IMG/VR virus record: IMGVR_UViG_3300014205_000077
Coordinates: 1-45,544 of that record
DNA from: a virus
Reading direction: 5' to 3' (one strand)
DNA: 45,544 nt
Shown: positions 1 through 45,544 of the stretch, piece by piece
How the letters are laid out: every line of letters begins with the position of its first letter
How positions within the stretch are numbered: position 1 is the stretch's first letter
Translations under genes and position numbers: made by a program
The notes under the pieces: model-generated
Database searches by the model: none
What the model saw: the letters and a program-made list of their open reading frames with translations, nothing else
Told to the model about the DNA's origin: nothing

Positions 1-123
1 ATCGTCTTGTTCAATATTGATAAAATTTCTGCCTGTTCTAATGCAAGCTATGGCAGAAGTTCCTACACCTGCGAATGGGTCAAGAACCAATCCACCAACT
101 CTACAATGTTTTCTAACTATTTC
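1..123. repeat. terminal direct repeat, identical to 45422-45544 (circular-assembly overlap)
   Basis: Base-by-base identity of both ends of the window. Confidence 0.95.
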
Positions 124-687
124 TATTCCTATCGCTACTGGTTTCTGTGTAGGATGAGAAACGCCATCAGTGTCTTGTATTCTTTCTGCCCCAGATACCA
201 TTGGCGTAGTAAAGTAATTTCTCATTTCTGTTTGCTTCTTAAATAGAAAGTTGGGATTCTTTTTGTAGGGTTTGTTTTTCATTCCCCAAACCATATACTC
301 TGTAAAGTTTCTGTATCCTATCTGTCTAAAGTTACACATTGCATTTTGTTTAACCCATACAAGTAATTGTTTGGGATACATCTCTCTAACAAAGAAGTCT
401 CTATAAACACCTATGAGAGCATCTCCACTCCATACAATAACACTACCATCTTTGTTTAATATCCTTTTCCATTCAAGAAGATGTGGAATTGCGTCGTAAC
501 CATAATCCCACTTTCCATAGTCCAGAGTTACATCTTTCTGACCTTGTATTGTTATCTTGCTCCCTTTCTTAGACACATTGTAGGGTGGGTCGCAGTAGAC
601 TAAATCTACAGATTCGTTGTCTAATAAGGGATATATAGTTCTGTTGTCTGCGTGTATTATTTTGTTAATATAATTGTTTGTTGGCAT
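1..687 (-). CDS. DNA N6-adenine/N4-cytosine methyltransferase (beta-class), N-terminal 229 codons; gene continues across the window junction into 45284..45544
   Basis: Reverse frame open from ATG 685-687 to base 1; translation MPTNNYINKIIHADNRTIYPLLDNESVDLVYCDPPYNVSKKG contains DPPY motif IV; RBS AAGGAGAAGAATAATG. Confidence 0.85.
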   Translation of the reverse strand, partial: MPTNNYINKIIHADNRTIYPLLDNESVDLVYCDPPYNVSKKGSKITIQGQKDVTLDYGKWDYGYDAIPHLLEWKRILNKDGSVIVWSGDALIGVYRDFFVREMYPKQLLVWVKQNAMCNFRQIGYRNFTEYMVWGMKNKPYKKNPNFLFKKQTEMRNYFTTPMVSGAERIQDTDGVSHPTQKPVAIGIEIVRKHCRVGGLVLDPFAGVGTSAIACIRTGRNFINIEQDD

Positions 688-700
688 TATTCTTCTCCTT

Positions 701-1117
701 TTATAAGACAAGACTTCTAACAAAAACTCCCCTCATCTTAATATAACTTAAATGTTCTTCATAGTTACCATTAAACAACGGGAATAAATGTATATACTTA
801 TTGACATCGTGTTTTAACCTATCACTTTTTTCAAAAAGAATACAATCTTCTTGTTTCAATCCATACAAACTTATAAGTTGTTCATATCCAATTTTGTGGA
901 TTTGTCTATCTGTCTTGCTAAGAATGCGGTCTGGATGAAGTGCGTATTTCAACCTATCTCTTGAAAGAATATAGACGCATCCCTTTTTATCTTTTCCATA
1001 TTTAGTAACCAACATTTCATCTATATCTAAAACATAAAAAACATCTAAGTTTTTAGGTATTTTTTTTGTTACACTCTTTGTTTTGTCAAACTTAAAAATT
1101 GGTTTATCAGTTGTCAT
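701..1117 (-). CDS. hypothetical protein (138 aa)
   Basis: Long ORF in the operon frame, packed tightly against its neighbours; no motif recognised. Confidence 0.6.
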   Translation of the reverse strand: MTTDKPIFKFDKTKSVTKKIPKNLDVFYVLDIDEMLVTKYGKDKKGCVYILSRDRLKYALHPDRILSKTDRQIHKIGYEQLISLYGLKQEDCILFEKSDRLKHDVNKYIHLFPLFNGNYEEHLSYIKMRGVFVRSLVL

Positions 1118-1352
1118 TGTCTATCTCCTTGCATAAATTATCAATATCTAATCCAAAGAATAATTTTTTTCCATTGGTTGCAGAGTATCCATTAAATATA
1201 ATGTCAAATCCTTTATAACTTCCAACCAATTTCATAAAACCCTTTTTCTTGTCGCCCTTAATTGCATTAAACAATTTAGTTGGTATGGCATCTTGGTATT
1301 TTGTCTTGTTGTTTTTCTCTGGCATAATTTCAATCCTCCAATGTAATTCCAA
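1107..1352 (-). CDS. hypothetical protein (81 aa)
   Basis: ORF in the leftward operon with short overlaps to both neighbours. Confidence 0.5.
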   Translation of the reverse strand: MELHWRIEIMPEKNNKTKYQDAIPTKLFNAIKGDKKKGFMKLVGSYKGFDIIFNGYSATNGKKLFFGLDIDNLCKEIDNDN

Positions 1353-1809
1353 CTACTATCTTTTCTTTTGGACTTTCCATATACAACCCCTTTTCTATAT
1401 CCAACCTAAGTTCCATTGTCTTGTATAAGTCAATAGCGTGGTTTAGCAAACTGTTTCTTGCCTCTTCGTGGTTTACGGTGGACATTGTATAAGATTGGCA
1501 GGTTGGGCATCTTACTGCTGTATTTCTTGACTCTTTGTCCTTAACGCATAACCTACAGTTTGGCATAAGTTTCTCAAAAGTATATTCAGTTTTCTGAAAC
1601 ATATCTACTGGCAGTTCTTCTCCACAACTTAAACATATTTTAGTTCTCATTGTAGTTAAATATGTTTCTGTAGATATCTTACATAGTTGTTCCATAAGGT
1701 ATCTAACAAACGACATTTTTTTATCGTTGATTTTTGACATCTCTATAAAATCTTTCTCTGTAAATCTATGTCCCATATAAAATATTTTCCCCGTTACTAT
1801 TTTTTCCAT
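1330..1809 (-). CDS. Cys-rich zinc-ribbon-like protein (159 aa)
   Basis: CLSCGEE, CRLC and CPTCQ cysteine pairs; ORF abuts the upstream gene's stop codon at 1809 (TAATG overlap). Confidence 0.6.
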   Translation of the reverse strand: MEKIVTGKIFYMGHRFTEKDFIEMSKINDKKMSFVRYLMEQLCKISTETYLTTMRTKICLSCGEELPVDMFQKTEYTFEKLMPNCRLCVKDKESRNTAVRCPTCQSYTMSTVNHEEARNSLLNHAIDLYKTMELRLDIEKGLYMESPKEKIVVGITLED

Positions 1810-2237
1810 TATTTCACCCCTCGCATTATCGGACTACCCTTCAACAATCTACCAATTTCTTTTACTCCCTCTTTCGTAGCTTCCAAATCTTCTTTTGTTA
1901 AGACTGGCGTTACATCCTTTGGAATTTGTATTTGTTTTTGCAACTTAACTTCAATCATATTATCATAATGCCCTTCCATTATCTTAACTGCGTTTGTGTC
2001 GTTGCTAACAATCCAATCAAGATTGCATTTCCATTTGGTATGAATTTGGTTTGTAACCTTCCCATTCAAAAAGTCAGACGCATTCGCTTTTCTAAACATC
2101 AGTTCCCACCACAACTTATCGGGATGTTCTTTAATTCTACATTGTATCTTACTTTTTCTTGACTTAGTGAGTTCAGTTGCCCGACTCATTCCAACGCAAA
2201 TGGTATTATATAAATCAATTACTGTCTGACAATCCAT
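1809..2237 (-). CDS. hypothetical protein (about 142 aa from ATG 2237; ORF is open up to GTG 2354)
   Basis: GGAGGTGGCA-ATG RBS at 2237 gives only a 23-nt overlap with the upstream ORF; Trp/Phe-rich C-terminal region. Confidence 0.55.
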   Translation of the reverse strand: MDCQTVIDLYNTICVGMSRATELTKSRKSKIQCRIKEHPDKLWWELMFRKANASDFLNGKVTNQIHTKWKCNLDWIVSNDTNAVKIMEGHYDNMIEVKLQKQIQIPKDVTPVLTKEDLEATKEGVKEIGRLLKGSPIMRGVK

Positions 2238-2514
2238 TGCCACCTCCACAATTCCACCTATGACCGCATCTAATAGAATCTCCTTCTCCATAATCTCTTG
2301 TATTGAATATCTCCCTATGAGTTTGTTTTTGAACGACCCATTTTGTCTGCCCACCCATTACAAAAGTGCAACTATCTCCTTGCGGGATTATCTCAACAAT
2401 CGTCTCTGGGGCATAAACTAAAATAGGTCTATGTTTTATGGTATATTCCCTAACCCATTGACAGTATCCACAAAACAATATCAATATAACAACAATGCAA
2501 TTAAACACTTTCAT
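2215..2514 (-). CDS. small protein with N-terminal hydrophobic signal/TM segment (99 aa)
   Basis: MKVFNCIVVILILFCGYC hydrophobic N-terminus; ATGA coupling with the upstream small ORF. Confidence 0.45.
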   Translation of the reverse strand: MKVFNCIVVILILFCGYCQWVREYTIKHRPILVYAPETIVEIIPQGDSCTFVMGGQTKWVVQKQTHREIFNTRDYGEGDSIRCGHRWNCGGGNGLSDSN

Positions 2515-2612
2515 CTCCCCTCCCTTTCATCTCTCAACGCTTCCGCCCTAACTCTTTGTTGCTCTTCGTATTCTTCAACTTCTTCTTCTGTTATATCGTC
2601 TTTGTATATCAT
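2511..2612 (-). CDS. small acidic protein (33 aa)
   Basis: My translation MIYKDDITEEEVEEYEEQQRVRAEALRDEREGR; GGGAG RBS; stop overlaps the next ATG. Confidence 0.3.
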   Translation of the reverse strand: MIYKDDITEEEVEEYEEQQRVRAEALRDEREGR

Positions 2613-2620
2613 ACTCCCTC

Positions 2621-2818
2621 CTATATACTTTTACATTTACAACAATAAACTTTTGGTTTCTGAACGACTACAACAACTTCTGCGTTTCTAATCCTTGCCC
2701 TTCTGCATTCCATTATAGCCATCTCTCCCTTCTTTATTGCATCACCACATTCCAAACAAACTCTATCAATATGGGTTTTGTGGTATCTAAGAAAGTGCTG
2801 TCTATTTTCGTGTCTCAA
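2621..2818 (-). CDS. zinc-ribbon protein (65 aa)
   Basis: CLECG ... CCKCK cysteine pairs. Confidence 0.5.
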   Translation of the reverse strand: MRHENRQHFLRYHKTHIDRVCLECGDAIKKGEMAIMECRRARIRNAEVVVVVQKPKVYCCKCKSI

Positions 2819-3278
2819 ATTTTTCCCCCTCTACATCAATCTTTGTAATAAAAACTTCTACCCAATCTTCTTTGTCCCTTATTTTCTTAACGTGTCCTTC
2901 AACTATATATCTATCATCTTTTATAATACCTCGTTTAACAATCAAATCTGTCAATAACTTTTCAAGGTTAAACACATCTGTATTGCCAAAGTTTGTAAGA
3001 TAGAATACATATCTTATGTCTATCCATCCGTCAATTCTTTGTTGATATTTCTTCAATATCAAACCTACTGCGTTCTCCCACTGTTTGCATTCCTTTGTCT
3101 TAAATCTGCGTCCCTGGAATCCCACATTTATTGATAGTGGTTTTATAAGTAGGGTTAGATTGGCATCGTTTGTATTCTCTATAGGGTAAACCGTAGTAAA
3201 AGACTCTAAGCAAGAAATACAGAAGGGTATCTTTTCGTGAGAGATTGCTAAGGTTTTTCCACATTTTGGGCATACCAT
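2802..3278 (-). CDS. rusA: RusA-like Holliday junction resolvase with N-terminal zinc ribbon
   Basis: CPKCG...CISC followed by DVFNLEKLLTDLIVKRGIIKDDRYI, matching the RusA D-x-(D/F)N-x2-K-x3-D-x-L...DD signature; RBS GAAAGGAGGGA. Confidence 0.6.
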   Translation of the reverse strand: MVCPKCGKTLAISHEKIPFCISCLESFTTVYPIENTNDANLTLLIKPLSINVGFQGRRFKTKECKQWENAVGLILKKYQQRIDGWIDIRYVFYLTNFGNTDVFNLEKLLTDLIVKRGIIKDDRYIVEGHVKKIRDKEDWVEVFITKIDVEGEKFETRK

Positions 3279-3529
3279 TATTTGTATCCCTCCTTTCTAA
3301 AGATATTGCACCATTGGTCAACTGTTTTAATTGGATGTTTATACCTTTTACTCTTTACAATGTGTTCTTTATACATTCCTGTTTCCGTATCCATATAAAA
3401 AGTAACTTGTTTTTCAATAACTTGCGGGTCGTTGGGACTACATATCATTATAGTTTTCTCTCCCTTGCCCATTTTTTGTAATGCAAAAATTTTTCTAATC
3501 ATAGCATACTTTTTTCCTGCACTTGGCAT
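3278..3529 (-). CDS. hypothetical protein (83 aa from ATG 3529)
   Basis: GGGAGGTGGGGAA-ATG RBS at 3529. Confidence 0.5.
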   Translation of the reverse strand: MPSAGKKYAMIRKIFALQKMGKGEKTIMICSPNDPQVIEKQVTFYMDTETGMYKEHIVKSKRYKHPIKTVDQWCNIFRKEGYK

Positions 3530-3726
3530 TTCCCCACCTCCCACATACTACATCTGGCAATGATTATTGCTTGTGTAGGTATAACTTTTATATGTGCGTA
3601 TATCTCACATACTTCCCGATGTCCACAGTTGCCACAAGTTCGTTCCTGCAACTTATCAAGTTCAGCTACAAGTGAATCCTTTTTAACCTTGACGCTTTTT
3701 TTAAGTGCATTGAGTTTTGGTTTCAT
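3499..3726 (-). CDS. Cys-rich hypothetical protein (75 aa)
   Basis: CGNCGHREVC motif; operon context. Confidence 0.5.
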   Translation of the reverse strand: MKPKLNALKKSVKVKKDSLVAELDKLQERTCGNCGHREVCEIYAHIKVIPTQAIIIARCSMWEVGKCQVQEKSML

Positions 3727-3911
3727 TATTTAGTTTCCCTATCTTTTTTTATCCTTTCTGCTAATTCAATAATCAAATCATCCTTTTCTATAAGCAACTG
3801 TTTTAACTTTTTCCAATCGGTTTTTTCTCCTTGAAACTCGGCAATTTCTATCGTCTCAATATCCTGCCTATTTTTTATAATGGACAGTTCTATATCTGTT
3901 CTTGTTCTCAT
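3726..3911 (-). CDS. small charged coiled-coil-like protein (61 aa)
   Basis: Start and stop both coupled to neighbouring genes. Confidence 0.5.
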   Translation of the reverse strand: MRTRTDIELSIIKNRQDIETIEIAEFQGEKTDWKKLKQLLIEKDDLIIELAERIKKDRETK

Positions 3912-4423
3912 TTATTTCCTTTAATTGTTTTTAACACGTTTTCTATTGTATAGAATGGGTATATTGGTAATGTGTTCCAATTCAATCTATCAAAAATATT
4001 ATCTATATCCGTTTGAAATTCTTTAGAGGTTGAACGGAAACAATCATTTTTTAAGTGAATTGGTTTACATCTAAAAATATAATCGTAAGTTTCTGCCCAA
4101 TTATATACAAATTCTATAATAGGAGAACATTCATCTTCTGCTTTCCTTATCATATACGCATAAACATCAATTACACTTCTATCACATATCAAATAATCAA
4201 GTCCTTTTTGTTTACTTACTTCTATTTCTCGTTTAATTTGTGTTGTCAACATCCACATTTGAGTTTCAAAAGTTACTTTCTCATTGACAGGAAACGGACA
4301 CTCTCTTGCTACTTCCTGCAAAATATAAACATTCTTATCTAATTTCTTTAACGCACTTGCTAACTCGTAACAATGCGTAGTCTTATTCGCCCCGTGTGTT
4401 CCTATAAATGCTATCTTTAACAT
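3908..4423 (-). CDS. P-loop NTPase / kinase-like protein (NadR/AAA_28-like)
   Basis: Walker A GTHGANKTT near the N-terminus, QEVARE and ICDRSVIDVYAY segments. Confidence 0.6.
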   Translation of the reverse strand: MLKIAFIGTHGANKTTHCYELASALKKLDKNVYILQEVARECPFPVNEKVTFETQMWMLTTQIKREIEVSKQKGLDYLICDRSVIDVYAYMIRKAEDECSPIIEFVYNWAETYDYIFRCKPIHLKNDCFRSTSKEFQTDIDNIFDRLNWNTLPIYPFYTIENVLKTIKGNK

Positions 4424-4432
4424 TTTTCCTCC

Positions 4433-4792
4433 TTATCTATGATATTTAACCCAAACTGTTTGTCCTGTTCTTGTTATTCCACCCCTCCAATGCAATCCAT
4501 CACTATCCACATTTTCAAAATGTCCATCAGTATAATATTCCCGCTTTTCAATTTCCTTGCCATTTTTTTTAACAGTAACTACCATTACACTATCTATCGT
4601 AATATCGGGAACAATTTTGTTTAACGAATTAATCATACTTTCTTGTTGCTTTTTAATTTCATCTATTTGAAAATAGATTTGGTCAACAGCGACATTTGTT
4701 TCTTTTGTTCTTTGTTTTCCATCCAAACAGAATATAAAAACTAAGCAAATACATATCAATAAACCCAACCATCTTCCTTTTTTATCTATCAT
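4433..4792 (-). CDS. membrane-anchored protein (119 aa)
   Basis: N-terminal TM WLGLLICICLVFIFCL. Confidence 0.55.
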   Translation of the reverse strand: MIDKKGRWLGLLICICLVFIFCLDGKQRTKETNVAVDQIYFQIDEIKKQQESMINSLNKIVPDITIDSVMVVTVKKNGKEIEKREYYTDGHFENVDSDGLHWRGGITRTGQTVWVKYHR

Positions 4793-5253
4793 CTTTCCTC
4801 CTTAAAAACTTTCTTCTTTTGTATTCCCCATTGTATAGCTTCTTTTCTATTTCTACCATAATATAAATCTATTTTTTTGTTATTCTTTTCGTGTGTTCTG
4901 TCAACAACCAAACACCAACCAACATCTTCTATAAATATATTTGTAAACAATGGCAAGAAATTACAAGCAATGACCTTTCTATAATCTCTTACTGTATCCA
5001 ACAACCACCCCGAACCCTCACAAAGGAACGGGGTGGCATCAGTCTCTCTTCTATAACTACAATAAGCAGTAACCTCAACACATCCAACAAACTTCATAGG
5101 ACAATCTGTAGTTGTTGTTAAACTATCTATAGACTGTTGCAAGTCAATCTTATCCTGTTCTAATCGTTCCATCTGTAGTCCTTGTTTATAACTTGTATCA
5201 AAACTGATACAAACTACAGCTGATAGCAACAACAATAAGATTCCCCTTTCCAT
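4789..5253 (-). CDS. secreted 3D-domain (RlpA/MltA-like double-psi barrel) cell-wall protein
   Basis: Signal-like N-terminus; VEVTAYC...VIACNFLPLFTNIFIEDVGWCLVVDR...KIDLYYG follows the 3D-domain pattern. Confidence 0.55.
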   Translation of the reverse strand: MERGILLLLLSAVVCISFDTSYKQGLQMERLEQDKIDLQQSIDSLTTTTDCPMKFVGCVEVTAYCSYRRETDATPFLCEGSGWLLDTVRDYRKVIACNFLPLFTNIFIEDVGWCLVVDRTHEKNNKKIDLYYGRNRKEAIQWGIQKKKVFKEER

Positions 5254-5628
5254 TTAGTTAATCCCTCTTTTCCATCTTTCCCACGCATTGAGTTTTGGTT
5301 TCTTCATTTCTTTTATAGTGTTTTCCAATTCTGAAACCCTTTTCGCCAATCTAAAGAGTTCTACTGTATTCTTATCGTTTAATATAGCTTTCCTTTTTGC
5401 TATTGCTTCTTGTATAGATTCCTCAAATTGTTTATCGCTTTTAGTCGTTCTGTAAACATAAAATTCTACGTTGTAATAACAAGTAGGAGTGGCAAAAGGA
5501 CTATATCCATAACACATTCTTTTTGGGATAATAGTGTCTCCAAAATATTCAGACAATATTTCTGCATTTGTTTTTCCGACATCATTCATTACAATCTTTT
5601 CAGAGTTTTTTCTCTCAAAATTTTCCAT
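5254..5628 (-). CDS. hypothetical protein (124 aa)
   Basis: ORF with RBS AGGAGATAA-ATG. Confidence 0.55.
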   Translation of the reverse strand: MENFERKNSEKIVMNDVGKTNAEILSEYFGDTIIPKRMCYGYSPFATPTCYYNVEFYVYRTTKSDKQFEESIQEAIAKRKAILNDKNTVELFRLAKRVSELENTIKEMKKPKLNAWERWKRGIN

Positions 5629-5754
5629 TTATCTCCTTTCTGCTTTTTTTGCACCACACTTTTCACATACCCATATAATCTTGTCGTAGTATTGATAGTC
5701 TGGCATCCATTTATGGAAACATATACCAAAGGTTCTCTCTAACCATTCTATCAT
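5629..5754 (-). CDS. small Cys/His protein (41 aa)
   Basis: My translation MIEWLERTFGICFHKWMPDYQYYDKIIWVCEKCGAKKAERR; fills the gap between the two genes exactly. Confidence 0.35.
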   Translation of the reverse strand: MIEWLERTFGICFHKWMPDYQYYDKIIWVCEKCGAKKAERR

Positions 5755-6792
5755 TTATCCTCCTATTGGTATTGCAACTCCACAATCTGGACTCGGACAT
5801 ACCCAGAATGGTTTTCCATCCACATCTATCTTGTCCATATTCTCTCCACAAGTGCATTTTCTTGTTGTAGGAACTACGCCTTTCGCATCCTGTTGTGTCT
5901 TATAAAGAGCAGTAAGAGTTGCTCCTAATCCTATAACTCCCTTGTCTTTATCTCCAGTCCATTTGTCTATACATTTCTTTATTACATAGTAGTCATTCCC
6001 TGCCAATGCTTTTCCAAACTCAAAGTAAGTATCTTTTGCCAACTTTTTGTTCTCTTCGCTATCCCAGTTTGTATGTTGTAACAAATGAGATTTTGTAATG
6101 CTCGCAATCAATGAACTCATCTTCGTAGATGCTTTATATTTCGGCTCTACAGATGGAGGTGGAGGAGGAGTTGGAGTTATCGTTTCGGCATTCTTTCTTG
6201 GTAACTTGTCAAGGAAACTAATATTCGCCTCCGCTTGAGTAAAAGTATATTTAGGATGGTTCGTTGCTATCTGATTATACTTGTCAACATCTATCTTTAC
6301 TATGTTCAGTAGAGACAATATCTTTGTGATTTGTTCTGGAGTTATCAATGGCTCTGGCTTACCTACTTCTATCTTTTTGTCTGTTGCTTTTCCACCTCTT
6401 CCCTGGGCAACCTCTGCATCATTGTCATCTTGGGTTGGCGTAAGCATAATCATTGAAGCCAGTCCATATCTTCTTGCATAAGTTACTGCACTTCCATTAG
6501 ATTGTGGGTCATTCTTTACTGGATTGATTTTTAATTTACCACTAATCCATTCTCCAGAAGTATGTAACAATATCGTCTCCATTACATTTTCCCCACTAAC
6601 CACATCTGATGGTTGCAACACGCACAACCCGTTCTTCGTAAGTATTTCTTGACAGGAATCCCAACACATCTTTAGGTCGGCATATTTTGAGTGGAAAAAA
6701 GGATTCACTTTTCCCGCATATACAGAAGTTAGTTCTTTCTGAACTGCATTCATCGCCTTTGCTATTTCTATTATACTTTCTGAATGTTCCAT
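5755..6792 (-). CDS. erf: ERF-family single-strand annealing protein with C-terminal zinc ribbon
   Basis: NPFFHSKYADL, LLHTSGEW, GSAVTYARRYGL and DDND segments are typical of ERF; C-terminal CTCG...CPSPDCG. Confidence 0.85.
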   Translation of the reverse strand: MEHSESIIEIAKAMNAVQKELTSVYAGKVNPFFHSKYADLKMCWDSCQEILTKNGLCVLQPSDVVSGENVMETILLHTSGEWISGKLKINPVKNDPQSNGSAVTYARRYGLASMIMLTPTQDDNDAEVAQGRGGKATDKKIEVGKPEPLITPEQITKILSLLNIVKIDVDKYNQIATNHPKYTFTQAEANISFLDKLPRKNAETITPTPPPPPSVEPKYKASTKMSSLIASITKSHLLQHTNWDSEENKKLAKDTYFEFGKALAGNDYYVIKKCIDKWTGDKDKGVIGLGATLTALYKTQQDAKGVVPTTRKCTCGENMDKIDVDGKPFWVCPSPDCGVAIPIGG

Positions 6793-6998
6793 TATTCCTC
6801 CGTTGCATATACCGTGTAATCATATGCTCTAACTATCCCACCAACTATACTCCCATCATTATTTTCAATTACACAGGAAGTCTGGGTTACAAAATCTATA
6901 TTCTCATTCCCAGTAAAAGCACTTTCCAACCAAACGTTTGCTAACTTCTCTACATCTTCTGGTGTTCCTTTGAACACCTTGACCTTATGTTTATCCAT
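6792..6998 (-). CDS. hypothetical protein (68 aa)
   Basis: ORF coupled to erf. Confidence 0.5.
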   Translation of the reverse strand: MDKHKVKVFKGTPEDVEKLANVWLESAFTGNENIDFVTQTSCVIENNDGSIVGGIVRAYDYTVYATEE

Positions 6999-7007
6999 CT
7001 TCCCCTC

Positions 7008-7208
7008 CTATTTTATCTCACGAATTCTTCTATAACTTAAATTAATCCATTTAGAAACATCATAATATTTATCGTTTATTGCTTTAAAACTTATTTTTCC
7101 ATCTATAATATAAAATACACAAACATCTATATATTCCGCAGAATCTGGAGAGACTTCTAAAGACACCCATTTAATCAGTTAGTGTTTACCGTATAGTTTT
7201 ATCTTCAT
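7008..7208 (-). pseudogene. small all-beta paralog family member interrupted by an in-frame TAA at codon 10 (7179-7181)
   Basis: My translation MKIKLYGKH*LIKWVSLEVSPDSAEYIDVCVFYIIDGKISFKAINDKYYDVSKWINLSYRRIREIK; carries family motif IDGKISFKA. Confidence 0.5.
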
Positions 7209-7226
7209 AGTTTACGTAGCCATATA

Positions 7227-7430
7227 CTATTCTTCTGTCAATTCAATAATATTGTGCGTGATCCTATTAACAGTAATCTCAACCACATTATTTGTTTCAC
7301 TGTTTACACCTGTGCATCTGTGCATATATATTTTTCTATCAGGGCTAATCAAAAACCACAATATAAGTCCGCTATCAGTCCATACGGATGGGGTATGGGT
7401 TAGACTTGCTTCTGCAAGATATGCTTTCAT
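7227..7430 (-). CDS. small all-beta paralog family member (67 aa)
   Basis: ATGA coupling at 7427-7430; SPDRKIYMHRC motif; C-terminal ELTEE. Confidence 0.55.
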   Translation of the reverse strand: MKAYLAEASLTHTPSVWTDSGLILWFLISPDRKIYMHRCTGVNSETNNVVEITVNRITHNIIELTEE

Positions 7431-7618
7431 TCTTCCACCTCTCGTATCATTCCTTCGCTTAAGTTCAATGGGCATCCTATATGTTTATACATATGTTTAT
7501 ATATAGATATTTTTCCAGAACGCAATAAAGCAAATTGAACAATCTTTTCTCTTACTATTCCGTTATCCATTAACATAACTTCAACGTCATTCCCAGAATT
7601 GCACAACGATATTTTCAT
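7427..7618 (-). CDS. small all-beta paralog family member (63 aa)
   Basis: MKISL start; SGKISIYKH motif; ATGA coupling at both ends. Confidence 0.6.
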   Translation of the reverse strand: MKISLCNSGNDVEVMLMDNGIVREKIVQFALLRSGKISIYKHMYKHIGCPLNLSEGMIREVEE

Positions 7619-7824
7619 TCTATCTCCGTCAATTTAAGATGGTCAAGATTGAGCAATCCTCTTCCTACTGGCGTTCTCATATCATTATTAACCCAAAAAC
7701 AATTCCCAAAATATATTTTATCACCAACTATCATAAAACATCCAATCCGTATGTCCCGTATCGTAGGAGTTGTTATACTTACAAACACAAAATCATTATT
7801 TGTTATTTCAAGTTCTATAGTCAT
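7615..7824 (-). CDS. small all-beta paralog family member (69 aa)
   Basis: VGDKIYFGN motif; ends TEIE, with GGAGATAGAATGA embedding the next gene's RBS. Confidence 0.6.
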   Translation of the reverse strand: MTIELEITNNDFVFVSITTPTIRDIRIGCFMIVGDKIYFGNCFWVNNDMRTPVGRGLLNLDHLKLTEIE

Positions 7825-7825
7825 T

Positions 7826-8803
7826 TTATTCTTTAATCTCTTTTAGCCCAAATCTTGTTGTCAATTCAACTCCAGCATATTGGGATAAGGTCTCATCCTT
7901 CTTTAATATTTTCTTGAAATTGGTAATATTACAAGTCAATACTTTTTTGTCAACATATTCTTTCACTTTCTCCAAACTATTTAATGAATTGACAAATGCC
8001 ATTGTGTCAACCGTAGTTTTTGTTGAATCAAAATTCCCTATTTGTTTATCTCCGAAAGTTATTATCCCTTCTTTCTCGCATAAAGCTTTGACTAAATTCT
8101 CGCTTGCTGATGCCTGTGCCTTACTTCTCAACCACTCTTGAATTATAATGTCTCTATTCTCTCCTTTTAAGGGACTATTGCAAGACAGTGGATGATTGCA
8201 CCAATTACACCACGCACTTGGATTTATATAATTATGTTCCTTGCCCATCACTTCTTTAGCCAATGTGATATCCCTTGCGATTTCATTCTTTAACATACCC
8301 ATACTTGAGCCATCGTAAGTTTCCCCATACAACAACCATCCTCTTGGGGCGGAATATATTGCAGTATGTATCTTGTCTAATGGGTTTATATCTAACAAAG
8401 CATACGCATAATACCTTAATTGTTTCTGATATAGTTCGGACACATCATACAAATATGCAGACTTACAATCTACTATTAACAAATCCCCATTAGGCAAGAC
8501 AAGAACCTTATCTATCTTATACCTAACACTATCTTCTCCCATTAAGAAACCACCAGCAAATTCCTCATCCCATTGAGATTGGAATGGTGGCAAATTCTTA
8601 GGTGTGTGTTCTGTTATTCTTTCCAATTCTGTCCAATTCCCACTCTTTATCCCAGAATAGAAAGCTAAGTGCATCGACTTCCCATTCGCTTGGTTTTCTG
8701 TCTCAAGTATCTCCTGAACAACTCCTTTCAATCTAAGTGCCTTTTCTCGGTCACATGGCACACATAGATTGGAATGACTATAATGTATCCTTTCTTCACT
8801 CAT
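7826..8803 (-). CDS. Cas4/RecB-like PD-(D/E)xK exonuclease with Fe-S cysteine cluster
   Basis: LLIVDCKSA (D-x-K), QLRYYAYAL (QxxxY), N-terminal Cys plus CNWCNHPLSC (C-x2-C-x5-C). Confidence 0.75.
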   Translation of the reverse strand: MSEERIHYSHSNLCVPCDREKALRLKGVVQEILETENQANGKSMHLAFYSGIKSGNWTELERITEHTPKNLPPFQSQWDEEFAGGFLMGEDSVRYKIDKVLVLPNGDLLIVDCKSAYLYDVSELYQKQLRYYAYALLDINPLDKIHTAIYSAPRGWLLYGETYDGSSMGMLKNEIARDITLAKEVMGKEHNYINPSAWCNWCNHPLSCNSPLKGENRDIIIQEWLRSKAQASASENLVKALCEKEGIITFGDKQIGNFDSTKTTVDTMAFVNSLNSLEKVKEYVDKKVLTCNITNFKKILKKDETLSQYAGVELTTRFGLKEIKE

Positions 8804-8969
8804 CTTTTACCTCCTGTATAAAATTATAAAACGCATTCCATTTGAAAAAAACTATCTTACCGTTTTCTATTGTAAAACTAAAAACTATTGTATCTCCAAG
8901 CCAACATCTAACTCTTTTCGCATCTTCTTTATCATCTCCGTAAGCTTTATTGTTTAACTTTATTTTCAT
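8796..8969 (-). CDS. small all-beta paralog family member (57 aa, below the ORF-track cut-off)
   Basis: My translation MKIKLNNKAYGDDKEDAKRVRCWLGDTIVFSFTIENGKIVFFKWNAFYNFIQEVKDE; ATGA coupling at 8966-8969. Confidence 0.55.
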   Translation of the reverse strand: MKIKLNNKAYGDDKEDAKRVRCWLGDTIVFSFTIENGKIVFFKWNAFYNFIQEVKDE

Positions 8970-9160
8970 TCTATCTCCAGTATTTCTTCCCTTCTATCCA
9001 TATTGGCAACAACTGAAATAAATGCCGACTGTTTTATATTCCATTTATAAATACATAACTTACCTTTTCCCTCTATTTTTTTTACAATGCTAATAATTTT
9101 TATATCTCCAACATTAATTCTTATTATCTCATTATCTATTCTTTCTAATATTATATTCAT
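8966..9160 (-). CDS. small all-beta paralog family member (64 aa)
   Basis: GKGKLCIYKW motif; ends LEIE; ATGA coupling. Confidence 0.6.
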   Translation of the reverse strand: MNIILERIDNEIIRINVGDIKIISIVKKIEGKGKLCIYKWNIKQSAFISVVANMDRREEILEIE

Positions 9161-9336
9161 TTTATTGTTTCTATTTTACGTATTTTATTCTTATTGATAT
9201 TCTCCATACGATATAAATAATATTTATATAAACTTATCTTGTTTTTATCATATGTCTGTAGAAATCCAACTACAAGTTGCTTATCTAACTTAATTGCAAC
9301 TTCACGCTCATCATATATTTCTATTGTTATTTTCAT
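9157..9336 (-). CDS. small all-beta paralog family member (59 aa, below the ORF-track cut-off)
   Basis: My translation MKITIEIYDEREVAIKLDKQLVVGFLQTYDKNKISLYKYYLYRMENINKNKIRKIETIK. Confidence 0.55.
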   Translation of the reverse strand: MKITIEIYDEREVAIKLDKQLVVGFLQTYDKNKISLYKYYLYRMENINKNKIRKIETIK

Positions 9337-9343
9337 ATATTCC

Positions 9344-9592
9344 TTACATTAAACTTAATTGCTGTGGTGGTTTCTTTACCCATATATATTTGTGTCTATC
9401 AACTGTTCCATCTTCTTTTTTCGGATGTTCTATAATCTTACTCTCACAAAGAATTCTTGCCTTTCTTGTGGCAGTCCCGCCCATCATACCACCAAAACCA
9501 ATTCCCCATTTCTCAATATCCCAAGTTGCCATCTCTCCACCATTGCATATTTCTTCTTCTATATACTTCCTAACCTTTTCTAATTGTGTCAT
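9344..9592 (-). CDS. hypothetical protein (82 aa), possibly a winged-helix protein
   Basis: ORF within the array; no family motif. Confidence 0.5.
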   Translation of the reverse strand: MTQLEKVRKYIEEEICNGGEMATWDIEKWGIGFGGMMGGTATRKARILCESKIIEHPKKEDGTVDRHKYIWVKKPPQQLSLM

Positions 9593-9600
9593 TCCTCCCC

Positions 9601-9798
9601 CTAATCTATCTCTTGTATTGCGTTTCTTATTATCATATATACAATATTGGCATCATCAACATTTACACTTCCAATAAATCCATTGTCTGACTTTCGGAAT
9701 TGGAATACCCTACAATTATCTACTCTAACTTCTCGTATCCAAAAGATTGCATAAGCCCTATCTTCATTGTATCTCCTCCATACCTTCAAAATAGCCAT
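9601..9798 (-). CDS. small paralog family member, start uncertain (possible frameshift relative to the coupled ATG at 9767)
   Basis: SDNGFIGSV motif; ends IQEID; canonical coupled ATG 9765-9767 opens only a 15-codon frame. Confidence 0.4.
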   Translation of the reverse strand: MAILKVWRRYNEDRAYAIFWIREVRVDNCRVFQFRKSDNGFIGSVNVDDANIVYMIIRNAIQEID

Positions 9799-9976
9799 CT
9801 GCTTCTATATCACGATTCTCTTCTGTATTAGTAAAAACGCAATCGCATAAATCGTATTTCCATAGTCCAATCTTTTTCTTTGTAATATTCAAACTAAAAA
9901 GACTTACATCTTCTTCCTCTTCGTGAATTGCTTTACAACAAATCGTTCCCAATTCTACTATCAGTTTTATTTTCAT
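9764..9976 (-). CDS. small all-beta paralog family member (70 aa)
   Basis: MKIKL start; KKKIGLWKY motif. Confidence 0.55.
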   Translation of the reverse strand: MKIKLIVELGTICCKAIHEEEEDVSLFSLNITKKKIGLWKYDLCDCVFTNTEENRDIEADGYFEGMEEIQ

Positions 9977-10182
9977 TCTATTATTCTTGGTTTTGTGCCC
10001 TTTCCCATATTAAACAATCTGGTAAATTGGTTAGTCCACATTTTCATTACAATCTTATTGTTTATAATCCTAAAATCAACAACAGCCCAATGGGAAGTGT
10101 CTATCCCCACTTTATCATATAGTCTCAACCGAATACATCCTTCGCTTTTTATCAAATCTTCTAATCCAAATTTACATTTCAT
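9973..10182 (-). CDS. small all-beta paralog family member (69 aa)
   Basis: INNKIVMKMW motif; ends RIIE; ATGA coupling. Confidence 0.6.
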   Translation of the reverse strand: MKCKFGLEDLIKSEGCIRLRLYDKVGIDTSHWAVVDFRIINNKIVMKMWTNQFTRLFNMGKGTKPRIIE

Positions 10183-10183
10183 T

Positions 10184-10366
10184 TTATTCTATTTCCTTTA
10201 GGCTGTGATTTGTCCCCGTTGTATTACACATATCTTCATTTTGCCAATCCCAATAGTGCAAAACTATTTTGTCATTGCACATAAAAAATTCAAACAGAAT
10301 ATAATCCATATATCTAACTTCTAACTTTTTCTCTGATGAGAATCGTTGGGTTATATATATCTTCAT
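10184..10366 (-). CDS. small all-beta paralog family member (60 aa)
   Basis: MKIYI start; CNDKIVLHYW motif; ends KEIE. Confidence 0.6.
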   Translation of the reverse strand: MKIYITQRFSSEKKLEVRYMDYILFEFFMCNDKIVLHYWDWQNEDMCNTTGTNHSLKEIE

Positions 10367-10367
10367 T

Positions 10368-10625
10368 TTACAAGTCCTTTATTTTACCACCTTCAATCGT
10401 CTCAAACACTTTTGGATTTAAGTTTTTCATCTTCCTTAAAGATAATTTCCCATTATCCATTACTTGCAACTGTATCACTTTGTTGAATGGCTCGTCAGTC
10501 CCTTTCTCTTTACAACTTATCGTAACCAAATTGCCACCATCAGTTGACTCTGCTATAAATTCAAAATCCCCTATTGTGGCGGAGTCCCCCTCGCCACTAT
10601 CAACTTCTCTAATTTCTTCATCCAT
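10368..10625 (-). CDS. paralog family member with acidic N-terminal extension and a Gly-Gly five residues before the C-terminus (85 aa)
   Basis: MDNGKLSLRKM family motif; ...FETIEGGKIKDL end; RBS AAGGGGGAATAAA-ATG directly after the JAB gene. Confidence 0.6.
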   Translation of the reverse strand: MDEEIREVDSGEGDSATIGDFEFIAESTDGGNLVTISCKEKGTDEPFNKVIQLQVMDNGKLSLRKMKNLNPKVFETIEGGKIKDL

Positions 10626-10645
10626 TTTATTCCCCCTTTTTAAGG

Positions 10646-11515
10646 TTAATATCCATCTCTTCCATACTGTTTATTAAACAAATCCTCTTGTTGATTCAAC
10701 AAATCCTCTTGTTGATTCAACAAATCCTCTTGTTGATTCAACAAATCTTCTGCCGCCTTATCACTGTTCCATTCCCTTATTGCCAAGTCAATCTTTGCGT
10801 CTTTATCTGTCTTTGGCGACTTACTATCCTTTCTAATCCAAATTCCCGATGCTGGGTAGTATTGGTAATTATCAAACAAATACTGTTTGGTTTCGGCATC
10901 CAATAACGCAGAAAGGAATTGCTCTGGTCTATCTTTTGTTAATTTAGGTTTATCATAGGCAACCGTAGATGGTGCAGTATAAACGTGGTCTCGTATATTC
11001 CTTTCTATAGCATTAAATATATCTGCTGGTATTTCTATAGGAGTTTCAATCGTTGCCTTTACCATAAAGTAAAGGCTATCAGAGACTTTCAATCTCAACC
11101 TATTGTCTATTATATTCCCATCTGGGTCTAATAGAATAGAGCAATCGTAATTCTTGTTAATACTTTCGTGGTCATCTACACTAAAGGAACTTACCGAAGA
11201 TGGATGTCTATGAAAAAACACATTCCATTCTGAACTTGGGTGGTCTATAATATCCACCGAAGCATACTTCACTTCTTGGGTAGGAACTAATATCTCCTGC
11301 TTTAATTCAAATCCCTTATTGGTCGTAACTCCCTTGCAAACAAAGGCGAATTCATCACCTTTATGTTTCTCATTTACCTTTATGCACATATTCTTAATGA
11401 GACTTTGGAAATCCTGTGCAATTCTAATAACAGGTTCTTTCACATTCACCCCATTATCCCAACGAGTAAGGTTGTCTTGAGAATTGGGATTCTTCCCCCA
11501 ATTATGTTTTCCCAT
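10646..11515 (-). CDS. JAB/MPN (JAMM) metallopeptidase, deubiquitinase-like, with C-terminal heptad repeats
   Basis: Exact JAMM motif H-x-H-x7-S-x2-D in FHRHPSSVSSFSVDD (codons at 11171-11212); RBS TAAGGAGGAAGA-ATG; C-terminal EDLLNQQ x3. Confidence 0.85.
   Translation of the reverse strand: MGKHNWGKNPNSQDNLTRWDNGVNVKEPVIRIAQDFQSLIKNMCIKVNEKHKGDEFAFVCKGVTTNKGFELKQEILVPTQEVKYASVDIIDHPSSEWNVFFHRHPSSVSSFSVDDHESINKNYDCSILLDPDGNIIDNRLRLKVSDSLYFMVKATIETPIEIPADIFNAIERNIRDHVYTAPSTVAYDKPKLTKDRPEQFLSALLDAETKQYLFDNYQYYPASGIWIRKDSKSPKTDKDAKIDLAIREWNSDKAAEDLLNQQEDLLNQQEDLLNQQEDLFNKQYGRDGY
10679..10752. repeat. 21-bp tandem repeat x about 3.5 (caaatcctcttgttgattcaa) encoding EDLLNQQ heptads in the JAB C-terminus
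   Basis: Three perfect copies at 10679-10741 plus a diverged partial copy. Confidence 0.9.
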
Positions 11516-11524
11516 TCTTCCTCC

Positions 11525-12742
11525 TTACCAAACATCTTTTGTAGCTTTCAAATCGTTAATAAGCTTTCGTAAATCCTTACATAAACTATTATCTATTTTG
11601 TAGTAAGCAGAATCAAAATTTATAATCTCTAATAGAGTTTGTATCTTAGTTACAAATTCTACTATTGTGCATTGTGCCATATCTCCCAAACAAATATCTC
11701 CATTCTCTTCTGTATGATAATTTCTAATGTTCGGGTGTGGAAATTCGCCCTTCAATCGTGCCAATGCACAATCAATCTTCCCACTATCTCCAATATGCCC
11801 AGAGATATCATATACTTCTCTCTTCTTTCCCATTTCATCTGGGATTGGATAGTATTTTCCCTCATACACACATTTCCTGGGAATAATATTCATTTCCAAT
11901 CCCAACGTATTATCTGAAAGAGTAACCTTATACCTATCCTTTATTGACATTGCATCTGTAAACCCCTTTGCAAAAACTTTATGTTCATTCCTTTTCGTTT
12001 CTTCCAATTCTCTATTCATAATTTCTAATTTTGAGATTATCTGTCTTTCCTTTATACTAAAAAGAGTATTCATTGTGTTTTTGTATTGGGCTATCTGTTT
12101 GTTATAGATTTCCCTATAAACCAATCCAATAGCATTTTCTTCGGAAGAGGAAATTTCTTTCATCGTAGTTTCTATCTCATACCATTTCCCCTTTACATTC
12201 ACTGTAGGTTTTGACATCAACACGGACAAGGTATTCTCTTGGCTATCACCCACTACATTCAAACTACCTGTATGCAAGAAAGAACTTCCAAAATTAGAAA
12301 CGCATTCCATTATAACAGATTCGCAATCTTGCAAGAAGTTATCCCTATATTTGAATTCATTCCAGAACTTCTTAAATCCATCACAATGGATGCCAAAGTT
12401 TCCATCTTTGGCGTGATATGTTTTCCCTGTATCGTCAAATTCAATATTCCACAGTTTCTTTAATTTGCTATAGAAAACTGAATGCCTAATTCTACCAGCT
12501 ATTACTTCATCTTTGAACCCTTTTTTTATCCCGTCTTTGTCAAAGATTCCGTATAGCGTTTTATCTTTAAGTTTCTCAAGGAACAATTCTTCCTTAATTT
12601 CCTTCTCCGTTTTCACTGTCGGAACTATCGCTTCCTCCGATGTTGACAAAGGCACTGCTGGGGTCTCCGACACCGATGGATTTAACTCCACCATTCCCGA
12701 TTGTGGGGTTGGATTCGTTGTGTCTTGCGTTATAGGTTGCAT
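11525..12742 (-). CDS. E2 (UBC-like) ubiquitin-conjugating-enzyme-like protein with a roughly 270-aa N-terminal extension
   Basis: FPHPNIRNYHTEENGDICLGD (HPN 11729-11737; Cys codon 11690-11692) followed by FVTKIQTLLEIINFDSAYY; GGAGG RBS favours ATG 12742 over GTG 12751. Confidence 0.8.
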   Translation of the reverse strand: MQPITQDTTNPTPQSGMVELNPSVSETPAVPLSTSEEAIVPTVKTEKEIKEELFLEKLKDKTLYGIFDKDGIKKGFKDEVIAGRIRHSVFYSKLKKLWNIEFDDTGKTYHAKDGNFGIHCDGFKKFWNEFKYRDNFLQDCESVIMECVSNFGSSFLHTGSLNVVGDSQENTLSVLMSKPTVNVKGKWYEIETTMKEISSSEENAIGLVYREIYNKQIAQYKNTMNTLFSIKERQIISKLEIMNRELEETKRNEHKVFAKGFTDAMSIKDRYKVTLSDNTLGLEMNIIPRKCVYEGKYYPIPDEMGKKREVYDISGHIGDSGKIDCALARLKGEFPHPNIRNYHTEENGDICLGDMAQCTIVEFVTKIQTLLEIINFDSAYYKIDNSLCKDLRKLINDLKATKDVW

Positions 12743-13475
12743 CTTCTTCACCTCCTATCTCTTCTACGATTGGCTTTTCTACTTTTATCGTTTTTATCAC
12801 TTTCGGTTTCTTTATCTTTTTTACTTCTCCAAACATCTTATTAAGCAAATCCACTACATCAATAGTAATTCTTGCAGTTGGATTATATGATTTGCTTTTC
12901 TTCACATCTTCTCGGAACAATACATTCATACACAACATCCAAGCGTTAAGTATCTGGGGCATTAAAAAAGCACCATCTGTATAACTAACAGATTCTCCCC
13001 ATACTGCTTCCATATTTGGATTCATCCAACCGCTAACACTCCTTCCGTTATTCCCAATATGTAATGGGAACGCTTCTTTCAATACGGGAAGATGCACATC
13101 CCTACAATCCAAGAAAACTATATTTGGATTTTTCTTGTCATCTAAAAACACCTTCTGCAACTCCTCATACTTGGCATCCCATTGTTCTACAGCCATATAA
13201 TCCATTCTATAGCTTAATAGGATTTCTGCCAAAGCTTGCACCTTTTTCTTACCAATATCTTCCAATCGGTAAGGACTTCTATTCAAATTAACTGCCTCCA
13301 CTGAATCAAAATCCACAAGAACTATCTTGCGACATCCTGACAGTGCGAGGAAAAGGGACACCCAACTCCCAACTCCACCACATCCTATGATTACAGCTTT
13401 TTCTGGTATCTGCAACCCTTTTATACTTAATTGCCTATCATATATATTCATAGGCAATTCTGTTATTCCATCCAT
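12594..13475 (-). CDS. E1-like (ThiF/MoeB/UBA family) adenylyltransferase
   Basis: IYDRQL, GCGGVGS nucleotide-binding loop, VLVDFDSVEAVNLNRS, LDCRD; Lys-rich then acidic tail overlaps the E2 start. Confidence 0.85.
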   Translation of the reverse strand: MDGITELPMNIYDRQLSIKGLQIPEKAVIIGCGGVGSWVSLFLALSGCRKIVLVDFDSVEAVNLNRSPYRLEDIGKKKVQALAEILLSYRMDYMAVEQWDAKYEELQKVFLDDKKNPNIVFLDCRDVHLPVLKEAFPLHIGNNGRSVSGWMNPNMEAVWGESVSYTDGAFLMPQILNAWMLCMNVLFREDVKKSKSYNPTARITIDVVDLLNKMFGEVKKIKKPKVIKTIKVEKPIVEEIGGEEDATYNARHNESNPTIGNGGVKSIGVGDPSSAFVNIGGSDSSDSENGEGN

Positions 13476-13490
13476 TTTTCTCTCACCCCC

Positions 13491-13679
13491 TTAATCTATT
13501 TGTTTCATCTCTTTGTATCCTCCGACAACATTACTATATTTTGTATTCAATTCGTAATGCTTTTTCATTACTATTTTATAGTTACCATTCCTTTCAAAAT
13601 GCACAATAAATGGATTCATTACTCCTTCAATAAAAACTTGAATTGTATTCCCTCCAATTTTTTTAATAGATATTTTCAT
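13491..13679 (-). CDS. small all-beta paralog family member (62 aa)
   Basis: MKISI start; NGNYKIVMKK motif; ...NVVGGYKEMKQID end. Confidence 0.6.
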   Translation of the reverse strand: MKISIKKIGGNTIQVFIEGVMNPFIVHFERNGNYKIVMKKHYELNTKYSNVVGGYKEMKQID

Positions 13680-13680
13680 T

Positions 13681-13863
13681 TTATTCTACCTCTTCTATTT
13701 GTCCATCATTGTTATTGCAAGAATTTTTATTCACAAAAAAATATTTATGGATACATATCTTCCCATTTGCAATGTAAAAATAAATTATCATTGTATTAAA
13801 TTTCATATCGTTCCCAAAAAGTGTAACATCAAGGCGTTCGCTTCCTTGCAATTTTATTTTCAT
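13681..13863 (-). CDS. small all-beta paralog family member (60 aa from coupled ATG 13863)
   Basis: MKIKLQ start overlaps the upstream stop (ATGA); ANGKICIHKY motif; ends IEEVE. Confidence 0.6.
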   Translation of the reverse strand: MKIKLQGSERLDVTLFGNDMKFNTMIIYFYIANGKICIHKYFFVNKNSCNNNDGQIEEVE

Positions 13864-14072
13864 TCTATTGTTTTTATATCGCAATCATAATCATTGTCAA
13901 AATTTATATATTCACCATTACATCCTTGATTTTTATACAACACAATCTTTCGTTTTAGAATTCTAAAAAATGCTATATTCCCACAATGGATATGTTTTCC
14001 ATTTTCTATTAAATGTATTTGATAGTCTTTTATCTGATGGCATTCTATTTCTTTTACTTCTATTTTAATCAT
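13860..14072 (-). CDS. small all-beta paralog family member (70 aa)
   Basis: KRKIVLYKN motif; ends KTIE. Confidence 0.6.
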   Translation of the reverse strand: MIKIEVKEIECHQIKDYQIHLIENGKHIHCGNIAFFRILKRKIVLYKNQGCNGEYINFDNDYDCDIKTIE

Positions 14073-14073
14073 A

Positions 14074-14277
14074 TTAATCTATTTCCTTCAAATTCCCACC
14101 TTTTACATAAAGAGAGTTTATTCCTGTTTCTTTTTTTAATATTATTTTATTATTCCTCTTTTTGAACATCACTAAATGTCCATTCCCAATGTTTCTTTTA
14201 TCTATAAATATAGCAACTGATATCCCACCATATACGTAATTTGATTTATTGTCAAATACTTTTATTTCTATTTTCAT
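14074..14277 (-). CDS. small all-beta paralog family member (67 aa)
   Basis: MKIEIK start; RNNKIILKK motif; ...YVKGGNLKEID end. Confidence 0.6.
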   Translation of the reverse strand: MKIEIKVFDNKSNYVYGGISVAIFIDKRNIGNGHLVMFKKRNNKIILKKETGINSLYVKGGNLKEID

Positions 14278-14377
14278 ATTAGTTAAAGGAATCCGCAGTC
14301 TGGCACAATCTTTTTATCTGCGGTTTAGGCAAAGGAGGTGAATCCGTATAGCCCCGCCAGCGATTCCCATTACTTAT

Positions 14378-14671
14378 TTATCCTTTCTTTGGCACTTCTA
14401 AACGATTTATATAAATCGTCTGTGCGGTGGTTAAGGGGAAAATTGAAGGCATCATATCTCTACCTGCACTGTCCTGTATCGTTGAAGTTGCAAAACTCGC
14501 ATCCTTTGCAATCTTCCTTACAGTATTCGCAGTAAGAGGACATTTCTCTTCAATCCTCTTATTCCCTGGGAGGACTATCGTTACATACTCATCTTTCTTT
14601 ACTATTTTCTTTGCAACTGCTTTTTTTGCAACTATCTTTTTAGTTGCCGATTTTTTCGTTACTTTTTTCAT
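14378..14671 (-). CDS. Lys-rich N-terminal tail fused to a putative beta-grasp (ubiquitin/ThiS/MoaD-like) domain ending in a terminal Gly
   Basis: KKVTKKSATKKIVAKKAVAKKIVKK tail; then a beta-beta-alpha-beta-beta pattern (YVTIVLPG / RIEEKC / TANTVRKIAKDA / TSTIQD / TIYINRLE); last codon GGA (14381-14383) before TAA. Confidence 0.45.
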   Translation of the reverse strand: MKKVTKKSATKKIVAKKAVAKKIVKKDEYVTIVLPGNKRIEEKCPLTANTVRKIAKDASFATSTIQDSAGRDMMPSIFPLTTAQTIYINRLEVPKKG

Positions 14672-14904
14672 CTAACATTCCCTGCCATATTGGTTTTATC
14701 CTTTGGTTTATCCAAAGAAATGTCAATATGACTATTATTCTCTTTTCTAAATCTACCACCGCATATTTCACATACGATTGGCAATTCCCTATCCGAGTAG
14801 TGCAATGCTATCACCTGTTGCTCGGTCAACCCTTTATCCCTTACGAGGGACTGATTCTTCTGAACAATAGAGCAATCTCTACGTTCAGAATTTGAACATT
14901 TCAT
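14668..14904 (-). CDS. hypothetical protein (78 aa)
   Basis: RBS GGAGGTAGG-ATG; ATGA coupling to the downstream gene. Confidence 0.55.
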   Translation of the reverse strand: MKCSNSERRDCSIVQKNQSLVRDKGLTEQQVIALHYSDRELPIVCEICGGRFRKENNSHIDISLDKPKDKTNMAGNVR

Positions 14905-14924
14905 CCTACCTCCTTTGTTATAAA

Positions 14925-15236
14925 TTATTCTTTCAATATAATTAAACCTTTATCGCCAGAGCCAGAGCCAGAGCAATCGCCAGAGCCATCGTCAGAGCCA
15001 TCGCCAGAGCCAGAGCCAGAGCCATCGCCAGAGCCATCGCCAGAGCCATCGCCAGAGCCATAGCCATCGCCAGAGCCATAGCCATCGCCAGAGCCATAAC
15101 CAGAGCCATCGCCAGAGCCATCGCCAGAGCCATCGCCATCGCCAGAGCTATCGCCATCGCCATAGCCATAACCAGAGCTATAGCCATAACCAGAGCCATC
15201 GCCAGAGCCATCGCCATCGTTTTTTATTTTTTCCAT
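14925..15236 (-). CDS. hyper-acidic Gly/Asp/Ser/Tyr repeat protein, (GDGSG)n, about 103 aa
   Basis: MEKIKNDGDGSGDGSGYGY...GSGDGSGDGSG...; RBS AAGGGGAG before ATG 15236; underlying 6/12-nt DNA periodicity. Confidence 0.6.
   Translation of the reverse strand: MEKIKNDGDGSGDGSGYGYSSGYGYGDGDSSGDGDGSGDGSGDGSGYGSGDGYGSGDGYGSGDGSGDGSGDGSGSGSGDGSDDGSGDCSGSGSGDKGLIILKE
14946..15218. repeat. degenerate 6/12-nt tandem repeat (gccagagccatc-like) encoding (GDGSG)n
   Basis: Visible periodicity across about 270 nt. Confidence 0.9.
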
Positions 15237-15610
15237 ATCGCAACTCCCCTTATGCTTATCCTTGCCTGTTCTGTGCAAGGTATTATCTCTATTGCTTCTG
15301 TTAAAATTATTCTTGTAACTTCACAAGGAAATTTACAAGAATTTGGATTTGCCACCCCATCCATTGCTAATTGAGACAAAGAAGCCGCACCATTCCAATA
15401 CCATAACCTTCTGGCATTCTTCATTTCAACTTCTTTCCCATTCCTTTTGACTAAATTCCCTGCAAAAACACCTGCGGATTGTGTTCTAACTACAACATAA
15501 TCCTTTTCTACCTTTTTAGAGACAGAAACTGAATCTAATGGAATGTATTTTTTCCCATTTATTTCCACAACATTCCCACCTGTTTCTTTTATACTCAATC
15601 CTTTAATCAT
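15224..15610 (-). CDS. conserved-looking hypothetical protein (128 aa)
   Basis: GGGAGG RBS favours ATG 15610; contains ARRLWYWNGAASLSQLAMDG. Confidence 0.6.
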   Translation of the reverse strand: MIKGLSIKETGGNVVEINGKKYIPLDSVSVSKKVEKDYVVVRTQSAGVFAGNLVKRNGKEVEMKNARRLWYWNGAASLSQLAMDGVANPNSCKFPCEVTRIILTEAIEIIPCTEQARISIRGVAIWKK

Positions 15611-15623
15611 TTCAATCACCTCC

Positions 15624-15785
15624 CTACTTATCTAATTTATCGGTTATTATATTTTTACCCTCAACACATTTCAAACACAATTCCATCTCTGGGTCTATTC
15701 CACCCAACTTTAGTTCTTCTAATATCTTCTTCATTTCATTTCTATCGCAATTTAGACAGAAATAATCCTGTTGCTTTGAACCCAT
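15624..15785 (-). CDS. small zinc-ribbon protein (53 aa)
   Basis: My translation MGSKQQDYFCLNCDRNEMKKILEELKLGGIDPEMELCLKCVEGKNIITDKLDK; RBS AAGGAGGAGAT-ATG. Confidence 0.45.
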   Translation of the reverse strand: MGSKQQDYFCLNCDRNEMKKILEELKLGGIDPEMELCLKCVEGKNIITDKLDK

Positions 15786-15794
15786 ATCTCCTCC

Positions 15795-15935
15795 TTACTT
15801 ATTGTTATACAATTCCAGTATTAAATGTTCTACTATGTGCAATTCCAAATCCTTAGTTGACATTCCAAGATGCTTATGTTCTTCAATCAATTCTTCTATT
15901 CTCTTTTTTGTTTTCTTATTTATTATTTCTTTCAT
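15795..15935 (-). CDS. small charged protein (46 aa)
   Basis: My translation MKEIINKKTKKRIEELIEEHKHLGMSTKDLELHIVEHLILELYNNK; G-rich RBS. Confidence 0.35.
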   Translation of the reverse strand: MKEIINKKTKKRIEELIEEHKHLGMSTKDLELHIVEHLILELYNNK

Positions 15936-16217
15936 TATTCCCCCCTTCTAATTCTTTTTGTAATATTAACCTAAATTTGCTACTTTTATCCTTGAATTTA
16001 CTATCTTCTTTATTGATTAATTTATCTGTTATTTTATTTATTATTATATCCATATTTTCCTATTATTTGCCCACGATTCACATCGTTGGTCTATTTGTTA
16101 TCCTAATGAACTATACACCAAACAATTCCTGCAATGACTAATATCCAAACCACTCCTAACAATCCACCCGCTACACAACTATCCATAAATTCACAAAAGT
16201 TCTTGTTTCTATTCATA

Positions 16218-16400
16218 TCACACCTCTACTATTTTTGTTCCATTCCAGAATATTTTTATTGACTTAACTGTATTCTTGCATTCTGTTCTAAAAGGGCAAG
16301 AACCACATCCTATTCTCTTCTTCATAGTGCAATCTATCCTAACTTCTCTCCTAAACTTATTCTTTATTGCCCTAAGCACTAATTCGTATGTTATTTCCAT
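16218..16400 (-). CDS. Cys-rich small protein (60 aa)
   Basis: CGSCPFRTEC motif. Confidence 0.5.
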   Translation of the reverse strand: MEITYELVLRAIKNKFRREVRIDCTMKKRIGCGSCPFRTECKNTVKSIKIFWNGTKIVEV

Positions 16401-16407
16401 ATATTCC

Positions 16408-16572
16408 TTAGTCTATTTTGTGTTCCGCACATCTATAAGTGGGAACATTTATCGTCTCCCCAACCAATATTCCAATTCTATCCCCATTGTCATCAAGTTC
16501 TTCCACAATCCACGCTTGGAAGTAGCTATATTTTGCATCCTTGATGCAATCTTTATGTTCACATTTTGGCAT
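16408..16572 (-). CDS. small Cys protein (54 aa)
   Basis: My translation MPKCEHKDCIKDAKYSYFQAWIVEELDDNGDRIGILVGETINVPTYRCAEHKID; RBS GAGGAGGAATA-ATG. Confidence 0.45.
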   Translation of the reverse strand: MPKCEHKDCIKDAKYSYFQAWIVEELDDNGDRIGILVGETINVPTYRCAEHKID

Positions 16573-16702
16573 TATTCCTCCTCGTTGTTATCCTCAAAGT
16601 TCTTTTCCAAATCCTTATTAAAGTCCCTATTCAACCTTAGTTGAATACTATCCATAATTACATCTGCATCCATTTTAACTCCTATCCTACATTAACAATG
16701 GT

Positions 16703-16840
16703 TTATAAATCGTCTGCCATTCCTGTCCTAACTTCCATTACTACTAAATGCCCCACATATTCATTGAAATAAAAAATTGGGCGATTCTTCTCTGTGGTGT
16801 TCTCTTGCGCATAACTTCCCACACAATATCCTATTTCCAT
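16703..16840 (-). CDS. small protein (45 aa), first ORF after the terminator
   Basis: My translation MEIGYCVGSYAQENTTEKNRPIFYFNEYVGHLVVMEVRTGMADDL; RBS GGGAGGTGG. Confidence 0.35.
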   Translation of the reverse strand: MEIGYCVGSYAQENTTEKNRPIFYFNEYVGHLVVMEVRTGMADDL

Positions 16841-16910
16841 AAAAACCACCTCCCTATCCTATTTTCTCTATTCCTATTTATTGTTTATAATTTGACTACT
16901 CATAAGAAAA

Positions 16911-16946
16911 GGGAAACCATAAGATTTTGACATCCTATGATTTCCC
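16911..16946 (-). terminator. rho-independent terminator for the orphan gene 16970..17479
   Basis: 15-bp stem GGGAAAUCAUAGGAU/AUCUUAUGGUUUCCC (two G-U pairs on the minus-strand RNA only), 6-nt loop, then UUUUCUUAU. Confidence 0.7.
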
Positions 16947-16969
16947 TTCTTTTACTTCTTATTTCTTAC

Positions 16970-17479
16970 TTATTCAGGAAAAGCAATCATTAAGTCCGAA
17001 ATTGCCTTTTTATGCCCTTCAATAGCCGTTTTCAATGTTGTTTGTTTAACGACATCGGTTTCCAATAGTAAACTTGCATTAAGCTTGTTTAAGCTTGAAT
17101 TCAAGTCTCTTGCTCGTATAATCCCAGAAGGAGTTGAAACCCAGTTACCATATTTGACAACTTTTTCAAGTCGTATAGTTTTTGCAGTTTCATAGTCAAG
17201 AACCACTGAATTCAAACCCCTACAAAGTAAATCTATTGGGCTATAATTCCCAATTCCGCCTTCTTTATTTTTGGGAAAACCAAACTTTTTCTCAAAATCA
17301 GAGTTTACTTTTTGCAATGTTTCAATTACTTCGTTGCAGCAAGTAAATTCACTTCCAATTATGTCAAAGTCCAAAACTTCTGAAGTCGCTATATCAATTT
17401 GAGAAATTGCAACTTTGCAAATCTGCTTAGACTTACTTCCGAAAGGTTTTGAGTCTGTGGTTTTTAAGTTTGTAAGCAT
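16970..17479 (-). CDS. orphan hypothetical protein (169 aa) with its own promoter/operator and terminator
   Basis: Isolated transcription unit; no motif recognised. Confidence 0.65.
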   Translation of the reverse strand: MLTNLKTTDSKPFGSKSKQICKVAISQIDIATSEVLDFDIIGSEFTCCNEVIETLQKVNSDFEKKFGFPKNKEGGIGNYSPIDLLCRGLNSVVLDYETAKTIRLEKVVKYGNWVSTPSGIIRARDLNSSLNKLNASLLLETDVVKQTTLKTAIEGHKKAISDLMIAFPE

Positions 17480-17532
17480 TTTTTTACCCTCTGAAAGTTT
17501 GAACTAAAATTTGTCAAATCGTTAAATTTAAT

Positions 17533-17561
17533 TATTTAACATAATTGACAAAATTTGTCAA
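17533..17561 (-). promoter_or_regulatory. sigma70-like promoter (TTGACA-17-TAAATA) overlapped by a 17-bp perfect palindrome TTGACAAA-A-TTTGTCAA (17545-17561)
   Basis: Read directly; a further TTGACAAA half-site lies at 17510-17517 in the leader. Confidence 0.6.
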
Positions 17562-17732
17562 CTTTCAAATCTTATATAAATTTCAAATAAACTAATTTTT
17601 AGCTTTATTGCCTTGCAACAGTTTATAGTATTATAGTAATTAGTCAATATATTTTTTATAAACTCCCTGAAAACCTTTACAAACAAAGGAAAAAAAGTTT
17701 AATTTATTATTTTAATAGTGTTTTTAACTTGC

Positions 17733-17757
17733 TTGACACTATTGACAAGCCTTGACA
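17733..17757 (+). repeat. three direct TTGACA(A/C) repeats spaced 9-10 bp apart (iteron-like)
   Basis: gcTTGACActaTTGACAagccTTGACAagt; no suitably spaced -10 element after any copy. Confidence 0.6.
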
Positions 17758-17920
17758 AGTTTAACGAGCTTAAAACACTGATAAACAGTGGAGAAAAAAT
17801 GAAAGTTCGTAAAGCTTTGTCAATAAAGGATAATTTTTATAGTATAACTGTAAACAGTGATTTTATATGTATATTACAAACAATAAAAAACAAGTGTATT
17901 AGTGTCTTAATACAGTATTT

Positions 17921-17949
17921 TTGACAAGAAAGCTAATTGCTTATATATA
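17921..17949 (+). promoter_or_regulatory. rightward sigma70-like promoter (TTGACA-17-TATATA) inside the non-coding block
   Basis: TTGACAagaaagctaattgcttaTATATA; no plus-strand ORF of 60 aa or more (the track cut-off) within about 1.5 kb downstream. Confidence 0.45.
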
Positions 17950-18612
17950 TAATGGATAGTTAATATATACAACCGTAAGGGATTCCAGCAGATTTTGGCT
18001 TACTTAGTATATTTGGTAAGCATTGACAGATTAGTAAGAAGTTTTTAAGAAGTAAGGCATTTATAAATCGTAAATCATTAGTTGACTTGTTATACTTATT
18101 ATCTTATGTAGTAAATTCAATGTTTGGCAATACAAAGCATTTTATTATTAAAAAGTTAGAGCTAAAAACTGAATCGGCTGGTAAACACTATAGAAGGAGG
18201 TTTTGTTTTTGTTTACATCGTATTTAATTGTATTACATCATAATATTTACAATATCTAACAGAATGATACCCACCGAAGTGGTATCTATCGTATATGTAT
18301 GTAACCCTAAAAATATACGACCAAAACAAAGATAGTAATAGACAGCCCCGAATGCCAGTGTGGGTAGTGTATAGGGGCAGTAATGATTAACAACCTTCTT
18401 TTTTAAGTAATTAAATACTAACAGAAGGGAATGATTAAAAAATAACAAATATTGATATATATGACATATACTTTATAGTGCGGGGCGAAATAACTATACT
18501 ATGATTATGTTCTTTTGTCAAGTAAAATTATTAGTAGTATGATGTAGGTTGGGACTCTGTATAGTAATTTAGTTAGTAGGTAGTTAGAAAGAGGGGTATT
18601 TTTAGCTATAAG

Positions 18613-18792
18613 CTATGTGTAGTCTGGTCTTACTTCCCTTTTAGAGACTAAAGAGAAAAGAGGGGATTGAGATGAGGGGGCAATTAAAGGGAGATGGGGA
18701 GAGGTGGTTTCTAACTCCTTAATATAAGCGTCAACGCAGGTAGCGTCAAGGATATCTATCTGGCGTTGTTGTTCTTGTTGTTCGGGCGTCAT
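18613..18792 (-). CDS. small protein (59 aa)
   Basis: My translation MTPEQQEQQRQIDILDATCVDAYIKELETTSPHLPLIAPSSQSPLFSLVSKREVRPDYT; ATGA-coupled. Confidence 0.35.
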   Translation of the reverse strand: MTPEQQEQQRQIDILDATCVDAYIKELETTSPHLPLIAPSSQSPLFSLVSKREVRPDYT

Positions 18793-18935
18793 CGTTTAAT
18801 CTCTATTATTAAGTCCTTTCCCCAAGTATGTTCAACTACTTTACTACCTACAGGTATGATTATATTGCGTGTTTCATAGATATCGCCCTCGTCTATGGTT
18901 AAGATTGCTTCCTTAGTTATTACCTTTTCATTCAC
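18789..18935 (-). CDS. small protein (48 aa, GTG start)
   Basis: AAGGAGAACG-GTG; translation (M)NEKVITKEAILTIDEGDIYETRNIIIPVGSKVVEHTWGKDLIIEIKR. Confidence 0.3.
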   Translation of the reverse strand: MNEKVITKEAILTIDEGDIYETRNIIIPVGSKVVEHTWGKDLIIEIKR

Positions 18936-18952
18936 CGTTCTCCTTATTTAAT

Positions 18953-19029
18953 TGGGGTAAGGGGTGGGAATTAGACCAACGATTACTTGTTTCACAGACA
19001 AGCGCCTTATCCACTTGGCTACCCTTACC
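18953..19029 (-). tRNA. tRNA-His (anticodon GUG) with encoded G-1 and 3' CCA
   Basis: Hand-folded cloverleaf: G-1, acceptor GTAAGGG/CCCTTAC, D-loop AGTGGATA, anticodon stem CTTGT/ACAAG with loop CTGTGAA, T-arm GTTGG-TCTAATT-CCCAC (one mismatch), C73, CCA. Confidence 0.75.
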
Positions 19030-19039
19030 ACTTCTTATT

Positions 19040-19249
19040 CTATATCTCCTGTTCTAATAAATTAATAGCAATTCTAACGTCATTCATTTCATACTTAATT
19101 TTTTCCCTATTGGTTGTTTTGCTTGGGTCATTTGGATTGTAGTTGTCTATTCCAAATCTCTTTGCCTTAATTAACACCTTTGTAAGTTCTGCACATTCTT
19201 CTATGACGTGGTCATCTGTTCTCCCAATATGTATATATTTATCGTTCAT
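19040..19249 (-). CDS. small all-alpha protein, possibly MazG-like NTP pyrophosphohydrolase (69 aa)
   Basis: RBS AAAGGAGATAAT-ATG at 19249; HVIEECAELTKVLIKAKRFG resembles the MazG EExxE helix. Confidence 0.35.
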   Translation of the reverse strand: MNDKYIHIGRTDDHVIEECAELTKVLIKAKRFGIDNYNPNDPSKTTNREKIKYEMNDVRIAINLLEQEI

Positions 19250-19331
19250 ATTATCTCCTTTCAATAGCCGCTGTTTATTATTGGGACAGCGACTGAACCC
19301 TTTGTAGGACACCTACTTTTAGTAGATATCT

Positions 19332-19403
19332 AGCCACTGGGGAGAATCGGACTCCCAGTCCCCTGTTTACAAAACAGGCGCTTGTCCATTAAGCTACAGT
19401 GGC
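19332..19403 (-). tRNA. tRNA-Thr (anticodon UGU)
   Basis: Perfect cloverleaf: GCCACTG-TA-GCTT-AATGGAC-AAGC-G-CCTGT-TTTGTAA-ACAGG-GGACT-GGGAG-TCCGATT-CTCCC-CAGTGGC-T. Confidence 0.85.
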
Positions 19404-19409
19404 GGTTTG

Positions 19410-19571
19410 TTATAGCGTCTCTATTGAACGTTCCCATATAATATGATTGACCTTAATGTCTCCCTCTTTCCACTTATGCCACTTTCCATCCTGTGTCGCA
19501 TAATACCAAGTCTTACCCTTTAACTGTATCTTGTATGGGTAAGGCAGTTTCTTTGTTTTTTGTTTTGGCAT
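19410..19571 (-). CDS. small basic protein (53 aa)
   Basis: Strong RBS CAGGAGGCAAGAG-ATG; translation MPKQKTKKLPYPYKIQLKGKTWYYATQDGKWHKWKEGDIKVNHIIWERSIETL. Confidence 0.4.
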   Translation of the reverse strand: MPKQKTKKLPYPYKIQLKGKTWYYATQDGKWHKWKEGDIKVNHIIWERSIETL

Positions 19572-19728
19572 CTCTTGCCTCCTGGTCTAACTTAGGATAT
19601 ACACACTTACATATTACAAACTTCTCTGTTACTCCGAATGGTATAATAAAAGTTATATATCCTCTCCCCCAACACTTATTGCATTTCGGATTAGCCAACT
19701 CTTTTGCTTTCCCTAATGTTATATTCAT
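19513..19728 (-). CDS. small Cys-rich protein (71 aa)
   Basis: CNKCWGRGY (CxxCxGxG-like) ... CKC. Confidence 0.45.
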   Translation of the reverse strand: MNITLGKAKELANPKCNKCWGRGYITFIIPFGVTEKFVICKCVYPKLDQEARDAKTKNKETALPIQDTVKG

Positions 19729-19827
19729 AGTTTCCTTTTACTGCGGATGGGGAGAGCGTATGTAGCGGTAATTAACACGCCTTTCTTTATATACGACATC
19801 TCCCCCTTTTCTATTGAATCCCGCATA

Positions 19828-20076
19828 TTATAGTTCTTTCATCCTCTTTACGCTTTTCAATGCTAACTTCTTGCTTCTGTTCATCTCTCGTAACATCTTA
19901 TTCGTAGAGTCTATGTTAAGGGTAATGCTTGTAACAGAGGCAGAGATAAACGTTCTGTGGGACAACAACTCTTTTATTACTCCTCTATTAGAAGCAATGA
20001 GAGAATTAACCCTACTCATAAGGACAATCACTACTCCTATAAACATTATAACTAAAGTCGTAATTATATTGTCCAT
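19828..20076 (-). CDS. membrane protein (82 aa)
   Basis: N-terminal TM IITTLVIMFIGVVIVLM. Confidence 0.5.
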   Translation of the reverse strand: MDNIITTLVIMFIGVVIVLMSRVNSLIASNRGVIKELLSHRTFISASVTSITLNIDSTNKMLREMNRSKKLALKSVKRMKEL

Positions 20077-20085
20077 TATCCCCCC

Positions 20086-20358
20086 TTACATCTGCAACTG
20101 CCCGCCAATCAATTCATTGTATCTTGCCATCACTGCACTTAACAAATCCCCCTTATCGCTTTCTCCAAAAGAGAAGTAATGATATTTTGTATAGTTTCCC
20201 TCTTTATCTTTCTGCACTGGAGTTCCTATAAACATTCCCTCGTTGCCCTCAACTAAAGACATTGAGTATAGGTTTATTCCATTACAGGTAGCGCTACAAA
20301 ACGCCTTGCACTTCCCATCTCCCTTTACTAAATTCACTTTCACATTCTCTACAGTCAT
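20086..20358 (-). CDS. spoVG: SpoVG-family protein
   Basis: VENVKVNLVKGDGKCKAFCSATCNG...LVEGNEGMFIGTPVQKDKEGNY follows the SpoVG N-terminal domain pattern. Confidence 0.55.
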   Translation of the reverse strand: MTVENVKVNLVKGDGKCKAFCSATCNGINLYSMSLVEGNEGMFIGTPVQKDKEGNYTKYHYFSFGESDKGDLLSAVMARYNELIGGQLQM

Positions 20359-20370
20359 TCTTTCCCCCTT

Positions 20371-21867
20371 TTAATAACCCGCATTCCCAAAATAATTTGT
20401 TCTATTAAAATATTCTCCCTCTTGTTCTGCTTTCCCTGGGATAAACTCATTCATTTCTATTGCACCATACTGGTCGCATTCCATAATGTGTTCATAATAA
20501 CCGTCTTTCATTGGTTTGTCTTGCTTTTTATCATATAAATAACAACCTTTCATTGCCTCTATTGTAATAGGACAACGGTTTTTGTCAACAAAATATTTAC
20601 CAGAGTTCATCCATTCCTGTATTATCTTCACTCTGTCATTAGGAGACATCCACCTATGAGTCGGATGTATGCCAAAACCCTCAAGTATCCCTATAGAAGT
20701 AACCTCTGATTTGTCAGAACTCTGTTGTCCAGCAGGGTCGCACTGGTCTTCCCATCTTGCATTTGGAAATAAGCCAGCGATATCTTCCAACACTACTTTT
20801 ATAAACTCTGACAACACTATCTTAAACCCCATCCATTCTTTTAACTTAACTTTTTCGTTATTTCTATTTATTTTCCATATGCAACACGCAGGTCTAATGT
20901 AACCAAAATCCCACTGTCTCCATAAGATGTCCCCCTCAACATAACATCTATCGTCTCCCAAGTCTATTGTCGTATCTATTGCCATTTCATCTTTCCATAG
21001 AGACGCAAAAACTGGAGTCCCCTGCACTTTCGTAAAGTCTATTTCATATTCTTGTCTAAATTGGTCGTAAGGCATTCCCTCTAATACGAGTTTCTTCCAT
21101 TTCTCACTTCTCTTTGTCTCATCCGCAGTATAATGCAAGAACATACAACGAAATTTGTTGATTTCATTTGTCCAACATCTAATGCCAGTGTCCGTATTCG
21201 GAAAGATACTCTGTTTGTGCCCATCAAATAATGACTTATAAAAGAACGTTTCCCCATTTGGAGACGAAATTCCAGTGTATCTACCAGTTGTCCCCAATGT
21301 TGGTAACGCAGAAGTGAACGCTTCCTGCGCATTTTCTTGGAAAGCTAACTCATCGGCAAGAATACCTGTTGACGTGTAGGTTCTTGGACTATCACTATCT
21401 TGAGATATTGCGTGTATGGTTGAATTGTTAGTAACTATCTTAAACATTGGTGGTTGTTTGCTTGTTTTTACCTCATACATATCTTGTATTGACTTAGGTA
21501 ACTGTTTATACATATATATTACCCTTGACAATAGAGATAACGGACTATCAAAACCAGCCATTTCTTCCTTTTTGCTCTGGAAGAAGATATAAGAGCCAGG
21601 CTTTGATAAACATTCCCACAAATACAATGCACAAAACAACCAAGAACACATAAGTTGACGAGATTTAGCTATTAACAACCTACGATTGTTTTTCCATTCC
21701 TCTGTTGTCCTTCTTAAATACCTTTTGTTAGGGAATCTATGCCTACCACCGCTCTGCGGGTCAAAGGTATACACAAAATGAGTTAAGAAAAACCACGGGT
21801 CTCGCATTGCCAATTCCCATTCAAGTCGTAGTTTCTTTAATTGTAATTGGTCGTCAAGTGTTATCAT
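20371..21867 (-). CDS. terL: terminase large subunit
   Basis: 498 aa; LLIAKSRQLMCSW ATPase-region segment, Walker B-like GILADELAF, C-terminal nuclease-like half; sits next to a small-terminase-like gene. Confidence 0.8.
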   Translation of the reverse strand: MITLDDQLQLKKLRLEWELAMRDPWFFLTHFVYTFDPQSGGRHRFPNKRYLRRTTEEWKNNRRLLIAKSRQLMCSWLFCALYLWECLSKPGSYIFFQSKKEEMAGFDSPLSLLSRVIYMYKQLPKSIQDMYEVKTSKQPPMFKIVTNNSTIHAISQDSDSPRTYTSTGILADELAFQENAQEAFTSALPTLGTTGRYTGISSPNGETFFYKSLFDGHKQSIFPNTDTGIRCWTNEINKFRCMFLHYTADETKRSEKWKKLVLEGMPYDQFRQEYEIDFTKVQGTPVFASLWKDEMAIDTTIDLGDDRCYVEGDILWRQWDFGYIRPACCIWKINRNNEKVKLKEWMGFKIVLSEFIKVVLEDIAGLFPNARWEDQCDPAGQQSSDKSEVTSIGILEGFGIHPTHRWMSPNDRVKIIQEWMNSGKYFVDKNRCPITIEAMKGCYLYDKKQDKPMKDGYYEHIMECDQYGAIEMNEFIPGKAEQEGEYFNRTNYFGNAGY

Positions 21868-21868
21868 A

Positions 21869-22333
21869 TTATTGTTCCACTGTTGTCTTTTTCATTGTAA
21901 GTTTTACTTCTGTTATTTCTTTTTTAAGTTCTGCATCTGTCAATTTCTCATAAGAACGATTCTGTCTCATAGATTCGTCAAACTCTTTAACCATTGGTAT
22001 CTTATCAACAAGAACTCCAAGAGCAATAGTTAATGTTTTTAAGTTCTCATCGTCTGCGCCCTCTGAAATTCTTTTGTGTATTACAGATATAAGCCCCTCA
22101 ACGGAAGAATTGATTTCGTCAATCATCTTGCTGGAACTTCTTATTAACTTATTTCTATTCTTCTCAAGTATTTCCCACACCTCTACGATTTCAAGCCCAA
22201 GCTTAGTAGATATGTCTATGTAAGACTTTCCATTCATCCACCATTGGGTAACGTTCTTAACGTCTCCACCCAATATATTCTTCCCAGTAGATAACTGTAT
22301 TATTTCATTTTCTTTATTAACCAATGTTTTCAT
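21869..22333 (-). CDS. putative terminase small subunit (HTH-containing)
   Basis: Immediately upstream of terL; WWMNGKSYIDISTKLGLEIVEVWEIL HTH-like segment. Confidence 0.45.
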   Translation of the reverse strand: MKTLVNKENEIIQLSTGKNILGGDVKNVTQWWMNGKSYIDISTKLGLEIVEVWEILEKNRNKLIRSSSKMIDEINSSVEGLISVIHKRISEGADDENLKTLTIALGVLVDKIPMVKEFDESMRQNRSYEKLTDAELKKEITEVKLTMKKTTVEQ

Positions 22334-22548
22334 TATTCTTCCTCTGGCACATATTTATACAATCCATATTCTTCTGGCAACTTACCACTCTTAAAACAAA
22401 TTACTCTTAATTTCTTTCTATATCTCCACTTAACTTCATTCCTTCCCATTTCCCATCCGCTTACTAACTGCTTAGAGATATGGAGCAAGTCAGCCATTTC
22501 CGTCTGGCTCATTCCAATATCTCTACGCAGTTGTCTTACGTTTACCAT
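22333..22548 (-). CDS. XRE-family helix-turn-helix regulator
   Basis: LRRDIGMSQTEMADLLHISKQLVSGWEMGRNEV. Confidence 0.8.
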   Translation of the reverse strand: MVNVRQLRRDIGMSQTEMADLLHISKQLVSGWEMGRNEVKWRYRKKLRVICFKSGKLPEEYGLYKYVPEEE

Positions 22549-22702
22549 TTCGGCTCTACTGGTTTTCTACTTTTTTTTCAGCAATTTTTAACTCACTTAG
22601 GAAATTGCGCCCCTTTACTACCGTTATCTCTGCTACTGGTCTCGTTTTTTCTGCAACTGCTACTGCGCCTTTTTCTTCATCCATTCTTTCCCCCTATTTT
22701 CA

Positions 22703-23140
22703 CTAATCTACAAATTGCACAAAAGGATACGTCTTTAAGATATCTTTCTTAAACTCGTCTTGCCTCTTTTCGTTTTCTTCAAATTCCTTTCTTAAGATTT
22801 CTTTTGCTTTATCTTGCACGTTTTTGATAATAGTAAGAACATCTACACTTTCCACTACCCATCTATCATATCCAAAATTCATTGGGTGAATTTTATATAA
22901 GTTTCCAACTGGAGAACTAGTTATCCCAATTATCCATGCTTCTACCAAATCAGTTCCTAAGACACAAATAACAACATCGTCTAACTTACAATCTGCTAAT
23001 GTCTTTGTCTTTGGTTTGCATTTATGCGCACCTGCGCACTCTGCACTGCACAACGGTTCTCCGCAAGTATGACAAGCAAACCAAACATCTTTCTTGCCTT
23101 TTTTCTTTCCACAAGTTCCACAAATCAGTTCATCTTTCAT
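22703..23140 (-). CDS. zinc-finger protein (HIT/MYND-like Cys-His cluster), first gene of the leftward arm
   Basis: CGTCGKK...CHTCGEPLCSAECAGAHKC; RBS AAGGAGGAAAGA-ATG at 23140. Confidence 0.6.
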   Translation of the reverse strand: MKDELICGTCGKKKGKKDVWFACHTCGEPLCSAECAGAHKCKPKTKTLADCKLDDVVICVLGTDLVEAWIIGITSSPVGNLYKIHPMNFGYDRWVVESVDVLTIIKNVQDKAKEILRKEFEENEKRQDEFKKDILKTYPFVQFVD

Positions 23141-23167
23141 TCTTTCCTCCTTTTCTCTCAATGAGAA

Positions 23168-23195
23168 ATTATAGCTAACATATAAGACTTGTCAA
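23168..23195 (-). promoter_or_regulatory. leftward consensus sigma70 promoter (TTGACA-16-TATAAT)
   Basis: Minus strand reads TTGACAagtcttatatgttagcTATAAT, about 25 nt upstream of ATG 23140. Confidence 0.75.
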
Positions 23196-23278
23196 GTGTA
23201 AAACAATAAATTTTCTTTCTTTTCTTTTTAGCGTAGCTTTTTCTTTTATTTCTTATAACTAAAAGATATAAGATATAT

Positions 23279-23319
23279 AACTATATAAACAAAGCACTGT
23301 AACTATATATAACTATATA
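23279..23319. repeat. three AACTATATA direct repeats in the divergent control region
   Basis: Copies at 23279, 23301 and 23311. Confidence 0.5.
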
Positions 23320-23409
23320 TTAATAACTAACTGAAATAAATATATTAATTATGTATCATTTATATTAGTAGTTTAATTGTGAATGGTTTGGCGGGTATAA
23401 CGACAGAAG

Positions 23410-23438
23410 TATATAACACGTAGTATGTAGTTTGTCAA
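23410..23438 (-). promoter_or_regulatory. second, upstream leftward promoter (TTGACA-17-TATATA)
   Basis: Minus strand reads TTGACAaactacatactacgtgtTATATA. Confidence 0.5.
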
Positions 23439-23502
23439 GCGTAAACTTTATAAAAACAAAAAGATATTAAAAATAAAAAGATAAAAAGATTATTATTTAT
23501 AC

Positions 23503-23530
23503 TTGACAAACCTTATATGATTGTTATAAT
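23503..23530 (+). promoter_or_regulatory. rightward (structural arm) consensus promoter TTGACA-16-TATAAT
   Basis: cTTGACAaaccttatatgattgtTATAAT; about 18 nt identical to the promoter at 38855. Confidence 0.75.
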
Positions 23531-23543
23531 GTTGCATATTATA

Positions 23544-25193
23544 ATGGAAAACGCTAAAGCAATAAATAAGTTAAGGAATAGAATAGACTCTGCTGAAAGT
23601 TATCAGAAGCCATATAGAGAGAGTTGGGACAATCAACAGAGAATATGGGAAAGTATAATTGAGCCAGCAAAGAAGTTAAAATTAGATAATGCTGGGCGTT
23701 CTGCTTTGTTTGTTCCTTACACTTTTAGTTTAACGGAATGGATTATAGAGGATTTACTTACTAAGTTAATAGGGATACATCCTTTAGTTAAACTTCAAGG
23801 AGTCGGGACAACTCCCTCACAAGTAGCTGTAGGGCAACAGACACTTGTTGATTTGCAACTTCACTTAAATCATATGCAGAGAGCATTAGAGAAAGCTGTA
23901 AGACAGATGGTCAAACACGGAAACGGAGCTTTATTTAATTCTTGGAATCCAAACGATTTGAGTTATACTGGTTGTTATCTTGAATGGGTTAGTATCTATG
24001 ATTTGCTTTTAGACAGCAAGGCAACTTCGTTTGAAGATTGTGATTGGGTGGTTAGAAAGAAAGAAGTTAGTTATGAATGGTTGTATAATAGACCAAAAAG
24101 CAAATATAAAGATATAGATAAGGTAAAGAAAGCAAATGGACAATCGTATTTAATAGACAACCAAGAAGAGATTATTAATAAGTCTCGCAGAATAGTTCCC
24201 GAAGATGAACAACTGGTTCAACTCTACGAAGAGTGGGATAAAAATTCAGAGACTTGGAAGATACTTGCAAACAAGGAAGTTATGATTAAGGAATCAAAAA
24301 CTCCTTTTAATCACAAAGAACTTCCTTTCTCTTGGTTTTCTAATTACAAAAGAGAACACGTCATCTATGACAAGGGCGATATAGAGTTGCTTGAGGACAG
24401 CCAGAACGAACTGAACGCTTCTACTAACTTGATAAGGGATAGTGAAAGATTGAACGTGTCTAAACTGTTATGGAAAAGACGTGGAGCAATGATTACGAAC
24501 AAAGACATTGAGAATATGTATTGTGGGAAACCGATAGAAGTTACAAGCAAGGAGGACTTTGGGGAACTTGCTCATACTCCGTTATCTTCTGAATCTTACA
24601 ATTCAAGAGAAAGACTTAAACAAGAAATGAATGATGTCTGTGGCGCACCCGACCCTTTGCGTGGAGCGCCCAACCAACGTCAAGAGCTTGCGACTACAAT
24701 GAGTTTACTGCGGCAGGGGGGGCAAGTGAGGGGCAACTATAAAATAGGCAATATTTCGCTTGCTTTGTGCAATTTGGCAAGACAAATAGTTAGCAACAAT
24801 TATCAGTTTATCTTTATGCCCTTGCCACAATCTATATTCCCAAATAACACTTCCTTCCAAGACATAACAGAAATGTATGGAGAGTTTCTTTATATCCCAG
24901 AATTGTATCTTTTGTCTATGAGTTTACAGGAACGTAGAACAAACGCAAAAGAGTTATATAAAGAAACTATGAATGACCCATTTGTCAATCCGCAGAAACG
25001 ACTGGACTATCTTTTGGATAGTTATGAGATACTTAATAAAGAGGAATGGTTTAGCCAACAGCCACAGATAACAGCGCAAACCGCTGGACAGGCATTGGGT
25101 GGACAAAATGGAGTAGCGCCAAACGGAATGGGTGGGAATGGTTTTAATACAAATATGAGTCAGATGCTGTCGCAAGCAAAACAAGGACAATAA
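23544..25193 (+). CDS. putative portal protein (549 aa from ATG 23544)
   Basis: Size and position upstream of scaffold and capsid; upstream in-frame ATGs (23517, 23529) lie inside the promoter. Confidence 0.6.
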   Translation: MENAKAINKLRNRIDSAESYQKPYRESWDNQQRIWESIIEPAKKLKLDNAGRSALFVPYTFSLTEWIIEDLLTKLIGIHPLVKLQGVGTTPSQVAVGQQTLVDLQLHLNHMQRALEKAVRQMVKHGNGALFNSWNPNDLSYTGCYLEWVSIYDLLLDSKATSFEDCDWVVRKKEVSYEWLYNRPKSKYKDIDKVKKANGQSYLIDNQEEIINKSRRIVPEDEQLVQLYEEWDKNSETWKILANKEVMIKESKTPFNHKELPFSWFSNYKREHVIYDKGDIELLEDSQNELNASTNLIRDSERLNVSKLLWKRRGAMITNKDIENMYCGKPIEVTSKEDFGELAHTPLSSESYNSRERLKQEMNDVCGAPDPLRGAPNQRQELATTMSLLRQGGQVRGNYKIGNISLALCNLARQIVSNNYQFIFMPLPQSIFPNNTSFQDITEMYGEFLYIPELYLLSMSLQERRTNAKELYKETMNDPFVNPQKRLDYLLDSYEILNKEEWFSQQPQITAQTAGQALGGQNGVAPNGMGGNGFNTNMSQMLSQAKQGQ

Positions 25194-25477
25194 TGAGAGA
25201 CAAAATAGTAGAGATGTGTAGGAAAATATTTATTGGCAAAAGAGTTGAAGATGACGAATTACTTAATAAGTTGTCTAAGGGATTACAAGAACATAAAGAT
25301 ATTAAGGAATTGCTTAATCAAGTATTGACAGAAATGTTAGTTAGTAAGTATGAGGCAATAGTTAATATTGCGGGACTTCACATAGACGCCGAATATAAAT
25401 GTTTACGTAGGGAGCTTGACCAGTTGTTTAGTTTGTCGGAAATAATAAATAGAGTTATAGAAGTAAAAGATAAGTAG
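25193..25477 (+). CDS. hypothetical head-module protein (94 aa)
   Basis: ATGA-coupled to the portal gene. Confidence 0.55.
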   Translation: MRDKIVEMCRKIFIGKRVEDDELLNKLSKGLQEHKDIKELLNQVLTEMLVSKYEAIVNIAGLHIDAEYKCLRRELDQLFSLSEIINRVIEVKDK

Positions 25478-25491
25478 TAATAGGGGGATAT

Positions 25492-26121
25492 ATGCCAGAT
25501 GAAGTAATTGTAAAAAAAGAAGAAGCGGGAGAAACAGTTGAATGTTTGCAGGCAAAATTGAACGCAGAAGTTGCCTCAAAGAATGCAGAGATAGAAAGGA
25601 ATAAAGAGTTTATGCGCAAATTTACAGCAGACTCGGCAGAAAAGGCGCAACTATTATTAGAGAACGAGAATCTTAAAAAAGGAATACAACAGGACAAGAC
25701 AGAGTTTGAAGAAGCATTAAATCAGACTGGACTTAGTCCCGAAAAGATAAAGAAGTTTTTAATTGACCCATTAGTCAATCCCTTGCAGGAACAGATAACT
25801 CAATTAACTGGAAGAGTTGAAGGGAATATGATAATGGCAGACAATCCAGAATTGAAAGACCCTGCAAAAGCAAAGGAGGTTTTAGATTTTCTTAGGAATA
25901 ACGGTGTTACTCCTACTCCCTGGACTATAAAGAATGCCACTAAGGAACTTTATGGTAAAAGTCAAGCCCAGATAGAACAAGACGCAGAAGCAAAGATAGT
26001 TAAAAGATTTGCTGAACGTGGCATTGACCTACCAGATACAAGTAATAGTAATCCAGAACCTAAAACTTCTAAAGACCTTGCTAAGGATATAGTAAATGCG
26101 GGAAAGAAAGAAATTTTTTAG
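25492..26121 (+). CDS. putative scaffolding protein
   Basis: Charged, helix/coiled-coil-prone 209 aa directly before the capsid gene. Confidence 0.55.
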   Translation: MPDEVIVKKEEAGETVECLQAKLNAEVASKNAEIERNKEFMRKFTADSAEKAQLLLENENLKKGIQQDKTEFEEALNQTGLSPEKIKKFLIDPLVNPLQEQITQLTGRVEGNMIMADNPELKDPAKAKEVLDFLRNNGVTPTPWTIKNATKELYGKSQAQIEQDAEAKIVKRFAERGIDLPDTSNSNPEPKTSKDLAKDIVNAGKKEIF

Positions 26122-26133
26122 GGAGGAATAAAA

Positions 26134-27339
26134 ATGCCGACAACGATAATTACAAAACCTTTAGCCACTGACCAGATAAATTCTGCGCAGATGGTTATTG
26201 ATATGAGGGATGATATATATCTCTTAAAACCAAAGAGATATCCATTCCTTAATTTTTTGAATGAGATGGGAAAAGAGCAATGCAACGCTCCGAAGTTTGA
26301 ATTTATATCGGATGTGTTACAGCCAAAACAGACACTTTGCACTGGCAACGTTGTTGCTACAGCTACAAGCATTGGCGTTACAACAAGCACAGCAAGCATA
26401 GCAAAGAAATGGGATATAGTTAGAGCATCTGCTTCTGGCGTAAATGCAGAGTCCACGTTTATAATCTTAGATTCAACTCCTACAGCTTCAACTTGGACAG
26501 TCAATAGACTTGGTAGTCAGACTGGTGGGTTAGATACTGCTATAGATTCTGGAGCAACCCTTACGATTATAGGTAATGCAATGGCAGAAGGAACTGGTAA
26601 ACCAGAGGGGAGAATTACGCAGACAACAAATGCCTATAACTACACACAGATATTCAAACATATAGTTCAGATTACTGGAACTATGCAGGCGACAAAAACA
26701 TATGGGCAAGACCAGAAAGCATATCAGAGGAACAAAATTGGGCAGGAACACGCAGTAGATATTGAAAGGGCTTTCCTTTTCAATCCTACTTATAGCATAG
26801 ACACTACAACTGCGGGAGAACCTCGTAGAACAACGGCTGGACTGCTTTCCTATATATCTACAAATGCAACAACGGTTGCCTTAACTACATTCAAGGGAAC
26901 TGGCGCAACTGGTGGATATATTGGTTACTGGCTTCCGTTGATGGAGAAATTGTTTGAATATGGTTCGGACACCAAGATATGTTTCTGTGGCAATGACCTT
27001 ATTACAGCGATATCTACTTGGGCAGAAACCAAATTGAATATTCAGTCTCCTGTTGTTCAATACGGAGTAAAGAGTTTTGACTTAGTAACTCCTTATGGAA
27101 CTCTTAAATTTGTAAGACACGGATTACTTACTGGAACATTCAGTGGATTGAATTTGTTTGTTGACCCAGCAGATGTGAAATACAGATTTTTGGGTGCAGA
27201 TGATAAGGGTTCAAGAGACCATAGACTTGAAACAAACGTTGAAGAGCCAGGATATGATGGTTTAGTTGATATGTATCTTACAGAATGCGGACTTGAATTA
27301 CACAATGAACTCTATCACGGAAAATTAGTGTTATCATAG
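26134..27339 (+). CDS. putative major capsid protein
   Basis: 401 aa, strong RBS GGGAGGAATAAAA-ATG, position after the scaffold gene. Confidence 0.65.
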   Translation: MPTTIITKPLATDQINSAQMVIDMRDDIYLLKPKRYPFLNFLNEMGKEQCNAPKFEFISDVLQPKQTLCTGNVVATATSIGVTTSTASIAKKWDIVRASASGVNAESTFIILDSTPTASTWTVNRLGSQTGGLDTAIDSGATLTIIGNAMAEGTGKPEGRITQTTNAYNYTQIFKHIVQITGTMQATKTYGQDQKAYQRNKIGQEHAVDIERAFLFNPTYSIDTTTAGEPRRTTAGLLSYISTNATTVALTTFKGTGATGGYIGYWLPLMEKLFEYGSDTKICFCGNDLITAISTWAETKLNIQSPVVQYGVKSFDLVTPYGTLKFVRHGLLTGTFSGLNLFVDPADVKYRFLGADDKGSRDHRLETNVEEPGYDGLVDMYLTECGLELHNELYHGKLVLS

Positions 27340-27347
27340 GAGGATAG

Positions 27348-27668
27348 ATGTCAGCAGAAATAATTAAAGAAAAGATTTACAGAAGCACGTCTAACTGTCT
27401 TACTCTTGGATTTACAAATGGAGCAAGAATAGAATTCAAGAATGGGATTTTCAGAACTAACAATAAGTTAGAGATAGACGCACTTGAAAGTGATGAGGGT
27501 GGTAGGTTTGGTAGAAATAGGATTTTTTGGGAATGCATTGGAGAAATTCCAGCGCCAAATAATCAGCCAATAATCTCTTCAACTCTTTCAAGCGATACGA
27601 CTGCCACTGTTATAAAAGAAAAGGAAGGGAAAATGAAAGGGAAGAAAGATGGCACACAGGAGGGCTAA
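27348..27668 (+). CDS. hypothetical head-associated protein (106 aa)
   Basis: RBS TAGGAGGATAG-ATG. Confidence 0.55.
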   Translation: MSAEIIKEKIYRSTSNCLTLGFTNGARIEFKNGIFRTNNKLEIDALESDEGGRFGRNRIFWECIGEIPAPNNQPIISSTLSSDTTATVIKEKEGKMKGKKDGTQEG

Positions 27669-27674
27669 GAAGAA

Positions 27675-29390
27675 ATGAAAAACAAAATTGCGATACTGTT
27701 GGGGTTGATGTTACTCTCAACAAGTATGTTTGGTTTGGACTTGTATCAGAATGAATCCGAAGTTAATTTCAGAGAAACAAGAACTAACTTCAAGGGAACT
27801 TCTGGCACATTTGATGGGAATCTTACAGTAAGTGGAAATCTCGCAGTAACTGGAACAACAATTTCAGGAAACGAGATTATACATCCTTACACATCAGATT
27901 CTCTTGCAACGTTTAGTTTAGGAGCAACGTTTAATTCTACGATTACTCTTGCGAATGGATTAACAATTACAAACGCTACAGACAACTATTTGATATGGGC
28001 AGAGAATAGCGAGAACTTGAAATGGTATTTTACTACAGATGCTATAAACGTAAGTTCTACTACAGATGTAGCGTTGGTTGATTTTGGAACTATCAATCTT
28101 GCAACAGACGCATTAGACCTTTCGGAAGGAGATATCGGCAACGTAGGCATAATTGAATGCGATGCTATTGGTGCAGACGATGCTTATGTTTGGATGGTTT
28201 CGGCAACAAATTTTGGTGGGGCAGTGGTTTGTAGTTCAACGGTAAATTCTATTGGAACTCTTACTGCGACAGCGTTAAGTATAGGGGTAGGAGCGGCAAC
28301 AGTTGTCAATCCTTCAAATATACTTACGTTCACAGAAACAGCATTTCTCTTTACAGGAAATCACGGTATCTCTGGAACAAGTTGGGTAAATGGGATTGCT
28401 TACAATGGTGACCAGTCTATAGACAGTGGAGCAGTTAGTGAACTTTCAACCTTATGGGTAAATGGGGCAACTTATCACGGAGACGCTGTAACAGATAGTG
28501 TATCCTATACGTTAGTTGCAGGTCTTGCTACGATAGGAGATTCGCTCCACGTCAAAAAGACAACAATACTTGACGGTGCAGTTCAACATATAGGAACTTT
28601 TTGGAACAATGGAGCGGTTGATTTTGGTGATGCGTTAGTTTGTTCTACAACAACAAAGTTTATAGGAACTGCAACGTTTGGAACTGGAGCAGGGACTATA
28701 ATAGACCTTGTTGCTGACAATATAATGACATTGACAGAAACGACAATTCTTTTAGCTGGGAATGGGCAGTGTTCGGGAACTTGGTGGAATAATGGTGCAG
28801 TTGATTTTGGTGATGCTCTTGTGTGTTCAACTACAACTAAGTTCATAGGGACAGTAACTGTAGGCGCAAGTGCGGCAACTCTTGTCAACACGGCAAACGA
28901 TTTGGAAATCACAGAAACAAATATATCGTTGATAGGTATTACCGATATTACAGGTGCGTTTACCACAAGTGGACTTATTACTGGAAGCGACTCGTTACAT
29001 ATAAAGAAAACAGCGATTATTGATTTGGGAACTTCCCTTATGTCAACATTGTGGGTAAATGGAATAGGTTACTTTGGCGATGCGGTTACAGACTCTGGTG
29101 CGTTTTCGGCATTGTCAACGATTTGGGGTAATGGTGTGGCAAGTTTCGGAGATGCTGTAAATTGTTCAACTACAATCTTTATAGGGACTACAGCAACATT
29201 AGGTGTAGGTGCTTGCACTTTTGCAGACCCAGTAGCAATGCTTACAATTACAGAGGATAGTATCCATTTGAATACGTCAAATCTTAAATTGATGGGAGAT
29301 GTTTTGACTGGGATTACAGTAGCAGGAGATAGTTGTTCGTTTATTATAAACGGGACTACTTTCTGGATGTTTGGTGCAGGAACGAAATAA
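27675..29390 (+). CDS. repeat-rich (beta-helix-like) protein with a signal-peptide-like N-terminus
   Basis: MKNKIAILLGLMLLSTSMFG; recurring WxNG(A/I)xxxGDA(L/V) units, including a 183-nt tandem duplication at 28593-28958. Confidence 0.6.
   Translation: MKNKIAILLGLMLLSTSMFGLDLYQNESEVNFRETRTNFKGTSGTFDGNLTVSGNLAVTGTTISGNEIIHPYTSDSLATFSLGATFNSTITLANGLTITNATDNYLIWAENSENLKWYFTTDAINVSSTTDVALVDFGTINLATDALDLSEGDIGNVGIIECDAIGADDAYVWMVSATNFGGAVVCSSTVNSIGTLTATALSIGVGAATVVNPSNILTFTETAFLFTGNHGISGTSWVNGIAYNGDQSIDSGAVSELSTLWVNGATYHGDAVTDSVSYTLVAGLATIGDSLHVKKTTILDGAVQHIGTFWNNGAVDFGDALVCSTTTKFIGTATFGTGAGTIIDLVADNIMTLTETTILLAGNGQCSGTWWNNGAVDFGDALVCSTTTKFIGTVTVGASAATLVNTANDLEITETNISLIGITDITGAFTTSGLITGSDSLHIKKTAIIDLGTSLMSTLWVNGIGYFGDAVTDSGAFSALSTIWGNGVASFGDAVNCSTTIFIGTTATLGVGACTFADPVAMLTITEDSIHLNTSNLKLMGDVLTGITVAGDSCSFIINGTTFWMFGAGTK
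28593..28958 (+). repeat. tandem duplication (2 x about 183 nt / 61 aa) inside the 571-aa gene
   Basis: GTFWNNGAVDFGDALVCSTTTKFIGTATFG... followed by GTWWNNGAVDFGDALVCSTTTKFIGTVTVG... Confidence 0.8.
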
Positions 29391-29405
29391 CAATATGTAA
29401 CTTTA

Positions 29406-29431
29406 GGGGTGGGGCTTAAAAACCTCACCCC
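29406..29431 (+). terminator. GC-rich stem-loop after the 571-aa gene (no U-tract; attenuator or RNA-stability element)
   Basis: GGGGTGGGG-cttaaaaa-CCTCACCCC, 9-bp stem with one G-U pair. Confidence 0.35.
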
Positions 29432-29452
29432 GAAAGGGAAAAAAGGAGACAG

Positions 29453-29737
29453 ATGAACGAAATAAAAAATGCAGAGAAGAAAGGAATAATAAAAGGAATT
29501 GCAATAATAGCATTGTCGCTTATTATTGTTTGGCAAGTAATGGTTAATATAAATTATGTAAAGTTAAGCAAGTATGAAATGACGAGGGCGAAACTTGCGA
29601 ACAGTCTAAAGTATGAATTGGAACACAATGTAAGAACTGGGGAAGATTTGCAGAGAATAATCAACCAGTATTTCTATAATAAATTACCAAAAACAGAGAC
29701 AGCAAAACCAATAGTTGATACAACTAAAACAAAATAA
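29453..29737 (+). CDS. membrane-anchored protein (94 aa)
   Basis: TM GIAIIALSLIIVWQVMV. Confidence 0.5.
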   Translation: MNEIKNAEKKGIIKGIAIIALSLIIVWQVMVNINYVKLSKYEMTRAKLANSLKYELEHNVRTGEDLQRIINQYFYNKLPKTETAKPIVDTTKTK

Positions 29738-29829
29738 AATGAATGGATTGATATTGATAGGAATCTTTGCCATATTAGCAATTTGTGGATTTGGTGGATT
29801 TGTGTATCTGGTTTCTGTAGGAGAATAAT

Positions 29830-30510
29830 ATGCCATATACTCGGTTGTCAAATACATTAAAATTAGTAGAAGTTAGACATCTATTAAATGACGCTGACGT
29901 TCTTGGCAAATGGGACAACACTGAACTCCTTGTCCAGATGCACCAAATTACTGTTGATTTAATTCGTAGGTTACCAGAACAATATATAAGTGGGTATCTT
30001 ACAGAATCAGAACTTGCAACTCCAGTGGCACTTGATTATATTGATGGGAATGTTTTTGCATTGCCAGATAACTTTATTAGACTTTCTGGCATAAGGGATA
30101 CGAGAACGGTTGGAACAGCGCCAAAAGATTATAGAAAGTTTGCAGATTTGATAACGTTTGGAGGGGTCAAAGAATTACAAAGGAACTCATTAAAAACTCC
30201 TACAAAAGATAATCAATACGCTTGGCTCTCTTTTTATCCAACTGAATTTGAGGGATTTACTGTTACTGATAGCAAACCTGGGATTGCGTTTGCCCCAACA
30301 ACGTATGCCGCAAAAATATTACTTACATATTATCTTGACAGTATGGTAGATGGGGCAATAGACGAAGATTATTTTTTATCTCCTGCGGGAGAGAAGTTAG
30401 AGATATTGGGAACTTGTTATATGGCTTGTATGAAAGCAGAAAACACAGAACAGATGATTAATTTTAAGAAAGAATACGAGCAAGGCATTAAAGAATTGGG
30501 AGGGATATAA
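29830..30510 (+). CDS. virion structural protein (226 aa; adaptor/tail-tube-like by position)
   Basis: RBS GGAGAATAAT-ATG; structural-operon context only. Confidence 0.5.
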   Translation: MPYTRLSNTLKLVEVRHLLNDADVLGKWDNTELLVQMHQITVDLIRRLPEQYISGYLTESELATPVALDYIDGNVFALPDNFIRLSGIRDTRTVGTAPKDYRKFADLITFGGVKELQRNSLKTPTKDNQYAWLSFYPTEFEGFTVTDSKPGIAFAPTTYAAKILLTYYLDSMVDGAIDEDYFLSPAGEKLEILGTCYMACMKAENTEQMINFKKEYEQGIKELGGI

Positions 30511-31251
30511 ATGGGACAAGCAACTCTGGCGCAAATGAGAGATGAGGTGTATTCTTATTTAACTGCAAAAGTAGGAATGGGAATAGTTAGATTGGTTAAT
30601 GGGAAAGAAGTCGTCTCTACTCCTACAATAGCAACGCAGTCAACTCCGATACAAACACCAGAGGAAATAGTTAGAAACCATTTTAGTCCTTCATATATAG
30701 ATATATTGTTAAATAGAGGGTTGGATTATGTATGCAGAAAGTCAGAATGTTTATATGCAGAAGTTACTGGAACAGTTCCAATAAATACAAGATGGTTCTG
30801 GTTGTGGAATAAGGCATTGTCAATAATTAAAGTAAGATGGGAAGGGGTGATTATAACTCCAACTACAATAGAAGAAGCAAATACAAAAGATGCAAATTGG
30901 TTGACAACAACCTCATATAGAACTCCAACGGAATATGTTTATTACAGTAAACAATTAGGTGCTGGGGGAGGGCATTCAATCAGATTGATTAATCCTCCAA
31001 GTGTTGCTGGAACATTAAAGTTGGAATGCACAAGACTCCCAGACACTATGACTTCAACGGTTAATTGCGCATTAGAAGATTCTTGGCACGGAATGGTAAT
31101 TGATTGGGTGTGTTATGCGATATTGGGAGAGGTTGCGAAAATACAAAAGATGGGACAAGAATTAGAGGATATGAAAAGAGAAGCGTGGAGTAGGGATTTT
31201 GATAGGCAGGGAAGAGTTGTTAATATAGACCACGCAAATTATTGGAAATAA
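30511..31251 (+). CDS. virion structural protein (246 aa)
   Basis: Start ATG follows the upstream stop directly (TAAATG); context only. Confidence 0.5.
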   Translation: MGQATLAQMRDEVYSYLTAKVGMGIVRLVNGKEVVSTPTIATQSTPIQTPEEIVRNHFSPSYIDILLNRGLDYVCRKSECLYAEVTGTVPINTRWFWLWNKALSIIKVRWEGVIITPTTIEEANTKDANWLTTTSYRTPTEYVYYSKQLGAGGGHSIRLINPPSVAGTLKLECTRLPDTMTSTVNCALEDSWHGMVIDWVCYAILGEVAKIQKMGQELEDMKREAWSRDFDRQGRVVNIDHANYWK

Positions 31252-31379
31252 TATGGCAGAACAACAACCAGTAACGATATCTTGGGTTGAACAAACCCCA
31301 GAAGTTTTGATGTTAGGGGAAGTCCCATTACTTGTTTTGACAGAACAATTACCAGTAGCGATAGATTGGAGTGTATAAA

Positions 31380-33707
31380 ATGATAACTTTATTATTGTTT
31401 TTGTTAAACGCAAATTCGTCTCCCGACTTACAAATGAAAACTCTTACGGTTGCGCAGGTGCTCCCATATATGAGTTATACGGAGTCTTTTAGAACCTTTG
31501 GCACATTAAAATACCCTTTCTATAAATACTATGGCAAAAACGCTTATTTCACAGGCGGATTATTTCAAACATTGGAGAAATCAATTTATGGACAATTCAA
31601 AACAGATACGGCTCACTTTTACTGTTATGCGCAATTTGACAGTGGTGCGAATATAACAGGTGGTGCGTGGATAGATAGTTCAAGGTGGGCGGATAGTTCT
31701 TTATATTCAGATACTTCAGGTTATTCATTAAACTCCGACTTATTAGATGGACATCACGGAACTTATTACACAAACCATACTTTCACGTGGACAAGAGCCA
31801 CAGACAGTCTAGCAATTATAGACAGTGCTTCTACAAAATACGTTAAAATTCAATCCGTTGACAGTGCGGATTACTCAACTAATTCGGGAACTTCAGACAG
31901 TGCAAGAGTGGCGGGGAATTCGTGGCACTTAAACAATATTCATAGCGGACAGTTTTTACGCAAAGATAAACAGGACAGTACTTTATACCACGACATATAC
32001 CATATCTGGCATCCTGAAAGCGTATCTGTTTTAGGTATGACAGGCGTTCAGATACTCGGCTCAAGGGCAGTAACTAAGAACGATAAAGGTGTTCAGGGAC
32101 TTTATGTAAAAACAGAATATAAAAATTGGGACTCAACGAATGGTGTGGCAAATAGTGAAATACAATCAGCGAATTTCGTAACGGAAGTTACAGGTGCAAG
32201 TCAACCTTATACACAATACTTTTTAGGTGTGGAAGGATGGGTAGGAACGGAAGCAGGGGACACGATAGAACGAGTGCAGTTGTCAGCAGTAAGAGGATTG
32301 GCAGACGCTTTGCACGGCAAGATAGGTGCAGGTGTTGACTTAAATGCTTTCAAGGGAAGTGTTTATAGTAATTCTTTAACGGGTTACCAAAAGGGTTTAT
32401 ATTTAGGATTTGCAACAAATGGTAGAGGTGCAACTTATGGGGTTTATGCACCAATGACGGGTATTATAAGAAACGCTGATATGTATGGCGGGTTTTATGA
32501 TGTTCAGAACGACACTACAAACATAAACGGACAAAAGGTTTATGGTTTATATTCACGGGCAAGAACAAAGGATAATGCAAGTAGCTCAATTCTAAGATAC
32601 GGTATATGGGCGGAAAATGATAGCAATGGTGCGGCAGGATACTTTAAGACAAACGCATTAAATAAAGTCAACGCTATTTATGCAGTAGGCAATATTCAAA
32701 CGACTGATACTGTAGTTGCGGCAACAGTAAGAGCAGATAGTTTTATTGGTGGGATAAGAAAACAGGCAACTTGCATTTTATCAGATACTGCAATAAAGAT
32801 AAGAGGAGATAGTGTTTTAAGAGCAGGTTTATTGAATGGTCATACATTGGCGTATCATAATAATACTATGTTTCAAACTGTAAGATATGTAGGAGTAAGG
32901 GACAGTGCAGGGAGAGATAGTTTAATTCCTAAGTATGCGGATACTACAGGATATGCAATTCTTGCGGCAAAACAAGCAACTTGTGTTCTTGCGGACACCG
33001 CAATAAAAGTAAGGTTTGATAGCACAGGTAAATCGGGAGTTTCGTATAGTTCTCACTGTGCAGACAGTATTAACTTAGCAGCACTCGCACCCACGGCGAT
33101 AACGTATTATCCTTTATTGGCGGTTGACAATGCAGGACATGAACAGGCAAGGATTTCAACGGCAATAGATTACACAGGAACAACTTTTTCAGCTCCGAGT
33201 TTTGCAGGGGCTTTAACAGGTAACGTAACGGGCAATTGCACAGGAAGTTCGGGAAGTTGCACAGGGAACGCGGCTACTGTAACCACAAATGCAAACCTAA
33301 CAGGAGACGCTACTTCAGTCGGGAACGCAACGACTGTTGTGCAATCTACAGGAGCATTTAAGGTAGGGACTTTCTTAGCAATGCCTGCAAGGTCAGTTGC
33401 AACTTTGGCTAATACTGATACTTTAATCTCTCCGACTAATAGTTTTGTGTCTATAACGGGACCGACAGCGGGATTCAAACTTGTAGGATTAGCAACACCT
33501 TCCCCAGTCGCAAACAATGTAATTTTTCTAATGAATAACACTTCGCAAGTAATGACTTTGAAAACATTAACAGGTTTTGGATTGCCCGCAGGTTACACAA
33601 GAATAAATACTTTAGGGGCGGATATTGCAACTACAGGGGCGGCAATGATAATTTTAATGTATGACCAGACAGGCGGAAGTTGGACTGTTTGCGGGAGTGC
33701 ATTATAA
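31380..33707 (+). CDS. putative tail fibre / receptor-binding protein
   Basis: 775 aa; fibre-like segment FAGALTGNVTGNCTGSSGSCTGNAATVTTNANLTGDATSVGNATTV; ATG 31380 preferred over GTG 31371. Confidence 0.5.
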   Translation: MITLLLFLLNANSSPDLQMKTLTVAQVLPYMSYTESFRTFGTLKYPFYKYYGKNAYFTGGLFQTLEKSIYGQFKTDTAHFYCYAQFDSGANITGGAWIDSSRWADSSLYSDTSGYSLNSDLLDGHHGTYYTNHTFTWTRATDSLAIIDSASTKYVKIQSVDSADYSTNSGTSDSARVAGNSWHLNNIHSGQFLRKDKQDSTLYHDIYHIWHPESVSVLGMTGVQILGSRAVTKNDKGVQGLYVKTEYKNWDSTNGVANSEIQSANFVTEVTGASQPYTQYFLGVEGWVGTEAGDTIERVQLSAVRGLADALHGKIGAGVDLNAFKGSVYSNSLTGYQKGLYLGFATNGRGATYGVYAPMTGIIRNADMYGGFYDVQNDTTNINGQKVYGLYSRARTKDNASSSILRYGIWAENDSNGAAGYFKTNALNKVNAIYAVGNIQTTDTVVAATVRADSFIGGIRKQATCILSDTAIKIRGDSVLRAGLLNGHTLAYHNNTMFQTVRYVGVRDSAGRDSLIPKYADTTGYAILAAKQATCVLADTAIKVRFDSTGKSGVSYSSHCADSINLAALAPTAITYYPLLAVDNAGHEQARISTAIDYTGTTFSAPSFAGALTGNVTGNCTGSSGSCTGNAATVTTNANLTGDATSVGNATTVVQSTGAFKVGTFLAMPARSVATLANTDTLISPTNSFVSITGPTAGFKLVGLATPSPVANNVIFLMNNTSQVMTLKTLTGFGLPAGYTRINTLGADIATTGAAMIILMYDQTGGSWTVCGSAL

Positions 33708-33718
33708 AAAGGAGTTAA

Positions 33719-34078
33719 ATGCCAGAAAAAAGAATAACCTTAGAAATGGTCGGGCAGAAGTTAGCTTCTTCCGATTTGTTTTCTAAGGACAATATTAAGT
33801 TTTTAATCTGGGCTTTGATGATTATATTTGGAGTATCAGCTTTTGGAGTTCGGACAGTTGATAGAGCTAATGAAGTGCCTGCAATTAAAGCACAGATAGA
33901 AAAGAATGAGGCGTGCAGTAAAGAGAAGTTTGACGAGATAAAAGAAACGATTGCAGAGCAGAAAACAGAAATGGCGGTTATTAATACGAAATTAGACTTT
34001 ATAGGCAAAACGCTTGATGAGAAAAGATATGAAGCGTATATGATTAAAGAAAGCGGTGGCAAAGGGTTAAAGAAATGA
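33719..34078 (+). CDS. TM plus coiled-coil protein (lysis-cassette candidate)
   Basis: TM FLIWALMIIFGVSAFGV followed by a charged helical region. Confidence 0.45.
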   Translation: MPEKRITLEMVGQKLASSDLFSKDNIKFLIWALMIIFGVSAFGVRTVDRANEVPAIKAQIEKNEACSKEKFDEIKETIAEQKTEMAVINTKLDFIGKTLDEKRYEAYMIKESGGKGLKK

Positions 34079-34179
34079 TAGAAGATAATCCGATTAAGTT
34101 GTTTGTGAAACTTGCGTCAATAGGATTGGCATTTATTGTCGTGTGCATTGTGGTTGTCTTTAAGGGGTTAGACATATGA
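34075..34179 (+). CDS. small single-TM peptide (34 aa)
   Basis: My translation MIEDNPIKLFVKLASIGLAFIVVCIVVVFKGLDI; ATGA coupling. Confidence 0.35.
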   Translation: MIEDNPIKLFVKLASIGLAFIVVCIVVVFKGLDI

Positions 34180-34192
34180 AAAAGGGGGGGAA

Positions 34193-34603
34193 ATGTTAAT
34201 ATTATTGCTTTCGTTAATTTGTGGTTATGAGTGGGATTCTAATTATACACAGTTTGTTTGGAGACCAGAGACAGCAGTTATGGAAAATGGGGATACGGTA
34301 AAAATACTTAATCCTAAACAAACCGTTTCTATTTCTGATTACAGGGAAATGCAGTTACGGAATAAAGCGGAGGATTTGATAAAATCAGATTCAACTTTGA
34401 GGGACGCATTACTTACCGAAACGAGCAAAAGAATGTTATTAAACATAGATTTGCGAACACAACAGTTAAGAATAGATGAACTTGAAGAAAACGTTCAGAG
34501 TTTGGAGCGTATGAACTCCGACCACAATATTTTTATTGCGGCGGGAACGGTTCAAACAATTGCAATAATTCTTTTAAGCATAAAAGTATTTTCAATTAAA
34601 TAA
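34193..34603 (+). CDS. protein with N- and C-terminal hydrophobic segments and a central coiled coil (spanin-like candidate)
   Basis: MLILLLSLICG ... IFIAAGTVQTIAIILLSIKVF. Confidence 0.4.
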   Translation: MLILLLSLICGYEWDSNYTQFVWRPETAVMENGDTVKILNPKQTVSISDYREMQLRNKAEDLIKSDSTLRDALLTETSKRMLLNIDLRTQQLRIDELEENVQSLERMNSDHNIFIAAGTVQTIAIILLSIKVFSIK

Positions 34604-34722
34604 AATGATACCTACAAACAAATGCTTAAAAACTGAAAGTGGTTGCGACTATAGGATAGATTTAGGTGGCGGGGATATTAGGTGTAGCAATGTCAATGAG
34701 TGCAAGGATAAGATTATAAACG

Positions 34723-35082
34723 ATGATAGGAGGAAACATTAAACTTTACTTAGAGCAGGCGAGTTTTTTACAAGATGTTATTGAATTAATTGCGTTTAGT
34801 TATGGCAAGGGATACGTCGTAACAGGTGGCGAACTATTCCGCACGACAGAGCAACAACAGATTTATATTGATACGGGAAAGTAAATTACTACAAATTCAA
34901 TGCACCTGAAAAAATGCGCTATTGACTTAAATTTCTTTAAGAGTGGAAATGGGGAACTGGTGCAGGATAAAGATAGTTTGCAAGAGATAGGAAATTATTG
35001 GGAAAGTTTATCAAAATTTAATAGGTGGGGTGGGAACTTCAAAAGCTTTATAGACACACCCCACTTTGAGAGGTATGTATGA
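34723..35082 (+). pseudogene. M15-family (VanY / L-alanyl-D-glutamate) zinc peptidase, endolysin-like, interrupted by an in-frame TAA at 34882-34884
   Basis: Same frame on both sides: ...GGELFRTTEQQQIYIDTGK*ITTNSMHLKKCAIDLNFF...WGGNFKSFIDTPHFE; H-x6-D and D-x2-H zinc ligands lie downstream of the stop. Confidence 0.65.
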
Positions 35083-35372
35083 TAATATTATTTTTGATGT
35101 TACAAACCAACACACTTAACATTGACAGTATCATAAAAGAGAATACGATTACAATTCAACCCGACAGTCAAACAGTAATTCAACCATACACTTATGAGCT
35201 TGATACGGCAATGATAAACAAAGTAATGCAAGCATATACGCCAAAACCAATTAAAACAGTCTCTAATGTAAAGAAATGGGCAAAGGTTGGACTTTGGAGT
35301 TATGGTTGTGTAGTGGCGGGTAATGTTTGGTTAATAATAGCAACAACGATAATCTTGTTTAGGGGAAAATAA
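35079..35372 (+). CDS. protein with C-terminal TM (97 aa)
   Basis: VGLWSYGCVVAGNVWLIIATTIILF. Confidence 0.45.
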   Translation: MIILFLMLQTNTLNIDSIIKENTITIQPDSQTVIQPYTYELDTAMINKVMQAYTPKPIKTVSNVKKWAKVGLWSYGCVVAGNVWLIIATTIILFRGK

Positions 35373-35474
35373 TGAACGTTCATAAATCAATAACCTATAT
35401 GGGTATTGTAGAACATAGGCAAGGTGTTTTATTCCTTGCCACAAGGAGAAAATGAGCATAGAAAAAAATTATGC

Positions 35475-35503
35475 TTGACACTTGCCTTATCGTGCATTAT
35501 GTA
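35475..35503 (+). promoter_or_regulatory. possible internal promoter (TTGACA-17-TATGTA)
   Basis: atgcTTGACA shared with the 38851 copy; weak -10 element. Confidence 0.35.
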
Positions 35504-35546
35504 TATATGTATAGGGAATAATAGTGATAAAAAAAGGGGGGGATAT

Positions 35547-35756
35547 ATGACAAACGAAGTAAAGCCTGCGAGCCAGAGTATGACGATATGGTCTATAATT
35601 ATTGGACTATTGAGCTTTTTGGCTACTTATGTTTTTGCAGATAAACCTGAAATAGTGCAGTTGCTTAAAGCTCTTGTTGGGTTGTGTGTAGCATTCACTG
35701 GTATAGGTATGAGAAAAGGGATTGGGAAACCAATAACTTTTGGACAGAAAAAATAA
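35547..35756 (+). CDS. two-TM small membrane protein (holin-like, 69 aa)
   Basis: RBS AAGGGGGGGATAT-ATG; TMs IWSIIIGLLSFLATYVF and LVGLCVAFTGIGM. Confidence 0.45.
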   Translation: MTNEVKPASQSMTIWSIIIGLLSFLATYVFADKPEIVQLLKALVGLCVAFTGIGMRKGIGKPITFGQKK

Positions 35757-35867
35757 TGAATACTGGAGACGATATAAAAGGGCGTATAATTAATAACCAA
35801 ACATATGATACTAAATATTTTTTATATGAGGATACTTTTTGTGTCGTCTCCAATATTTAACTAAACT

Positions 35868-38588
35868 ATGTCAAAACCATTATATTTTCCAATAACTAAA
35901 TTTGGAGGATTGGATGAATACTCCCACGAAGTTCTTTATCCTTCTGGGAATTCTCCGACTATCAATAATGGATTGTGTGATGAACGTGGTGCGTTAATGG
36001 CTTGGAAAGGCGCAAACTTCTCGCAGTTCTTTGGATACGACACTTCCGCATTAACTTACACAAAGACAGATGAATATATAGTGCAATATGACAAGGTGTG
36101 GTGTGAGAGTTTGGGGATAGGCGTTATTGTTCAAACAAGGAATACAACTGAACAAAAAGTATATTGGACTCAAGATATGTTGACCTTTGTTTATATCTGC
36201 ACAATGGGAACGCCCAATATTTATAATGTAAATGTTTTGTCTTACAAGGGATTAGTATTTTTATGCAATGGATTATCTGCAATTAAGATATGGGATGGAC
36301 ACGCAGTTTCAAATTTAACAGATAGCAATGTTTCGGGGACTTATCCGACTTATATGGCGGGAAAGGTTGGGCTTGTTGGTTTCAGGAATGTAATATTTTA
36401 CGGTAACTTGCCTAATCATCCTTCGGGTTTTATATATAATAACTTTAAGGATAAAGAAGGTTTCCCTGTATTGCCATTGTATTCAGACAGTTGGTTGACT
36501 TCTAACATAACCGACTTGCCAGATTTGGGTGTATTGGTAGGATTAAGACCACTTACACAAGATATATTAGGAGTATTCGGCACTAATGGGATTTATGGTG
36601 TTGTATGGGGAGAGGAGTTCCCAATACAGGCAATTAAATTATCAGATGTAAGTTGTTTAGAGGGAGATTACTTTGACACTAAGAAATTAAATATACCGTT
36701 AGCATTTGATACAGACAAAAAGTTATTCTTAGGAATGGACAGTAAAACGTGGAAAGAAGTGTTAAGGGTAAGGGATACAATAGCAGGACAAGTTTACCGT
36801 AAAGAAAATCAGTTATTCTTAAATACAAAGCCAGAGTTTGAAACAGGATACGGAATTGTTGACAAATACGGAACTGTAATAACGGCAGGCGGGGCAAGTG
36901 ATGGACAAACAACAGCGGATATTATAAGAGATTATTTAATACCTGCGGTTAAACATAATCCAACTTTTACAATGACTGCGGCAACAGGAGTAGTAACAGC
37001 AACAGAATGTAAGGTTGGGGAATATAATGAGGATGACTTGACAGACGCAGTTGATTATGGTGGTATTGGATTAAAAGATGAATGTTGTGCGCAATCTTTT
37101 AGAGCAGGTGGATTTTTAGATGATTATAACAATAACCCTTATATGTTAAAACATACTAAGGTTATGGTTAGAAGTTGTGGGGCTGATTGGAGTGCATTAA
37201 AATATACAACAATAGAATGGGAACTTGTTGAATATGACAAGTTGCCAGAGAAAGTAACCGACTTTACAGGAAAAATATTAGCACATTATAGTTCTACGGT
37301 AAGAGAACATTTGATAAATTTTCCAGGTGCTGTATGGATTGATATAAATTGGCAAAAAGTAGGAACAACAACGGCAGTTGCAATAAGATTAGAAGTAGAT
37401 AAGATATATTTTATAAGAGCAAAATATGTAAGCACTGACAATGGGACAACAAGTAAGTTTTATTGGTATTCTACCAATAACGATATTATAACATCTGCTT
37501 ATTCAGAAGGTTGGACTTGGACACCTACACAAAATCCCGATACGGAAACTTGTTATGTTTTTAAGAACTACTACGCACCTTGTTCACTTCTTGCAGATAA
37601 CGCCAATGGTCAATCTCGTTGGGATTCACAAGTTTATGAGTTCCCAAATTTAGCAAAAGCATTATTTGTAAGTGGGGATATGCTAATATCAAATGGGTCT
37701 AATCATACTCCAGAACAAACTTATGGAGAAATAGGATATAGACATTCTACTGCCACTTGGTCTCCATTAGCGGCAACGCCTACTTGGGGATATAGTTTAG
37801 TAAACCCTCCCGCAGGTGCTTTAGGGGAACAACAATATACAACGATAAGCACAAACTTGTCAACAATAACGGATAAGTTCTGGCAATTCTTTTTTGTAAG
37901 TGGAGACACCCAAGAAGGGTTTGGAATTGCAAAATGCAAGAGCATTAGGTTTGTTTACTTAACAACAGATGGTAGAATAGCTTGTTGGCAATATCAGGAC
38001 AATAATTGGATTATGATTAACGACGTTGCTTTAGTAATGAATAAAACAGGTTGGTATAAGAATGCAACTATAGAAACAGATAAAGGGCAACCGCTTAAAT
38101 TATGTAGTATGGTTGATATAGGGAACAAATTGTATGGTAGTATGGGAACTAATCAAATAACAAGCAAGTATGGCTTCATAGAGCTTACAAACGACTCCTA
38201 TCAAGATGCCAGTGGCAATGAAATAAAAATTACTTTGTCAACTGGAAAAATAGATTGTGGACATCCATTGTCAGAAAAGAATTTTGACGAGATGTGGGTA
38301 ATAGAAGAAAGTATATATTCTAAAGCTACTCCTTGTTTGTTGGAATTCCAAACAGAAAAGAACGCAACGGCATTAACAATTACGCCAACAACTATGCCAA
38401 CAACTTCCGTATCATTAATTCCAGGAATAAGGGCTTGGAAATATCAATTCAAAGAAAGTATTAATGGACATTGGATAAAGTTTAATAAGATAGAAGTTAG
38501 TAAAAGATATGTAACAAAGATACTTGGTATAATAATAAAGTATAGGCTTAAACAACCAGAGTTTATGTATCAGAATATAACACAATAA
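35868..38588 (+). CDS. large virion structural protein (906 aa; tail/nozzle-like by size and position)
   Basis: Long ORF in the structural arm; no motif recognised. Confidence 0.5.
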   Translation: MSKPLYFPITKFGGLDEYSHEVLYPSGNSPTINNGLCDERGALMAWKGANFSQFFGYDTSALTYTKTDEYIVQYDKVWCESLGIGVIVQTRNTTEQKVYWTQDMLTFVYICTMGTPNIYNVNVLSYKGLVFLCNGLSAIKIWDGHAVSNLTDSNVSGTYPTYMAGKVGLVGFRNVIFYGNLPNHPSGFIYNNFKDKEGFPVLPLYSDSWLTSNITDLPDLGVLVGLRPLTQDILGVFGTNGIYGVVWGEEFPIQAIKLSDVSCLEGDYFDTKKLNIPLAFDTDKKLFLGMDSKTWKEVLRVRDTIAGQVYRKENQLFLNTKPEFETGYGIVDKYGTVITAGGASDGQTTADIIRDYLIPAVKHNPTFTMTAATGVVTATECKVGEYNEDDLTDAVDYGGIGLKDECCAQSFRAGGFLDDYNNNPYMLKHTKVMVRSCGADWSALKYTTIEWELVEYDKLPEKVTDFTGKILAHYSSTVREHLINFPGAVWIDINWQKVGTTTAVAIRLEVDKIYFIRAKYVSTDNGTTSKFYWYSTNNDIITSAYSEGWTWTPTQNPDTETCYVFKNYYAPCSLLADNANGQSRWDSQVYEFPNLAKALFVSGDMLISNGSNHTPEQTYGEIGYRHSTATWSPLAATPTWGYSLVNPPAGALGEQQYTTISTNLSTITDKFWQFFFVSGDTQEGFGIAKCKSIRFVYLTTDGRIACWQYQDNNWIMINDVALVMNKTGWYKNATIETDKGQPLKLCSMVDIGNKLYGSMGTNQITSKYGFIELTNDSYQDASGNEIKITLSTGKIDCGHPLSEKNFDEMWVIEESIYSKATPCLLEFQTEKNATALTITPTTMPTTSVSLIPGIRAWKYQFKESINGHWIKFNKIEVSKRYVTKILGIIIKYRLKQPEFMYQNITQ

Positions 38589-38589
38589 T

Positions 38590-38844
38590 ATGAGAATAAA
38601 TCTAAAGACCTACGATAGTTTGTTTGGCAATAGAGGTGTTCGTGGGATATCTAATGCGAAGGCAGTTAGATATACTGGCGTTAAACAAGGACAAGAAGTA
38701 AAACTAAATCACAATTTGGGAAGAAAGATAAATGGGGTTATGTCTCCTGATGGACAACCAGTAAATATAGTTAGGAGCGATACGCAAAGCATAACACTTT
38801 CAAATACTAACATTGGGGAGAGAAAGGAATTGATAATTTATTAA
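38590..38844 (+). CDS. hypothetical protein (84 aa)
   Basis: ORF directly after the 906-aa gene. Confidence 0.5.
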   Translation: MRINLKTYDSLFGNRGVRGISNAKAVRYTGVKQGQEVKLNHNLGRKINGVMSPDGQPVNIVRSDTQSITLSNTNIGERKELIIY

Positions 38845-38854
38845 TTATTTATGC

Positions 38855-38882
38855 TTGACAAACCTTATATAACGATTATAAT
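38855..38882 (+). promoter_or_regulatory. consensus promoter TTGACA-16-TATAAT, near-duplicate of the one at 23503
   Basis: cTTGACAaaccttatataacgatTATAAT. Confidence 0.7.
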
Positions 38883-38915
38883 AAAACTGTCGCTTGAAAT
38901 TAGTGGGAGGTAGAA

Positions 38916-39611
38916 ATGAATTATTCTTGGTTACTTGGTGGAGTAAATCCTTATTTGATGGGAGCTGGAGCAGTGGCTTCAATCTATGGGGCAACACGAA
39001 AGATACCTACCTACGACCCTAATAGTTATAAGGATTTCTATAGTGAAGGGGCAGTGAATACACAGTTCTCTCCTATACACGAAGCGATAGACCAAGAATT
39101 GCGCAGAACAAGAGGACAGGCGACTGAAAGATGGGGCAGTAGAGGGTTGTCGTATAGTCCTGGATATGGTAGTAATATGGAAAACATAGAAGGGAATGCT
39201 ATTAACAAACTTGCGGAAGCAAAAACTGGAATAGTAAATAATGAAATGACTAATGCGCATAGAATGGCATACGCAGATTATCAGAAGAAAGCAGATACGG
39301 CACAAGCGAATAAAGCTATGTGGACTAATCTCGGAGCTTCTCTTATTGGGTTGCCCATTAAAGAAAAGATGGAAGCCGACAAGATGACAAACACTGTTAA
39401 GTATATGCAACAGTTAGGATTAATCCCAAGAGATAAAGTGGCTACACTTGCATACTTAAAACAAAGTGGAGTTTCAGATTCAGTGTTAAAATATTATGAA
39501 CTTACTGGATTGTTAGGGGATACAGAAGATTGGAATAGTTATGGACAAAATCCAAATGGACAAAATCCATTCGGAACAAGTAACTATCCACAGTTTAACG
39601 GAGGGCAGTAA
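38916..39611 (+). CDS. putative internal virion / ejection protein (231 aa)
   Basis: RBS GGGAGGTAGAA-ATG; Gly/Asn/Gln-rich C-terminus; position before the giant protein. Confidence 0.45.
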   Translation: MNYSWLLGGVNPYLMGAGAVASIYGATRKIPTYDPNSYKDFYSEGAVNTQFSPIHEAIDQELRRTRGQATERWGSRGLSYSPGYGSNMENIEGNAINKLAEAKTGIVNNEMTNAHRMAYADYQKKADTAQANKAMWTNLGASLIGLPIKEKMEADKMTNTVKYMQQLGLIPRDKVATLAYLKQSGVSDSVLKYYELTGLLGDTEDWNSYGQNPNGQNPFGTSNYPQFNGGQ

Positions 39612-39612
39612 T

Positions 39613-40281
39613 ATGGGATTTGATAAATATAGTCCAGGGAATAACGGTTATTACGGGGTCAATCCTATCGTAGAGGCATTAACAGGGGCGATGAATAATA
39701 GGGGTAACGCAAACCCAGATATTGGTTTAATACAATCTATGTTAAAGGCAAAGAATGCAAAGACAGTGGCAGACGCATCAACAAAAGTGGCTCATCAAAA
39801 TCTTAAGGGAATAGTGATACAAAAAATGACAGACCTTATTGCACTAAATCCAGAAAAGGCAGATGAAATACGGAACTGGTTTAATGCTGGAGACTTAACG
39901 GAAGGTCAGGAAGACCCTGCAAAGAAATTCTTACCAACAGACCAGTCAATAAAACTAAATCCATTAACAGTAAAAAAAGACCCAGAAACAGTAGCAAAAA
40001 ATGAAGATGACTTAGAGCTTAGATATAGAATAATGATAAATGGCATAAAGAAAGATATGGCAGTTGAAGGGAAAATGACAAAAGAGGAATATTACAATGT
40101 GTTGACACGTTCTGGGAATCCATTAGAAGTTGGAGATATAGCTGGGATGTTTGACAGCAAAGATAAACTAACAAAAGAAGGAGTTTCAATATTGAGAAAC
40201 TTATCTTTATCTGGAAAAGCGAAGTATAAACAGAGATTCAAAACTGATTTTGATTTGGGGCAAGTTATTACTGGTTTTTAA
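39613..40281 (+). CDS. putative internal virion protein (222 aa from ATG 39613)
   Basis: RBS GGAGGGCAGTAAT-ATG. Confidence 0.45.
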   Translation: MGFDKYSPGNNGYYGVNPIVEALTGAMNNRGNANPDIGLIQSMLKAKNAKTVADASTKVAHQNLKGIVIQKMTDLIALNPEKADEIRNWFNAGDLTEGQEDPAKKFLPTDQSIKLNPLTVKKDPETVAKNEDDLELRYRIMINGIKKDMAVEGKMTKEEYYNVLTRSGNPLEVGDIAGMFDSKDKLTKEGVSILRNLSLSGKAKYKQRFKTDFDLGQVITGF

Positions 40282-40290
40282 TAAAATGAT

Positions 40291-43200
40291 ATGCCAATAT
40301 CCGAACAACTCAATCCTTTATATTCACTAAAAAAAGCAGGTGAATTTGTTAATGACTTATCACAAGGAATGCCGCAAGTTCCAATCCAAGAAGATTTGAC
40401 TTTGTCTCCCCAAACGTCTCCGAGTCCATTTGCAAAAACCTTAGAAGATAATGTATATCCAAGAGAAAAAGTTGGGGCGTTATTGTCTAAGATAGAAGAA
40501 AGGAAAAGAGGATTGCCAGACCCAGAAACAGGTGAAGTTAAACCAGTATTGCAAGACAATGAAATTTGGAGTATAATTAAAAGTCAAACAGACCCTGAAT
40601 TGAAAGAGTTTATTGATAAGACAATAATTAATCATAAGGGAGAAGTGGGAGCAATTAGAACTATAAATGAATACCTGCCCAAAGAGGCAAGGATTGACCC
40701 CTTAAAAGCATTTGGAAAAGACATAGAAATACAACCATACGAAAAAGAAAGTTGGTTTAAGGACTTCTTTAGAGAAGATGTCAAACACTTAGGATTTATA
40801 CCAAAGACAATAAAGTTCTTAGATAGAAATGTTGTGTCTCCATTGGAAGAGTATGGTAGAAAACAATACATTATAAATCAAAGGTATCTGGATAGAACAG
40901 ACCCAGAATATAAAATAACAGGACATAATAGACCCATAACCAATCCAGAAGAATGGAATAAAATAGAAAGGAACAATGCAAGAATGGTTGCTAATTGGGA
41001 AGGGATACAGAAATGGACAATAGGAGAAGGTATAAATGAACAGATATATACTCCAGAAGAAAGAGAACAAATAGCACAAGATGTTAAAGACCATCCAGTC
41101 GCAAGTTTTATTGGAGATGCGCAGGGGTTTGTTTTGGGATTAATGGGTGTTGCAAAAACATTTGCATATAAAGGTGTTGTAAACGCTGGTGAACTTTTGT
41201 TAAAAGATAGAAATTGGATGAAGTTTGTTGCAAAGAATGTAGGAAAAGTTATAACAACTCCAAGTGTAAAAAGGGGAATGATTTTAACTGCAAAGGGGAC
41301 TGGAGAAATGATTACCCTTACAGGGATTAATAAACTTGTAGATGGTATTTACACAAGAGAACTTAATGCAAAAGAAACATTAGGCGCAATGGAAGATGCT
41401 GGGCTTATGGGTGCGATTTCTATCCCTGCTGGATATGCACTTGGGAAAGGAGTTATGAAAGGAATAGAGAATGTGTTGAAGAAAATAATTATAAAACAAG
41501 AGTCAGGCGTTTTGTCTAAAATGGTTTCTTCTCACGAACCTCTACTTCCGATTGAAGGAGAACCTACTGTTCCGACCACATCAATTCCAAGCGAAAAATT
41601 TACTAAAGAAAGTTTAGATGCGTGGAAAAAGTTATCGGCAAAGGGAATTAAAAGATTAACGCCAGAAGAAAACGACATTGTTCAAAATTCAACAATAGGA
41701 ATGCCAACAAGAATACAAGAATATTACAAACGATTATATAGGAGACAACCCTTAACCAAGAATCAAGTAAGAGATTTGGCGGCTTGGGAAAGGAGATATA
41801 CAATAAGCGAAGATGTCATTCCCAAAGAAGAAGTAATTAAGATGTTAAAGGAAGAACCTGCAATAAAGTTATTGATAAACAAAGAAGCAAAATTAAAGGG
41901 ACTTAACGTTAAAGAAGAAGAATTGAAAATTGAACAAAAAGCAAAAACCAAAACAGATGTTTCCCAACAAAAAGTTGAACCAAAAGATATAGTAGAAAAC
42001 AATGAAGGTGTTGTAGAGATAAAAAAAAACATTAATCCTCCAGAAAAAGAAATTGAACCCAATCCAGGATATTCTGACGAAAGCGAATTCGGTAGTCCAG
42101 TAAACACAGAAGAATTGCACACTAAAATTAAAGCAGTAGATGAACAACCTACTATGGTAGACACGAGAAACGTAAAGTTCTCCGAAGGAACAGACGAAGG
42201 GATAAAAAATATGTATAAGGGTAGTCCAGGTTTCGTTAGGAATCCTTTTGAAATGTTGAAAGATATCAGAAACAAACTAAACAATGAAGATATGCAAAGA
42301 GTGGGAGAGGCAGTAGTGAAAGATGTTGGGAAGAGAGTTAATCCCGCAGATTACACAAACTATTCTACTTTGTCTTTAGCAGAACGTGCAATTAAACTAA
42401 AAGATAGTCTTGTTAAAATAAACAATTCGTTTAGATTCTTACCAGGATTGATTGCTAAGAAAGAAGCCCCAGTTTATGTCAAGGAAATGTTTGCGAGCAT
42501 AAGAGACGATGCCAACAGAAGTCTTAATGGTGCAGTAGCTAACATACGGCACGAAGTGAACGACTTAGTTAATTATATGTTTAAGGAAAATGGTATAGAT
42601 TGTCTTGAGAAAGATACTCAAGACGCAAGAAATATATGCAGATTGCAAAACGCCATTCAAGAATCAAGAGACGTTAAACGAACAATAGATGGGAAAGAAT
42701 TTGTTGAGAAAGGAACTCCAATCGTTGATGATGAATGTAATATTATACCAACAGAAGATGTTGTAAAGGAATTGGATGATTTATTGGCGAGCTCAAGCGA
42801 TGCGGCAAAAAGAATAGTATGGAGAAAGAATAAAGTATTGGGAGAAGAAAATAGAATAAGGGCAGAAAATGGAATTTGGAATCCAGATGATGCAAAAATG
42901 AATTACTGGGAAATCAACTATGAAAGATTCGGTAGTAGCAACGGAAGTTCTGTATTCCCAGAACATATAGGAGATTTCACTCGTTCATATCAAAAACAAA
43001 GAACGACTAATCCAATAAACAATACCACTGATTGGAAAGATTTTGTAAATATGATTAGGGAAATGAAAGTTCAAAATACTGTTGCTAAATTTACAAATAG
43101 AAGTTGTCAAAAATTAGATGTAAATAATGTTTTGCTTATGAAAGATTTTACTTTAGATAAACACAATGAGCTTGAAAGACTTTTAATGAAGGATATAAAC

Positions 43201-45237
43201 AAAACACTTACTGGAAAAGAACAATTAAGATTGAAGGAATTGACAGAACAATATAATAATATTTTGAAATTGAAAATAGATGAAAACGGTAGTGCAATAG
43301 AAGATATACGGTATCAAGACAACAAGTTAATAGACCCAAAAATTCAACAAGAATTTATCAATAAGGGATATTTTAAGTTAGTTAAGAATCCAGATGGAAC
43401 GGAGACTCATATTTTTAATGGCATCCCAGACAAGCAGGGAGTAAGGATAGAGATTGATGGTAACTATTATGATACGTATAAAGTTCAAACGTATAGCAAG
43501 ACCAAATGTTATACAATCCCCATTGAATTAAAAGCGGCTTTTAATGAGTTTGATAAAAAATTAAACAATGAAGTGTTGGATGCCATTAATACTGCGACTA
43601 AAATGTTTAAGTGGAATGCAATCGTAAGCACATTTGAACGATTTACAATTAACAATTTGGGCGGGGATGAAGTATTGGTTGCGATGAAAATTCCACAGGC
43701 ATACAAAAAGGGTGGAGAGATGTGGGGTTTCCTTTACAAGTTATCTAAAAAAGATGGAGAGAAGTTGTTAAATGAAAAAGAATTGGCTTATTGGGAATTT
43801 ATAAGAAAGTCTGGAACATATAGAGTCGGAGGAGTAGGAGAACAAGGAATACTTGAAACAAAAGAACCATTCTATAGGTTTGTTGCAGGATTGCAAAAAG
43901 TTAATGAGATAAGAGAAAGACCAGTTAGGACTATGGTTGCAATGTATCTAAAGGATTGCGTAGATTTGGGAGTTGACATTGGGAAAAAATTTCCTTGGAT
44001 AGATACGTATGGGTTGTCGCAATTAGAAGCGGCTTGGAAAGTAGCAAGAGAGTTGCCAGATTATGCAATGACATCTGATGTGTATAATAAAATAATAAGA
44101 GGATGGAATTTCCCATTTGCAACTTGGTATATAAAAGAGGGTATGGCAACATCAAAATGGTTATTCAAAACAAAAGGTAAGGCATTAGTTCCTGTAATAG
44201 GCACTGCATTGTCTATGAGATTGTGGAATAACAAAGATAAGGAGTTCAGAGATATGGAAAGCAGAGCTCCTGATTGGTATACCTCTTCCCCGCACATCAA
44301 CATTGGAAAAATTGACGACAACACGCTAAGGGGATGGACTATGCCATTACCCCCAGATGTATTTTTTGGATGGGGACTTCTTGGAGTATTTGGTGCTAAC
44401 TATGAAGATTACCTTAGACACAAAGATGATAAAGATTTGAATGTAAGAGTAACATACAAAGAATTTATAAACAAAACAGTGAAACAATGGGGATTGGTTG
44501 AAACTGGGAAGATAGCTTGGATGGCAAATGTTATGTATCCTATAGCAGGTGGACTTATTGCCAACAAAGATTTACGAACCCATAAAGCAATATGGGATAT
44601 AAACGATACTCCAGAACAAATAAATAGAGATAAGTGGAATTGGGTTATAATAAAGATGCATCCACCGCTTACCCAAATAACATATTCTTCAAACCCAGCA
44701 ACATCGTTTAAATCAGAACAATTAAAATCTTTTGGTTTTTATGATATACCATTAGGGCAGAACGATGATTATCGCAATTTTGAAACAGACAACTGGAAAA
44801 GAAAAGCACATACAGCGGTATCTCATATCCAAGAAACATATTTGCGAACAAGTTGGGAAGCAGATTTTGGTAGAAAATATTTACCCAATTTCCCACAAGG
44901 AAGACCACAATCAGATTCTGCAAGAATGGTGAATGCGTTACAAGTTCAAGAGGCATATCTTAAACCATACCTTTTGAGGGAGAGTAAATATAACAAAACC
45001 AAACTTACTGTATATGAAGAATTTTTTATCAAAGAAGTTAGAGGTGCATTAGAATCTAACAAAATAACAAGTTGGGAAACAAGATTAACAATAGACTATC
45101 AAAATTTATCTAATGCAGATAAGATTGGCAAAAAAGGTAGGGACATCTTACAAAACTTAAAAGATAAAAGAAACTGGGATAAAACAATGAACGATATCGC
45201 AAAACAGTTACCTCCACCTCCACAAACTGCTCCTTAA
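40291..45237 (+). CDS. giant 1648-aa protein (putative internal core / DNA-ejection protein)
   Basis: Uninterrupted 4.9-kb ORF at the end of the structural arm; hydrophobic Gly-rich segment near aa 270-400; PPPPQTAP C-terminus. Confidence 0.6.
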   Translation: MPISEQLNPLYSLKKAGEFVNDLSQGMPQVPIQEDLTLSPQTSPSPFAKTLEDNVYPREKVGALLSKIEERKRGLPDPETGEVKPVLQDNEIWSIIKSQTDPELKEFIDKTIINHKGEVGAIRTINEYLPKEARIDPLKAFGKDIEIQPYEKESWFKDFFREDVKHLGFIPKTIKFLDRNVVSPLEEYGRKQYIINQRYLDRTDPEYKITGHNRPITNPEEWNKIERNNARMVANWEGIQKWTIGEGINEQIYTPEEREQIAQDVKDHPVASFIGDAQGFVLGLMGVAKTFAYKGVVNAGELLLKDRNWMKFVAKNVGKVITTPSVKRGMILTAKGTGEMITLTGINKLVDGIYTRELNAKETLGAMEDAGLMGAISIPAGYALGKGVMKGIENVLKKIIIKQESGVLSKMVSSHEPLLPIEGEPTVPTTSIPSEKFTKESLDAWKKLSAKGIKRLTPEENDIVQNSTIGMPTRIQEYYKRLYRRQPLTKNQVRDLAAWERRYTISEDVIPKEEVIKMLKEEPAIKLLINKEAKLKGLNVKEEELKIEQKAKTKTDVSQQKVEPKDIVENNEGVVEIKKNINPPEKEIEPNPGYSDESEFGSPVNTEELHTKIKAVDEQPTMVDTRNVKFSEGTDEGIKNMYKGSPGFVRNPFEMLKDIRNKLNNEDMQRVGEAVVKDVGKRVNPADYTNYSTLSLAERAIKLKDSLVKINNSFRFLPGLIAKKEAPVYVKEMFASIRDDANRSLNGAVANIRHEVNDLVNYMFKENGIDCLEKDTQDARNICRLQNAIQESRDVKRTIDGKEFVEKGTPIVDDECNIIPTEDVVKELDDLLASSSDAAKRIVWRKNKVLGEENRIRAENGIWNPDDAKMNYWEINYERFGSSNGSSVFPEHIGDFTRSYQKQRTTNPINNTTDWKDFVNMIREMKVQNTVAKFTNRSCQKLDVNNVLLMKDFTLDKHNELERLLMKDINKTLTGKEQLRLKELTEQYNNILKLKIDENGSAIEDIRYQDNKLIDPKIQQEFINKGYFKLVKNPDGTETHIFNGIPDKQGVRIEIDGNYYDTYKVQTYSKTKCYTIPIELKAAFNEFDKKLNNEVLDAINTATKMFKWNAIVSTFERFTINNLGGDEVLVAMKIPQAYKKGGEMWGFLYKLSKKDGEKLLNEKELAYWEFIRKSGTYRVGGVGEQGILETKEPFYRFVAGLQKVNEIRERPVRTMVAMYLKDCVDLGVDIGKKFPWIDTYGLSQLEAAWKVARELPDYAMTSDVYNKIIRGWNFPFATWYIKEGMATSKWLFKTKGKALVPVIGTALSMRLWNNKDKEFRDMESRAPDWYTSSPHINIGKIDDNTLRGWTMPLPPDVFFGWGLLGVFGANYEDYLRHKDDKDLNVRVTYKEFINKTVKQWGLVETGKIAWMANVMYPIAGGLIANKDLRTHKAIWDINDTPEQINRDKWNWVIIKMHPPLTQITYSSNPATSFKSEQLKSFGFYDIPLGQNDDYRNFETDNWKRKAHTAVSHIQETYLRTSWEADFGRKYLPNFPQGRPQSDSARMVNALQVQEAYLKPYLLRESKYNKTKLTVYEEFFIKEVRGALESNKITSWETRLTIDYQNLSNADKIGKKGRDILQNLKDKRNWDKTMNDIAKQLPPPPQTAP

Positions 45238-45283
45238 AACTTGTCAAGCCATACATTATATATACCCGAACAAAATAAACGCT

Positions 45284-45544
45284 CTAAACCTCTTCCTTTA
45301 ACTTCCCTTCTTCTACTACGGGGACAAGGGATTGCTGGTTGTTTACAAATATCTTCTCGTCAAAGATGCGACCTTGCCCAATTTCCTCGTCAATTCTTTT
45401 CTGTCCCATCTTAAACCATTTATCGTCTTGTTCAATATTGATAAAATTTCTGCCTGTTCTAATGCAAGCTATGGCAGAAGTTCCTACACCTGCGAATGGG
45501 TCAAGAACCAATCCACCAACTCTACAATGTTTTCTAACTATTTC
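45284..45544 (-). CDS. C-terminal part of the DNA methyltransferase that begins at 687 (wraps the circular junction)
   Basis: LVLDPFAGVGTSAIACIRTGRNFINIEQD (motif I, FxGxG); in frame with 1..687 through the 123-bp terminal duplication. Confidence 0.85.
   Translation of the reverse strand, partial: EIVRKHCRVGGLVLDPFAGVGTSAIACIRTGRNFINIEQDDKWFKMGQKRIDEEIGQGRIFDEKIFVNNQQSLVPVVEEGKLKEEV
45422..45544. repeat. terminal direct repeat, identical to 1-123
   Basis: Base-by-base identity. Confidence 0.95.

Follow-up and report, generated by a model that had tools for sequence, protein, structure and literature searches.

The landfill-metagenome phage analysed here devotes about 7% of its ~45-kb genome to about 15, and up to 16, highly diverged copies of one small beta-sheet protein, which raises the questions of whether these copies are true paralogs, how they came about, and whether they have a part in the Ubl-E1-E2-JAB cassette beside which many of them lie. 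The window is the whole stretch of DNA analysed, 45,544 nt. All 16 ORFs were found on the minus strand at the coordinates listed by an earlier sequence-only reading of this DNA, and its estimate that the family takes up an unusual ~7% of the genome agrees with the summed length of the family blocks (3170 nt, or 6.96% of the window). The same reading placed the copies in two arrays flanking E1-E2-JAB, whereas we find four blocks (7008-7824, 8796-9336, 9601-10625 and 13491-14277), the downstream run being broken by a PD-(D/E)XK nuclease gene (7826-8803) and, at 9344-9592, by an 82-aa ORF with no relation to the family. Nine of the 16 genes abut the cassette in one coupled operon, four of them separating the Ubl gene from E1 and five following JAB, and the other seven flank the nuclease gene, beside ERF, rather than E1-E2-JAB. 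The family ORFs tile their region with overlaps or with gaps of at most 20 nt. They contain one in-frame stop in 1053 codons, in comparison to 104 +/- 10 in shuffled sequences and 124 to 142 in the other two frames, so the 16-ORF set is clearly protein-coding. The phage was found in three samples, with zero substitutions among them over 8.5 kb.

Each member was scored by a leave-one-out HMM (LOO), the controls being 800 same-composition shuffles and 158 real ORFs from this window; trimmed scores were obtained after removal of 4 N-terminal and 7 C-terminal residues, and Z is a shuffle score for pairwise alignments of the cores. The family members and neighbouring genes are given below with these scores in bits or with the evidence for the assignment.

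7008..7208, minus strand: member with an in-frame TAA at codon 10 (7179-7181); LOO 9.4, Z up to 3.3
7227..7430, minus strand: robust member; LOO 20.3, trimmed 20.7
7427..7618, minus strand: robust member; LOO 18.9, trimmed 13.0, Z 6.0 to 13681
7615..7824, minus strand: probable (weak) member with a GDKIYF motif; LOO 6.6, trimmed 2.5, Z 4.0, 3.7 and 3.3
7826..8803, minus strand: PD-(D/E)XK nuclease gene, parting the first two blocks (A and B); blastp 2.6e-7 against its L005 homolog; Pfam PDDEXK_1 E 0.001, which falls short of the gathering score of Pfam
8796..8969, minus strand: robust member; LOO 22.5, trimmed 21.5
8966..9160, minus strand: member with a weak HMM score and a strong pairwise link; LOO 10.5, Z 7.4 to 8796
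9157..9336, minus strand: robust member; LOO 19.1, trimmed 16.4
9601..9798, minus strand: doubtful member without the conserved Lys; LOO 7.3, no Z above 1.6
9764..9976, minus strand: member, supported partly by its termini; LOO 18.2, trimmed 3.6, Z 4.1 and 3.7
9973..10182, minus strand: robust member; LOO 18.4, trimmed 18.0
10184..10366, minus strand: robust member, AlphaFold2-modelled; LOO 28.3
10368..10625, minus strand: probable member of 85 aa, including an acidic N-terminal extension of ~25 aa; LOO 8.0, Z 5.7, 5.6, 4.4 and 4.2 to robust members
10646..11515, minus strand: JAB/JAMM-like protein; motif HRHPSSVSSFSVDD read from the sequence, fitting HxHx7Sx2D; no Pfam match; the 194/198-aa ORFs of L008 and L005 match by blastp at 1e-18 to 1e-21
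11525..12751, minus strand: E2-like protein with an ambiguous start codon; motif FPHPNI...GDICLGD read from the sequence; no match in Pfam, PDB-sequence or PHROG; blastp 1.6e-7 to a 366-aa ORF of L005
12594..13475, minus strand: E1 (ThiF-type adenylating enzyme); Pfam ThiF 8.6e-20, PADLOC E1-E2 models to 3.6e-14
13491..13679, minus strand: robust member between the Ubl and E1 genes; LOO 21.4, trimmed 20.4
13681..13863, minus strand: robust member, AlphaFold2-modelled; LOO 28.1
13860..14072, minus strand: robust member; LOO 21.2, trimmed 14.8
14074..14277, minus strand: member; LOO 18.9, trimmed 8.0, Z 6.4 to 13491
14378..14671, minus strand: Ubl candidate of 97 aa, outside the family, with a Lys/Ala-rich N-terminal tail and ending ...PKKG; blastp 1e-5 to the 75-aa ORF of L008 that immediately precedes E1

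The results showed that 11 members (7227, 7427, 8796, 9157, 9764, 9973, 10184, 13491, 13681, 13860 and 14074) score 18 to 28 bits in the leave-one-out procedure with no decoy higher, the same-genome ORFs reaching 14.6 bits at most, while the remaining five (7008, 7615, 8966, 9601 and 10368) score only 6.6 to 10.5 bits and are individually non-significant. Among 8553 foreign phage ORFs, none scored above 10.2 bits with the full-family HMM, which sets the noise level at about 10 bits. After trimming, nine members still score 13 to 22 bits with no same-genome decoy above them, and support is lost for 9764, 7615 and 10368. The pairwise Z has a mean of 1.55 and exceeds 3 in 22.5% of pairs; it rescues 8966 and 10368, and backs 7615 and 7008 more weakly. 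Some 15 columns, spread over the whole length and including N50 and I56, are conserved, and the remaining columns are near-random.

Could the likeness arise without true homology, from AT-rich composition, a generic turn and coupling signals shared by the two termini? The termini are indeed constrained at the nucleotide level, three members lose support when trimmed, the central motif is seen in unrelated proteins as well, and 9601..9798, which has DNGFI in place of NGKI and a 35-nt overlap with its upstream gene, lacks a significant pairwise link. This explanation is nevertheless very unlikely and is largely refuted for the core members, which outscore shuffles, same-window ORFs and foreign ORFs and whose conserved columns are not confined to the ends. 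The paralogy proposed by the sequence-only reading thus withstood the comparison with compositional bias that it had itself suggested: judged by these HMM and pairwise scores, paralogy is real for 11 members and probable for four further ones, and 9601-9798 is doubtful. The interruption it had seen in 7008-7208 is also confirmed, the TAA being identical in all three samples, and this ORF is probably a pseudogene or encodes a truncated product starting at GTG 7166.

At the DNA level, repeats are restricted to the gene junctions (20 to 42 nt, 77 to 90% identity, consensus aGAgATAGAaTAAaATGAAaATA), where a Shine-Dalgarno-like sequence is followed by ATGA or TAAAATG. The N-terminal MKI and the C-terminal EIE of the proteins coincide with this conserved junction, and Ile in the last five codons is encoded by ATA in 18 of 19 cases in comparison to 59% in gene bodies. 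The common MKI start noted earlier is thus present, but because it overlaps the conserved junction, as the EIE end does, neither counts as independent protein evidence. Similarity inside a block hardly exceeds that between blocks (Z 1.60 versus 1.53), and the two observations together point to an ancient duplication of gene units, which we regard as largely shown at the sequence level. The family would have been born, again largely shown, by repeated duplication inside a leftward early operon of a whole unit that comprised a Shine-Dalgarno-like sequence, an ATG, an ORF of ~60 codons and a stop overlapping or abutting the next start. The copies have since diverged to about 20 to 35% identity with a common scaffold kept, the genes would be translated serially via coupling and re-initiation, and the nonsense mutation in 7008-7208 points to birth-and-death turnover.

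It may be asked whether the copies are instead largely neutral or selfish duplicates, such as packaging-length filler in slow decay. A stop codon already interrupts one copy, the family genes have a higher AT content than the genes around them (GC3 0.26 versus 0.34), and homologs were found nowhere else, all of which would fit. We consider this quite unlikely, since 15 ORFs remain intact despite the erasure of DNA similarity outside the junctions, with one stop where about 104 are expected, and conservation persists at the structural core positions; intact ORFs and a conserved core despite such divergence would require long-term purifying selection.

The scaffold was modelled with AlphaFold2 from an alignment of the paralogs alone, with moderate model confidence. 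The model of 13681..13863 has a pLDDT of 69.5 with strands at residues 2-6, 10-16, 23-32 and 35-40, and that of 10184..10366 has a pLDDT of 75.1 (81 to 87 over residues 1-40) with strands at 4-8, 14-19, 22-30 and 33-38; the two models agree on the four strands and neither contains a helix of four or more residues, in support of the earlier all-beta claim at moderate confidence. With the same moderate confidence, the predicted scaffold is a four-stranded antiparallel sheet of ~40 residues in two hairpins, the second closed by an N-G-K turn, followed by a low-confidence tail of ~20 residues with conserved Asn and Ile positions. The conserved strand positions are alternating hydrophobics (I3, L5, V11/13/15, I26, F29, I31, I36, L38), and further conserved positions are the N33-G34-K35 turn, N50 and I56. 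Both faces of strand 3 are hydrophobic. The pI ranges from 4.5 to 9.9 across members, as expected if a fixed core bears variable surfaces. The sequence N-G-K is found generally in type I' hairpin turns, and [NDE]-[GNEK]-K-[IY] hairpins also occur in UBL5, AbrB and the E2 of this phage with homology not detectable. The central NGK-I motif looks like a beta-hairpin turn of this common kind.

The small proteins match no known family or fold, and no family homologs were found in 1.84 billion proteins searched, a result that rules out close relatives only; the family appears private to this phage lineage. The only PDB sequence-profile matches were to UBL5/Hub1 (E 0.29 over 21 residues, NKIVLKKW...; hhalign probability 24% over the same 21 columns), where the stretch NKIVLKKWYTIF... 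resembles the turn and fourth strand of the family. Together with the MKIxL start and following hairpin, which recall the ubiquitin N-terminus MQIFV, this could suggest that the small proteins are ubiquitin-like (beta-grasp) modifiers that enlarge the Ubl repertoire of the cassette. Hub1 itself lacks a C-terminal Gly-Gly, as do the family members. Unlike UBL5/Hub1, however, the family shows no beta-grasp topology in the models, where strands 2 and 3 are joined without a helix, Foldseek returned no beta-grasp match, a terminal Gly or Gly-Gly is absent from every member, and comparison with the Ubl family of this phage by hhalign gave a probability of 0.04%. A separate plausible Ubl is moreover already present at 14378-14671, on the grounds of its homology to the gene beside E1 in related phages. 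We thus rejected the small proteins as Ubls, an identity that is extremely unlikely.

The two hairpins, the disordered tail and the two hydrophobic faces of strand 3, which imply burial against a partner, could also indicate subunits of a larger beta structure, for example an AbrB/MazE-type swapped-hairpin barrel, that would regulate by binding DNA or neutralise in the manner of an antitoxin via a flexible acidic tail. The AbrB/SpoVT/MazE domain (PF04014) has ~45 aa and two beta-hairpins, the second of which ('...EIYVDDEKIILKKY'; 'VDDEKIILKKY' in the AbrB/SpoVT C-terminal hairpin) looks like the family motif; MazE-type proteins carry an added flexible acidic tail. In contrast to that domain, the family has neither an inter-hairpin helix in the AlphaFold2 models nor the conserved 'IP' motif, hhalign gave only 6% over 17 columns, and Pfam SpoVT_AbrB/MazE was not matched by any member with the E cut-off relaxed to 1. 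The wide pI range argues against a uniform DNA-binding role and toxin-like partner genes are absent, which makes this architecture rather improbable.

The four genes adjoining the family, namely those for the Ubl candidate, ThiF-type E1, HPN-Cys E2-like protein and JAMM-motif protein, are similar in composition to the bacterial Bil/Bub-type Ubl-E1-E2-JAB(DUB) operons (bioRxiv 10.1101/2023.09.04.556158; 10.1101/2023.09.26.559546; Iyer et al. 2006, PMC1779556). The differences are that the cassette here is phage-encoded rather than part of a host defence island, and that the small family is no described component of those operons. Homologs of the cassette were identified in 12 viral loci of about seven lineages, with E1 34 to 36% identical and blastp matching JAB and the C-terminal part of E2. 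In two related lineages the Ubl gene lies 57 to 74 nt from E1, the position at which four family genes are inserted here.

The sequence-only reading had raised the possibility that the family members are substrates or partners of the conjugation enzymes, and more specifically they could be lineage-specific partners of Ubl-E1-E2-JAB serving as substrates, acceptor decoys or interchangeable specificity adaptors. The coupled operon shared by nine genes and the cassette speaks for it, as does a Lys that is nearly invariant (in alignment A2 it is present in 13 of 14 sequences, in A1 in at least 90%) and lies in a hairpin turn predicted to be exposed. We nevertheless judge it unlikely. None of the 12 loci with homologous cassettes contains a family member, and the co-occurrence with E1/E2/JAB that had been proposed as a check was not seen within +/-10 kb of E1 at 64 E1-bearing viral loci, where the best score among the 8553 ORFs was the above 10.2 bits (E 0.35). 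Seven members lie round the nuclease gene instead, and the turn that carries the Lys is generic. The conjugation-enzyme link is therefore not supported; co-expression with the cassette is likely, given the four family genes in the Ubl-E1 interval and the five after JAB in the same operon.

Viral multigene families or 'gene accordions' are known from the ASFV MGF families and poxvirus K3L amplification, in large eukaryotic DNA viruses of 150 to 300 kb. The present family is similar in that a small accessory gene has expanded in tandem on one strand, with strong divergence and signs of birth-and-death turnover (here one nonsense copy). It differs in that a tailed-phage genome of 45 kb gives 7% of its length to 15 to 16 copies and, in comparison to recent amplifications, in that the duplications are ancient, DNA identity having vanished everywhere but at the junctions. 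Phage early small-gene clusters such as the SPO1 host-takeover module, T-even hypervariable regions and acr loci share with it very small ORFs, tight packing, translational coupling, location in an early/recombination region, the lack of database homologs and positions at which a related phage (L005) has unrelated small ORFs. The difference is that such host-takeover and anti-defence clusters normally consist of unrelated genes, while here one family supplies nearly all genes.

Our preferred reading, to which we give about an even chance, is that of a lineage-private, tandemly duplicated family of accessory early proteins that are neither Ubls nor a conserved part of the cassette. Its genes would sit where the early operons of phages typically carry small hypervariable genes. 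Being small early proteins with variable surfaces, the members could plausibly be inhibitors or decoys in a general sense, and they would most likely be small protein-binding modules whose variable surfaces are directed against host or defence targets.

All 16 ORFs of the family were confirmed on the minus strand, at the positions first given, and are unquestionably coding. A single in-frame stop was found among their 1053 codons, in comparison to 104 ± 10 in shuffles and 124 to 142 in the two other frames, and this sole stop, a TAA, is the tenth codon of 7008-7208, right after a typical MKIKL start. The members are 57 to 70 aa long with one exception of 85 aa. The sequence-only reading had described two arrays flanking the E1-E2-JAB genes; the members lie instead in four blocks.

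7008-7824, minus strand: block A, 4 genes
8796-9336, minus strand: block B, 3 genes
9601-10625, minus strand: block C, 5 genes
13491-14277, minus strand: block D, 4 genes

Together these blocks amount to 3170 nt, or 6.96% of the window, which bears out the share of about 7% first estimated. Blocks A and B flank the PD-(D/E)XK nuclease gene (7826-8803), the neighbour of the ERF gene, while an 82-aa ORF unrelated to the family (9344-9592) parts blocks B and C, and the JAB and E1 genes are abutted by blocks C and D only. The operon is tightly packed except for a non-coding gap of 100 nt at 14278-14377, its largest, which separates the Ubl gene from the first gene of the family and holds the inverted repeat CCGCAG-N19-CTGCGG.

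Membership was examined by leave-one-out HMMs. The controls were 800 shuffles of matched composition and 158 other ORFs of the window, which are 45 to 100 aa long and come from all frames. The results showed that 11 of the 16 members scored 18.2 to 28.3 bits, with no decoy from either control set above them, and that five members (7008, 7615, 8966, 9601, and 10368, each named by its start coordinate) reached only 6.6 to 10.5 bits. When it was calibrated outside the window, on 8553 ORFs of 64 other viral loci, the HMM of the full family gave at most 10.2 bits. The similarity of the 11 higher-scoring members lies significantly above that of controls with like composition or from the same genome, which largely refutes AT-rich composition as its source. 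When 4 N-terminal and 7 C-terminal residues were trimmed off, nine members kept 13 to 22 bits, and 9764, 7615, and 10368 fell to noise level. Shuffle Z-scores of the pairwise core alignments averaged 1.55 over 120 pairs and exceeded 3 in 22.5% of them. They gave firm links to the family for 8966 (7.4) and 10368 (5.7 and 5.6) and moderate ones for 7615 and 7008, so that the four rescued members have Z-scores of 3.3 to 7.4. The member 9601 showed no such link (maximum Z of 1.6) and also lacks the conserved lysine. With 11 robust, four probable, and one doubtful member, the earlier count of about 16 paralogs is a fair one, 9601 being the one copy that is not supported.

The mean Z-score was 1.60 within blocks in comparison to 1.53 between blocks, and neighbouring genes are not more alike than others. 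This test for recent tandem duplication thus showed no excess of similarity within blocks; either the duplications are old or the copies have been reshuffled. The GC content by codon position was 0.37/0.26/0.26 for the family genes in comparison to 0.44/0.34/0.34 for the larger genes among and beside them, and this higher AT content might stem from a separate origin, from weaker constraint, or from a bias in amino acids.

Repeats at the DNA level in 6900-14400 are essentially confined to the gene junctions, where they are 20 to 42 nt long with 77% to 90% identity. The junctions read ...aGAgATAGAaTAAaATGAAaATA, with the stop and start arranged as ATGA or TAAAATG and a GGAG/GAGG-like element 5 to 10 nt upstream of the following start. 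Where an Ile codon falls among the last five codons it is ATA in 18 of 19 cases, in comparison to 59% in gene bodies. Given such nucleotide-level signals, the "MKI..." start and the "...EIE" end owe at least as much to translational coupling as to what the protein does. The terminal motifs are partly DNA signals, and the MKI start that had been counted as a shared protein feature is indeed present, but overlaps the conserved coupling signal. The duplicated units were whole genes, each with its own coupling signal.

About 15 columns are conserved in the family. Hydrophobic residues alternate in four segments (I3/L5; V11/V13/L15; I26/V27/F29/I31; I36/L38), the N-G-K turn is conserved, and further conserved columns are K40, an aromatic residue at 41, N45, N50, and the C-terminal I56-x-E-I-E. 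The central motif that had been noted for the family holds in that K-I is found in 13 of 14 aligned sequences, but it is a generic one. The type I' turn of beta hairpins classically reads N-G-K, and similar [NDE]-[GNEK]-K-[IY] hairpins occur in UBL5, AbrB/SpoVT, and phage E2-like proteins without wider similarity. The predicted isoelectric points of the members spread widely, from 4.5 to 9.9. AlphaFold2 was run independently on 13681-13863 and on 10184-10366, each time with the paralogs as alignment, and the two models agreed on four consecutive antiparallel strands over the first ~40 residues followed by a low-confidence tail. No helix of four or more residues was present in either model, the one for 10184-10366 having a single 3-residue turn in the tail. 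The mean pLDDT was 69.5 for 13681-13863 and 75.1 for 10184-10366, the latter reaching 81 to 87 over residues 1-40, and the all-beta character proposed from the sequences is accordingly supported at moderate confidence. As strand 3 is hydrophobic on both faces, either the tail or a partner probably covers it.

Three known folds were compared with the family and rejected. A ubiquitin-like beta-grasp modifier was suggested by the PDB sequence-profile matches, all of which were to UBL5/Hub1 (E-value of 0.29 over 21 residues), and hhalign gave a probability of 24% against UBL5/Hub1 but 0.04% against the alignment of the phage's own Ubl. It was rejected because the AlphaFold2 models, at their moderate confidence, have no helix between strands 2 and 3, neither Foldseek nor Pfam returned a beta-grasp or Ubl match, and no member has a C-terminal Gly or Gly-Gly, the ends being E, D, K, Q, or L (...EIE, ...QID, ...KDL). 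For the AbrB/SpoVT/MazE fold, the hhalign match (probability of 6%, 17 columns, with one of the reference sequences taken from the E1-bearing locus L005) covered the second hairpin only, and no Pfam PF04014 match was found at E-values up to 1. A derivative of the UBC/E2 or UEV beta-meander received an hhalign probability of 1.4% over 13 columns against eight phage E2 cores, and the HPN or catalytic Cys motif occurs in no family member.

Homologs elsewhere were sought with a word-indexed search that covered 5.8 billion proteins and with hmmsearch, run exhaustively over 1.84 billion representatives; both found the window's own ORFs alone. The database-scale profile omitted 10368 and 7008, neither of which was recovered, and leave-one-out scores of 18 to 28 bits are insignificant among 1.8e9 sequences, so that these searches exclude close homologs only, and not ones that have diverged as far as the paralogs themselves. 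Curated profiles (Pfam, PHROGs, NCBIfam, and PADLOC) assigned no family to any member; the sub-threshold matches involved one member each and unrelated families (DUF6440 at 0.0065, DUF5448 at 0.034, and PHROGs at 0.014 or weaker). Foldseek comparison of the two models with the PDB and BFVD gave no significant match (best E-values of 0.24 to 1.4), and no description of such a family was found in the literature.

The window represents the genome of a tailed phage, complete or nearly so, and the family lies in its leftward early arm.

~1-23,000: leftward early arm, including ERF, RusA, methyltransferase, and PD-(D/E)XK nuclease genes
5755-6792: ERF
18953-19028, minus strand: phage-encoded tRNA His (GTG anticodon)
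19332-19403, minus strand: phage-encoded tRNA Thr (TGT anticodon)
20371-21867: TerL, in the leftward early arm
23517-25193: portal gene, rightward structural arm
26134-27339: major head protein gene, rightward structural arm

Promoter-like sites were at background level (58 in comparison to 50.6 ± 6.9), and terminator-like sites were commoner than in shuffles (12 in comparison to 4.2 ± 2.1) without marking operon boundaries. When the region, the portal protein, and JAB were used as queries in megablast, blastn, or tblastn, no nucleotide or protein match was found among 50,697 GenBank phages. Single-protein scans of IMG/VR with E2, E1, the nuclease, and the portal found no close relatives, and a protein homolog search with E2 returned the window's own protein alone. 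The phage is present in three datasets (JGI 3300037067, from a landfill study, ENA ERZ27247358, and SRR6484325), whose contigs are mutually circularly permuted, consistent with a complete genome. Over 8.5 kb the three-sample comparison showed no substitution and a single 21-nt indel, in the JAB gene, and the TAA of 7008-7208 is common to all three samples. The indel falls in a 21-nt tandem repeat at the C-terminus of the JAB-like gene (10668-10751, three copies in the window, encoding EDLLNQQ), the copy number of which varies by sample (289 or 282 aa) as the sole contig difference over the length compared.

Within the cassette, the identity of the E1 (12594-13475, minus strand) is solid on sequence grounds, with a Pfam ThiF match at 8.6e-20 and matches to the Cap2-type E1-E2 models of PADLOC; at its C-terminus the protein is extended by ~90 aa of low complexity, which its 202-aa relatives lack. 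The E2-like and JAB-like proteins match nothing in Pfam, PHROG, NCBIfam, or PDB sequences, and the PADLOC models miss both as well. As read from their sequences, the former carries the diagnostic FPHPNI...GDICLGD and the latter the diagnostic HRHPSSVSSFSVDD, which fits HxHx7Sx2D. The E2-like start is ambiguous, the longest ORF (11525-12751, minus strand, from GTG 12751) overlapping E1 by 158 nt and the gene callers giving 363 aa (JGI) or 376 aa (ENA). A 97-aa minus-strand ORF at 14378-14671, ending ...PKKG, is likely the Ubl; its N-terminal tail is rich in Lys and Ala and resembles histone H1 (weak H1-like matches in NCBIfam), it has a single C-terminal Gly, and its counterparts beside E1 in two other viral loci, L005 and L008, end ...PYYEAK without a terminal Gly. 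Just upstream of the Ubl region lies a 117-aa low-complexity ORF (14925-15278, minus strand), rich in Gly, Ser, and Asp with GDGSGDGSGYG... repeats.

E1 relatives with 34% to 36% identity were found in phage contigs of 36 to 41 kb, where the conserved cassette consists of a small ORF of 75 to 85 aa, E1 of ~202 aa, an E2-like protein of ~365 aa with the motif YHPN...VC[IL]GD, JAB of ~196 aa, and an ORF of ~85 aa. In blastp, the window's proteins matched these counterparts at 1e-24 to 1e-30 for E1, 1e-18 to 1e-21 for JAB, 1e-7 for the C-terminal part of E2, and 1e-5 for the Ubl. A profile scan of IMG/VR yielded 59 loci with E1 relatives, giving a combined set of 64, of which 12, from about seven lineages of uncultured viral contigs, carry E1, E2, and JAB homologs and some others E1 and JAB only. 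Phage-encoded versions of the cassette are not mentioned in the two papers on bacterial Ubl-E1-E2-JAB operons (bioRxiv 10.1101/2023.09.04.556158 and 10.1101/2023.09.26.559546).

10646-13475, minus strand, in the window, and loci L005-L011, L014, L018, L021, L031, and L035: recurring phage-borne Ubl-E1-E2(HPN-Cys)-JAB cassette
L057-L061 at 12450-12910, L044 at 7392-8115, and L056 at 14593-17772: small tandem paralog sets of 3-4 ORFs near E1, of unrelated sequence

The family HMM found no member in the 8553 ORFs of the 64 E1 loci (best 10.2 bits, E-value of 0.35), and the link to the conjugation enzymes proposed by the sequence-only reading, for which co-occurrence with E1/E2/JAB was the check, is thus not supported: 12 homologous cassettes lack the family, which shows that the cassette exists and is inherited without it. 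For the same reason the family is not a conserved accessory component of phage Ubl-E1-E2-JAB cassettes. The distance from Ubl to E1 is 57 to 74 nt in L005 and L008 in comparison to 902 nt, with four family genes, in the window, and the same kinds of slots in the relatives are filled by unrelated small ORFs. Judged from this arrangement, the family seems to have been inserted into several spaces between genes of the early operon and to have expanded there, specifically in this lineage. Clusters of small paralogs in the 64 other loci had at most 3-4 members by BLAST, at a threshold that would miss most of the present family too and thus gives no fair measure of rarity.

Taken together, the sequence-only observation is essentially correct, with its membership, its layout, and the reading of the terminal motifs amended. 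The family consists of coding, anciently diverged paralogs with conserved core positions, variable remaining positions, and one nonsense copy, and it is independent of the cassette in other lineages. Its products would be small cytoplasmic proteins on a fixed beta scaffold, and their position, size, and variability suggest that they are most likely accessory early proteins binding host or defence targets. In this phage the family is likely to be co-expressed with the Ubl system. A functional tie to that system peculiar to this lineage seems improbable to us, and there is equally little reason to expect that the Ubl system acquired an expanded set of some 15 small beta-proteins that replace one another as decoy acceptors or as adaptors of specificity, a role in which the nearly invariant turn-exposed Lys and the variable surfaces would be used. 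If true, the phage would encode a Ubl pathway whose substrates or adaptors have diversified into a repertoire, placed directly between Ubl and E1 and after JAB.

This orphan family is new, and its expansion is unusually large for a 45-kb phage; the phenomenon behind it, a viral multigene family, is known and is not a new kind of system. To our knowledge, tailed phages of ~45 kb are under a tight genome-size limit and rarely keep more than two to three paralogs. The fifteen intact, anciently diverged copies of an orphan mini-protein therefore imply that selection has long favoured a varied set of small proteins. The family is now set apart from the adjacent cassette, which recurs in several uncultured phage lineages and merits separate study. 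Should the family members bind or inhibit host or defence factors, they would represent a compact natural scaffold library of ~40 structured residues with a fixed core and free surfaces, and a phage counterpart to the multigene families of large DNA viruses.

Follow-up and report, generated by a model that had tools for sequence, protein, structure and literature searches.

Three consecutive minus-strand genes in a viral stretch of DNA (45,544 nt, hereafter the window) were read in a first-pass annotation as an E1-like enzyme, an E2-like enzyme and a JAB protease, which raises the question of whether a phage can encode its own ubiquitin-type conjugation pathway. All three open reading frames (ORFs) were recovered where they had been placed, translation reproduced every quoted motif at its position, and each of the three identities is backed by profile evidence. 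A fourth gene of the cassette, which had gone unnamed and encodes a candidate ubiquitin-like modifier (Ubl), is identifiable. We put the probability that the window is a tailed-phage genome with a self-contained Ubl conjugation module, working as proposed below, at roughly 70%.

A proposed conjugation cassette in a complete phage genome

As had been suspected, the window represents a full tailed-phage genome of ∼45.4 kb, its completeness indicated by a 123-nt exact terminal direct repeat (1–123 = 45422–45544). The plus arm encodes an SU10-type portal and the major capsid protein, and the minus arm ERF, a PD-(D/E)XK exonuclease and TerL; the terminal repeat, portal, major capsid protein and TerL confirm the phage origin. 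Repeated TTGACA/TATAAT promoters point to a bacterial host. The cassette sits in the leftward non-structural arm, amid recombination and other non-structural genes, in the order Ubl-E1-E2-JAB, with four unrelated paralogue genes in the 0.9 kb between Ubl and E1. The flanking arrays of a small paralogous protein described earlier comprise 12–13 copies; this family is present in the window only (138 loci compared) and is outside the conserved module. No CD-NTase or effector gene adjoins the cassette, in agreement with the first reading.

Table 1. Positions of the cassette genes and associated features in the window.
Feature	Position	Strand	Basis
Phage genome, 45,544 nt (IMG/VR record IMGVR_UViG_3300014205_000077)	1–45,544
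JAB/JAMM (MPN+) metalloprotease, 289 aa	10646–11515	−	Family profile, Prok-JAB
21-nt tandem repeat coding (QEDLLNQ)n, JAB C-terminal tail	10668–10751	−	Repeat search
E2-like protein, 405 aa	11525–12742	−	Exhaustive HMMER search, cassette loci
UBC-like catalytic domain, aa ∼237–405	11528–12034	−	Domain profile vs solved UBC enzymes
Conserved motif in E2 N-terminal region, YHAKDGNFGIHCDGFKKFW	12362–12418	−	Sub-family alignment
Minimal E1-like adenylating enzyme, 293 aa	12594–13475	−	Pfam ThiF, family profile
E1 Tyr165 codon	12981–12983	−	Invariant in alignment; codon verified
Four small paralogous genes, 62–70 aa, between Ubl gene and E1	13491–14277	−	Sequence alignment
Candidate Ubl, 97 aa	14378–14671	−	Window-excluded HMM; family beside cassette

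The E2 gene overlaps the 3′ end of E1 by 149 nt in a different frame, and its stop codon is separated from the JAB ATG by 9 nt that include GGAGG. We prefer ATG 12742 as the E2 start because AGGAGG lies 8 nt upstream, whereas the alternatives, GTG 12751 from the ORF list and V46 from a database call, lack a Shine-Dalgarno sequence. HMMs from which the window's sequences had been excluded, run against its 477 ORFs, single out exactly the cassette ORFs (E1, 4e-46; JAB, 6.1e-30; E2 domain, 7.8e-26), and the motif residues are invariant columns of the E1, E2 and JAB family alignments, which together argue against chance motifs. Profile searches, proposed in the first-pass annotation, succeeded directly for E1 (Pfam ThiF) and only via their families for E2 and JAB; the window's E2, JAB and Ubl have no direct match in Pfam, PADLOC, NCBIfam or PDB sequence searches.

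An E1-like enzyme without a catalytic cysteine

The E1-like protein carries IYDRQ, GCGGVG (13368–13385), NLNR and DCRD, and matches Pfam ThiF at 8.6e-20 over aa 26–105 (71.3 bits, cut-off 28.1). Its family profile matches TcdA, ThiF, MccB, UBA5, NAE, BubCD and Cap2 in the PDB at 1e-23 to 2e-14. The core (aa 1–215) is conserved, and the low-complexity tail (aa ∼216–293) is unique to the phage in the window. Invariant in 18 relatives are G31, G33, G34, G36, D57, N63, R66, K78, D126 and Y165. No residue other than Y165 is invariant from the DCRD motif to the C-terminal helix, and Y165 may serve as the catalytic nucleophile or in hand-off; its location in the crossover loop is inferred from a hand alignment, without a structure. 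The family alignment shows no conserved Cys in the same interval: the window's E1 has Cys at 32, 48, 124 and 182, and the DCRD Cys is the only one in the E1 of locus L001. The window's E1 is a minimal form of the enzyme, with one domain and no catalytic Cys. Bub E1s, of the bacterial ubiquitination-like type '6E'/DUF6527 operons, need an invariant crossover-loop Tyr for conjugation, with BubCD Y370 as the parallel of Tyr165 (PMC11601596).

A UBC-like domain behind a variable N-terminal region

The E2-like protein begins with a disordered segment; a ∼190-aa N-terminal region whose fold is unknown and a long helix then lead to the C-terminal UBC-like domain. Its signature peptide, FPHPNIRNYHTEENGDICLGD, had been called canonical; this holds at the motif level, with HPN at aa 336–338 (11729–11737), the predicted catalytic Cys351 encoded at 11690–11692 exactly as first noted, G353-D354, and N375-F-D-S-A379 (11606–11620). 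A direct database match for this protein is lacking, and the case rests on its family. An exhaustive HMMER search retrieved seven distant homologues (E 1.7e-11 to 7e-4), and the family is present in 13 further loci, each time adjoining E1 and JAB. Across 20 family members the Cys and Ser378 are invariant, HPN is nearly so, and Pro337 and Gly353 are kept in at least 90%. Against solved structures, the best 60 matches of the domain profile are essentially all UBC E2s (UBE2C, 4.7e-4).

The likeness to eukaryotic UBC E2s (UBE2C, UBE2D, UBE2L3) extends over HPN, Cys, the next helix and the N-x-D-S loop, all of which are spanned by the profile alignment, and over the order of helix, four-strand meander and helices in the AF2 model, including helices after the active site. 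Unlike these enzymes, the window's E2 is phage-encoded, has a ∼235-aa N-terminal extension, fails Pfam UQ_con (which two relatives match at 0.019) and places 12 residues between HPN and Cys, where UBC enzymes have about seven. The structural check suggested for this protein gave a mixed outcome. Foldseek ranks 2–6, 8 and 9 for the model are E2s, at a probability of at most 0.69 and a target-normalised TM of 0.35–0.46, but no match reached E ≤ 0.001 (best E2 match, 0.25) and confidence in the model is low (mean pLDDT 51 overall; block means of ∼70–82 in the UBC region and ∼47–58 around the HPN-Cys loop).

The N-terminal domain is long and variable within the family. The motif YHAKDGNFGIHCDGFKKFW, with the pattern H-x2-D-x2-F-x3-4-C-D/E-G-F/W, is kept in the window's sub-family (P0003–P0007, L001, L002); in the alignment, L005, L007 and L009, which are longer, do not have it.

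The JAB protease and the candidate modifier

The JAMM motif claimed for the third gene, H-x-H-x7-S-x2-D, is HRHPSSVSSFSVDD at 11171–11212 (H102, H104, S112, D115), and all four residues are invariant in 21 JAB sequences, together with Q80 and the predicted catalytic Glu55 upstream (codon 11351–11353). Pfam Prok-JAB is matched by 16 of these 21 sequences (best 1.9e-9), and the family profile finds AMSH-like sst2 (2.6e-9), Rpn11 and AfJAMM. The C-terminal ∼100 aa are variable; the copy number of the (QEDLLNQ)n repeat varies, and a second public copy of the phage encodes a JAB of 282 aa, 7 aa shorter and 98% identical.

The candidate Ubl is the sole significant match (E 1.9e-5) among the 477 window ORFs to an HMM of 10 homologues from other cassette loci, the window left out, and it matches the L001 protein pairwise at E 0.002. 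In at least 10 loci besides the window, members of this family stand immediately upstream of E2 or E1 (L001, L002, L004, L008, L012, L013, L030, L031, L110, L112). The protein has a Lys-rich N-terminal tail (aa 1–27), a core of ∼70 aa and the end ...RLEVPKKG. A single-sequence AF2 model, itself poor (pLDDT 53), has the order b-b-a-b-b-b as in beta-grasp proteins; neither Foldseek nor PDB profile searches gave a significant match, the weak ones being mostly to protein G B1 (E ≥ 0.09), and a beta-grasp fold, suggested by this model, is not proven. All characterised Ubls have a conserved C-terminal Gly or Gly-Gly, whereas this family has none: its members end in AA, AK or AG or are extended, about half carrying 1–5 additional residues behind a conserved ..N-x-A/P-K/A/G end (Lys-Gly in the window).

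Conservation and relation to known systems

A search for syntenic cassettes, as the first reading had advised, recovered the E1, E2 and JAB families from other viral contigs. Fourteen cassette loci carry E1, E2 and JAB, with a Ubl-family gene detected in 11, and these four are the only protein families common to their ±6-kb neighbourhoods. Most loci have the order Ubl-E2-E1-JAB; L112 shares Ubl-E1-E2-JAB with the window, its Ubl gene abutting E1 without intervening genes. The catalytic residues are invariant across the 14 loci at 20–35% pairwise identity, indicating purifying selection on the whole pathway. With few exceptions, the loci that bear the cassette are viral or metagenomic, and the same set of genes is met in many phages that have not been cultured.

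The module is distinct from Bil, Bub and CBASS-Cap2/3. Like Bil (BilABCD, operon type '6d' of Iyer et al. 2006, the 'ISG15-like' defence system), it has separate genes for a standalone Ubl, a catalytic-Cys E2, a JAB peptidase and an E1, and no E3, target choice presumably falling to E2. In contrast to Bil, which is chromosomal, it is phage-encoded, its E1 is one ∼215-aa domain without Cys, its Ubl family lacks the conserved terminal Gly, its E2, JAB and Ubl have no PADLOC match, and its E2 has the classical HPN, the His of which is missing from its usual position in 6d E2s (PMC1779556). With Bub it shares a homodimer-type minimal E1 with an invariant Tyr and no crossover-loop Cys, and, by inference, a Ubl C-terminus matured by JAB. 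However, Bub E2 uses Ser (oxyester) and lacks C-terminal UBC helices, whereas the phage E2 Cys is invariant and its model has post-active-site helices; Bub proteins are fused (Ubl-E2, JAB-E1 or E2-E1), whereas the phage genes are separate; and BubE/DUF6527 is always present in Bub, whereas the phage loci have no fifth common family. CBASS type II, with Cap2 (E2-E1 fusion) and Cap3 (JAB), likewise relies on E1-, E2- and JAB-type enzymes and has no E3 of its own, and the phage E1 Rossmann region matches Cap2 in PADLOC 'E1-E2' models (3.6e-14) and in the PDB (3.6e-15). Unlike CBASS, the phage cassette has neither CD-NTase nor effector, encodes E1 and E2 separately, and has a dedicated small candidate modifier in place of the CD-NTase C-terminus. 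Nidhogg viruses of Asgard archaea also encode ThiF/E1-like proteins with a proposed ubiquitin-type interface, and locus L028 of the present set similarly has three E1-like ORFs and two JABs. The Nidhogg report covers E1 homologues alone, with E2 and Ubl presumably taken from the host (bioRxiv 10.1101/2021.07.29.454249), whereas the window phage encodes the whole pathway and its promoters suggest a bacterial host.

Proposed mechanism and alternative roles

The enzymology is inferred, without biochemical evidence. The E1 Rossmann motifs, which are present, would bind ATP-Mg, and the enzyme would adenylate the C-terminus of the 97-aa beta-grasp-like protein. Since E1 lacks a crossover-loop cysteine, the activated Ubl may pass through a Tyr165 oxyester, as shown for Bub E1s, or be attacked directly by the E2 cysteine. 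Judging by homology to UBC enzymes, Cys351 would then form a thioester with the Ubl, and the HPN Asn would aid transfer onto a target amine. The long N-terminal region of E2, which differs between phages, probably picks the target with no need of an E3, in line with what has been proposed for the E2s of Bil. JAB is predicted to trim C-terminal extensions of the pro-Ubl, such as the additional residues described above, to reverse conjugation, or both. Given its place among recombination and other non-structural genes, the module probably has proteins of the host or of the phage as its substrates during infection; counter-defence or host takeover is a guess, and counter-defence, exclusion and modification of host or virion proteins, the roles first proposed, remain hypotheses. 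No target, E3 or effector is identifiable.

The same enzymology could instead be defensive, with Bil-like tagging that disables competing phages rather than the host (superinfection exclusion or inter-phage warfare). The characterised prokaryotic systems, Bil (Ubl, E2, E1 and JAB; PMC11601596) and Cap2/Cap3 (PMC13276650), are all anti-phage, and the variable E2 N-terminal domain would fit an arms race with any target. We regard this as unlikely: no member matches PADLOC E2 models, few match JAB models, and those weakly, and the PADLOC match of E1 is confined to the Rossmann part of Cap2. Defence systems are mainly chromosomal, whereas this cassette is hardly present in cellular genomes: of the 80 loci retained from 185,579 scanned species genomes, only two, both on short MAG contigs, have it. 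In addition, inspection of the larger left-arm ORFs, the only basis for this point, revealed no evident integrase-sized recombinase, and long-term prophage residence is not indicated.

A sulfur-carrier or cofactor system following ThiF-ThiS, MoeB-MoaD or CysO-Mec+ logic is improbable. Here, an E1-made thiocarboxylate on the small protein would thiolate a nucleoside, tRNA or metabolite, with JAB maturing the carrier and the Cys protein relaying sulfur. The best NCBIfam and PDB matches of E1 are indeed short ThiF, TcdA and MoeB proteins, relatives in Flavobacterium phages carry the annotation 'thiamine biosynthesis protein ThiF', and clusters of JAB, E1 and ThiS-like genes for sulfur assimilation are known (PMC1779556). 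However, the ThiF/MoeB matches stay far under family cut-offs (73.8 vs 159 bits) and cover the Rossmann half only, the small protein family lacks a conserved C-terminal Gly-Gly, and the Cys protein shares homology with UBC enzymes, HPN included. With only four families in common, rhodanese, ThiG/ThiH, MoaE and cysteine desulfurase are not conserved.

Very improbable, in our view, is that JAB alone matters, acting against Bil or CBASS by stripping Ubl or cGAS conjugates of the host, beside degenerate or unrelated E1- and E2-like genes. Cap3-type JABs counter CBASS priming (PMC13276650), and E1 and JAB occur without a detectable E2 in Flavobacterium phage FpV4 and in viral contigs (L006, L010, L015, L019, L022, L024 and others). 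Against this stands the joint presence of E1, E2 and JAB, mostly with Ubl, and with invariant catalytic residues, at the 14 loci. A virion-assembly function is hardly credible: the lambda/T1 tail pair TAPI (Ubl) and TAPK (JAB+NlpC/P60), the only Ubl-JAB association previously described in phages (PMC1779556), likewise pairs a beta-grasp protein with a JAB peptidase, but lies in a structural gene cluster without E1 or E2, whereas the cassette has both, lacks an NlpC/P60 domain and lies in the non-structural arm >10 kb from portal, capsid and tail genes.

We found no published description of a phage Ubl-E1-E2-JAB module. On the reading preferred here, that of a self-contained conjugation module, a complete phage carries its own four-gene ubiquitin-like kit, the characterised bacterial counterparts of which are anti-phage defences.

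A predicted four-gene ubiquitin-like module recurs in viral contigs

When the ±6 kb neighbourhoods of 14 cassette loci were compared all against all, only four families proved common to them, namely an E1-like adenylating enzyme, an E2-like protein, a JAB metalloprotease and a small candidate ubiquitin-like protein (Ubl). The E1 and JAB genes are found in 14 of 14 loci, the E2 gene in 13 by BLAST and in all 14 by HMM, and the Ubl gene in ten by BLAST, or in 11 with the window copy, which was detected only by HMM. These loci had been fetched with the E1 alignment and then sorted by local HMMs, which placed the E2 family in 13 loci besides the window. The first-pass annotation had proposed an E1/E2/JAB cassette at this site; its three open reading frames are real, all of the quoted peptides and coordinates were verified, and a search for syntenic cassettes found all four genes together in at least ten other loci. 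The usual gene order is Ubl-E2-E1-JAB. Two related loci, L112 and L113, have Ubl-E1-E2-JAB-JAB, which matches the window in order, and the two JAB genes of L112 lie in tandem.

The cassette loci are IMG/VR viral contigs of 30–322 kb or metagenome contigs. In a scan of 185,579 species, represented by one genome each, 80 loci were kept, of which only two, both short MAG contigs, carry the cassette. E1+JAB pairs in which no E2 was detected have a wider distribution among viral contigs. No blastn match to the 4-kb cassette region was obtained among 50,697 phage records. Cultured-phage records were searched with the E1 protein only. Such a pair occurs in cultured phages of F. psychrophilum; in one of them, Flavobacterium phage FpV4, the JAB gene gp51 (HIHSHNTMAVFFSGTD) lies immediately upstream of gp50, a ThiF-like gene annotated as 'thiamine biosynthesis protein'; cultured-phage genes annotated 'thiamine biosynthesis protein ThiF', such as gp50 beside its JAB gene, are probably misannotated. 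The product gp52 carries H-S-H...F-C-I-G-S-E-D, which faintly resembles the E2 motif, and is not detected by the E2 HMM. A further viral contig, L028, has three E1-like and two JAB open reading frames in a row, recalling the three ThiF/E1 homologues of the Nidhogg viruses of Helarchaeota.

Coordinates of the cassette genes, of other features of the phage genome and of features in related loci (the latter in the coordinates of their own contigs or records).
Feature	Coordinates	Strand or arm	Remark
Terminal direct repeat	1-123 = 45422-45544		exact, 123 nt
ERF recombinase	5755-6792	leftward arm	
PD-(D/E)XK exonuclease	7826-8803	leftward arm	
Small paralogous proteins	8796-10625, 13491-14277, probably 7430-7633	minus	12-13 proteins of 57-85 aa, two tandem arrays around cassette
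JAB	10646-11515	minus	
21-nt tandem repeat, (QEDLLNQ)x3	10668-10751		JAB C-terminal tail
E2	11525-12742	minus	
H-x2-D-x2-F-x3-4-C-D/E-G-F/W	12362-12418	minus	E2 aa 109-127; common to E2 homologues P0003-P0007 and related loci L001 and L002
E1	12594-13475	minus	
E1/E2 overlap	12594-12742		149 nt, different frames
Ubl	14378-14671	minus	
12-nt tandem repeat	14904-15245		at least 18 copies
GDGS-repeat ORF	14925-15278	minus	
DUF6948 gene	15224-15619		upstream of Ubl region
GC-skew sign change	17.5-20.3 kb		local
tRNA-His(GTG)	18953-19028	minus	
tRNA-Thr(TGT)	19332-19403	minus	
TerL	20371-21867	leftward arm	
~60-nt repeated element	23471-23530, 35450-35509, 38823-38882		near-consensus TTGACA-N17-TATAAT; before late-gene blocks
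SU10-type portal	23517-25193	rightward arm	
Major capsid protein	26134-27339	rightward arm	
~200-aa protein gene	L005:3435-4064, L007:3243-3878, L009:3526-4239		upstream of E2; phage contigs of 86-322 kb
Tandem JAB genes	L112:6771-7634, 7769-8383		
E1-like ORFs	L028:369-1043, 3116-4657, 5701-7098		IMGVR_UViG_3300027896_000067
JAB ORFs	L028:2103-2831, 4670-5491		
FpV4 locus (L138)	60292-68501		NC_041872.1

The E1-like protein lacks a catalytic cysteine and carries an invariant tyrosine

The assignment of the 293-aa E1 protein as ThiF-type holds, as it matches Pfam ThiF (PF00899) with E 8.6e-20 and 71.3 bits against a cut-off of 28.1 bits. The match covers residues 26–105 only, the same stretch that is matched by the PADLOC Cap2 'E1-E2' models, and the NCBIfam models for ThiF, MoeB and TcdA score far under their own cut-offs. 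A profile of 18 phage relatives matched TcdA, ThiF, MccB, PaaA, UBA5, NAE, Uba1, BubCD and Cap2 in the PDB (1e-23 to 2e-14), in each case confined to the Rossmann half. On these matches, the protein can be called a member of the E1-like superfamily and of no named subfamily.

Ten residues (G31, G33, G34, G36, D57, N63, R66, K78, D126 and Y165) are invariant in the 18 relatives, the four glycines belonging to the Rossmann-type GxGxxG loop of ATP binding, and the codons for D57, N63, R66, K78 and D126 were checked in the window; after the ThiF/MoeB literature, we take D57, N63-x-x-R66, K78 and D126 to have nucleotide- and Mg-binding roles. The relatives are single-domain proteins of 191–287 aa. 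In the window, a core of 215 aa is followed by ~80 extra residues (aa ~216–293), a low-complexity tail absent from all relatives, and the overlap of the E1 and E2 genes codes for low-complexity tails in both frames.

No conserved cysteine follows the DCRD motif in the E1 family, which also has no Cys domain, and the single cysteine of the L001 E1 lies within DCRD itself. Tyr165 is located ~40 residues past DCRD, with a G-Y-D-G..V.I..N-P strand motif before it and a hydrophobic helix after it. In ThiF-type enzymes the crossover loop lies between such a strand and such a helix, so that Tyr165 is predicted, from a hand alignment, to sit at this loop. In the cysteine-less E1s of the bacterial Bub system (type 6E), the sole invariant residue of the crossover loop is a tyrosine (Y370/Y342), mutation of which abolishes conjugation (PMC11601596).

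The E2-like protein contains a predicted divergent UBC domain

The proposed start of the E2 gene at ATG 12742 is preceded by AGGAGG and yields a protein of 405 aa. A UBC signature had been claimed for its C-terminal part, and the HPN tripeptide, the cysteine and a domain profile matching solved UBC structures support this, although the window protein alone matches no Pfam family (E ≤ 1). Used as a single query, it also matched nothing in PADLOC, NCBIfam or, by phmmer, the PDB, and neither E2 nor JAB gave better than E 0.009–0.07 against PHROGs. In a word-indexed search of 5.8 billion proteins it retrieved only itself, its alignment added just one homologue (P0006), and a metagenome scan with the window protein returned no relative. 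The family was opened up by an exhaustive HMMER search, whose yield was seven distant homologues (E 1.7e-11 to 7e-4). In the alignment with these seven, the H and N of HPN, C, G, D and N.DSA do not vary. The gene of one of them, P0006, is immediately followed on its contig by a ThiF gene and a JAB gene; a look-up of the protein P0001 gave no contig.

HPN occupies residues 336–338 and the putative catalytic cysteine is Cys351. C351 and S378 do not vary across 20 E2 sequences, of which at least 90% keep P337 and G353. The His and Asn of HPN are replaced in a minority of the family (FPH, YPH, SPH, HCN, HVN), and the spacing between HPN and Cys is 12 residues in the window and 6–8 in most relatives. 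Library models barely recognise the family: Pfam UQ_con matches 2/16 relatives at 0.019, the Prok-E2 families match none of the 16 at E ≤ 0.1, and no member matches the E2-containing models of PADLOC. A full-length family profile gave sub-significant PDB matches, nearly all of them E2s (UBE2L3, 0.035). With a profile of the domain only (C-terminal ~170 aa, 20 sequences), UBE2C was matched at E 4.7e-4 (23.3 bits) and the best 60 PDB matches were essentially all UBC E2s; the alignment to UBE2C spans HPN, the cysteine, the next helix and N-(L/I)-D-S (PNIDSP in UBE2C).

Structure prediction, by which the fold had been proposed to be checked, gave an E2-like order of elements and top matches that are E2s, but no significant E-value. 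The AF2 model, built on an alignment of eight sequences, has a mean pLDDT of 51, with block means of ~70–82 in the C-terminal domain and ~47–58 in the HPN-Cys loop. In this low-confidence model the domain runs from a long helix through a strand meander and the active-site loop to three helices. Foldseek against the PDB placed E2s at ranks 2-6, 8, 9, 11, 13, 15 and 16 over ~150 residues (E 0.25–0.8, probability ≤ 0.69, target-normalised TM 0.35–0.46), none of them significant, and a search of the viral BFVD was uninformative. We conclude that the protein contains a domain predicted to be a divergent member of the UBC family, its active site being of the classical HPN-Cys type.

The ~235 residues that precede this domain in the window have no recognised function. 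This N-terminal part varies greatly among phages, with whole proteins ranging from 198 to 622 aa, and the motif shared by the sub-family closest to the window (Table), in a region otherwise unrecognisable, might serve as a further active site or bind metal.

The JAB family retains all catalytic residues

The JAB gene starts 9 nt past the E2 stop codon with an ATG preceded by GGAGG. An exact JAMM motif had been reported for its product. The motif proved invariant and JAB matches were obtained at the level of the family, while the window copy alone remained without a match in Pfam, and likewise in PADLOC, NCBIfam and the PDB (phmmer). Its one match in the word-indexed search of 5.8 billion proteins was a copy with 98% identity. 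In a family of 21 sequences, assembled from neighbour genes of the fetched loci, E55, Q80, H102, H104, S112 and D115 are invariant (E...H-x-H-x7-S-x2-D). Pfam Prok-JAB matches 16/21 members (best 1.9e-9) and JAB/MPN two, the family profile matches AMSH-like sst2 (2.6e-9), AMSH, Rpn11 and AfJAMM, and the Cap3-type JAB models of PADLOC match few members, weakly. With its set of catalytic residues complete, the enzyme can be expected to have activity. The C-terminal tail contains a tandem repeat whose copy number varies between isolates, since JAB is 7 aa shorter in the other public copy of this phage (an ENA contig of 45,451 bp).

A candidate Ubl precedes the enzyme genes

In L001 and L002 the E2 gene is preceded by an ORF of 72–82 aa, to which a 97-aa ORF of the window is homologous (pairwise E 0.002). 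An HMM built from ten homologues, with the window excluded, found this ORF as the only significant match among 477 window ORFs (E 1.9e-5). The family has no significant match in Pfam or, by sequence and profile, in the PDB. One relative weakly matches Pfam ThiS-like (E 0.15), and protein G B1, whose fold is counted among the beta-grasps, prevails in the weak PDB profile list (E ≥ 0.09). A single-sequence AF2 model of low confidence has the order b-b-a-b-b-b by DSSP, to be compared with b-b-a-b-b-(a)-b for a beta-grasp, and Foldseek of this model against the PDB returned nothing significant. The 97-aa protein is treated here as a probable beta-grasp Ubl, which is not proven.

The C-termini of the family share the pattern ..[YF]-[ND]-x-[AP]-[KAG]. 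It is terminal in YNEAA, FNVAA, YNEAK (twice) and YDEAG, and is followed by 1–5 residues in other members (-SR, -Q, -SI, -GRGY, -YLWIA); the window protein ends in ..EVPK-KG, and no C-terminal Gly-Gly is conserved in the family. The extensions, together with the obligatory JAB, suggest by inference that a pro-protein is trimmed. The window Ubl has a 27-aa Lys-rich, histone-H1-like tail, for which HC2/H1 matches are weak. In three large phage contigs (L005, L007 and L009) the upstream neighbour of the E2 gene codes for a ~200-aa protein with a possible N-terminal HTH (not confirmed), a Lys-rich linker and a Ubl-like C-terminal part ending in NKAA, NKAA and DKGA, respectively, that the HMM detects only weakly (E 0.37–3). 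The HTH-like part and the Lys-rich tail are hints of DNA-associated modifiers.

The window also encodes arrays of small paralogous proteins, which start with MKI..., share a central N-K-I-x-L-x-K-W/Y and end in ..EIE/EID. Their genes are joined by overlapping stop/start codons (ATAGAATGA) or gaps of 1–3 nt; four separate Ubl from E1, and the other eight or nine lie past the JAB gene. The paralogues have no PHROG match and were found in none of the 138 other loci. As alternative Ubls they were rejected, being specific to the window and unrelated to the conserved small protein, and their ..EIE/EID C-termini fall where the stop/start overlap and the ribosome-binding sequence of the following gene lie.

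The cassette lies in the non-structural arm of a complete phage genome

The exact terminal direct repeat, which leaves 45,421 unique bases, indicates that the window is a complete tailed-phage genome, circularly closed or terminally redundant, in agreement with the first-pass annotation. Next to the cassette lie the small paralogues, DUF6948, the exonuclease and ERF, and the absence of a CD-NTase or effector gene was likewise upheld. Just upstream of the Ubl region, an array of 12-nt repeats codes for a low-complexity Gly/Asp/Ser/Tyr protein (GDGS repeats), the ORF of which overlaps the 3′ end of the DUF6948 gene. The GC skew changes sign locally in the region that holds both tRNA genes. Inspection of the larger left-arm ORFs revealed no recombinase of integrase size. 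The ~60-nt elements before late-gene blocks are likely late or middle promoters for a bacterial sigma-70-type polymerase, and these repeats, together with strong Shine-Dalgarno sequences, point to a bacterial host. No host could be assigned, because the capsid relatives (26–29% identity) infect many phyla. A promoter and terminator scan did not delimit the operon.

Relation to known ubiquitin-like systems and possible functions

Homology to E1, UBC-type E2 and JAMM enzymes, with conservation of the predicted catalytic residues, is established here on sequence grounds, as are the strict association of the three proteins with a small protein family and their place in the non-structural arm of a phage. 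From this we infer a pathway in which E1 would adenylate the C-terminus of the small protein, which would then move to Cys351 of E2, either via Tyr165 or straight from the adenylate. The target would be chosen by the N-terminal domain of E2, and JAB may mature the Ubl, reverse conjugation, or both. Counter-defence or host takeover is the role that we would guess at first.

The first rival to this guess is an exclusion or defence system carried by the phage. Bacterial Bil (type 6d) resembles the module in that Ubl, E2, JAB and E1 are encoded together, here as in at least ten other loci. However, the Bil E1 has inactive and active adenylation domains and a Cys domain, whereas the phage E1 is single-domain and cysteine-less, and the two also differ in E2 motif type, Ubl terminus, HMM membership and genomic home. 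PADLOC (v2, in which Bil-named models were unconfirmed) returned nothing for the E2, JAB or Ubl of the window, and for E1 only Cap2-type models among the best 25 of 33. The cysteine-less E1 with an invariant tyrosine parallels that of Bub, the crossover-loop placement of the phage tyrosine being inferred. In contrast to Bub, where E2 has a catalytic Ser and a BubE/DUF6527 partner, the Cys of the phage E2 is invariant and there is no BubE; no fifth family is shared by the 14 neighbourhoods, and DUF6527 was not seen in the proteins scanned. In the absence of a CD-NTase or effector, the module is not CBASS.

Alternatively, the small protein could be a sulfur carrier activated by a ThiF-type enzyme. 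Carriers of the ThiS/MoaD type end in Gly-Gly, whereas the phage Ubls end in AA, AK, AG or are extended, with KKG in the window, and no conserved sulfur-transfer partner family was found across the 14 loci. A further rival is an anti-defence function of JAB alone, to be set against the co-occurrence of E1, E2 and JAB in the 14 loci. A role in virion assembly has a precedent in the tail-assembly pair of lambda/T1, the only phage Ubl-JAB pairing that we found described (PMC1779556), and is to be set against the location of the module in the non-structural arm.

For Asgard viruses, ThiF/E1 homologues alone have been reported (bioRxiv 10.1101/2021.07.29.454249). We found no published phage Ubl-E2-E1-JAB module in the full-text literature searched, which leaves out most subscription journals, so this absence is no proof of novelty.

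A bolder joint reading, which we hold to be less likely than not (a probability of roughly 0.3), is that bacterial tailed phages own a complete, self-sufficient Ubl pathway with hybrid chemistry that is used offensively. In this joint reading, a minimal cysteine-less E1 would feed a classical HPN-Cys E2 of the UBC type through a catalytic Tyr or by direct adenylate transfer, a hybrid chemistry not yet described, and the variable N-terminal domain of E2 would act as a built-in E3. Host proteins, for example those of defence or the nucleoid, would be tagged early in infection. Two lineages seem to bear DNA-binding-like appendages on the Ubl, the Lys-rich tail of the window and the possible HTH of L005, L007 and L009, and these would hint at targets associated with DNA. 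Among prokaryote-virus families, this E2 would come nearest in sequence to the UBC enzymes of eukaryotes.

To our knowledge, the Ubl conjugation systems characterised to date in prokaryotes are anti-phage weapons of bacteria (CBASS Cap2/Cap3, Bil and probably Bub). If phages carry a conserved version, their side of this conflict would be seen to use the same chemistry; used offensively, it would be the mirror image of Bil and a prokaryotic counterpart of viral ubiquitin manipulation in eukaryotes. It would also offer a tractable four-gene system in which to ask what a bacterial virus gains by protein tagging. Finally, the module adds a new E2 family with classical HPN-Cys features, and its cysteine-less, tyrosine-bearing E1s make up a second lineage of that kind, independent of the first; both additions bear on the evolution of E1-to-E2 transfer and on where the UBC fold of eukaryotes came from.

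What the first reader, a model, noticed from the sequence alone, without database searches (positions are those of the whole stretch)
14378..14671. Candidate ubiquitin-like protein: Lys-rich tail plus beta-grasp-like domain ending in a free C-terminal Gly
This 97-aa protein lies in the same operon as the E1, about 0.9 kb upstream of the E1 gene. It has a histone-H1-like tail, KKVTKKSATKKIVAKKAVAKKIVKK. This is followed by ~70 aa whose hydrophobic pattern fits a beta-beta-alpha-beta-beta arrangement (YVTIVLPG / KRIEEKC / TANTVRKIAKDA / ATSTIQD / QTIYINRLE), comparable to ThiS, MoaD or ubiquitin. The last residue is Gly (GGA at 14381-14383, then TAA). A terminal Gly is what an E1 adenylates. The Lys-rich tail could act as an acceptor for chain formation or as a nucleic-acid anchor. 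The structural assignment is inferred by eye from sequence pattern only.
Basis: inference. Interest (0 to 1): 0.7.

Follow-up and report, generated by a model that had tools for sequence, protein, structure and literature searches.

The report
Phage ubiquitin-like protein with E1/E2/JAB

Summary
The ORF at 14378-14671 (-) is real and reads as described: Lys-rich tail, about 70 aa, terminal Gly, then TAA. An AlphaFold2 model built on 15 homologs gives beta-beta-alpha-beta-beta (pLDDT 87-89 in the domain). Foldseek returns almost only ubiquitin, SUMO, ISG15 and bacterial BilA.

The protein belongs to an unannotated family with no Pfam, PHROG or PADLOC hit. I found the family only in phage-like contigs. 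In 37 of 37 distinct related E1 loci where the flank is present, a family member sits on the same strand as three partners:
- a minimal ThiF-type E1;
- an E2-like protein with an invariant Cys;
- a JAB/MPN+ peptidase.

Gene order is shuffled between loci, which argues for functional linkage.

The terminal Gly is not conserved: 2 of 43 distinct tails end in Gly. The family motif is phi-N-x-[A/P]-[K/A] plus 0-3 variable residues. Three poly-Ubl genes repeat the unit head to tail, with the boundary right after that Lys. The window's "KG" is therefore probably a removable overhang.

Verdict: the Ubl assignment and E1 linkage are supported; the "free Gly" premise is not. This is a new phage-borne variant of Bil/Bub-type bacterial ubiquitination-like systems. 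Conjugation itself is inferred, not shown.

The parts
14378..14671 (-). Gene for the 97-aa ubiquitin-like protein (Ubl), including the stop codon
   Evidence: ORF and sequence. Homologs. AF2 model. Foldseek.
14594..14668 (-). Lys-rich N-terminal tail (residues 2-26), made of KKxxx pentapeptide repeats and predicted disordered
   Evidence: Residues 10-22 have pLDDT <50. 15-nt tandem repeat at 14601-14641. Pfam HC2 only at E = 1. Absent from most homologs.
14402..14587 (-). Beta-grasp core (residues 29-90): b1 29-34, b2 38-43, helix 48-57, b3 63-66, b5 85-90
   Evidence: AF2 block pLDDT 86-89. Foldseek top 50 PDB hits are almost all ubiquitin, SUMO, ISG15 or UBX, and include bacterial BilA 8tyx_A. 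BFVD hits are viral ubiquitins.
14381..14401 (-). Flexible C-terminal tail L91-E-V-P-K95-K-G97. P94-K95 aligns with the family's conserved [A/P]-K, and K96-G97 aligns with the variable overhang.
   Evidence: Alignments A2, A4 and A5. Tail statistics. Poly-Ubl unit boundaries.
12594..13475 (-). Minimal ThiF-type E1 (adenylation domain, about residues 9-215) with a low-complexity C-terminal extension. The real start may be Met9 (13451).
   Evidence: Pfam ThiF 8.6e-20. PDB E1-like matches. Family conservation of GxGGxG, D55, D57, N63, R66, K78 and DCRD; no conserved Cys outside DCRD; Y165 in 95%.
11525..12751 (-). E2-like protein (408 aa as called; the start is uncertain because it overlaps the E1 3' end). 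The C-terminal UBC-like domain carries H338-P-N and the invariant Cys354.
   Evidence: Family alignment: C354, G356 and S381 are 100% conserved in 33 sequences. hhalign against three human E2s: probability 74%, E = 2.8e-5, 117 columns, with HPN and Cys in register. One homolog hits Pfam UQ_con at E = 0.004.
10646..11515 (-). JAB/MPN+ metallopeptidase (289 aa) with E55, H102-x-H104, S112 and D115. The C-terminus has a 3x EDLLNQQ repeat.
   Evidence: Motif residues are 100% conserved in 44 homologs. Six of eight homologs hit Pfam Prok-JAB, two of them above the gathering score. 21-nt repeat at 10668-10751.

Best explanation
The gene encodes the modifier (Ubl) of a four-component ubiquitination-like module carried by a tailed phage. 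The components are the Ubl, a minimal single-domain ThiF-type E1, a large E2-like protein with a UBC-type HPN...Cys active site, and a JAB/MPN+ peptidase.

Proposed mechanism:
1. The JAB peptidase trims the short variable C-terminal overhang (here K96-G97, or G97 alone). This exposes the family-conserved [A/P]-K end (here P94-K95). It is the same cut that would release monomers from the poly-Ubl precursors seen in relatives.
2. The E1 adenylates the exposed C-terminal carboxylate.
3. The E1 family has no conserved Cys outside the DCRD Mg-site motif. The acyl group is therefore passed without an E1 thioester to the invariant E2 Cys354, either directly or via the near-invariant Tyr165.
4. The E2, whose roughly 250-aa N-terminal region could recognise targets, transfers the Ubl to lysines of host or phage proteins. 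The JAB can reverse the modification.

Status of each element:
- Shown: the fold, the homolog family, the obligate synteny, the conservation of catalytic residues, and the C-terminal motif.
- Inferred: every catalytic step, the processing site, the targets and the biological role.
- Speculation: the Lys-rich N-tail, specific to this phage lineage, may anchor the Ubl or its conjugates on nucleic acid.
For: **Fold.** AF2 gives b-b-a-b-b with pLDDT 87-89. Foldseek against PDB and BFVD returns almost only ubiquitin-family hits at probability 1.0 and TM 0.5-0.58.

**Family.** Exhaustive HMMER found P0002. Profile searches and E1-anchored scans then gave 43 distinct members.

**Linkage.**
- There are 47 distinct close E1 loci, and 37 of them carry the Ubl.
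- The other 10 are all cut at the contig edge where the Ubl would lie.
- Gene order varies: Ubl-E2-E1-JAB in 16 loci, Ubl-E1-JAB-E2 in 6, Ubl-E1-E2-JAB in 4, and E1-JAB-E2-Ubl in 1.

**Catalytic residues.** E1 ATP and Mg motifs are at least 97% conserved. E2 Cys354 is 100% conserved. The JAB residues E, HxH, S and D are 100% conserved.

**E2 fold.** hhalign gives probability 74%, with HPN and Cys in register.

**Processing.**
- P0002 (3 units), P0007 (2 units) and L061 (at least 3 units) repeat the unit head to tail.
- The tail motif is kept at every junction, and in L061 the last unit ends exactly at K.
- BilA and BubA are likewise pre-processed by their JAB peptidases (PMC10557695, PMC11601596).

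**Phage context.** A large-terminase homolog lies in the window. Terminase and portal genes occur in L013.
Against: - No conjugation, adenylation or cleavage has been observed.
- A C-terminal Lys, or any bulky residue, as the E1-activated residue has no precedent among the Ubls I know of. The processing site could instead lie after the conserved Ala/Pro. In this particular protein Gly97 could also be used directly; L034 and the distant analogs L007 and L009 also end in Gly.
- The window protein is a family outlier: it has LEVPK where the consensus is YNEAK.
- The E2 assignment rests on motifs and a 74% hhalign probability. HMM searches of PDB sequences found no E2, and no structure model could be made for it.
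- A search for E1, E2 or JAB alignment columns that co-vary with a K-type or A-type Ubl tail gave nothing interpretable.
- Here the Ubl is separated from the E1 by four unrelated small genes.
Confidence: 0.6

Rival explanations
1. Classical reading: the protein is used as encoded. The E1 adenylates the free carboxylate of Gly97 with no processing, exactly as for ubiquitin, ThiS or MoaD.
For: - The ORF ends in Gly.
- Four tails carry an overhang that ends in Gly: PK-K-G (window), PK-VS-G (L034), AK-DAQ-G (L007) and SK-DAR-G (L009).
- Every E1-activated Ubl characterised in the papers read ends in Gly (PMC10557695, PMC11601596).
Against: - Only 2 of 43 distinct family tails end in Gly. K ends 15 and A ends 11, and overhangs such as GE, SI, TA, RE, VE and NY cannot serve as a Gly end.
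- The tail would be 7 residues after b5. Ubiquitin has 4, and the K-terminated family members have 5.
- Poly-Ubl unit boundaries fall after K.
Confidence: 0.25
2. Non-conjugated beta-grasp partner. The protein binds the E1/E2/JAB proteins as a regulator, a scaffold, or the acceptor. Its conserved near-terminal Lys would then be the modified residue, not the activated one. Alternatively its tail receives a nucleotide or other small-molecule modification, as in the MccB/PaaA type of E1-like chemistry.
For: - The conserved residue is a Lys, the usual acceptor chemistry, and the Asn two positions before it is near-invariant.
- The best PDB sequence matches of the E1 N-terminal half are PaaA and MccB.
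- The E1 lacks a catalytic Cys.
Against: - PaaA and MccB score only marginally above UBA3, MoeB and UBA5, and the match covers only the generic Rossmann half.
- An E2 with an invariant Cys and a JAB isopeptidase are conserved partners. That is the signature of protein conjugation.
- Some members have Ala in place of Lys (NEAA, NVAA), so the Lys side chain is dispensable.
- Head-to-tail poly-Ubl genes mimic polyubiquitin precursors.
Confidence: 0.1
3. Sulfur-carrier reading. This would be a ThiS/MoaD-like protein thiocarboxylated by a ThiF/MoeB-like enzyme for cofactor or thionucleoside synthesis. It is how GenBank annotates the E1 of the related Flavobacterium phages ('thiamine biosynthesis protein ThiF').
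For: The E1 hits Pfam ThiF. The GenBank annotation of Fpv3 gp52 is 'thiamine biosynthesis protein ThiF'.
Against: - No Pfam ThiS or MoaD hit for any of 16 family members.
- No Gly-Gly end.
- The module always includes an E2-like Cys protein and a JAB.
- No rhodanese, cysteine desulfurase, ThiG/ThiH or MoaE appears among the neighbours scanned.
Confidence: 0.03
4. The real modifiers are the 17 small paralogous ORFs that surround the E1-E2-JAB genes. Some have Gly-Gly 5-8 residues before the end. On this reading the 97-aa protein is incidental.
For: - Four paralogs lie between the Ubl and the E1, and seven lie just downstream of the JAB.
- Their tails read KGGNLKEID, VVGGYKEMKQID and IEGGKIKDL.
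Against: - The AF2 model of the paralog family is a 4-stranded all-beta unit with no helix, at low confidence (pLDDT 64).
- The Ubl HMM does not hit them.
- The paralog HMM finds no member in any of the 80 other loci, whereas the 97-aa family is always present.
Confidence: 0.02

Closest known systems
Bil system (BilABCD; Iyer et al. 2006 class 6d): Ubl BilA, E2 BilB, JAB BilC, E1 BilD
   Same: - It has the same four kinds of component: a standalone Ubl, an E2 with a catalytic Cys, a JAB peptidase and an E1.
- BilA also carries 0-9 non-conserved residues after its reactive residue, and its JAB removes them (PMC10557695; bioRxiv 10.1101/2023.09.04.556158).
- BilA (8tyx_A) is among the top Foldseek hits.
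   Different: - Bil is a host anti-phage defence operon. This module sits in phage genomes.
[quoted passage not shown] Here the E1 is a single domain of about 205 aa with no conserved catalytic Cys.
- BilA has a universally conserved Gly. Here the conserved end is [A/P]-[K/A].
- Class 6d E2s lack the classical His (PMC1779556). This E2 keeps HP[N/H].
- PADLOC models do not hit the Ubl, the E2 or the JAB.
Bub (6E/DUF6527) operons
   Same: - The E1 is a minimal homodimer-type adenylation domain with no crossover-loop Cys and an invariant Tyr there (PMC11601596). The phage E1 family likewise has no conserved Cys and a 95% conserved Tyr165.
- Bub Ubls can have 1-3 beta-grasp domains.
- A JAB exposes the reactive end.
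   Different: - The Bub E2 uses Ser (oxyester). Here the Cys is invariant.
- Bub has Ubl-E2 or E2-E1 and JAB-E1 fusions and the serine protease BubE (DUF6527). None of these is seen here.
- The Bub Ubl ends in a conserved Gly.
Eukaryotic polyubiquitin precursors and the E1-E2-DUB cascade
   Same: - Relatives have head-to-tail poly-Ubl genes, some with a 1-2 residue cap after the last unit (P0002 ...EAKQ; P0007 ...AAKTA).
- The E2 has the HPN...Cys signature.
- The fold is a beta-grasp with a flexible tail.
   Different: - There is no LRGG.
- There is no E1 thioester domain.
- The DUB type is JAB only.
- The system is encoded by prokaryotic viruses.
Flavobacterium phage Fpv3/FpV4 (Fipvunavirus) gp55-gp51, annotated as hypothetical proteins plus 'ThiF'
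   Same: - It is a cultured-phage example of the same kind of module.
- The gp55 N-terminus is a Ubl-like domain (BFVD hit A0A1B0WKU8).
- gp53 matches the JAB HMM (E = 9e-11), and gp52 is a ThiF-type E1.
   Different: - The relationship is only distant: E1 identity is about 44% over 70 aa.
- gp55 has ...KQVKSGG followed by a 200-aa acidic extension.
- gp54 was not detected by the E2 HMM.
- I found no functional study of these genes in the library.

Membership tests
Ubiquitin-like beta-grasp fold superfamily | b-b-a-b-(3-10)-b beta-grasp topology, structurally superposable on ubiquitin | tested here: met
   AF2 model with pLDDT 87-89 in the core. Foldseek PDB: ubiquitin, SUMO, ISG15, UBX and BilA fill the top 50, at probability about 1.0, target-normalised TM 0.5-0.58 and best E = 2.9e-3. 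BFVD gives the same picture.
Conjugatable Ubl modifiers (ubiquitin, SAMP, BilA, BubA type) | Conserved C-terminal Gly (or Gly-Gly) as the activated residue | tested here: not met
   Only 2 of 43 distinct family tails end in Gly. The conserved motif is phi-N-x-[A/P]-[K/A] plus 0-3 residues.
Conjugatable Ubl modifiers (ubiquitin, SAMP, BilA, BubA type) | Dedicated E1, E2 (catalytic Cys) and deconjugating peptidase encoded alongside | tested here: met
   37 of 37 testable loci carry the Ubl with the E1; most also carry the E2-like and JAB genes. Catalytic residues are conserved.
Conjugatable Ubl modifiers (ubiquitin, SAMP, BilA, BubA type) | Flexible tail after the last strand, able to reach the E1 adenylation site | tested here: inconclusive
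   Residues 91-97 are non-regular in the model, and the last block has mean pLDDT 65. No E1:Ubl co-fold could be run.
Conjugatable Ubl modifiers (ubiquitin, SAMP, BilA, BubA type) | Demonstrated covalent attachment to targets | not testable with these tools
   This needs biochemistry or mass spectrometry.
ThiS/MoaD sulfur carriers | Match to the ThiS/MoaD profile and a Gly-Gly terminus | tested here: not met
   No Pfam ThiS hit for the window protein or for 15 homologs at E <= 1. The tails lack GG.
Bil (BilABCD) | [quoted passage not shown] | tested here: not met
   The E1 family is about 205-245 aa with one adenylation domain and no conserved Cys outside DCRD. PADLOC gives no hit for the Ubl, E2 or JAB.
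Bub (6E/DUF6527) | E2 active-site Ser with oxyester chemistry, the BubE DUF6527 protease, and fused components | tested here: not met
   The E2 Cys is invariant in 33 sequences. No DUF6527 hit among the ten ORFs of 10646-17479 that were scanned. All the genes are separate.
UBC/E2 superfamily (for the 408-aa neighbour) | UBC fold with the HPN motif and catalytic Cys | tested here: inconclusive
   HP[N/H] and Cys are conserved. hhalign probability is 74%, E = 2.8e-5, over 117 columns. Pfam UQ_con hits 1 of 8 members at E = 0.004. PDB HMM searches were negative. No structure model was possible.
Histone H1-like / Hc2 Lys-rich proteins (for the N-tail) | Significant match to the HC2 profile | tested here: not met
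   E = 1, 9.9 bits against a cutoff of 40. The resemblance is compositional only.

The most novel reading that the evidence does not exclude
Tailed phages, possibly including viruses of thermophiles, carry a self-contained, minimal ubiquitination cascade. Its modifier is made as a mono- or poly-Ubl precursor and matured by a JAB peptidase to a C-terminal Lys (or Ala), not Gly. It is then activated by a Cys-less single-domain E1 and handed to a eukaryote-like HPN-Cys E2. The phage would use it to tag host or phage proteins during infection, for example as counter-defence or in nucleoid or replication control. In this phage the Ubl also carries a histone-like Lys-rich tail.
Probability: 0.35. 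Interest if true: 0.85.

Novelty: new variant of a known kind. Interest (0 to 1): 0.72.

Why it matters
Prokaryotic ubiquitination-like systems characterised so far (CBASS Cap2/Cap3, Bil, Bub) are host-encoded and tied to anti-phage defence. Here a complete Ubl-E1-E2-JAB set is carried by the viruses themselves, in at least 47 distinct contigs from many environments. It is annotated in none of the libraries consulted.

If the system is active, phages would be running their own protein-tagging system. That opens questions about what they tag.

The system would also break the rule that E1-activated modifiers end in glycine. It offers a very small E1 (about 205 aa), and an E2 that keeps the eukaryotic HPN-Cys signature. 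Both points bear on how the eukaryotic cascade evolved, and they could be useful as a compact orthogonal conjugation tool.

All of this can be tested directly with four small recombinant proteins.

Tried and rejected
- **Word-indexed homolog search with the single protein.** It returned only the protein itself. Exhaustive HMMER and profile iteration were needed.
- **Pfam, PHROGs, PADLOC and PDB-sequence searches of the Ubl.** No hits. The weak Rho_N/SAP hits of P0002 cover only the 16-residue helix-turn, so I rejected them as a fold assignment.
- **P0003 and P0004 from the exhaustive search.** These are low-complexity repeat proteins and were discarded.
- **DNA similarity of the region to GenBank phages.** None found.
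- **The search for related loci with the Ubl alignment.** It failed because there was no conserved stretch. I used the E1 as the anchor instead.
- **Structure prediction of the E2 with homologs.** The first hhalign with 8 sequences gave only 7% probability.
- **Small paralogs as alternative Ubls.** Rejected.
- **Co-variation between Ubl tail type (K or A) and E1, E2 or JAB columns.** No interpretable signal: few independent lineages, and only conservative changes.
- **Further Lys-tailed, Gly-ended Ubls next to distant E1-JAB pairs.** Only L007 and L009 turned up.
- **Literature searches for phage-encoded Ubl, E1, E2 and JAB systems.** No description in the held library.

Full report
**1. The observation**

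It runs from ATG at 14671 to GGA (Gly97) at 14381-14383 and TAA at 14378-14380, on the minus strand, and is 97 aa long. Residues 2-26 are the quoted Lys-rich stretch. They are encoded by an imperfect 15-nt repeat, giving KKxxx pentapeptides.

The start codon overlaps the stop of the preceding ORF (ATGA). The next genes downstream on the same strand are four small ORFs and then a ThiF-family E1 at 12594-13475 (Pfam E = 8.6e-20), 903 nt away. No terminator-like site lies on that strand in between.

The window is essentially one phage-like contig. It has a large-terminase homolog at 20371-21867, a long block of + strand ORFs from about 23.5 kb to 45.2 kb (not characterised here), two tRNAs and about 35% GC.

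**2. Is it a real protein family?**

The word-indexed search found only the protein itself, on two contigs. Exhaustive HMMER over 1.84 billion representatives found one true relative, P0002 (E = 1e-9). P0002 is 222 aa and made of three tandem copies of the same roughly 73-aa domain.

Profile searches added P0005-P0020. HMM scans of E1-anchored loci from viral, genome and metagenome collections brought the family to 43 distinct sequences.

None of them hits a Pfam, PHROG or PADLOC family or a PDB sequence.

**3. Fold**

AlphaFold2 with a 16-row alignment gives a disordered N-tail and then strands 29-34 and 38-43, helix 48-57, and strands 63-66 and 85-90. Block pLDDT in the domain is 86-89.

Foldseek against the PDB returns ubiquitin, ubiquitin variants, SUMO, ISG15, UBX domains, Caldiarchaeum ubiquitin and the bacterial BilA Ubl (8tyx_A). 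Probability is about 1.0 and target-normalised TM is 0.5-0.58. E-values are modest (best 2.9e-3), as expected for a 70-aa domain. Against viral models it returns giant-virus and baculovirus ubiquitins and the ubiquitin inserts of pestivirus polyproteins. The beta-grasp Ubl assignment is therefore supported.

**4. Context**

Every homolog whose contig I looked up lies next to a ThiF gene in a phage-like contig. I built HMMs for four proteins (Ubl, E1, the 360-500-aa protein, and the JAB-motif protein) and applied them to all 81 sources (window and 80 loci).

- There are 47 distinct close-family E1 loci, and 37 of them have a Ubl on the same strand.
- The other ten are all truncated at the contig edge where the Ubl would be. 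That includes L015, whose E2-like ORF starts 180 nt from the end.
- Gene order is permuted: Ubl-E2-E1-JAB (16 loci), Ubl-E1-JAB-E2 (6), Ubl-E1-E2-JAB (4, including the window) and E1-JAB-E2-Ubl (1).

Conserved content with shuffled order is strong evidence of functional linkage.

**5. The partners**

*E1 (n = 45).* GxGGxG, D55, D57, N63, R66, K78 and the DCRD motif are at least 97% conserved. The only conserved Cys is the one inside DCRD, so there is no crossover-loop catalytic Cys. Tyr165 is 95% conserved. By sequence the family is equidistant from PaaA/MccB, UBA3, TcdA, MoeB, UBA5, ThiF, Cap2 and BubCD, and it aligns only over the N-terminal Rossmann half.

*E2-like (n = 33).* The invariant residues are C354, G356 and S381. 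P340 of HP[N/H] is 87% conserved. An 8-sequence version gave only 7%. One homolog hits Pfam UQ_con at E = 0.004. I rate the E2 assignment as probable, not proven.

*JAB (n = 44).* E55, H102, H104, S112 and D115 are invariant, which is the full MPN+ motif. Six of eight homologs hit Pfam Prok-JAB, two of them above the gathering score.

**6.

Among 43 distinct tails the last residue is K (15), A (11), E (6), Q (3), G (2) or another residue. What is conserved is phi-N-x-[A/P]-[K/A] followed by 0-3 variable residues. Examples are EYNEAK, AYNEAA, AYNAAK+GE/RE/TA/SI/VE, INQAK(+A) and YNEPK+VSG. The window's L-E-V-P-K95 aligns with this motif and leaves K96-G97 as overhang.

Three independent genes encode head-to-tail poly-Ubls. 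P0002 has three units with junctions ...EAKS|D...EAKG|D and the end ...EAKQ. P0007 has two units. L061 has at least three near-identical 78-aa units reading ...EYNAAK|VDGVF..., and its final unit stops exactly at K. Keeping the tail motif at internal junctions, with the unit boundary right after Lys, mirrors polyubiquitin precursors. It points to Lys (or Ala in some lineages) as the mature C-terminal residue.

BilA and BubA are similarly pre-processed by their JAB peptidases, but to a conserved Gly (PMC10557695, PMC11601596). I cannot exclude that cleavage falls one residue earlier, after the conserved Ala/Pro. I also cannot exclude that this particular phage uses Gly97 directly. L034 and the two distant, Lys-tailed positional analogs L007 and L009 also end in Gly.

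**7. Mechanism proposed** (every step is inferred)

1. The JAB trims the overhang, or cuts poly-Ubl precursors into units.
2. The minimal E1 adenylates the exposed carboxylate.
3. With no E1 Cys, the acyl group goes directly, or via Tyr165 as proposed for BubCD Tyr370 (PMC11601596), to E2 Cys354.
4. The E2, whose long N-terminal region may select targets as proposed for BilB, modifies host or phage lysines.
5. The JAB reverses the modification.

The module lies among minus-strand genes that are mostly uncharacterised small ORFs. In Fpv3 the related genes sit beside the primase, UDG and exonuclease VIII. A role early in infection is therefore plausible, whether host takeover, counter-defence or control of DNA transactions, but it is unproven. 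The Lys-rich tail is lineage-specific and predicted disordered. A nucleic-acid anchor is a reasonable guess and nothing more.

**8. Rivals**

- Direct use of Gly97: 0.25.
- A non-conjugated partner, an acceptor, or MccB-like chemistry: 0.1.
- A sulfur carrier: 0.03.
- The surrounding small paralogs as the true Ubls: 0.02. This is rejected because their model is a low-confidence four-stranded unit with no helix, and because the family occurs only in this window.

**9. Comparison with known systems and novelty**

The nearest known kinds are Bil, Bub and CBASS Cap2/Cap3, all host-encoded. This module resembles Bil in having four separate components. It resembles Bub in having a Cys-less minimal E1 and multi-beta-grasp Ubls. 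It resembles eukaryotes in the E2 HPN-Cys motif and the poly-Ubl genes.

It fails the membership tests for each of them:
- There is no conserved Gly.
- There is no inactive-active-Cys domain E1 as in BilD.
- There is no Ser E2 and no BubE.
- No PADLOC model hits the Ubl, the E2 or the JAB.

The system is carried by viruses. Four full-text searches found no description of such a phage system. GenBank annotates the related Flavobacterium phage genes as hypothetical proteins or 'thiamine biosynthesis ThiF'.

I classify it as a new variant of a known kind, with interest 0.72.

Noticed in passing
window 6792-10625 and 13491-14277, minus strand: An expansion of 17 paralogous small ORFs (52-85 aa). 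They share an N-terminal MKIxI, a central nGKIxxxK and a C-terminal IxEIE, are often translationally coupled, and flank the E1-E2-JAB genes on both sides. The AF2 model is a low-confidence four-stranded all-beta unit (pLDDT 64). There is no significant Pfam hit. An HMM finds the family only in this window and in none of the 80 related loci. Function unknown.
   Followed up: partly
window 14925-15278 (-), repeat at 14952-15216: A 117-aa ORF made almost entirely of GDGS/GYGS repeats (12-nt unit, about 22 copies). It overlaps the 3' end of the DUF6948 gene (15224-15619), and an alternative frame reads MAMALAMAL. It is unclear whether it is coding or just a repeat array.
   Followed up: no
window 12594-12751: The E1 ORF carries an extra roughly 80-aa low-complexity C-terminal extension (Lys-rich, then acidic/Gly/Ser-rich) that the roughly 205-aa E1 homologs lack. 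It overlaps the called start of the E2-like ORF by 158 nt. The true E2 start, or a frameshift or fusion, is unresolved.
   Followed up: no
window 10668-10751: The JAB protein ends in three perfect EDLLNQQ heptads encoded by a 21-nt tandem repeat (4.0 copies, 95% matches).
   Followed up: no
L080 (Flavobacterium phage Fpv3, NC_031904.1, 59351-69560), gp55-gp51: A cultured phage carries a distantly related module. The gp55 N-terminus has a ubiquitin-like fold (BFVD hit) ending ...KQVKSGG before a long acidic tail. gp54 has a possible H-x-H...C-x-G motif. gp53 is a JAB (HMM E = 9e-11). gp52 is annotated 'thiamine biosynthesis protein ThiF', which is probably a misannotation of function.
   Followed up: partly
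L028 1498-1728: A second Ubl paralog in one locus ends in ...EEYEVW instead of YNEAK. The E2-like family also ends in a conserved [DE]-[VE]-[WF] plus 0-4 residues. This may be a shared docking motif.
   Followed up: no
L007 2364-2747 and L009 2149-2565: Two distant positional analogs sit upstream of E2-like, E1 and JAB genes. Like the window protein they combine a Lys-rich N-tail (MATKKKA...) with a beta-grasp-like domain (GIRSFSV / GLRRFSV), and they end in KDAQG / KDARG. They are homologous to each other (E = 4e-12) but were only weakly detected, or missed, by the family HMM.
   Followed up: partly
L019-L022 (Acidilobaceae archaeon MAG contigs) and L046-L052 (metagenome contigs): Relatives of the E1-JAB pair occur on contigs binned to thermophilic archaea. 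The INQAK-type Ubl modules recur on several contigs from two metagenome datasets. The system may therefore extend to archaeal viruses.
   Followed up: no
window 18953-19028 and 19332-19403 (-): tRNA-His(GTG) and tRNA-Thr(TGT) genes lie between the early-region genes and the terminase.
   Followed up: no

Follow-up and report, generated by a model that had tools for sequence, protein, structure and literature searches.

The most likely reading of this locus is a genuine and recent ochre mutation by which the canonical endolysin gene of the sampled phage genotype has become a null or near-null allele, a reading to which we assign a probability of roughly 0.6. The allele is accordingly best described as a very young pseudogene or a conditionally defective variant, not as an evolved recoding device. 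The window, as the term is used here, is the whole 45,544-nt stretch of viral DNA that was analysed (IMG/VR record IMGVR_UViG_3300014205_000077). An earlier sequence-only reading of it had listed a recent nonsense mutation among several options, and this is the one best supported: the stop is real, is unique to this genome, falls at an invariant site and is accompanied by no recoding signals.

Positions 34723-35082 of the plus strand form a single frame of 119 sense positions whose sole interruption is the TAA at 34882-34884. The frame opens with ATG 34723, runs through AAG-TAA-ATT (context GGA-AAG-TAA-ATT-ACT) and closes with TGA 35080-35082; mechanical ORF listing splits it into two entries in the same frame, 34723-34884 (53 aa) and 34900-35082 (60 aa). 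Joined across the stop, the product matches Pfam PF13539 (Peptidase_M15_4) at 39.5 bits, above the gathering cut-off of 25, and falls in the PHROG endolysin families (phrog_465, E 2e-11). Taken separately, the C-terminal piece still reaches 36 bits against PF13539, and the N-terminal piece finds no match in the Pfam search. A sequence search of the PDB with the joined protein returns as best matches the L-Ala-D-Glu endopeptidases 23ri and 8q2g (~130 aa), together with Ply500, and in these alignments the stop faces the Ser of the G-K-S-K-T motif. The joined protein also aligns over its full length with hundreds of intact proteins of 112-113 aa. Judged by homology, the locus is a small M15 (Peptidase_M15_4) endolysin gene, putatively of the L-Ala-D-Glu peptidase type. 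It is a member of the M15 family by descent; as encoded, it is a disrupted gene and not one uninterrupted polypeptide. For annotation, the two small ORFs should be treated as one disrupted M15 endolysin gene (Table 1).

Table 1. Positions of the interrupted endolysin gene, its neighbours and a second plausible wall-cleaving protein in the window.
Feature	Position	Strand	Description
154-aa protein	4789..5253	-	N-terminal hydrophobic anchor, long helix, C-terminal double-psi beta-barrel (3D/YuiC/MltA-like), as predicted
Small Cys-rich ORF, 45 aa	34605..34742	+	TAA overlaps ATT 34738
N-terminal fragment ORF, 53 aa	34723..34884	+	Helix 1, strand 1, helix 2, Arg40 (CGC 34840-34842); terminates at premature TAA
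GGAGG Shine-Dalgarno	34729..34733	+	4 nt upstream of ATT 34738; spacing as at most ATG starts of the genome
ATT codon	34738..34740	+	Where aligned homologues have their ATG start
In-frame TAA (ochre)	34882..34884	+	At invariant Ser54; loop between helix 42-50 and zinc ligand His61
In-frame continuation, 65 codons + TGA	34885..35082	+	Carries the entire Pfam M15_4 core
Zinc ligands	His61 34903-34905, Asp68 34924-34926, His114 35062-35064	+	Asp111 near the last His
97-aa protein	35079..35372	+	Hydrophobic C-terminal stretch (by eye); ATG overlaps endolysin TGA (ATGA)
Small protein	35547..35756	+	Two hydrophobic stretches (by eye); ATG after a G-rich Shine-Dalgarno; holin-like candidate

The stop divides the conserved residues of the enzyme. 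R40 lies 5' of it, and the motifs S59-x-H61-x6-D68 and D111-x2-H114 lie 3' of it; R40, H61, D68, D111 and H114 all occupy invariant columns in an alignment with 19 homologues. This is the arrangement that the sequence-only reading had described, namely a full-length M15 endolysin pattern split by an in-frame TAA, with the conserved Arg before the stop and the zinc-ligand motifs after it, and the Pfam, PHROG and homologue alignments bear it out. The same reading had stated that the downstream piece lacks a ribosome-binding site of its own. Consistent with this, no usable Shine-Dalgarno sequence is found in the 25 nt preceding ATG 34900.

The AlphaFold model of the joined endolysin (mean pLDDT 84) comprises a helix at residues 8-28, a strand at 31-35, a helix at 42-50, a loop at 51-59 and a short helical turn at 60-62 around His61, followed by a strand at 64-73, a helix at 83-96 and strands at 100-103 and 114-118. 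The stop position falls in the predicted 51-59 loop. When this model is compared with the PDB by Foldseek, the top matches are Ply500 (2vo9), ChiX (5opz), LysB4 (6akv) and VanX (1r44), with TM-scores of about 0.5. As far as a predicted model allows, these matches confirm the LAS-fold M15 assignment. Ply500, LysB4 and ChiX are the closest structurally (Foldseek probability 1.00, E 4e-4 to 3e-3) and present the zinc ligands in the same order as the window endolysin; the TM-scores are nonetheless only ~0.5 and the identity 21-22%. Ply500 and LysB4 also have added cell-wall-binding domains, whereas the window endolysin is a bare catalytic domain.

A second point of comparison is provided by the small M15 endolysins of Gram-negative phages (8q2g/23ri; phrog_465; PF13539). 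These are of comparable length (~113-119 aa) and share with the window endolysin both the N-terminal Arg and the motif GK-S-KT..S-x-H-x6-D ... D-x2-H. Members of this group, like the window copy, are set in a lysis cassette beside small membrane proteins. The window copy differs from them in having TAA at the GKS-motif position where Ser is invariant, and ATT in place of the start ATG, and its identity to the solved members is low (E 0.007-0.02).

A search of a large protein collection recovered 420 homologues of the endolysin, the best 120 being almost all 110-116 aa long. The closest, P0001, is 71% identical to the joined protein. Searched singly against P0001, the halves give 35/48 identities (73%, E 5e-25) and 45/64 identities (70%, E 2e-32), and both are collinear with it, with no change of frame; these collinear matches exclude chance as the source of the pattern. 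In the alignment with 19 homologues, the window endolysin keeps all 36 invariant columns, and the column in which the stop falls is Ser almost without exception. Against a family HMM trained on 120 homologues, the joined endolysin reaches 177 bits, compared with 200 +/- 12 for the training members, seven of which score below the window protein. Taken in aggregate, these alignments show that the stop is the sole damage to the protein-coding sequence of the gene. Since the gene is otherwise intact, the lesion is likely recent.

The comparison with orthologous lysins that the sequence-only reading had proposed was carried out on 83 related loci drawn from GenBank phages, IMG/VR, metagenome contigs and Logan. 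All 83 have a sense codon for Ser at the stop position (AGC 23, TCT 20, AGT 16, TCA 13, TCC 6, TCG 5) and none has a stop; TAA at the Ser54 position occurs only in the window's own copies. The earlier expectation that the replaced residue is usually Ser or Lys therefore holds for Ser and fails for Lys, which never occurs. TCA is a common Ser codon in the window genome, with 142 uses. Because the related loci uniformly encode Ser, the simplest origin of the stop is one C-to-A change at 34883, converting TCA to TAA. Relatives more than 71% identical to the endolysin were sought in phage GenBank (DNA and protein), IMG/VR, JGI/ENA metagenome contigs, GTDB and a set of 5.8 billion protein clusters, and none was found. 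Endolysin homologues borne on cellular genomes come from Campylobacter concisus, Sideroxydans and Desulfovibrionaceae contigs, which is consistent with a Gram-negative host. One further M15 homologue, at 6064-6297 of Ga0184634_10000143, begins with MQEIYIKTGRS and is missing ~40 N-terminal residues, the Arg among them; it is located directly downstream of an apparent tRNA 3' end and may be a truncated prophage remnant.

The proposed consequences of the mutation follow from this single-base nonsense change at invariant Ser54, most simply TCA to TAA. Ribosomes would stop after 53 residues and release a helix-strand-helix fragment that contains the Arg but lacks all three zinc ligands. The 65 codons beyond the stop, having no ribosome-binding site, would remain essentially untranslated, and useful amounts of the endolysin protein would probably not be made. 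The classical amber and ochre mutants of phage lysis genes, such as nonsense alleles of lambda R or T4 e, offer a close parallel: there too, one premature stop interrupts an otherwise intact endolysin gene, and lysis is expected to fail without suppression of the stop or supply of the enzyme in trans. In contrast to those laboratory alleles, the window allele comes from an environmental metagenome, as the consensus genotype there.

The translation signals at the 5' end of the gene hold a second anomaly. Most window genes have GGAGG 4-7 nt ahead of ATG. Here, the family start codon aligns to ATT 34738, not to ATG 34723, and the gene for P0001 reads GAGGAG-AACA-ATG at the matching position. The in-frame ATG 34723 is 15 nt upstream of the ATT and has no Shine-Dalgarno sequence; translational coupling with the 45-aa ORF upstream, whose stop lies 19 nt further on, could give access to it. 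At the ATT itself, which the TAA of that ORF overlaps, coupling is likewise possible. ATT 34738 may serve as a non-canonical start; otherwise the start has been lost, and the ATT is a second lesion. Its presence slightly favours early decay or selection for low expression.

Any interpretation requires that the TAA be present in the phage itself. Five public contigs carry the locus, as identified by the neighbouring 97-aa gene, and the public protein collection contains both fragments (53 and 60 aa) as well as the neighbouring proteins. Three of these contigs, JGI 3300037067 Ga0378408_0001767 (45,570 nt), Logan SRR6484325 (32,731 nt) and Logan SRR18595300 (40,938 nt), match the window at 100% DNA identity across 20.1-20.3 kb, a stretch that includes the TAA. 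The two Logan contigs derive from separate SRA runs deposited ~4 years apart. The JGI sample 3300037067 was taken in 2017 from leachate well LW3 at a landfill in Southern Ontario (bioRxiv 10.1101/2024.05.30.596742, PMC12607003), and the accession ranges suggest that SRR6484325 is a 2016 sampling of the same landfill. A further contig, ENA ERZ27247358 (45,451 nt, MEGAHIT-style k141), was read over window positions 15.0-31.9 kb only; it is identical to the window across 15.2-31.9 kb, with differences only within the tandem-repeat array at its end. The gene calls of this contig near the endolysin group with those of the TAA-bearing Logan contig. From such gene-call patterns, and from the missing intact protein, the ENA contig and the second JGI contig would carry the same endolysin state. 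A 1969-nt contig from another assembly (ENA ERZ27249422) corresponds to window 20355-22323 and represents the same phage with two SNPs (20539 and 22076) that leave the terminase protein unchanged, so that a near-identical strain exists in a different assembly.

These contigs bear directly on the proposal that sequencing or assembly introduced the stop and that the true phage has a sense codon at this position. In its favour, all of the contigs possibly come from one site and partly from one library. Against it stands the same base in the JGI contig and in both Logan contigs, with 0 differences over 20 kb, as well as the gene calls of the 45,451-nt ENA contig and the absence of any intact version of the window endolysin among ~15 billion predicted proteins. 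Random sequencing error at the TAA is very unlikely, and assembly error, an option in the sequence-only reading, is rejected because the same DNA emerges from three assembly pipelines and at least two runs. An artefact of any kind is hardly credible as the explanation. A real stop may still be decoded, and the same reading had considered programmed readthrough. Under the standard code, the window is 89% coding, with about 80 well-packed ORFs. Of the 80 other ORFs, 51 end in TAA, with TAA-A the most frequent terminator tetranucleotide (20/80). An alternative genetic code was rejected, as TAA is the dominant terminator and the code 11 ORFs are dense and well formed; the window genome gives no evidence of alternative coding. 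A phage-encoded suppressor tRNA was also rejected, since ARAGORN and Rfam detect only tRNA-His(GTG) and tRNA-Thr(TGT) in the window. An intron, an intein, a ribosomal hop and a frameshift are dismissed by the halves being collinear with their homologues, with exactly one codon swapped and no added bases. A 130-nt segment spanning the stop and its downstream flank folds with an MFE of -20.2 kcal/mol, compared with -18.0 +/- 2.8 for shuffles (z = -0.77), and matches no Rfam element. On these sequence-level tests, including the absence of the stop from all 83 relatives, every sequence-level expectation for an evolved readthrough site fails, and programmed readthrough finds no support. A weaker form of the idea is that the TAA is decoded just enough to matter and, together with the ATT start, holds the endolysin to trace amounts; the allele would then be a hypomorph or a selected 'throttle'. 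Decoding could proceed by near-cognate readthrough, by a host ochre suppressor tRNA, or by reinitiation at ATG 34900 with assembly of the fragments. Two independent expression-lowering features in a gene otherwise perfectly conserved would fit this idea, as would the position of the stop in a predicted surface loop between secondary-structure elements, the location of ATG 34900 just 16 nt 3' of the stop, and the recovery of the TAA genotype in more than one run. UAA, however, is the least leaky bacterial stop, and TAA-A is this genome's commonest true terminator; the downstream RNA structure, the phage suppressor tRNA and the conservation of the stop among relatives that might have aided decoding are all missing. 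Near-cognate decoding of UAA gives Gln, Lys or Tyr, which would here replace an invariant Ser, and reinitiation at 34900, besides starting from an ATG that has no Shine-Dalgarno sequence, would lose Ser59 of the S-x-H motif. We regard functionally meaningful decoding as distinctly unlikely. More improbable still is the specific scenario in which the phage uses the ATT start and a low-efficiency or host Ser-suppressed ochre codon to keep the enzyme at trace level, producing delayed or host-conditional lysis and a genotype that persists across sampling dates. Belinky et al. 2021 (PMC7918605) read in-frame stops in prokaryotic genes as readthrough candidates, and the discussion of that paper names TGA as the 'leaky' stop and argues from evolutionary conservation. 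The window endolysin resembles those candidates in having an in-frame stop within a gene that otherwise lacks signs of decay; it differs from them in that the stop is TAA and is kept in no relative.

The remaining alternative is that the M15 enzyme is dead and its loss tolerated, as a dispensable gene in early decay, with wall breakdown supplied by the protein at 4789-5253 or by holin-triggered host autolysins. The sequence-only reading had called the former a 3D-domain wall protein. Searched with Pfam, including 3D (PF06725), the protein itself gives no match at E <= 0.01, and its match to NCBIfam SpsC is weak (20 bits against a cut-off of 280). Its homologues and its predicted fold do support the label: an exhaustive HMMER search finds 321 homologues, seven of the 55 aligned ones match Pfam 3D (best E 1.1e-6), and the AlphaFold model (pLDDT 90) has a double-psi beta-barrel that Foldseek matches to Pa4485, YuiC (4wlk/4wjt) and MltA (2gae/2ae0) with probability 1.00 and E-values of 3e-3 to 1e-2. 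The predicted barrel domain superposes on those of the YuiC/MltA 3D-domain lytic transglycosylases, with 25% identity and an rmsd of 2.8 A to YuiC. Unlike these enzymes, the protein has an N-terminal membrane anchor and a long helix, and finds no Pfam match of its own. Of the three Asp residues of the 3D triad, D117 and D128 are conserved; by a sequence-motif reading, the first Asp position is Asn97, which is invariant in the subfamily. The model and the homologues make it a plausible candidate wall-cleaving protein, and it is the only other candidate wall-cleaving enzyme detected in the genome. The homologues, the SpsC match and the barrel model all favour a tolerated loss, as do the recovery of the genotype in more than one run and the autolysin-assisted phage release known for some hosts. 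Several points weigh against it: the gene adjoins ERF, AAA_28 and RusA in the early/recombination arm and not the lysis cassette, the protein lacks a Pfam match and has Asn for the first Asp of the 3D triad, the Foldseek E-values reach only 3e-3 to 1e-2, and its activity is conjectural. The M15 gene is otherwise free of decay, and it could therefore have become dispensable only recently. Tolerated loss is rather unlikely.

The reading as a recent null or near-null ochre allele faces difficulties of its own. The TAA-bearing genome occurs in two SRA runs and probably also in the second JGI contig; if the runs were sampled on separate dates, a phage with a lysis-null genotype has persisted, and this sits poorly with a simple dead mutant. 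Likewise, the two expression-lowering oddities, ATT and TAA, coincide with no missense damage at conserved sites, and this is also the pattern that selection for very low expression would give. Persistence of the genotype could be accounted for by complementation from a co-infecting wild type. It could also reflect over-representation in cell-fraction DNA, as unlysed cells would keep accumulating phage genomes. Since endolysins of this family and lesions of this type are both well known, the finding is an ordinary one with a modest ecological twist: it is mildly interesting that several landfill assemblies share a consensus genotype in which the canonical endolysin has been knocked out. Were the allele fixed over time at the read level, it would raise the question of how dispensable a canonical endolysin is in nature. 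The answer could then lie in another muralytic enzyme, in the host's autolysins or in co-infecting genomes that complement one another.

The window represents a complete genome of ~45,421 bp with an exact 123-nt terminal overlap (1-123 = 45422-45544), and the genome is thus closed, either circular or terminally redundant. The overlap sits within a gene for an N6/N4 DNA methyltransferase. Among the genes of the window are an SU10-type portal, capsid and adaptor, the large terminase, ERF, RusA, a ThiF-like protein and a methyltransferase, and the source is an SU10-like tailed phage from landfill leachate. An integrase or repressor, which would argue for a decaying prophage, was not found in the window, apart from a weak HTH protein. 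Downstream of the endolysin, the 97-aa protein is 43% identical to the gene 3' of the endolysin in the closest relative (the P0001 locus) and is probably part of the lysis cassette, and the product of 35547..35756 is a holin-like candidate by its sequence. The phage that carries this closest endolysin (71% identity) is a 44-kb Logan contig, SRR26784438, which otherwise shares with the window the 43%-identical downstream gene and weak matches to tail and large proteins. As the two share little beyond the endolysin module, the lysis module seems to move between distant SU10-like phages.

Two further features of the genome were observed. A tandem array with a 12-nt period occupies 14904-15245, inside ORF 14942-15217 (minus strand), for which a 4-residue repeat protein is predicted. 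The JGI and ENA contigs end at this array and, by coordinate arithmetic, both Logan contigs break within ~100 nt of it. The tRNA-His(GTG) and tRNA-Thr(TGT) genes, at 18953-19028 and 19332-19403 on the minus strand, occupy a region with few genes that separates the early genes from the terminase.
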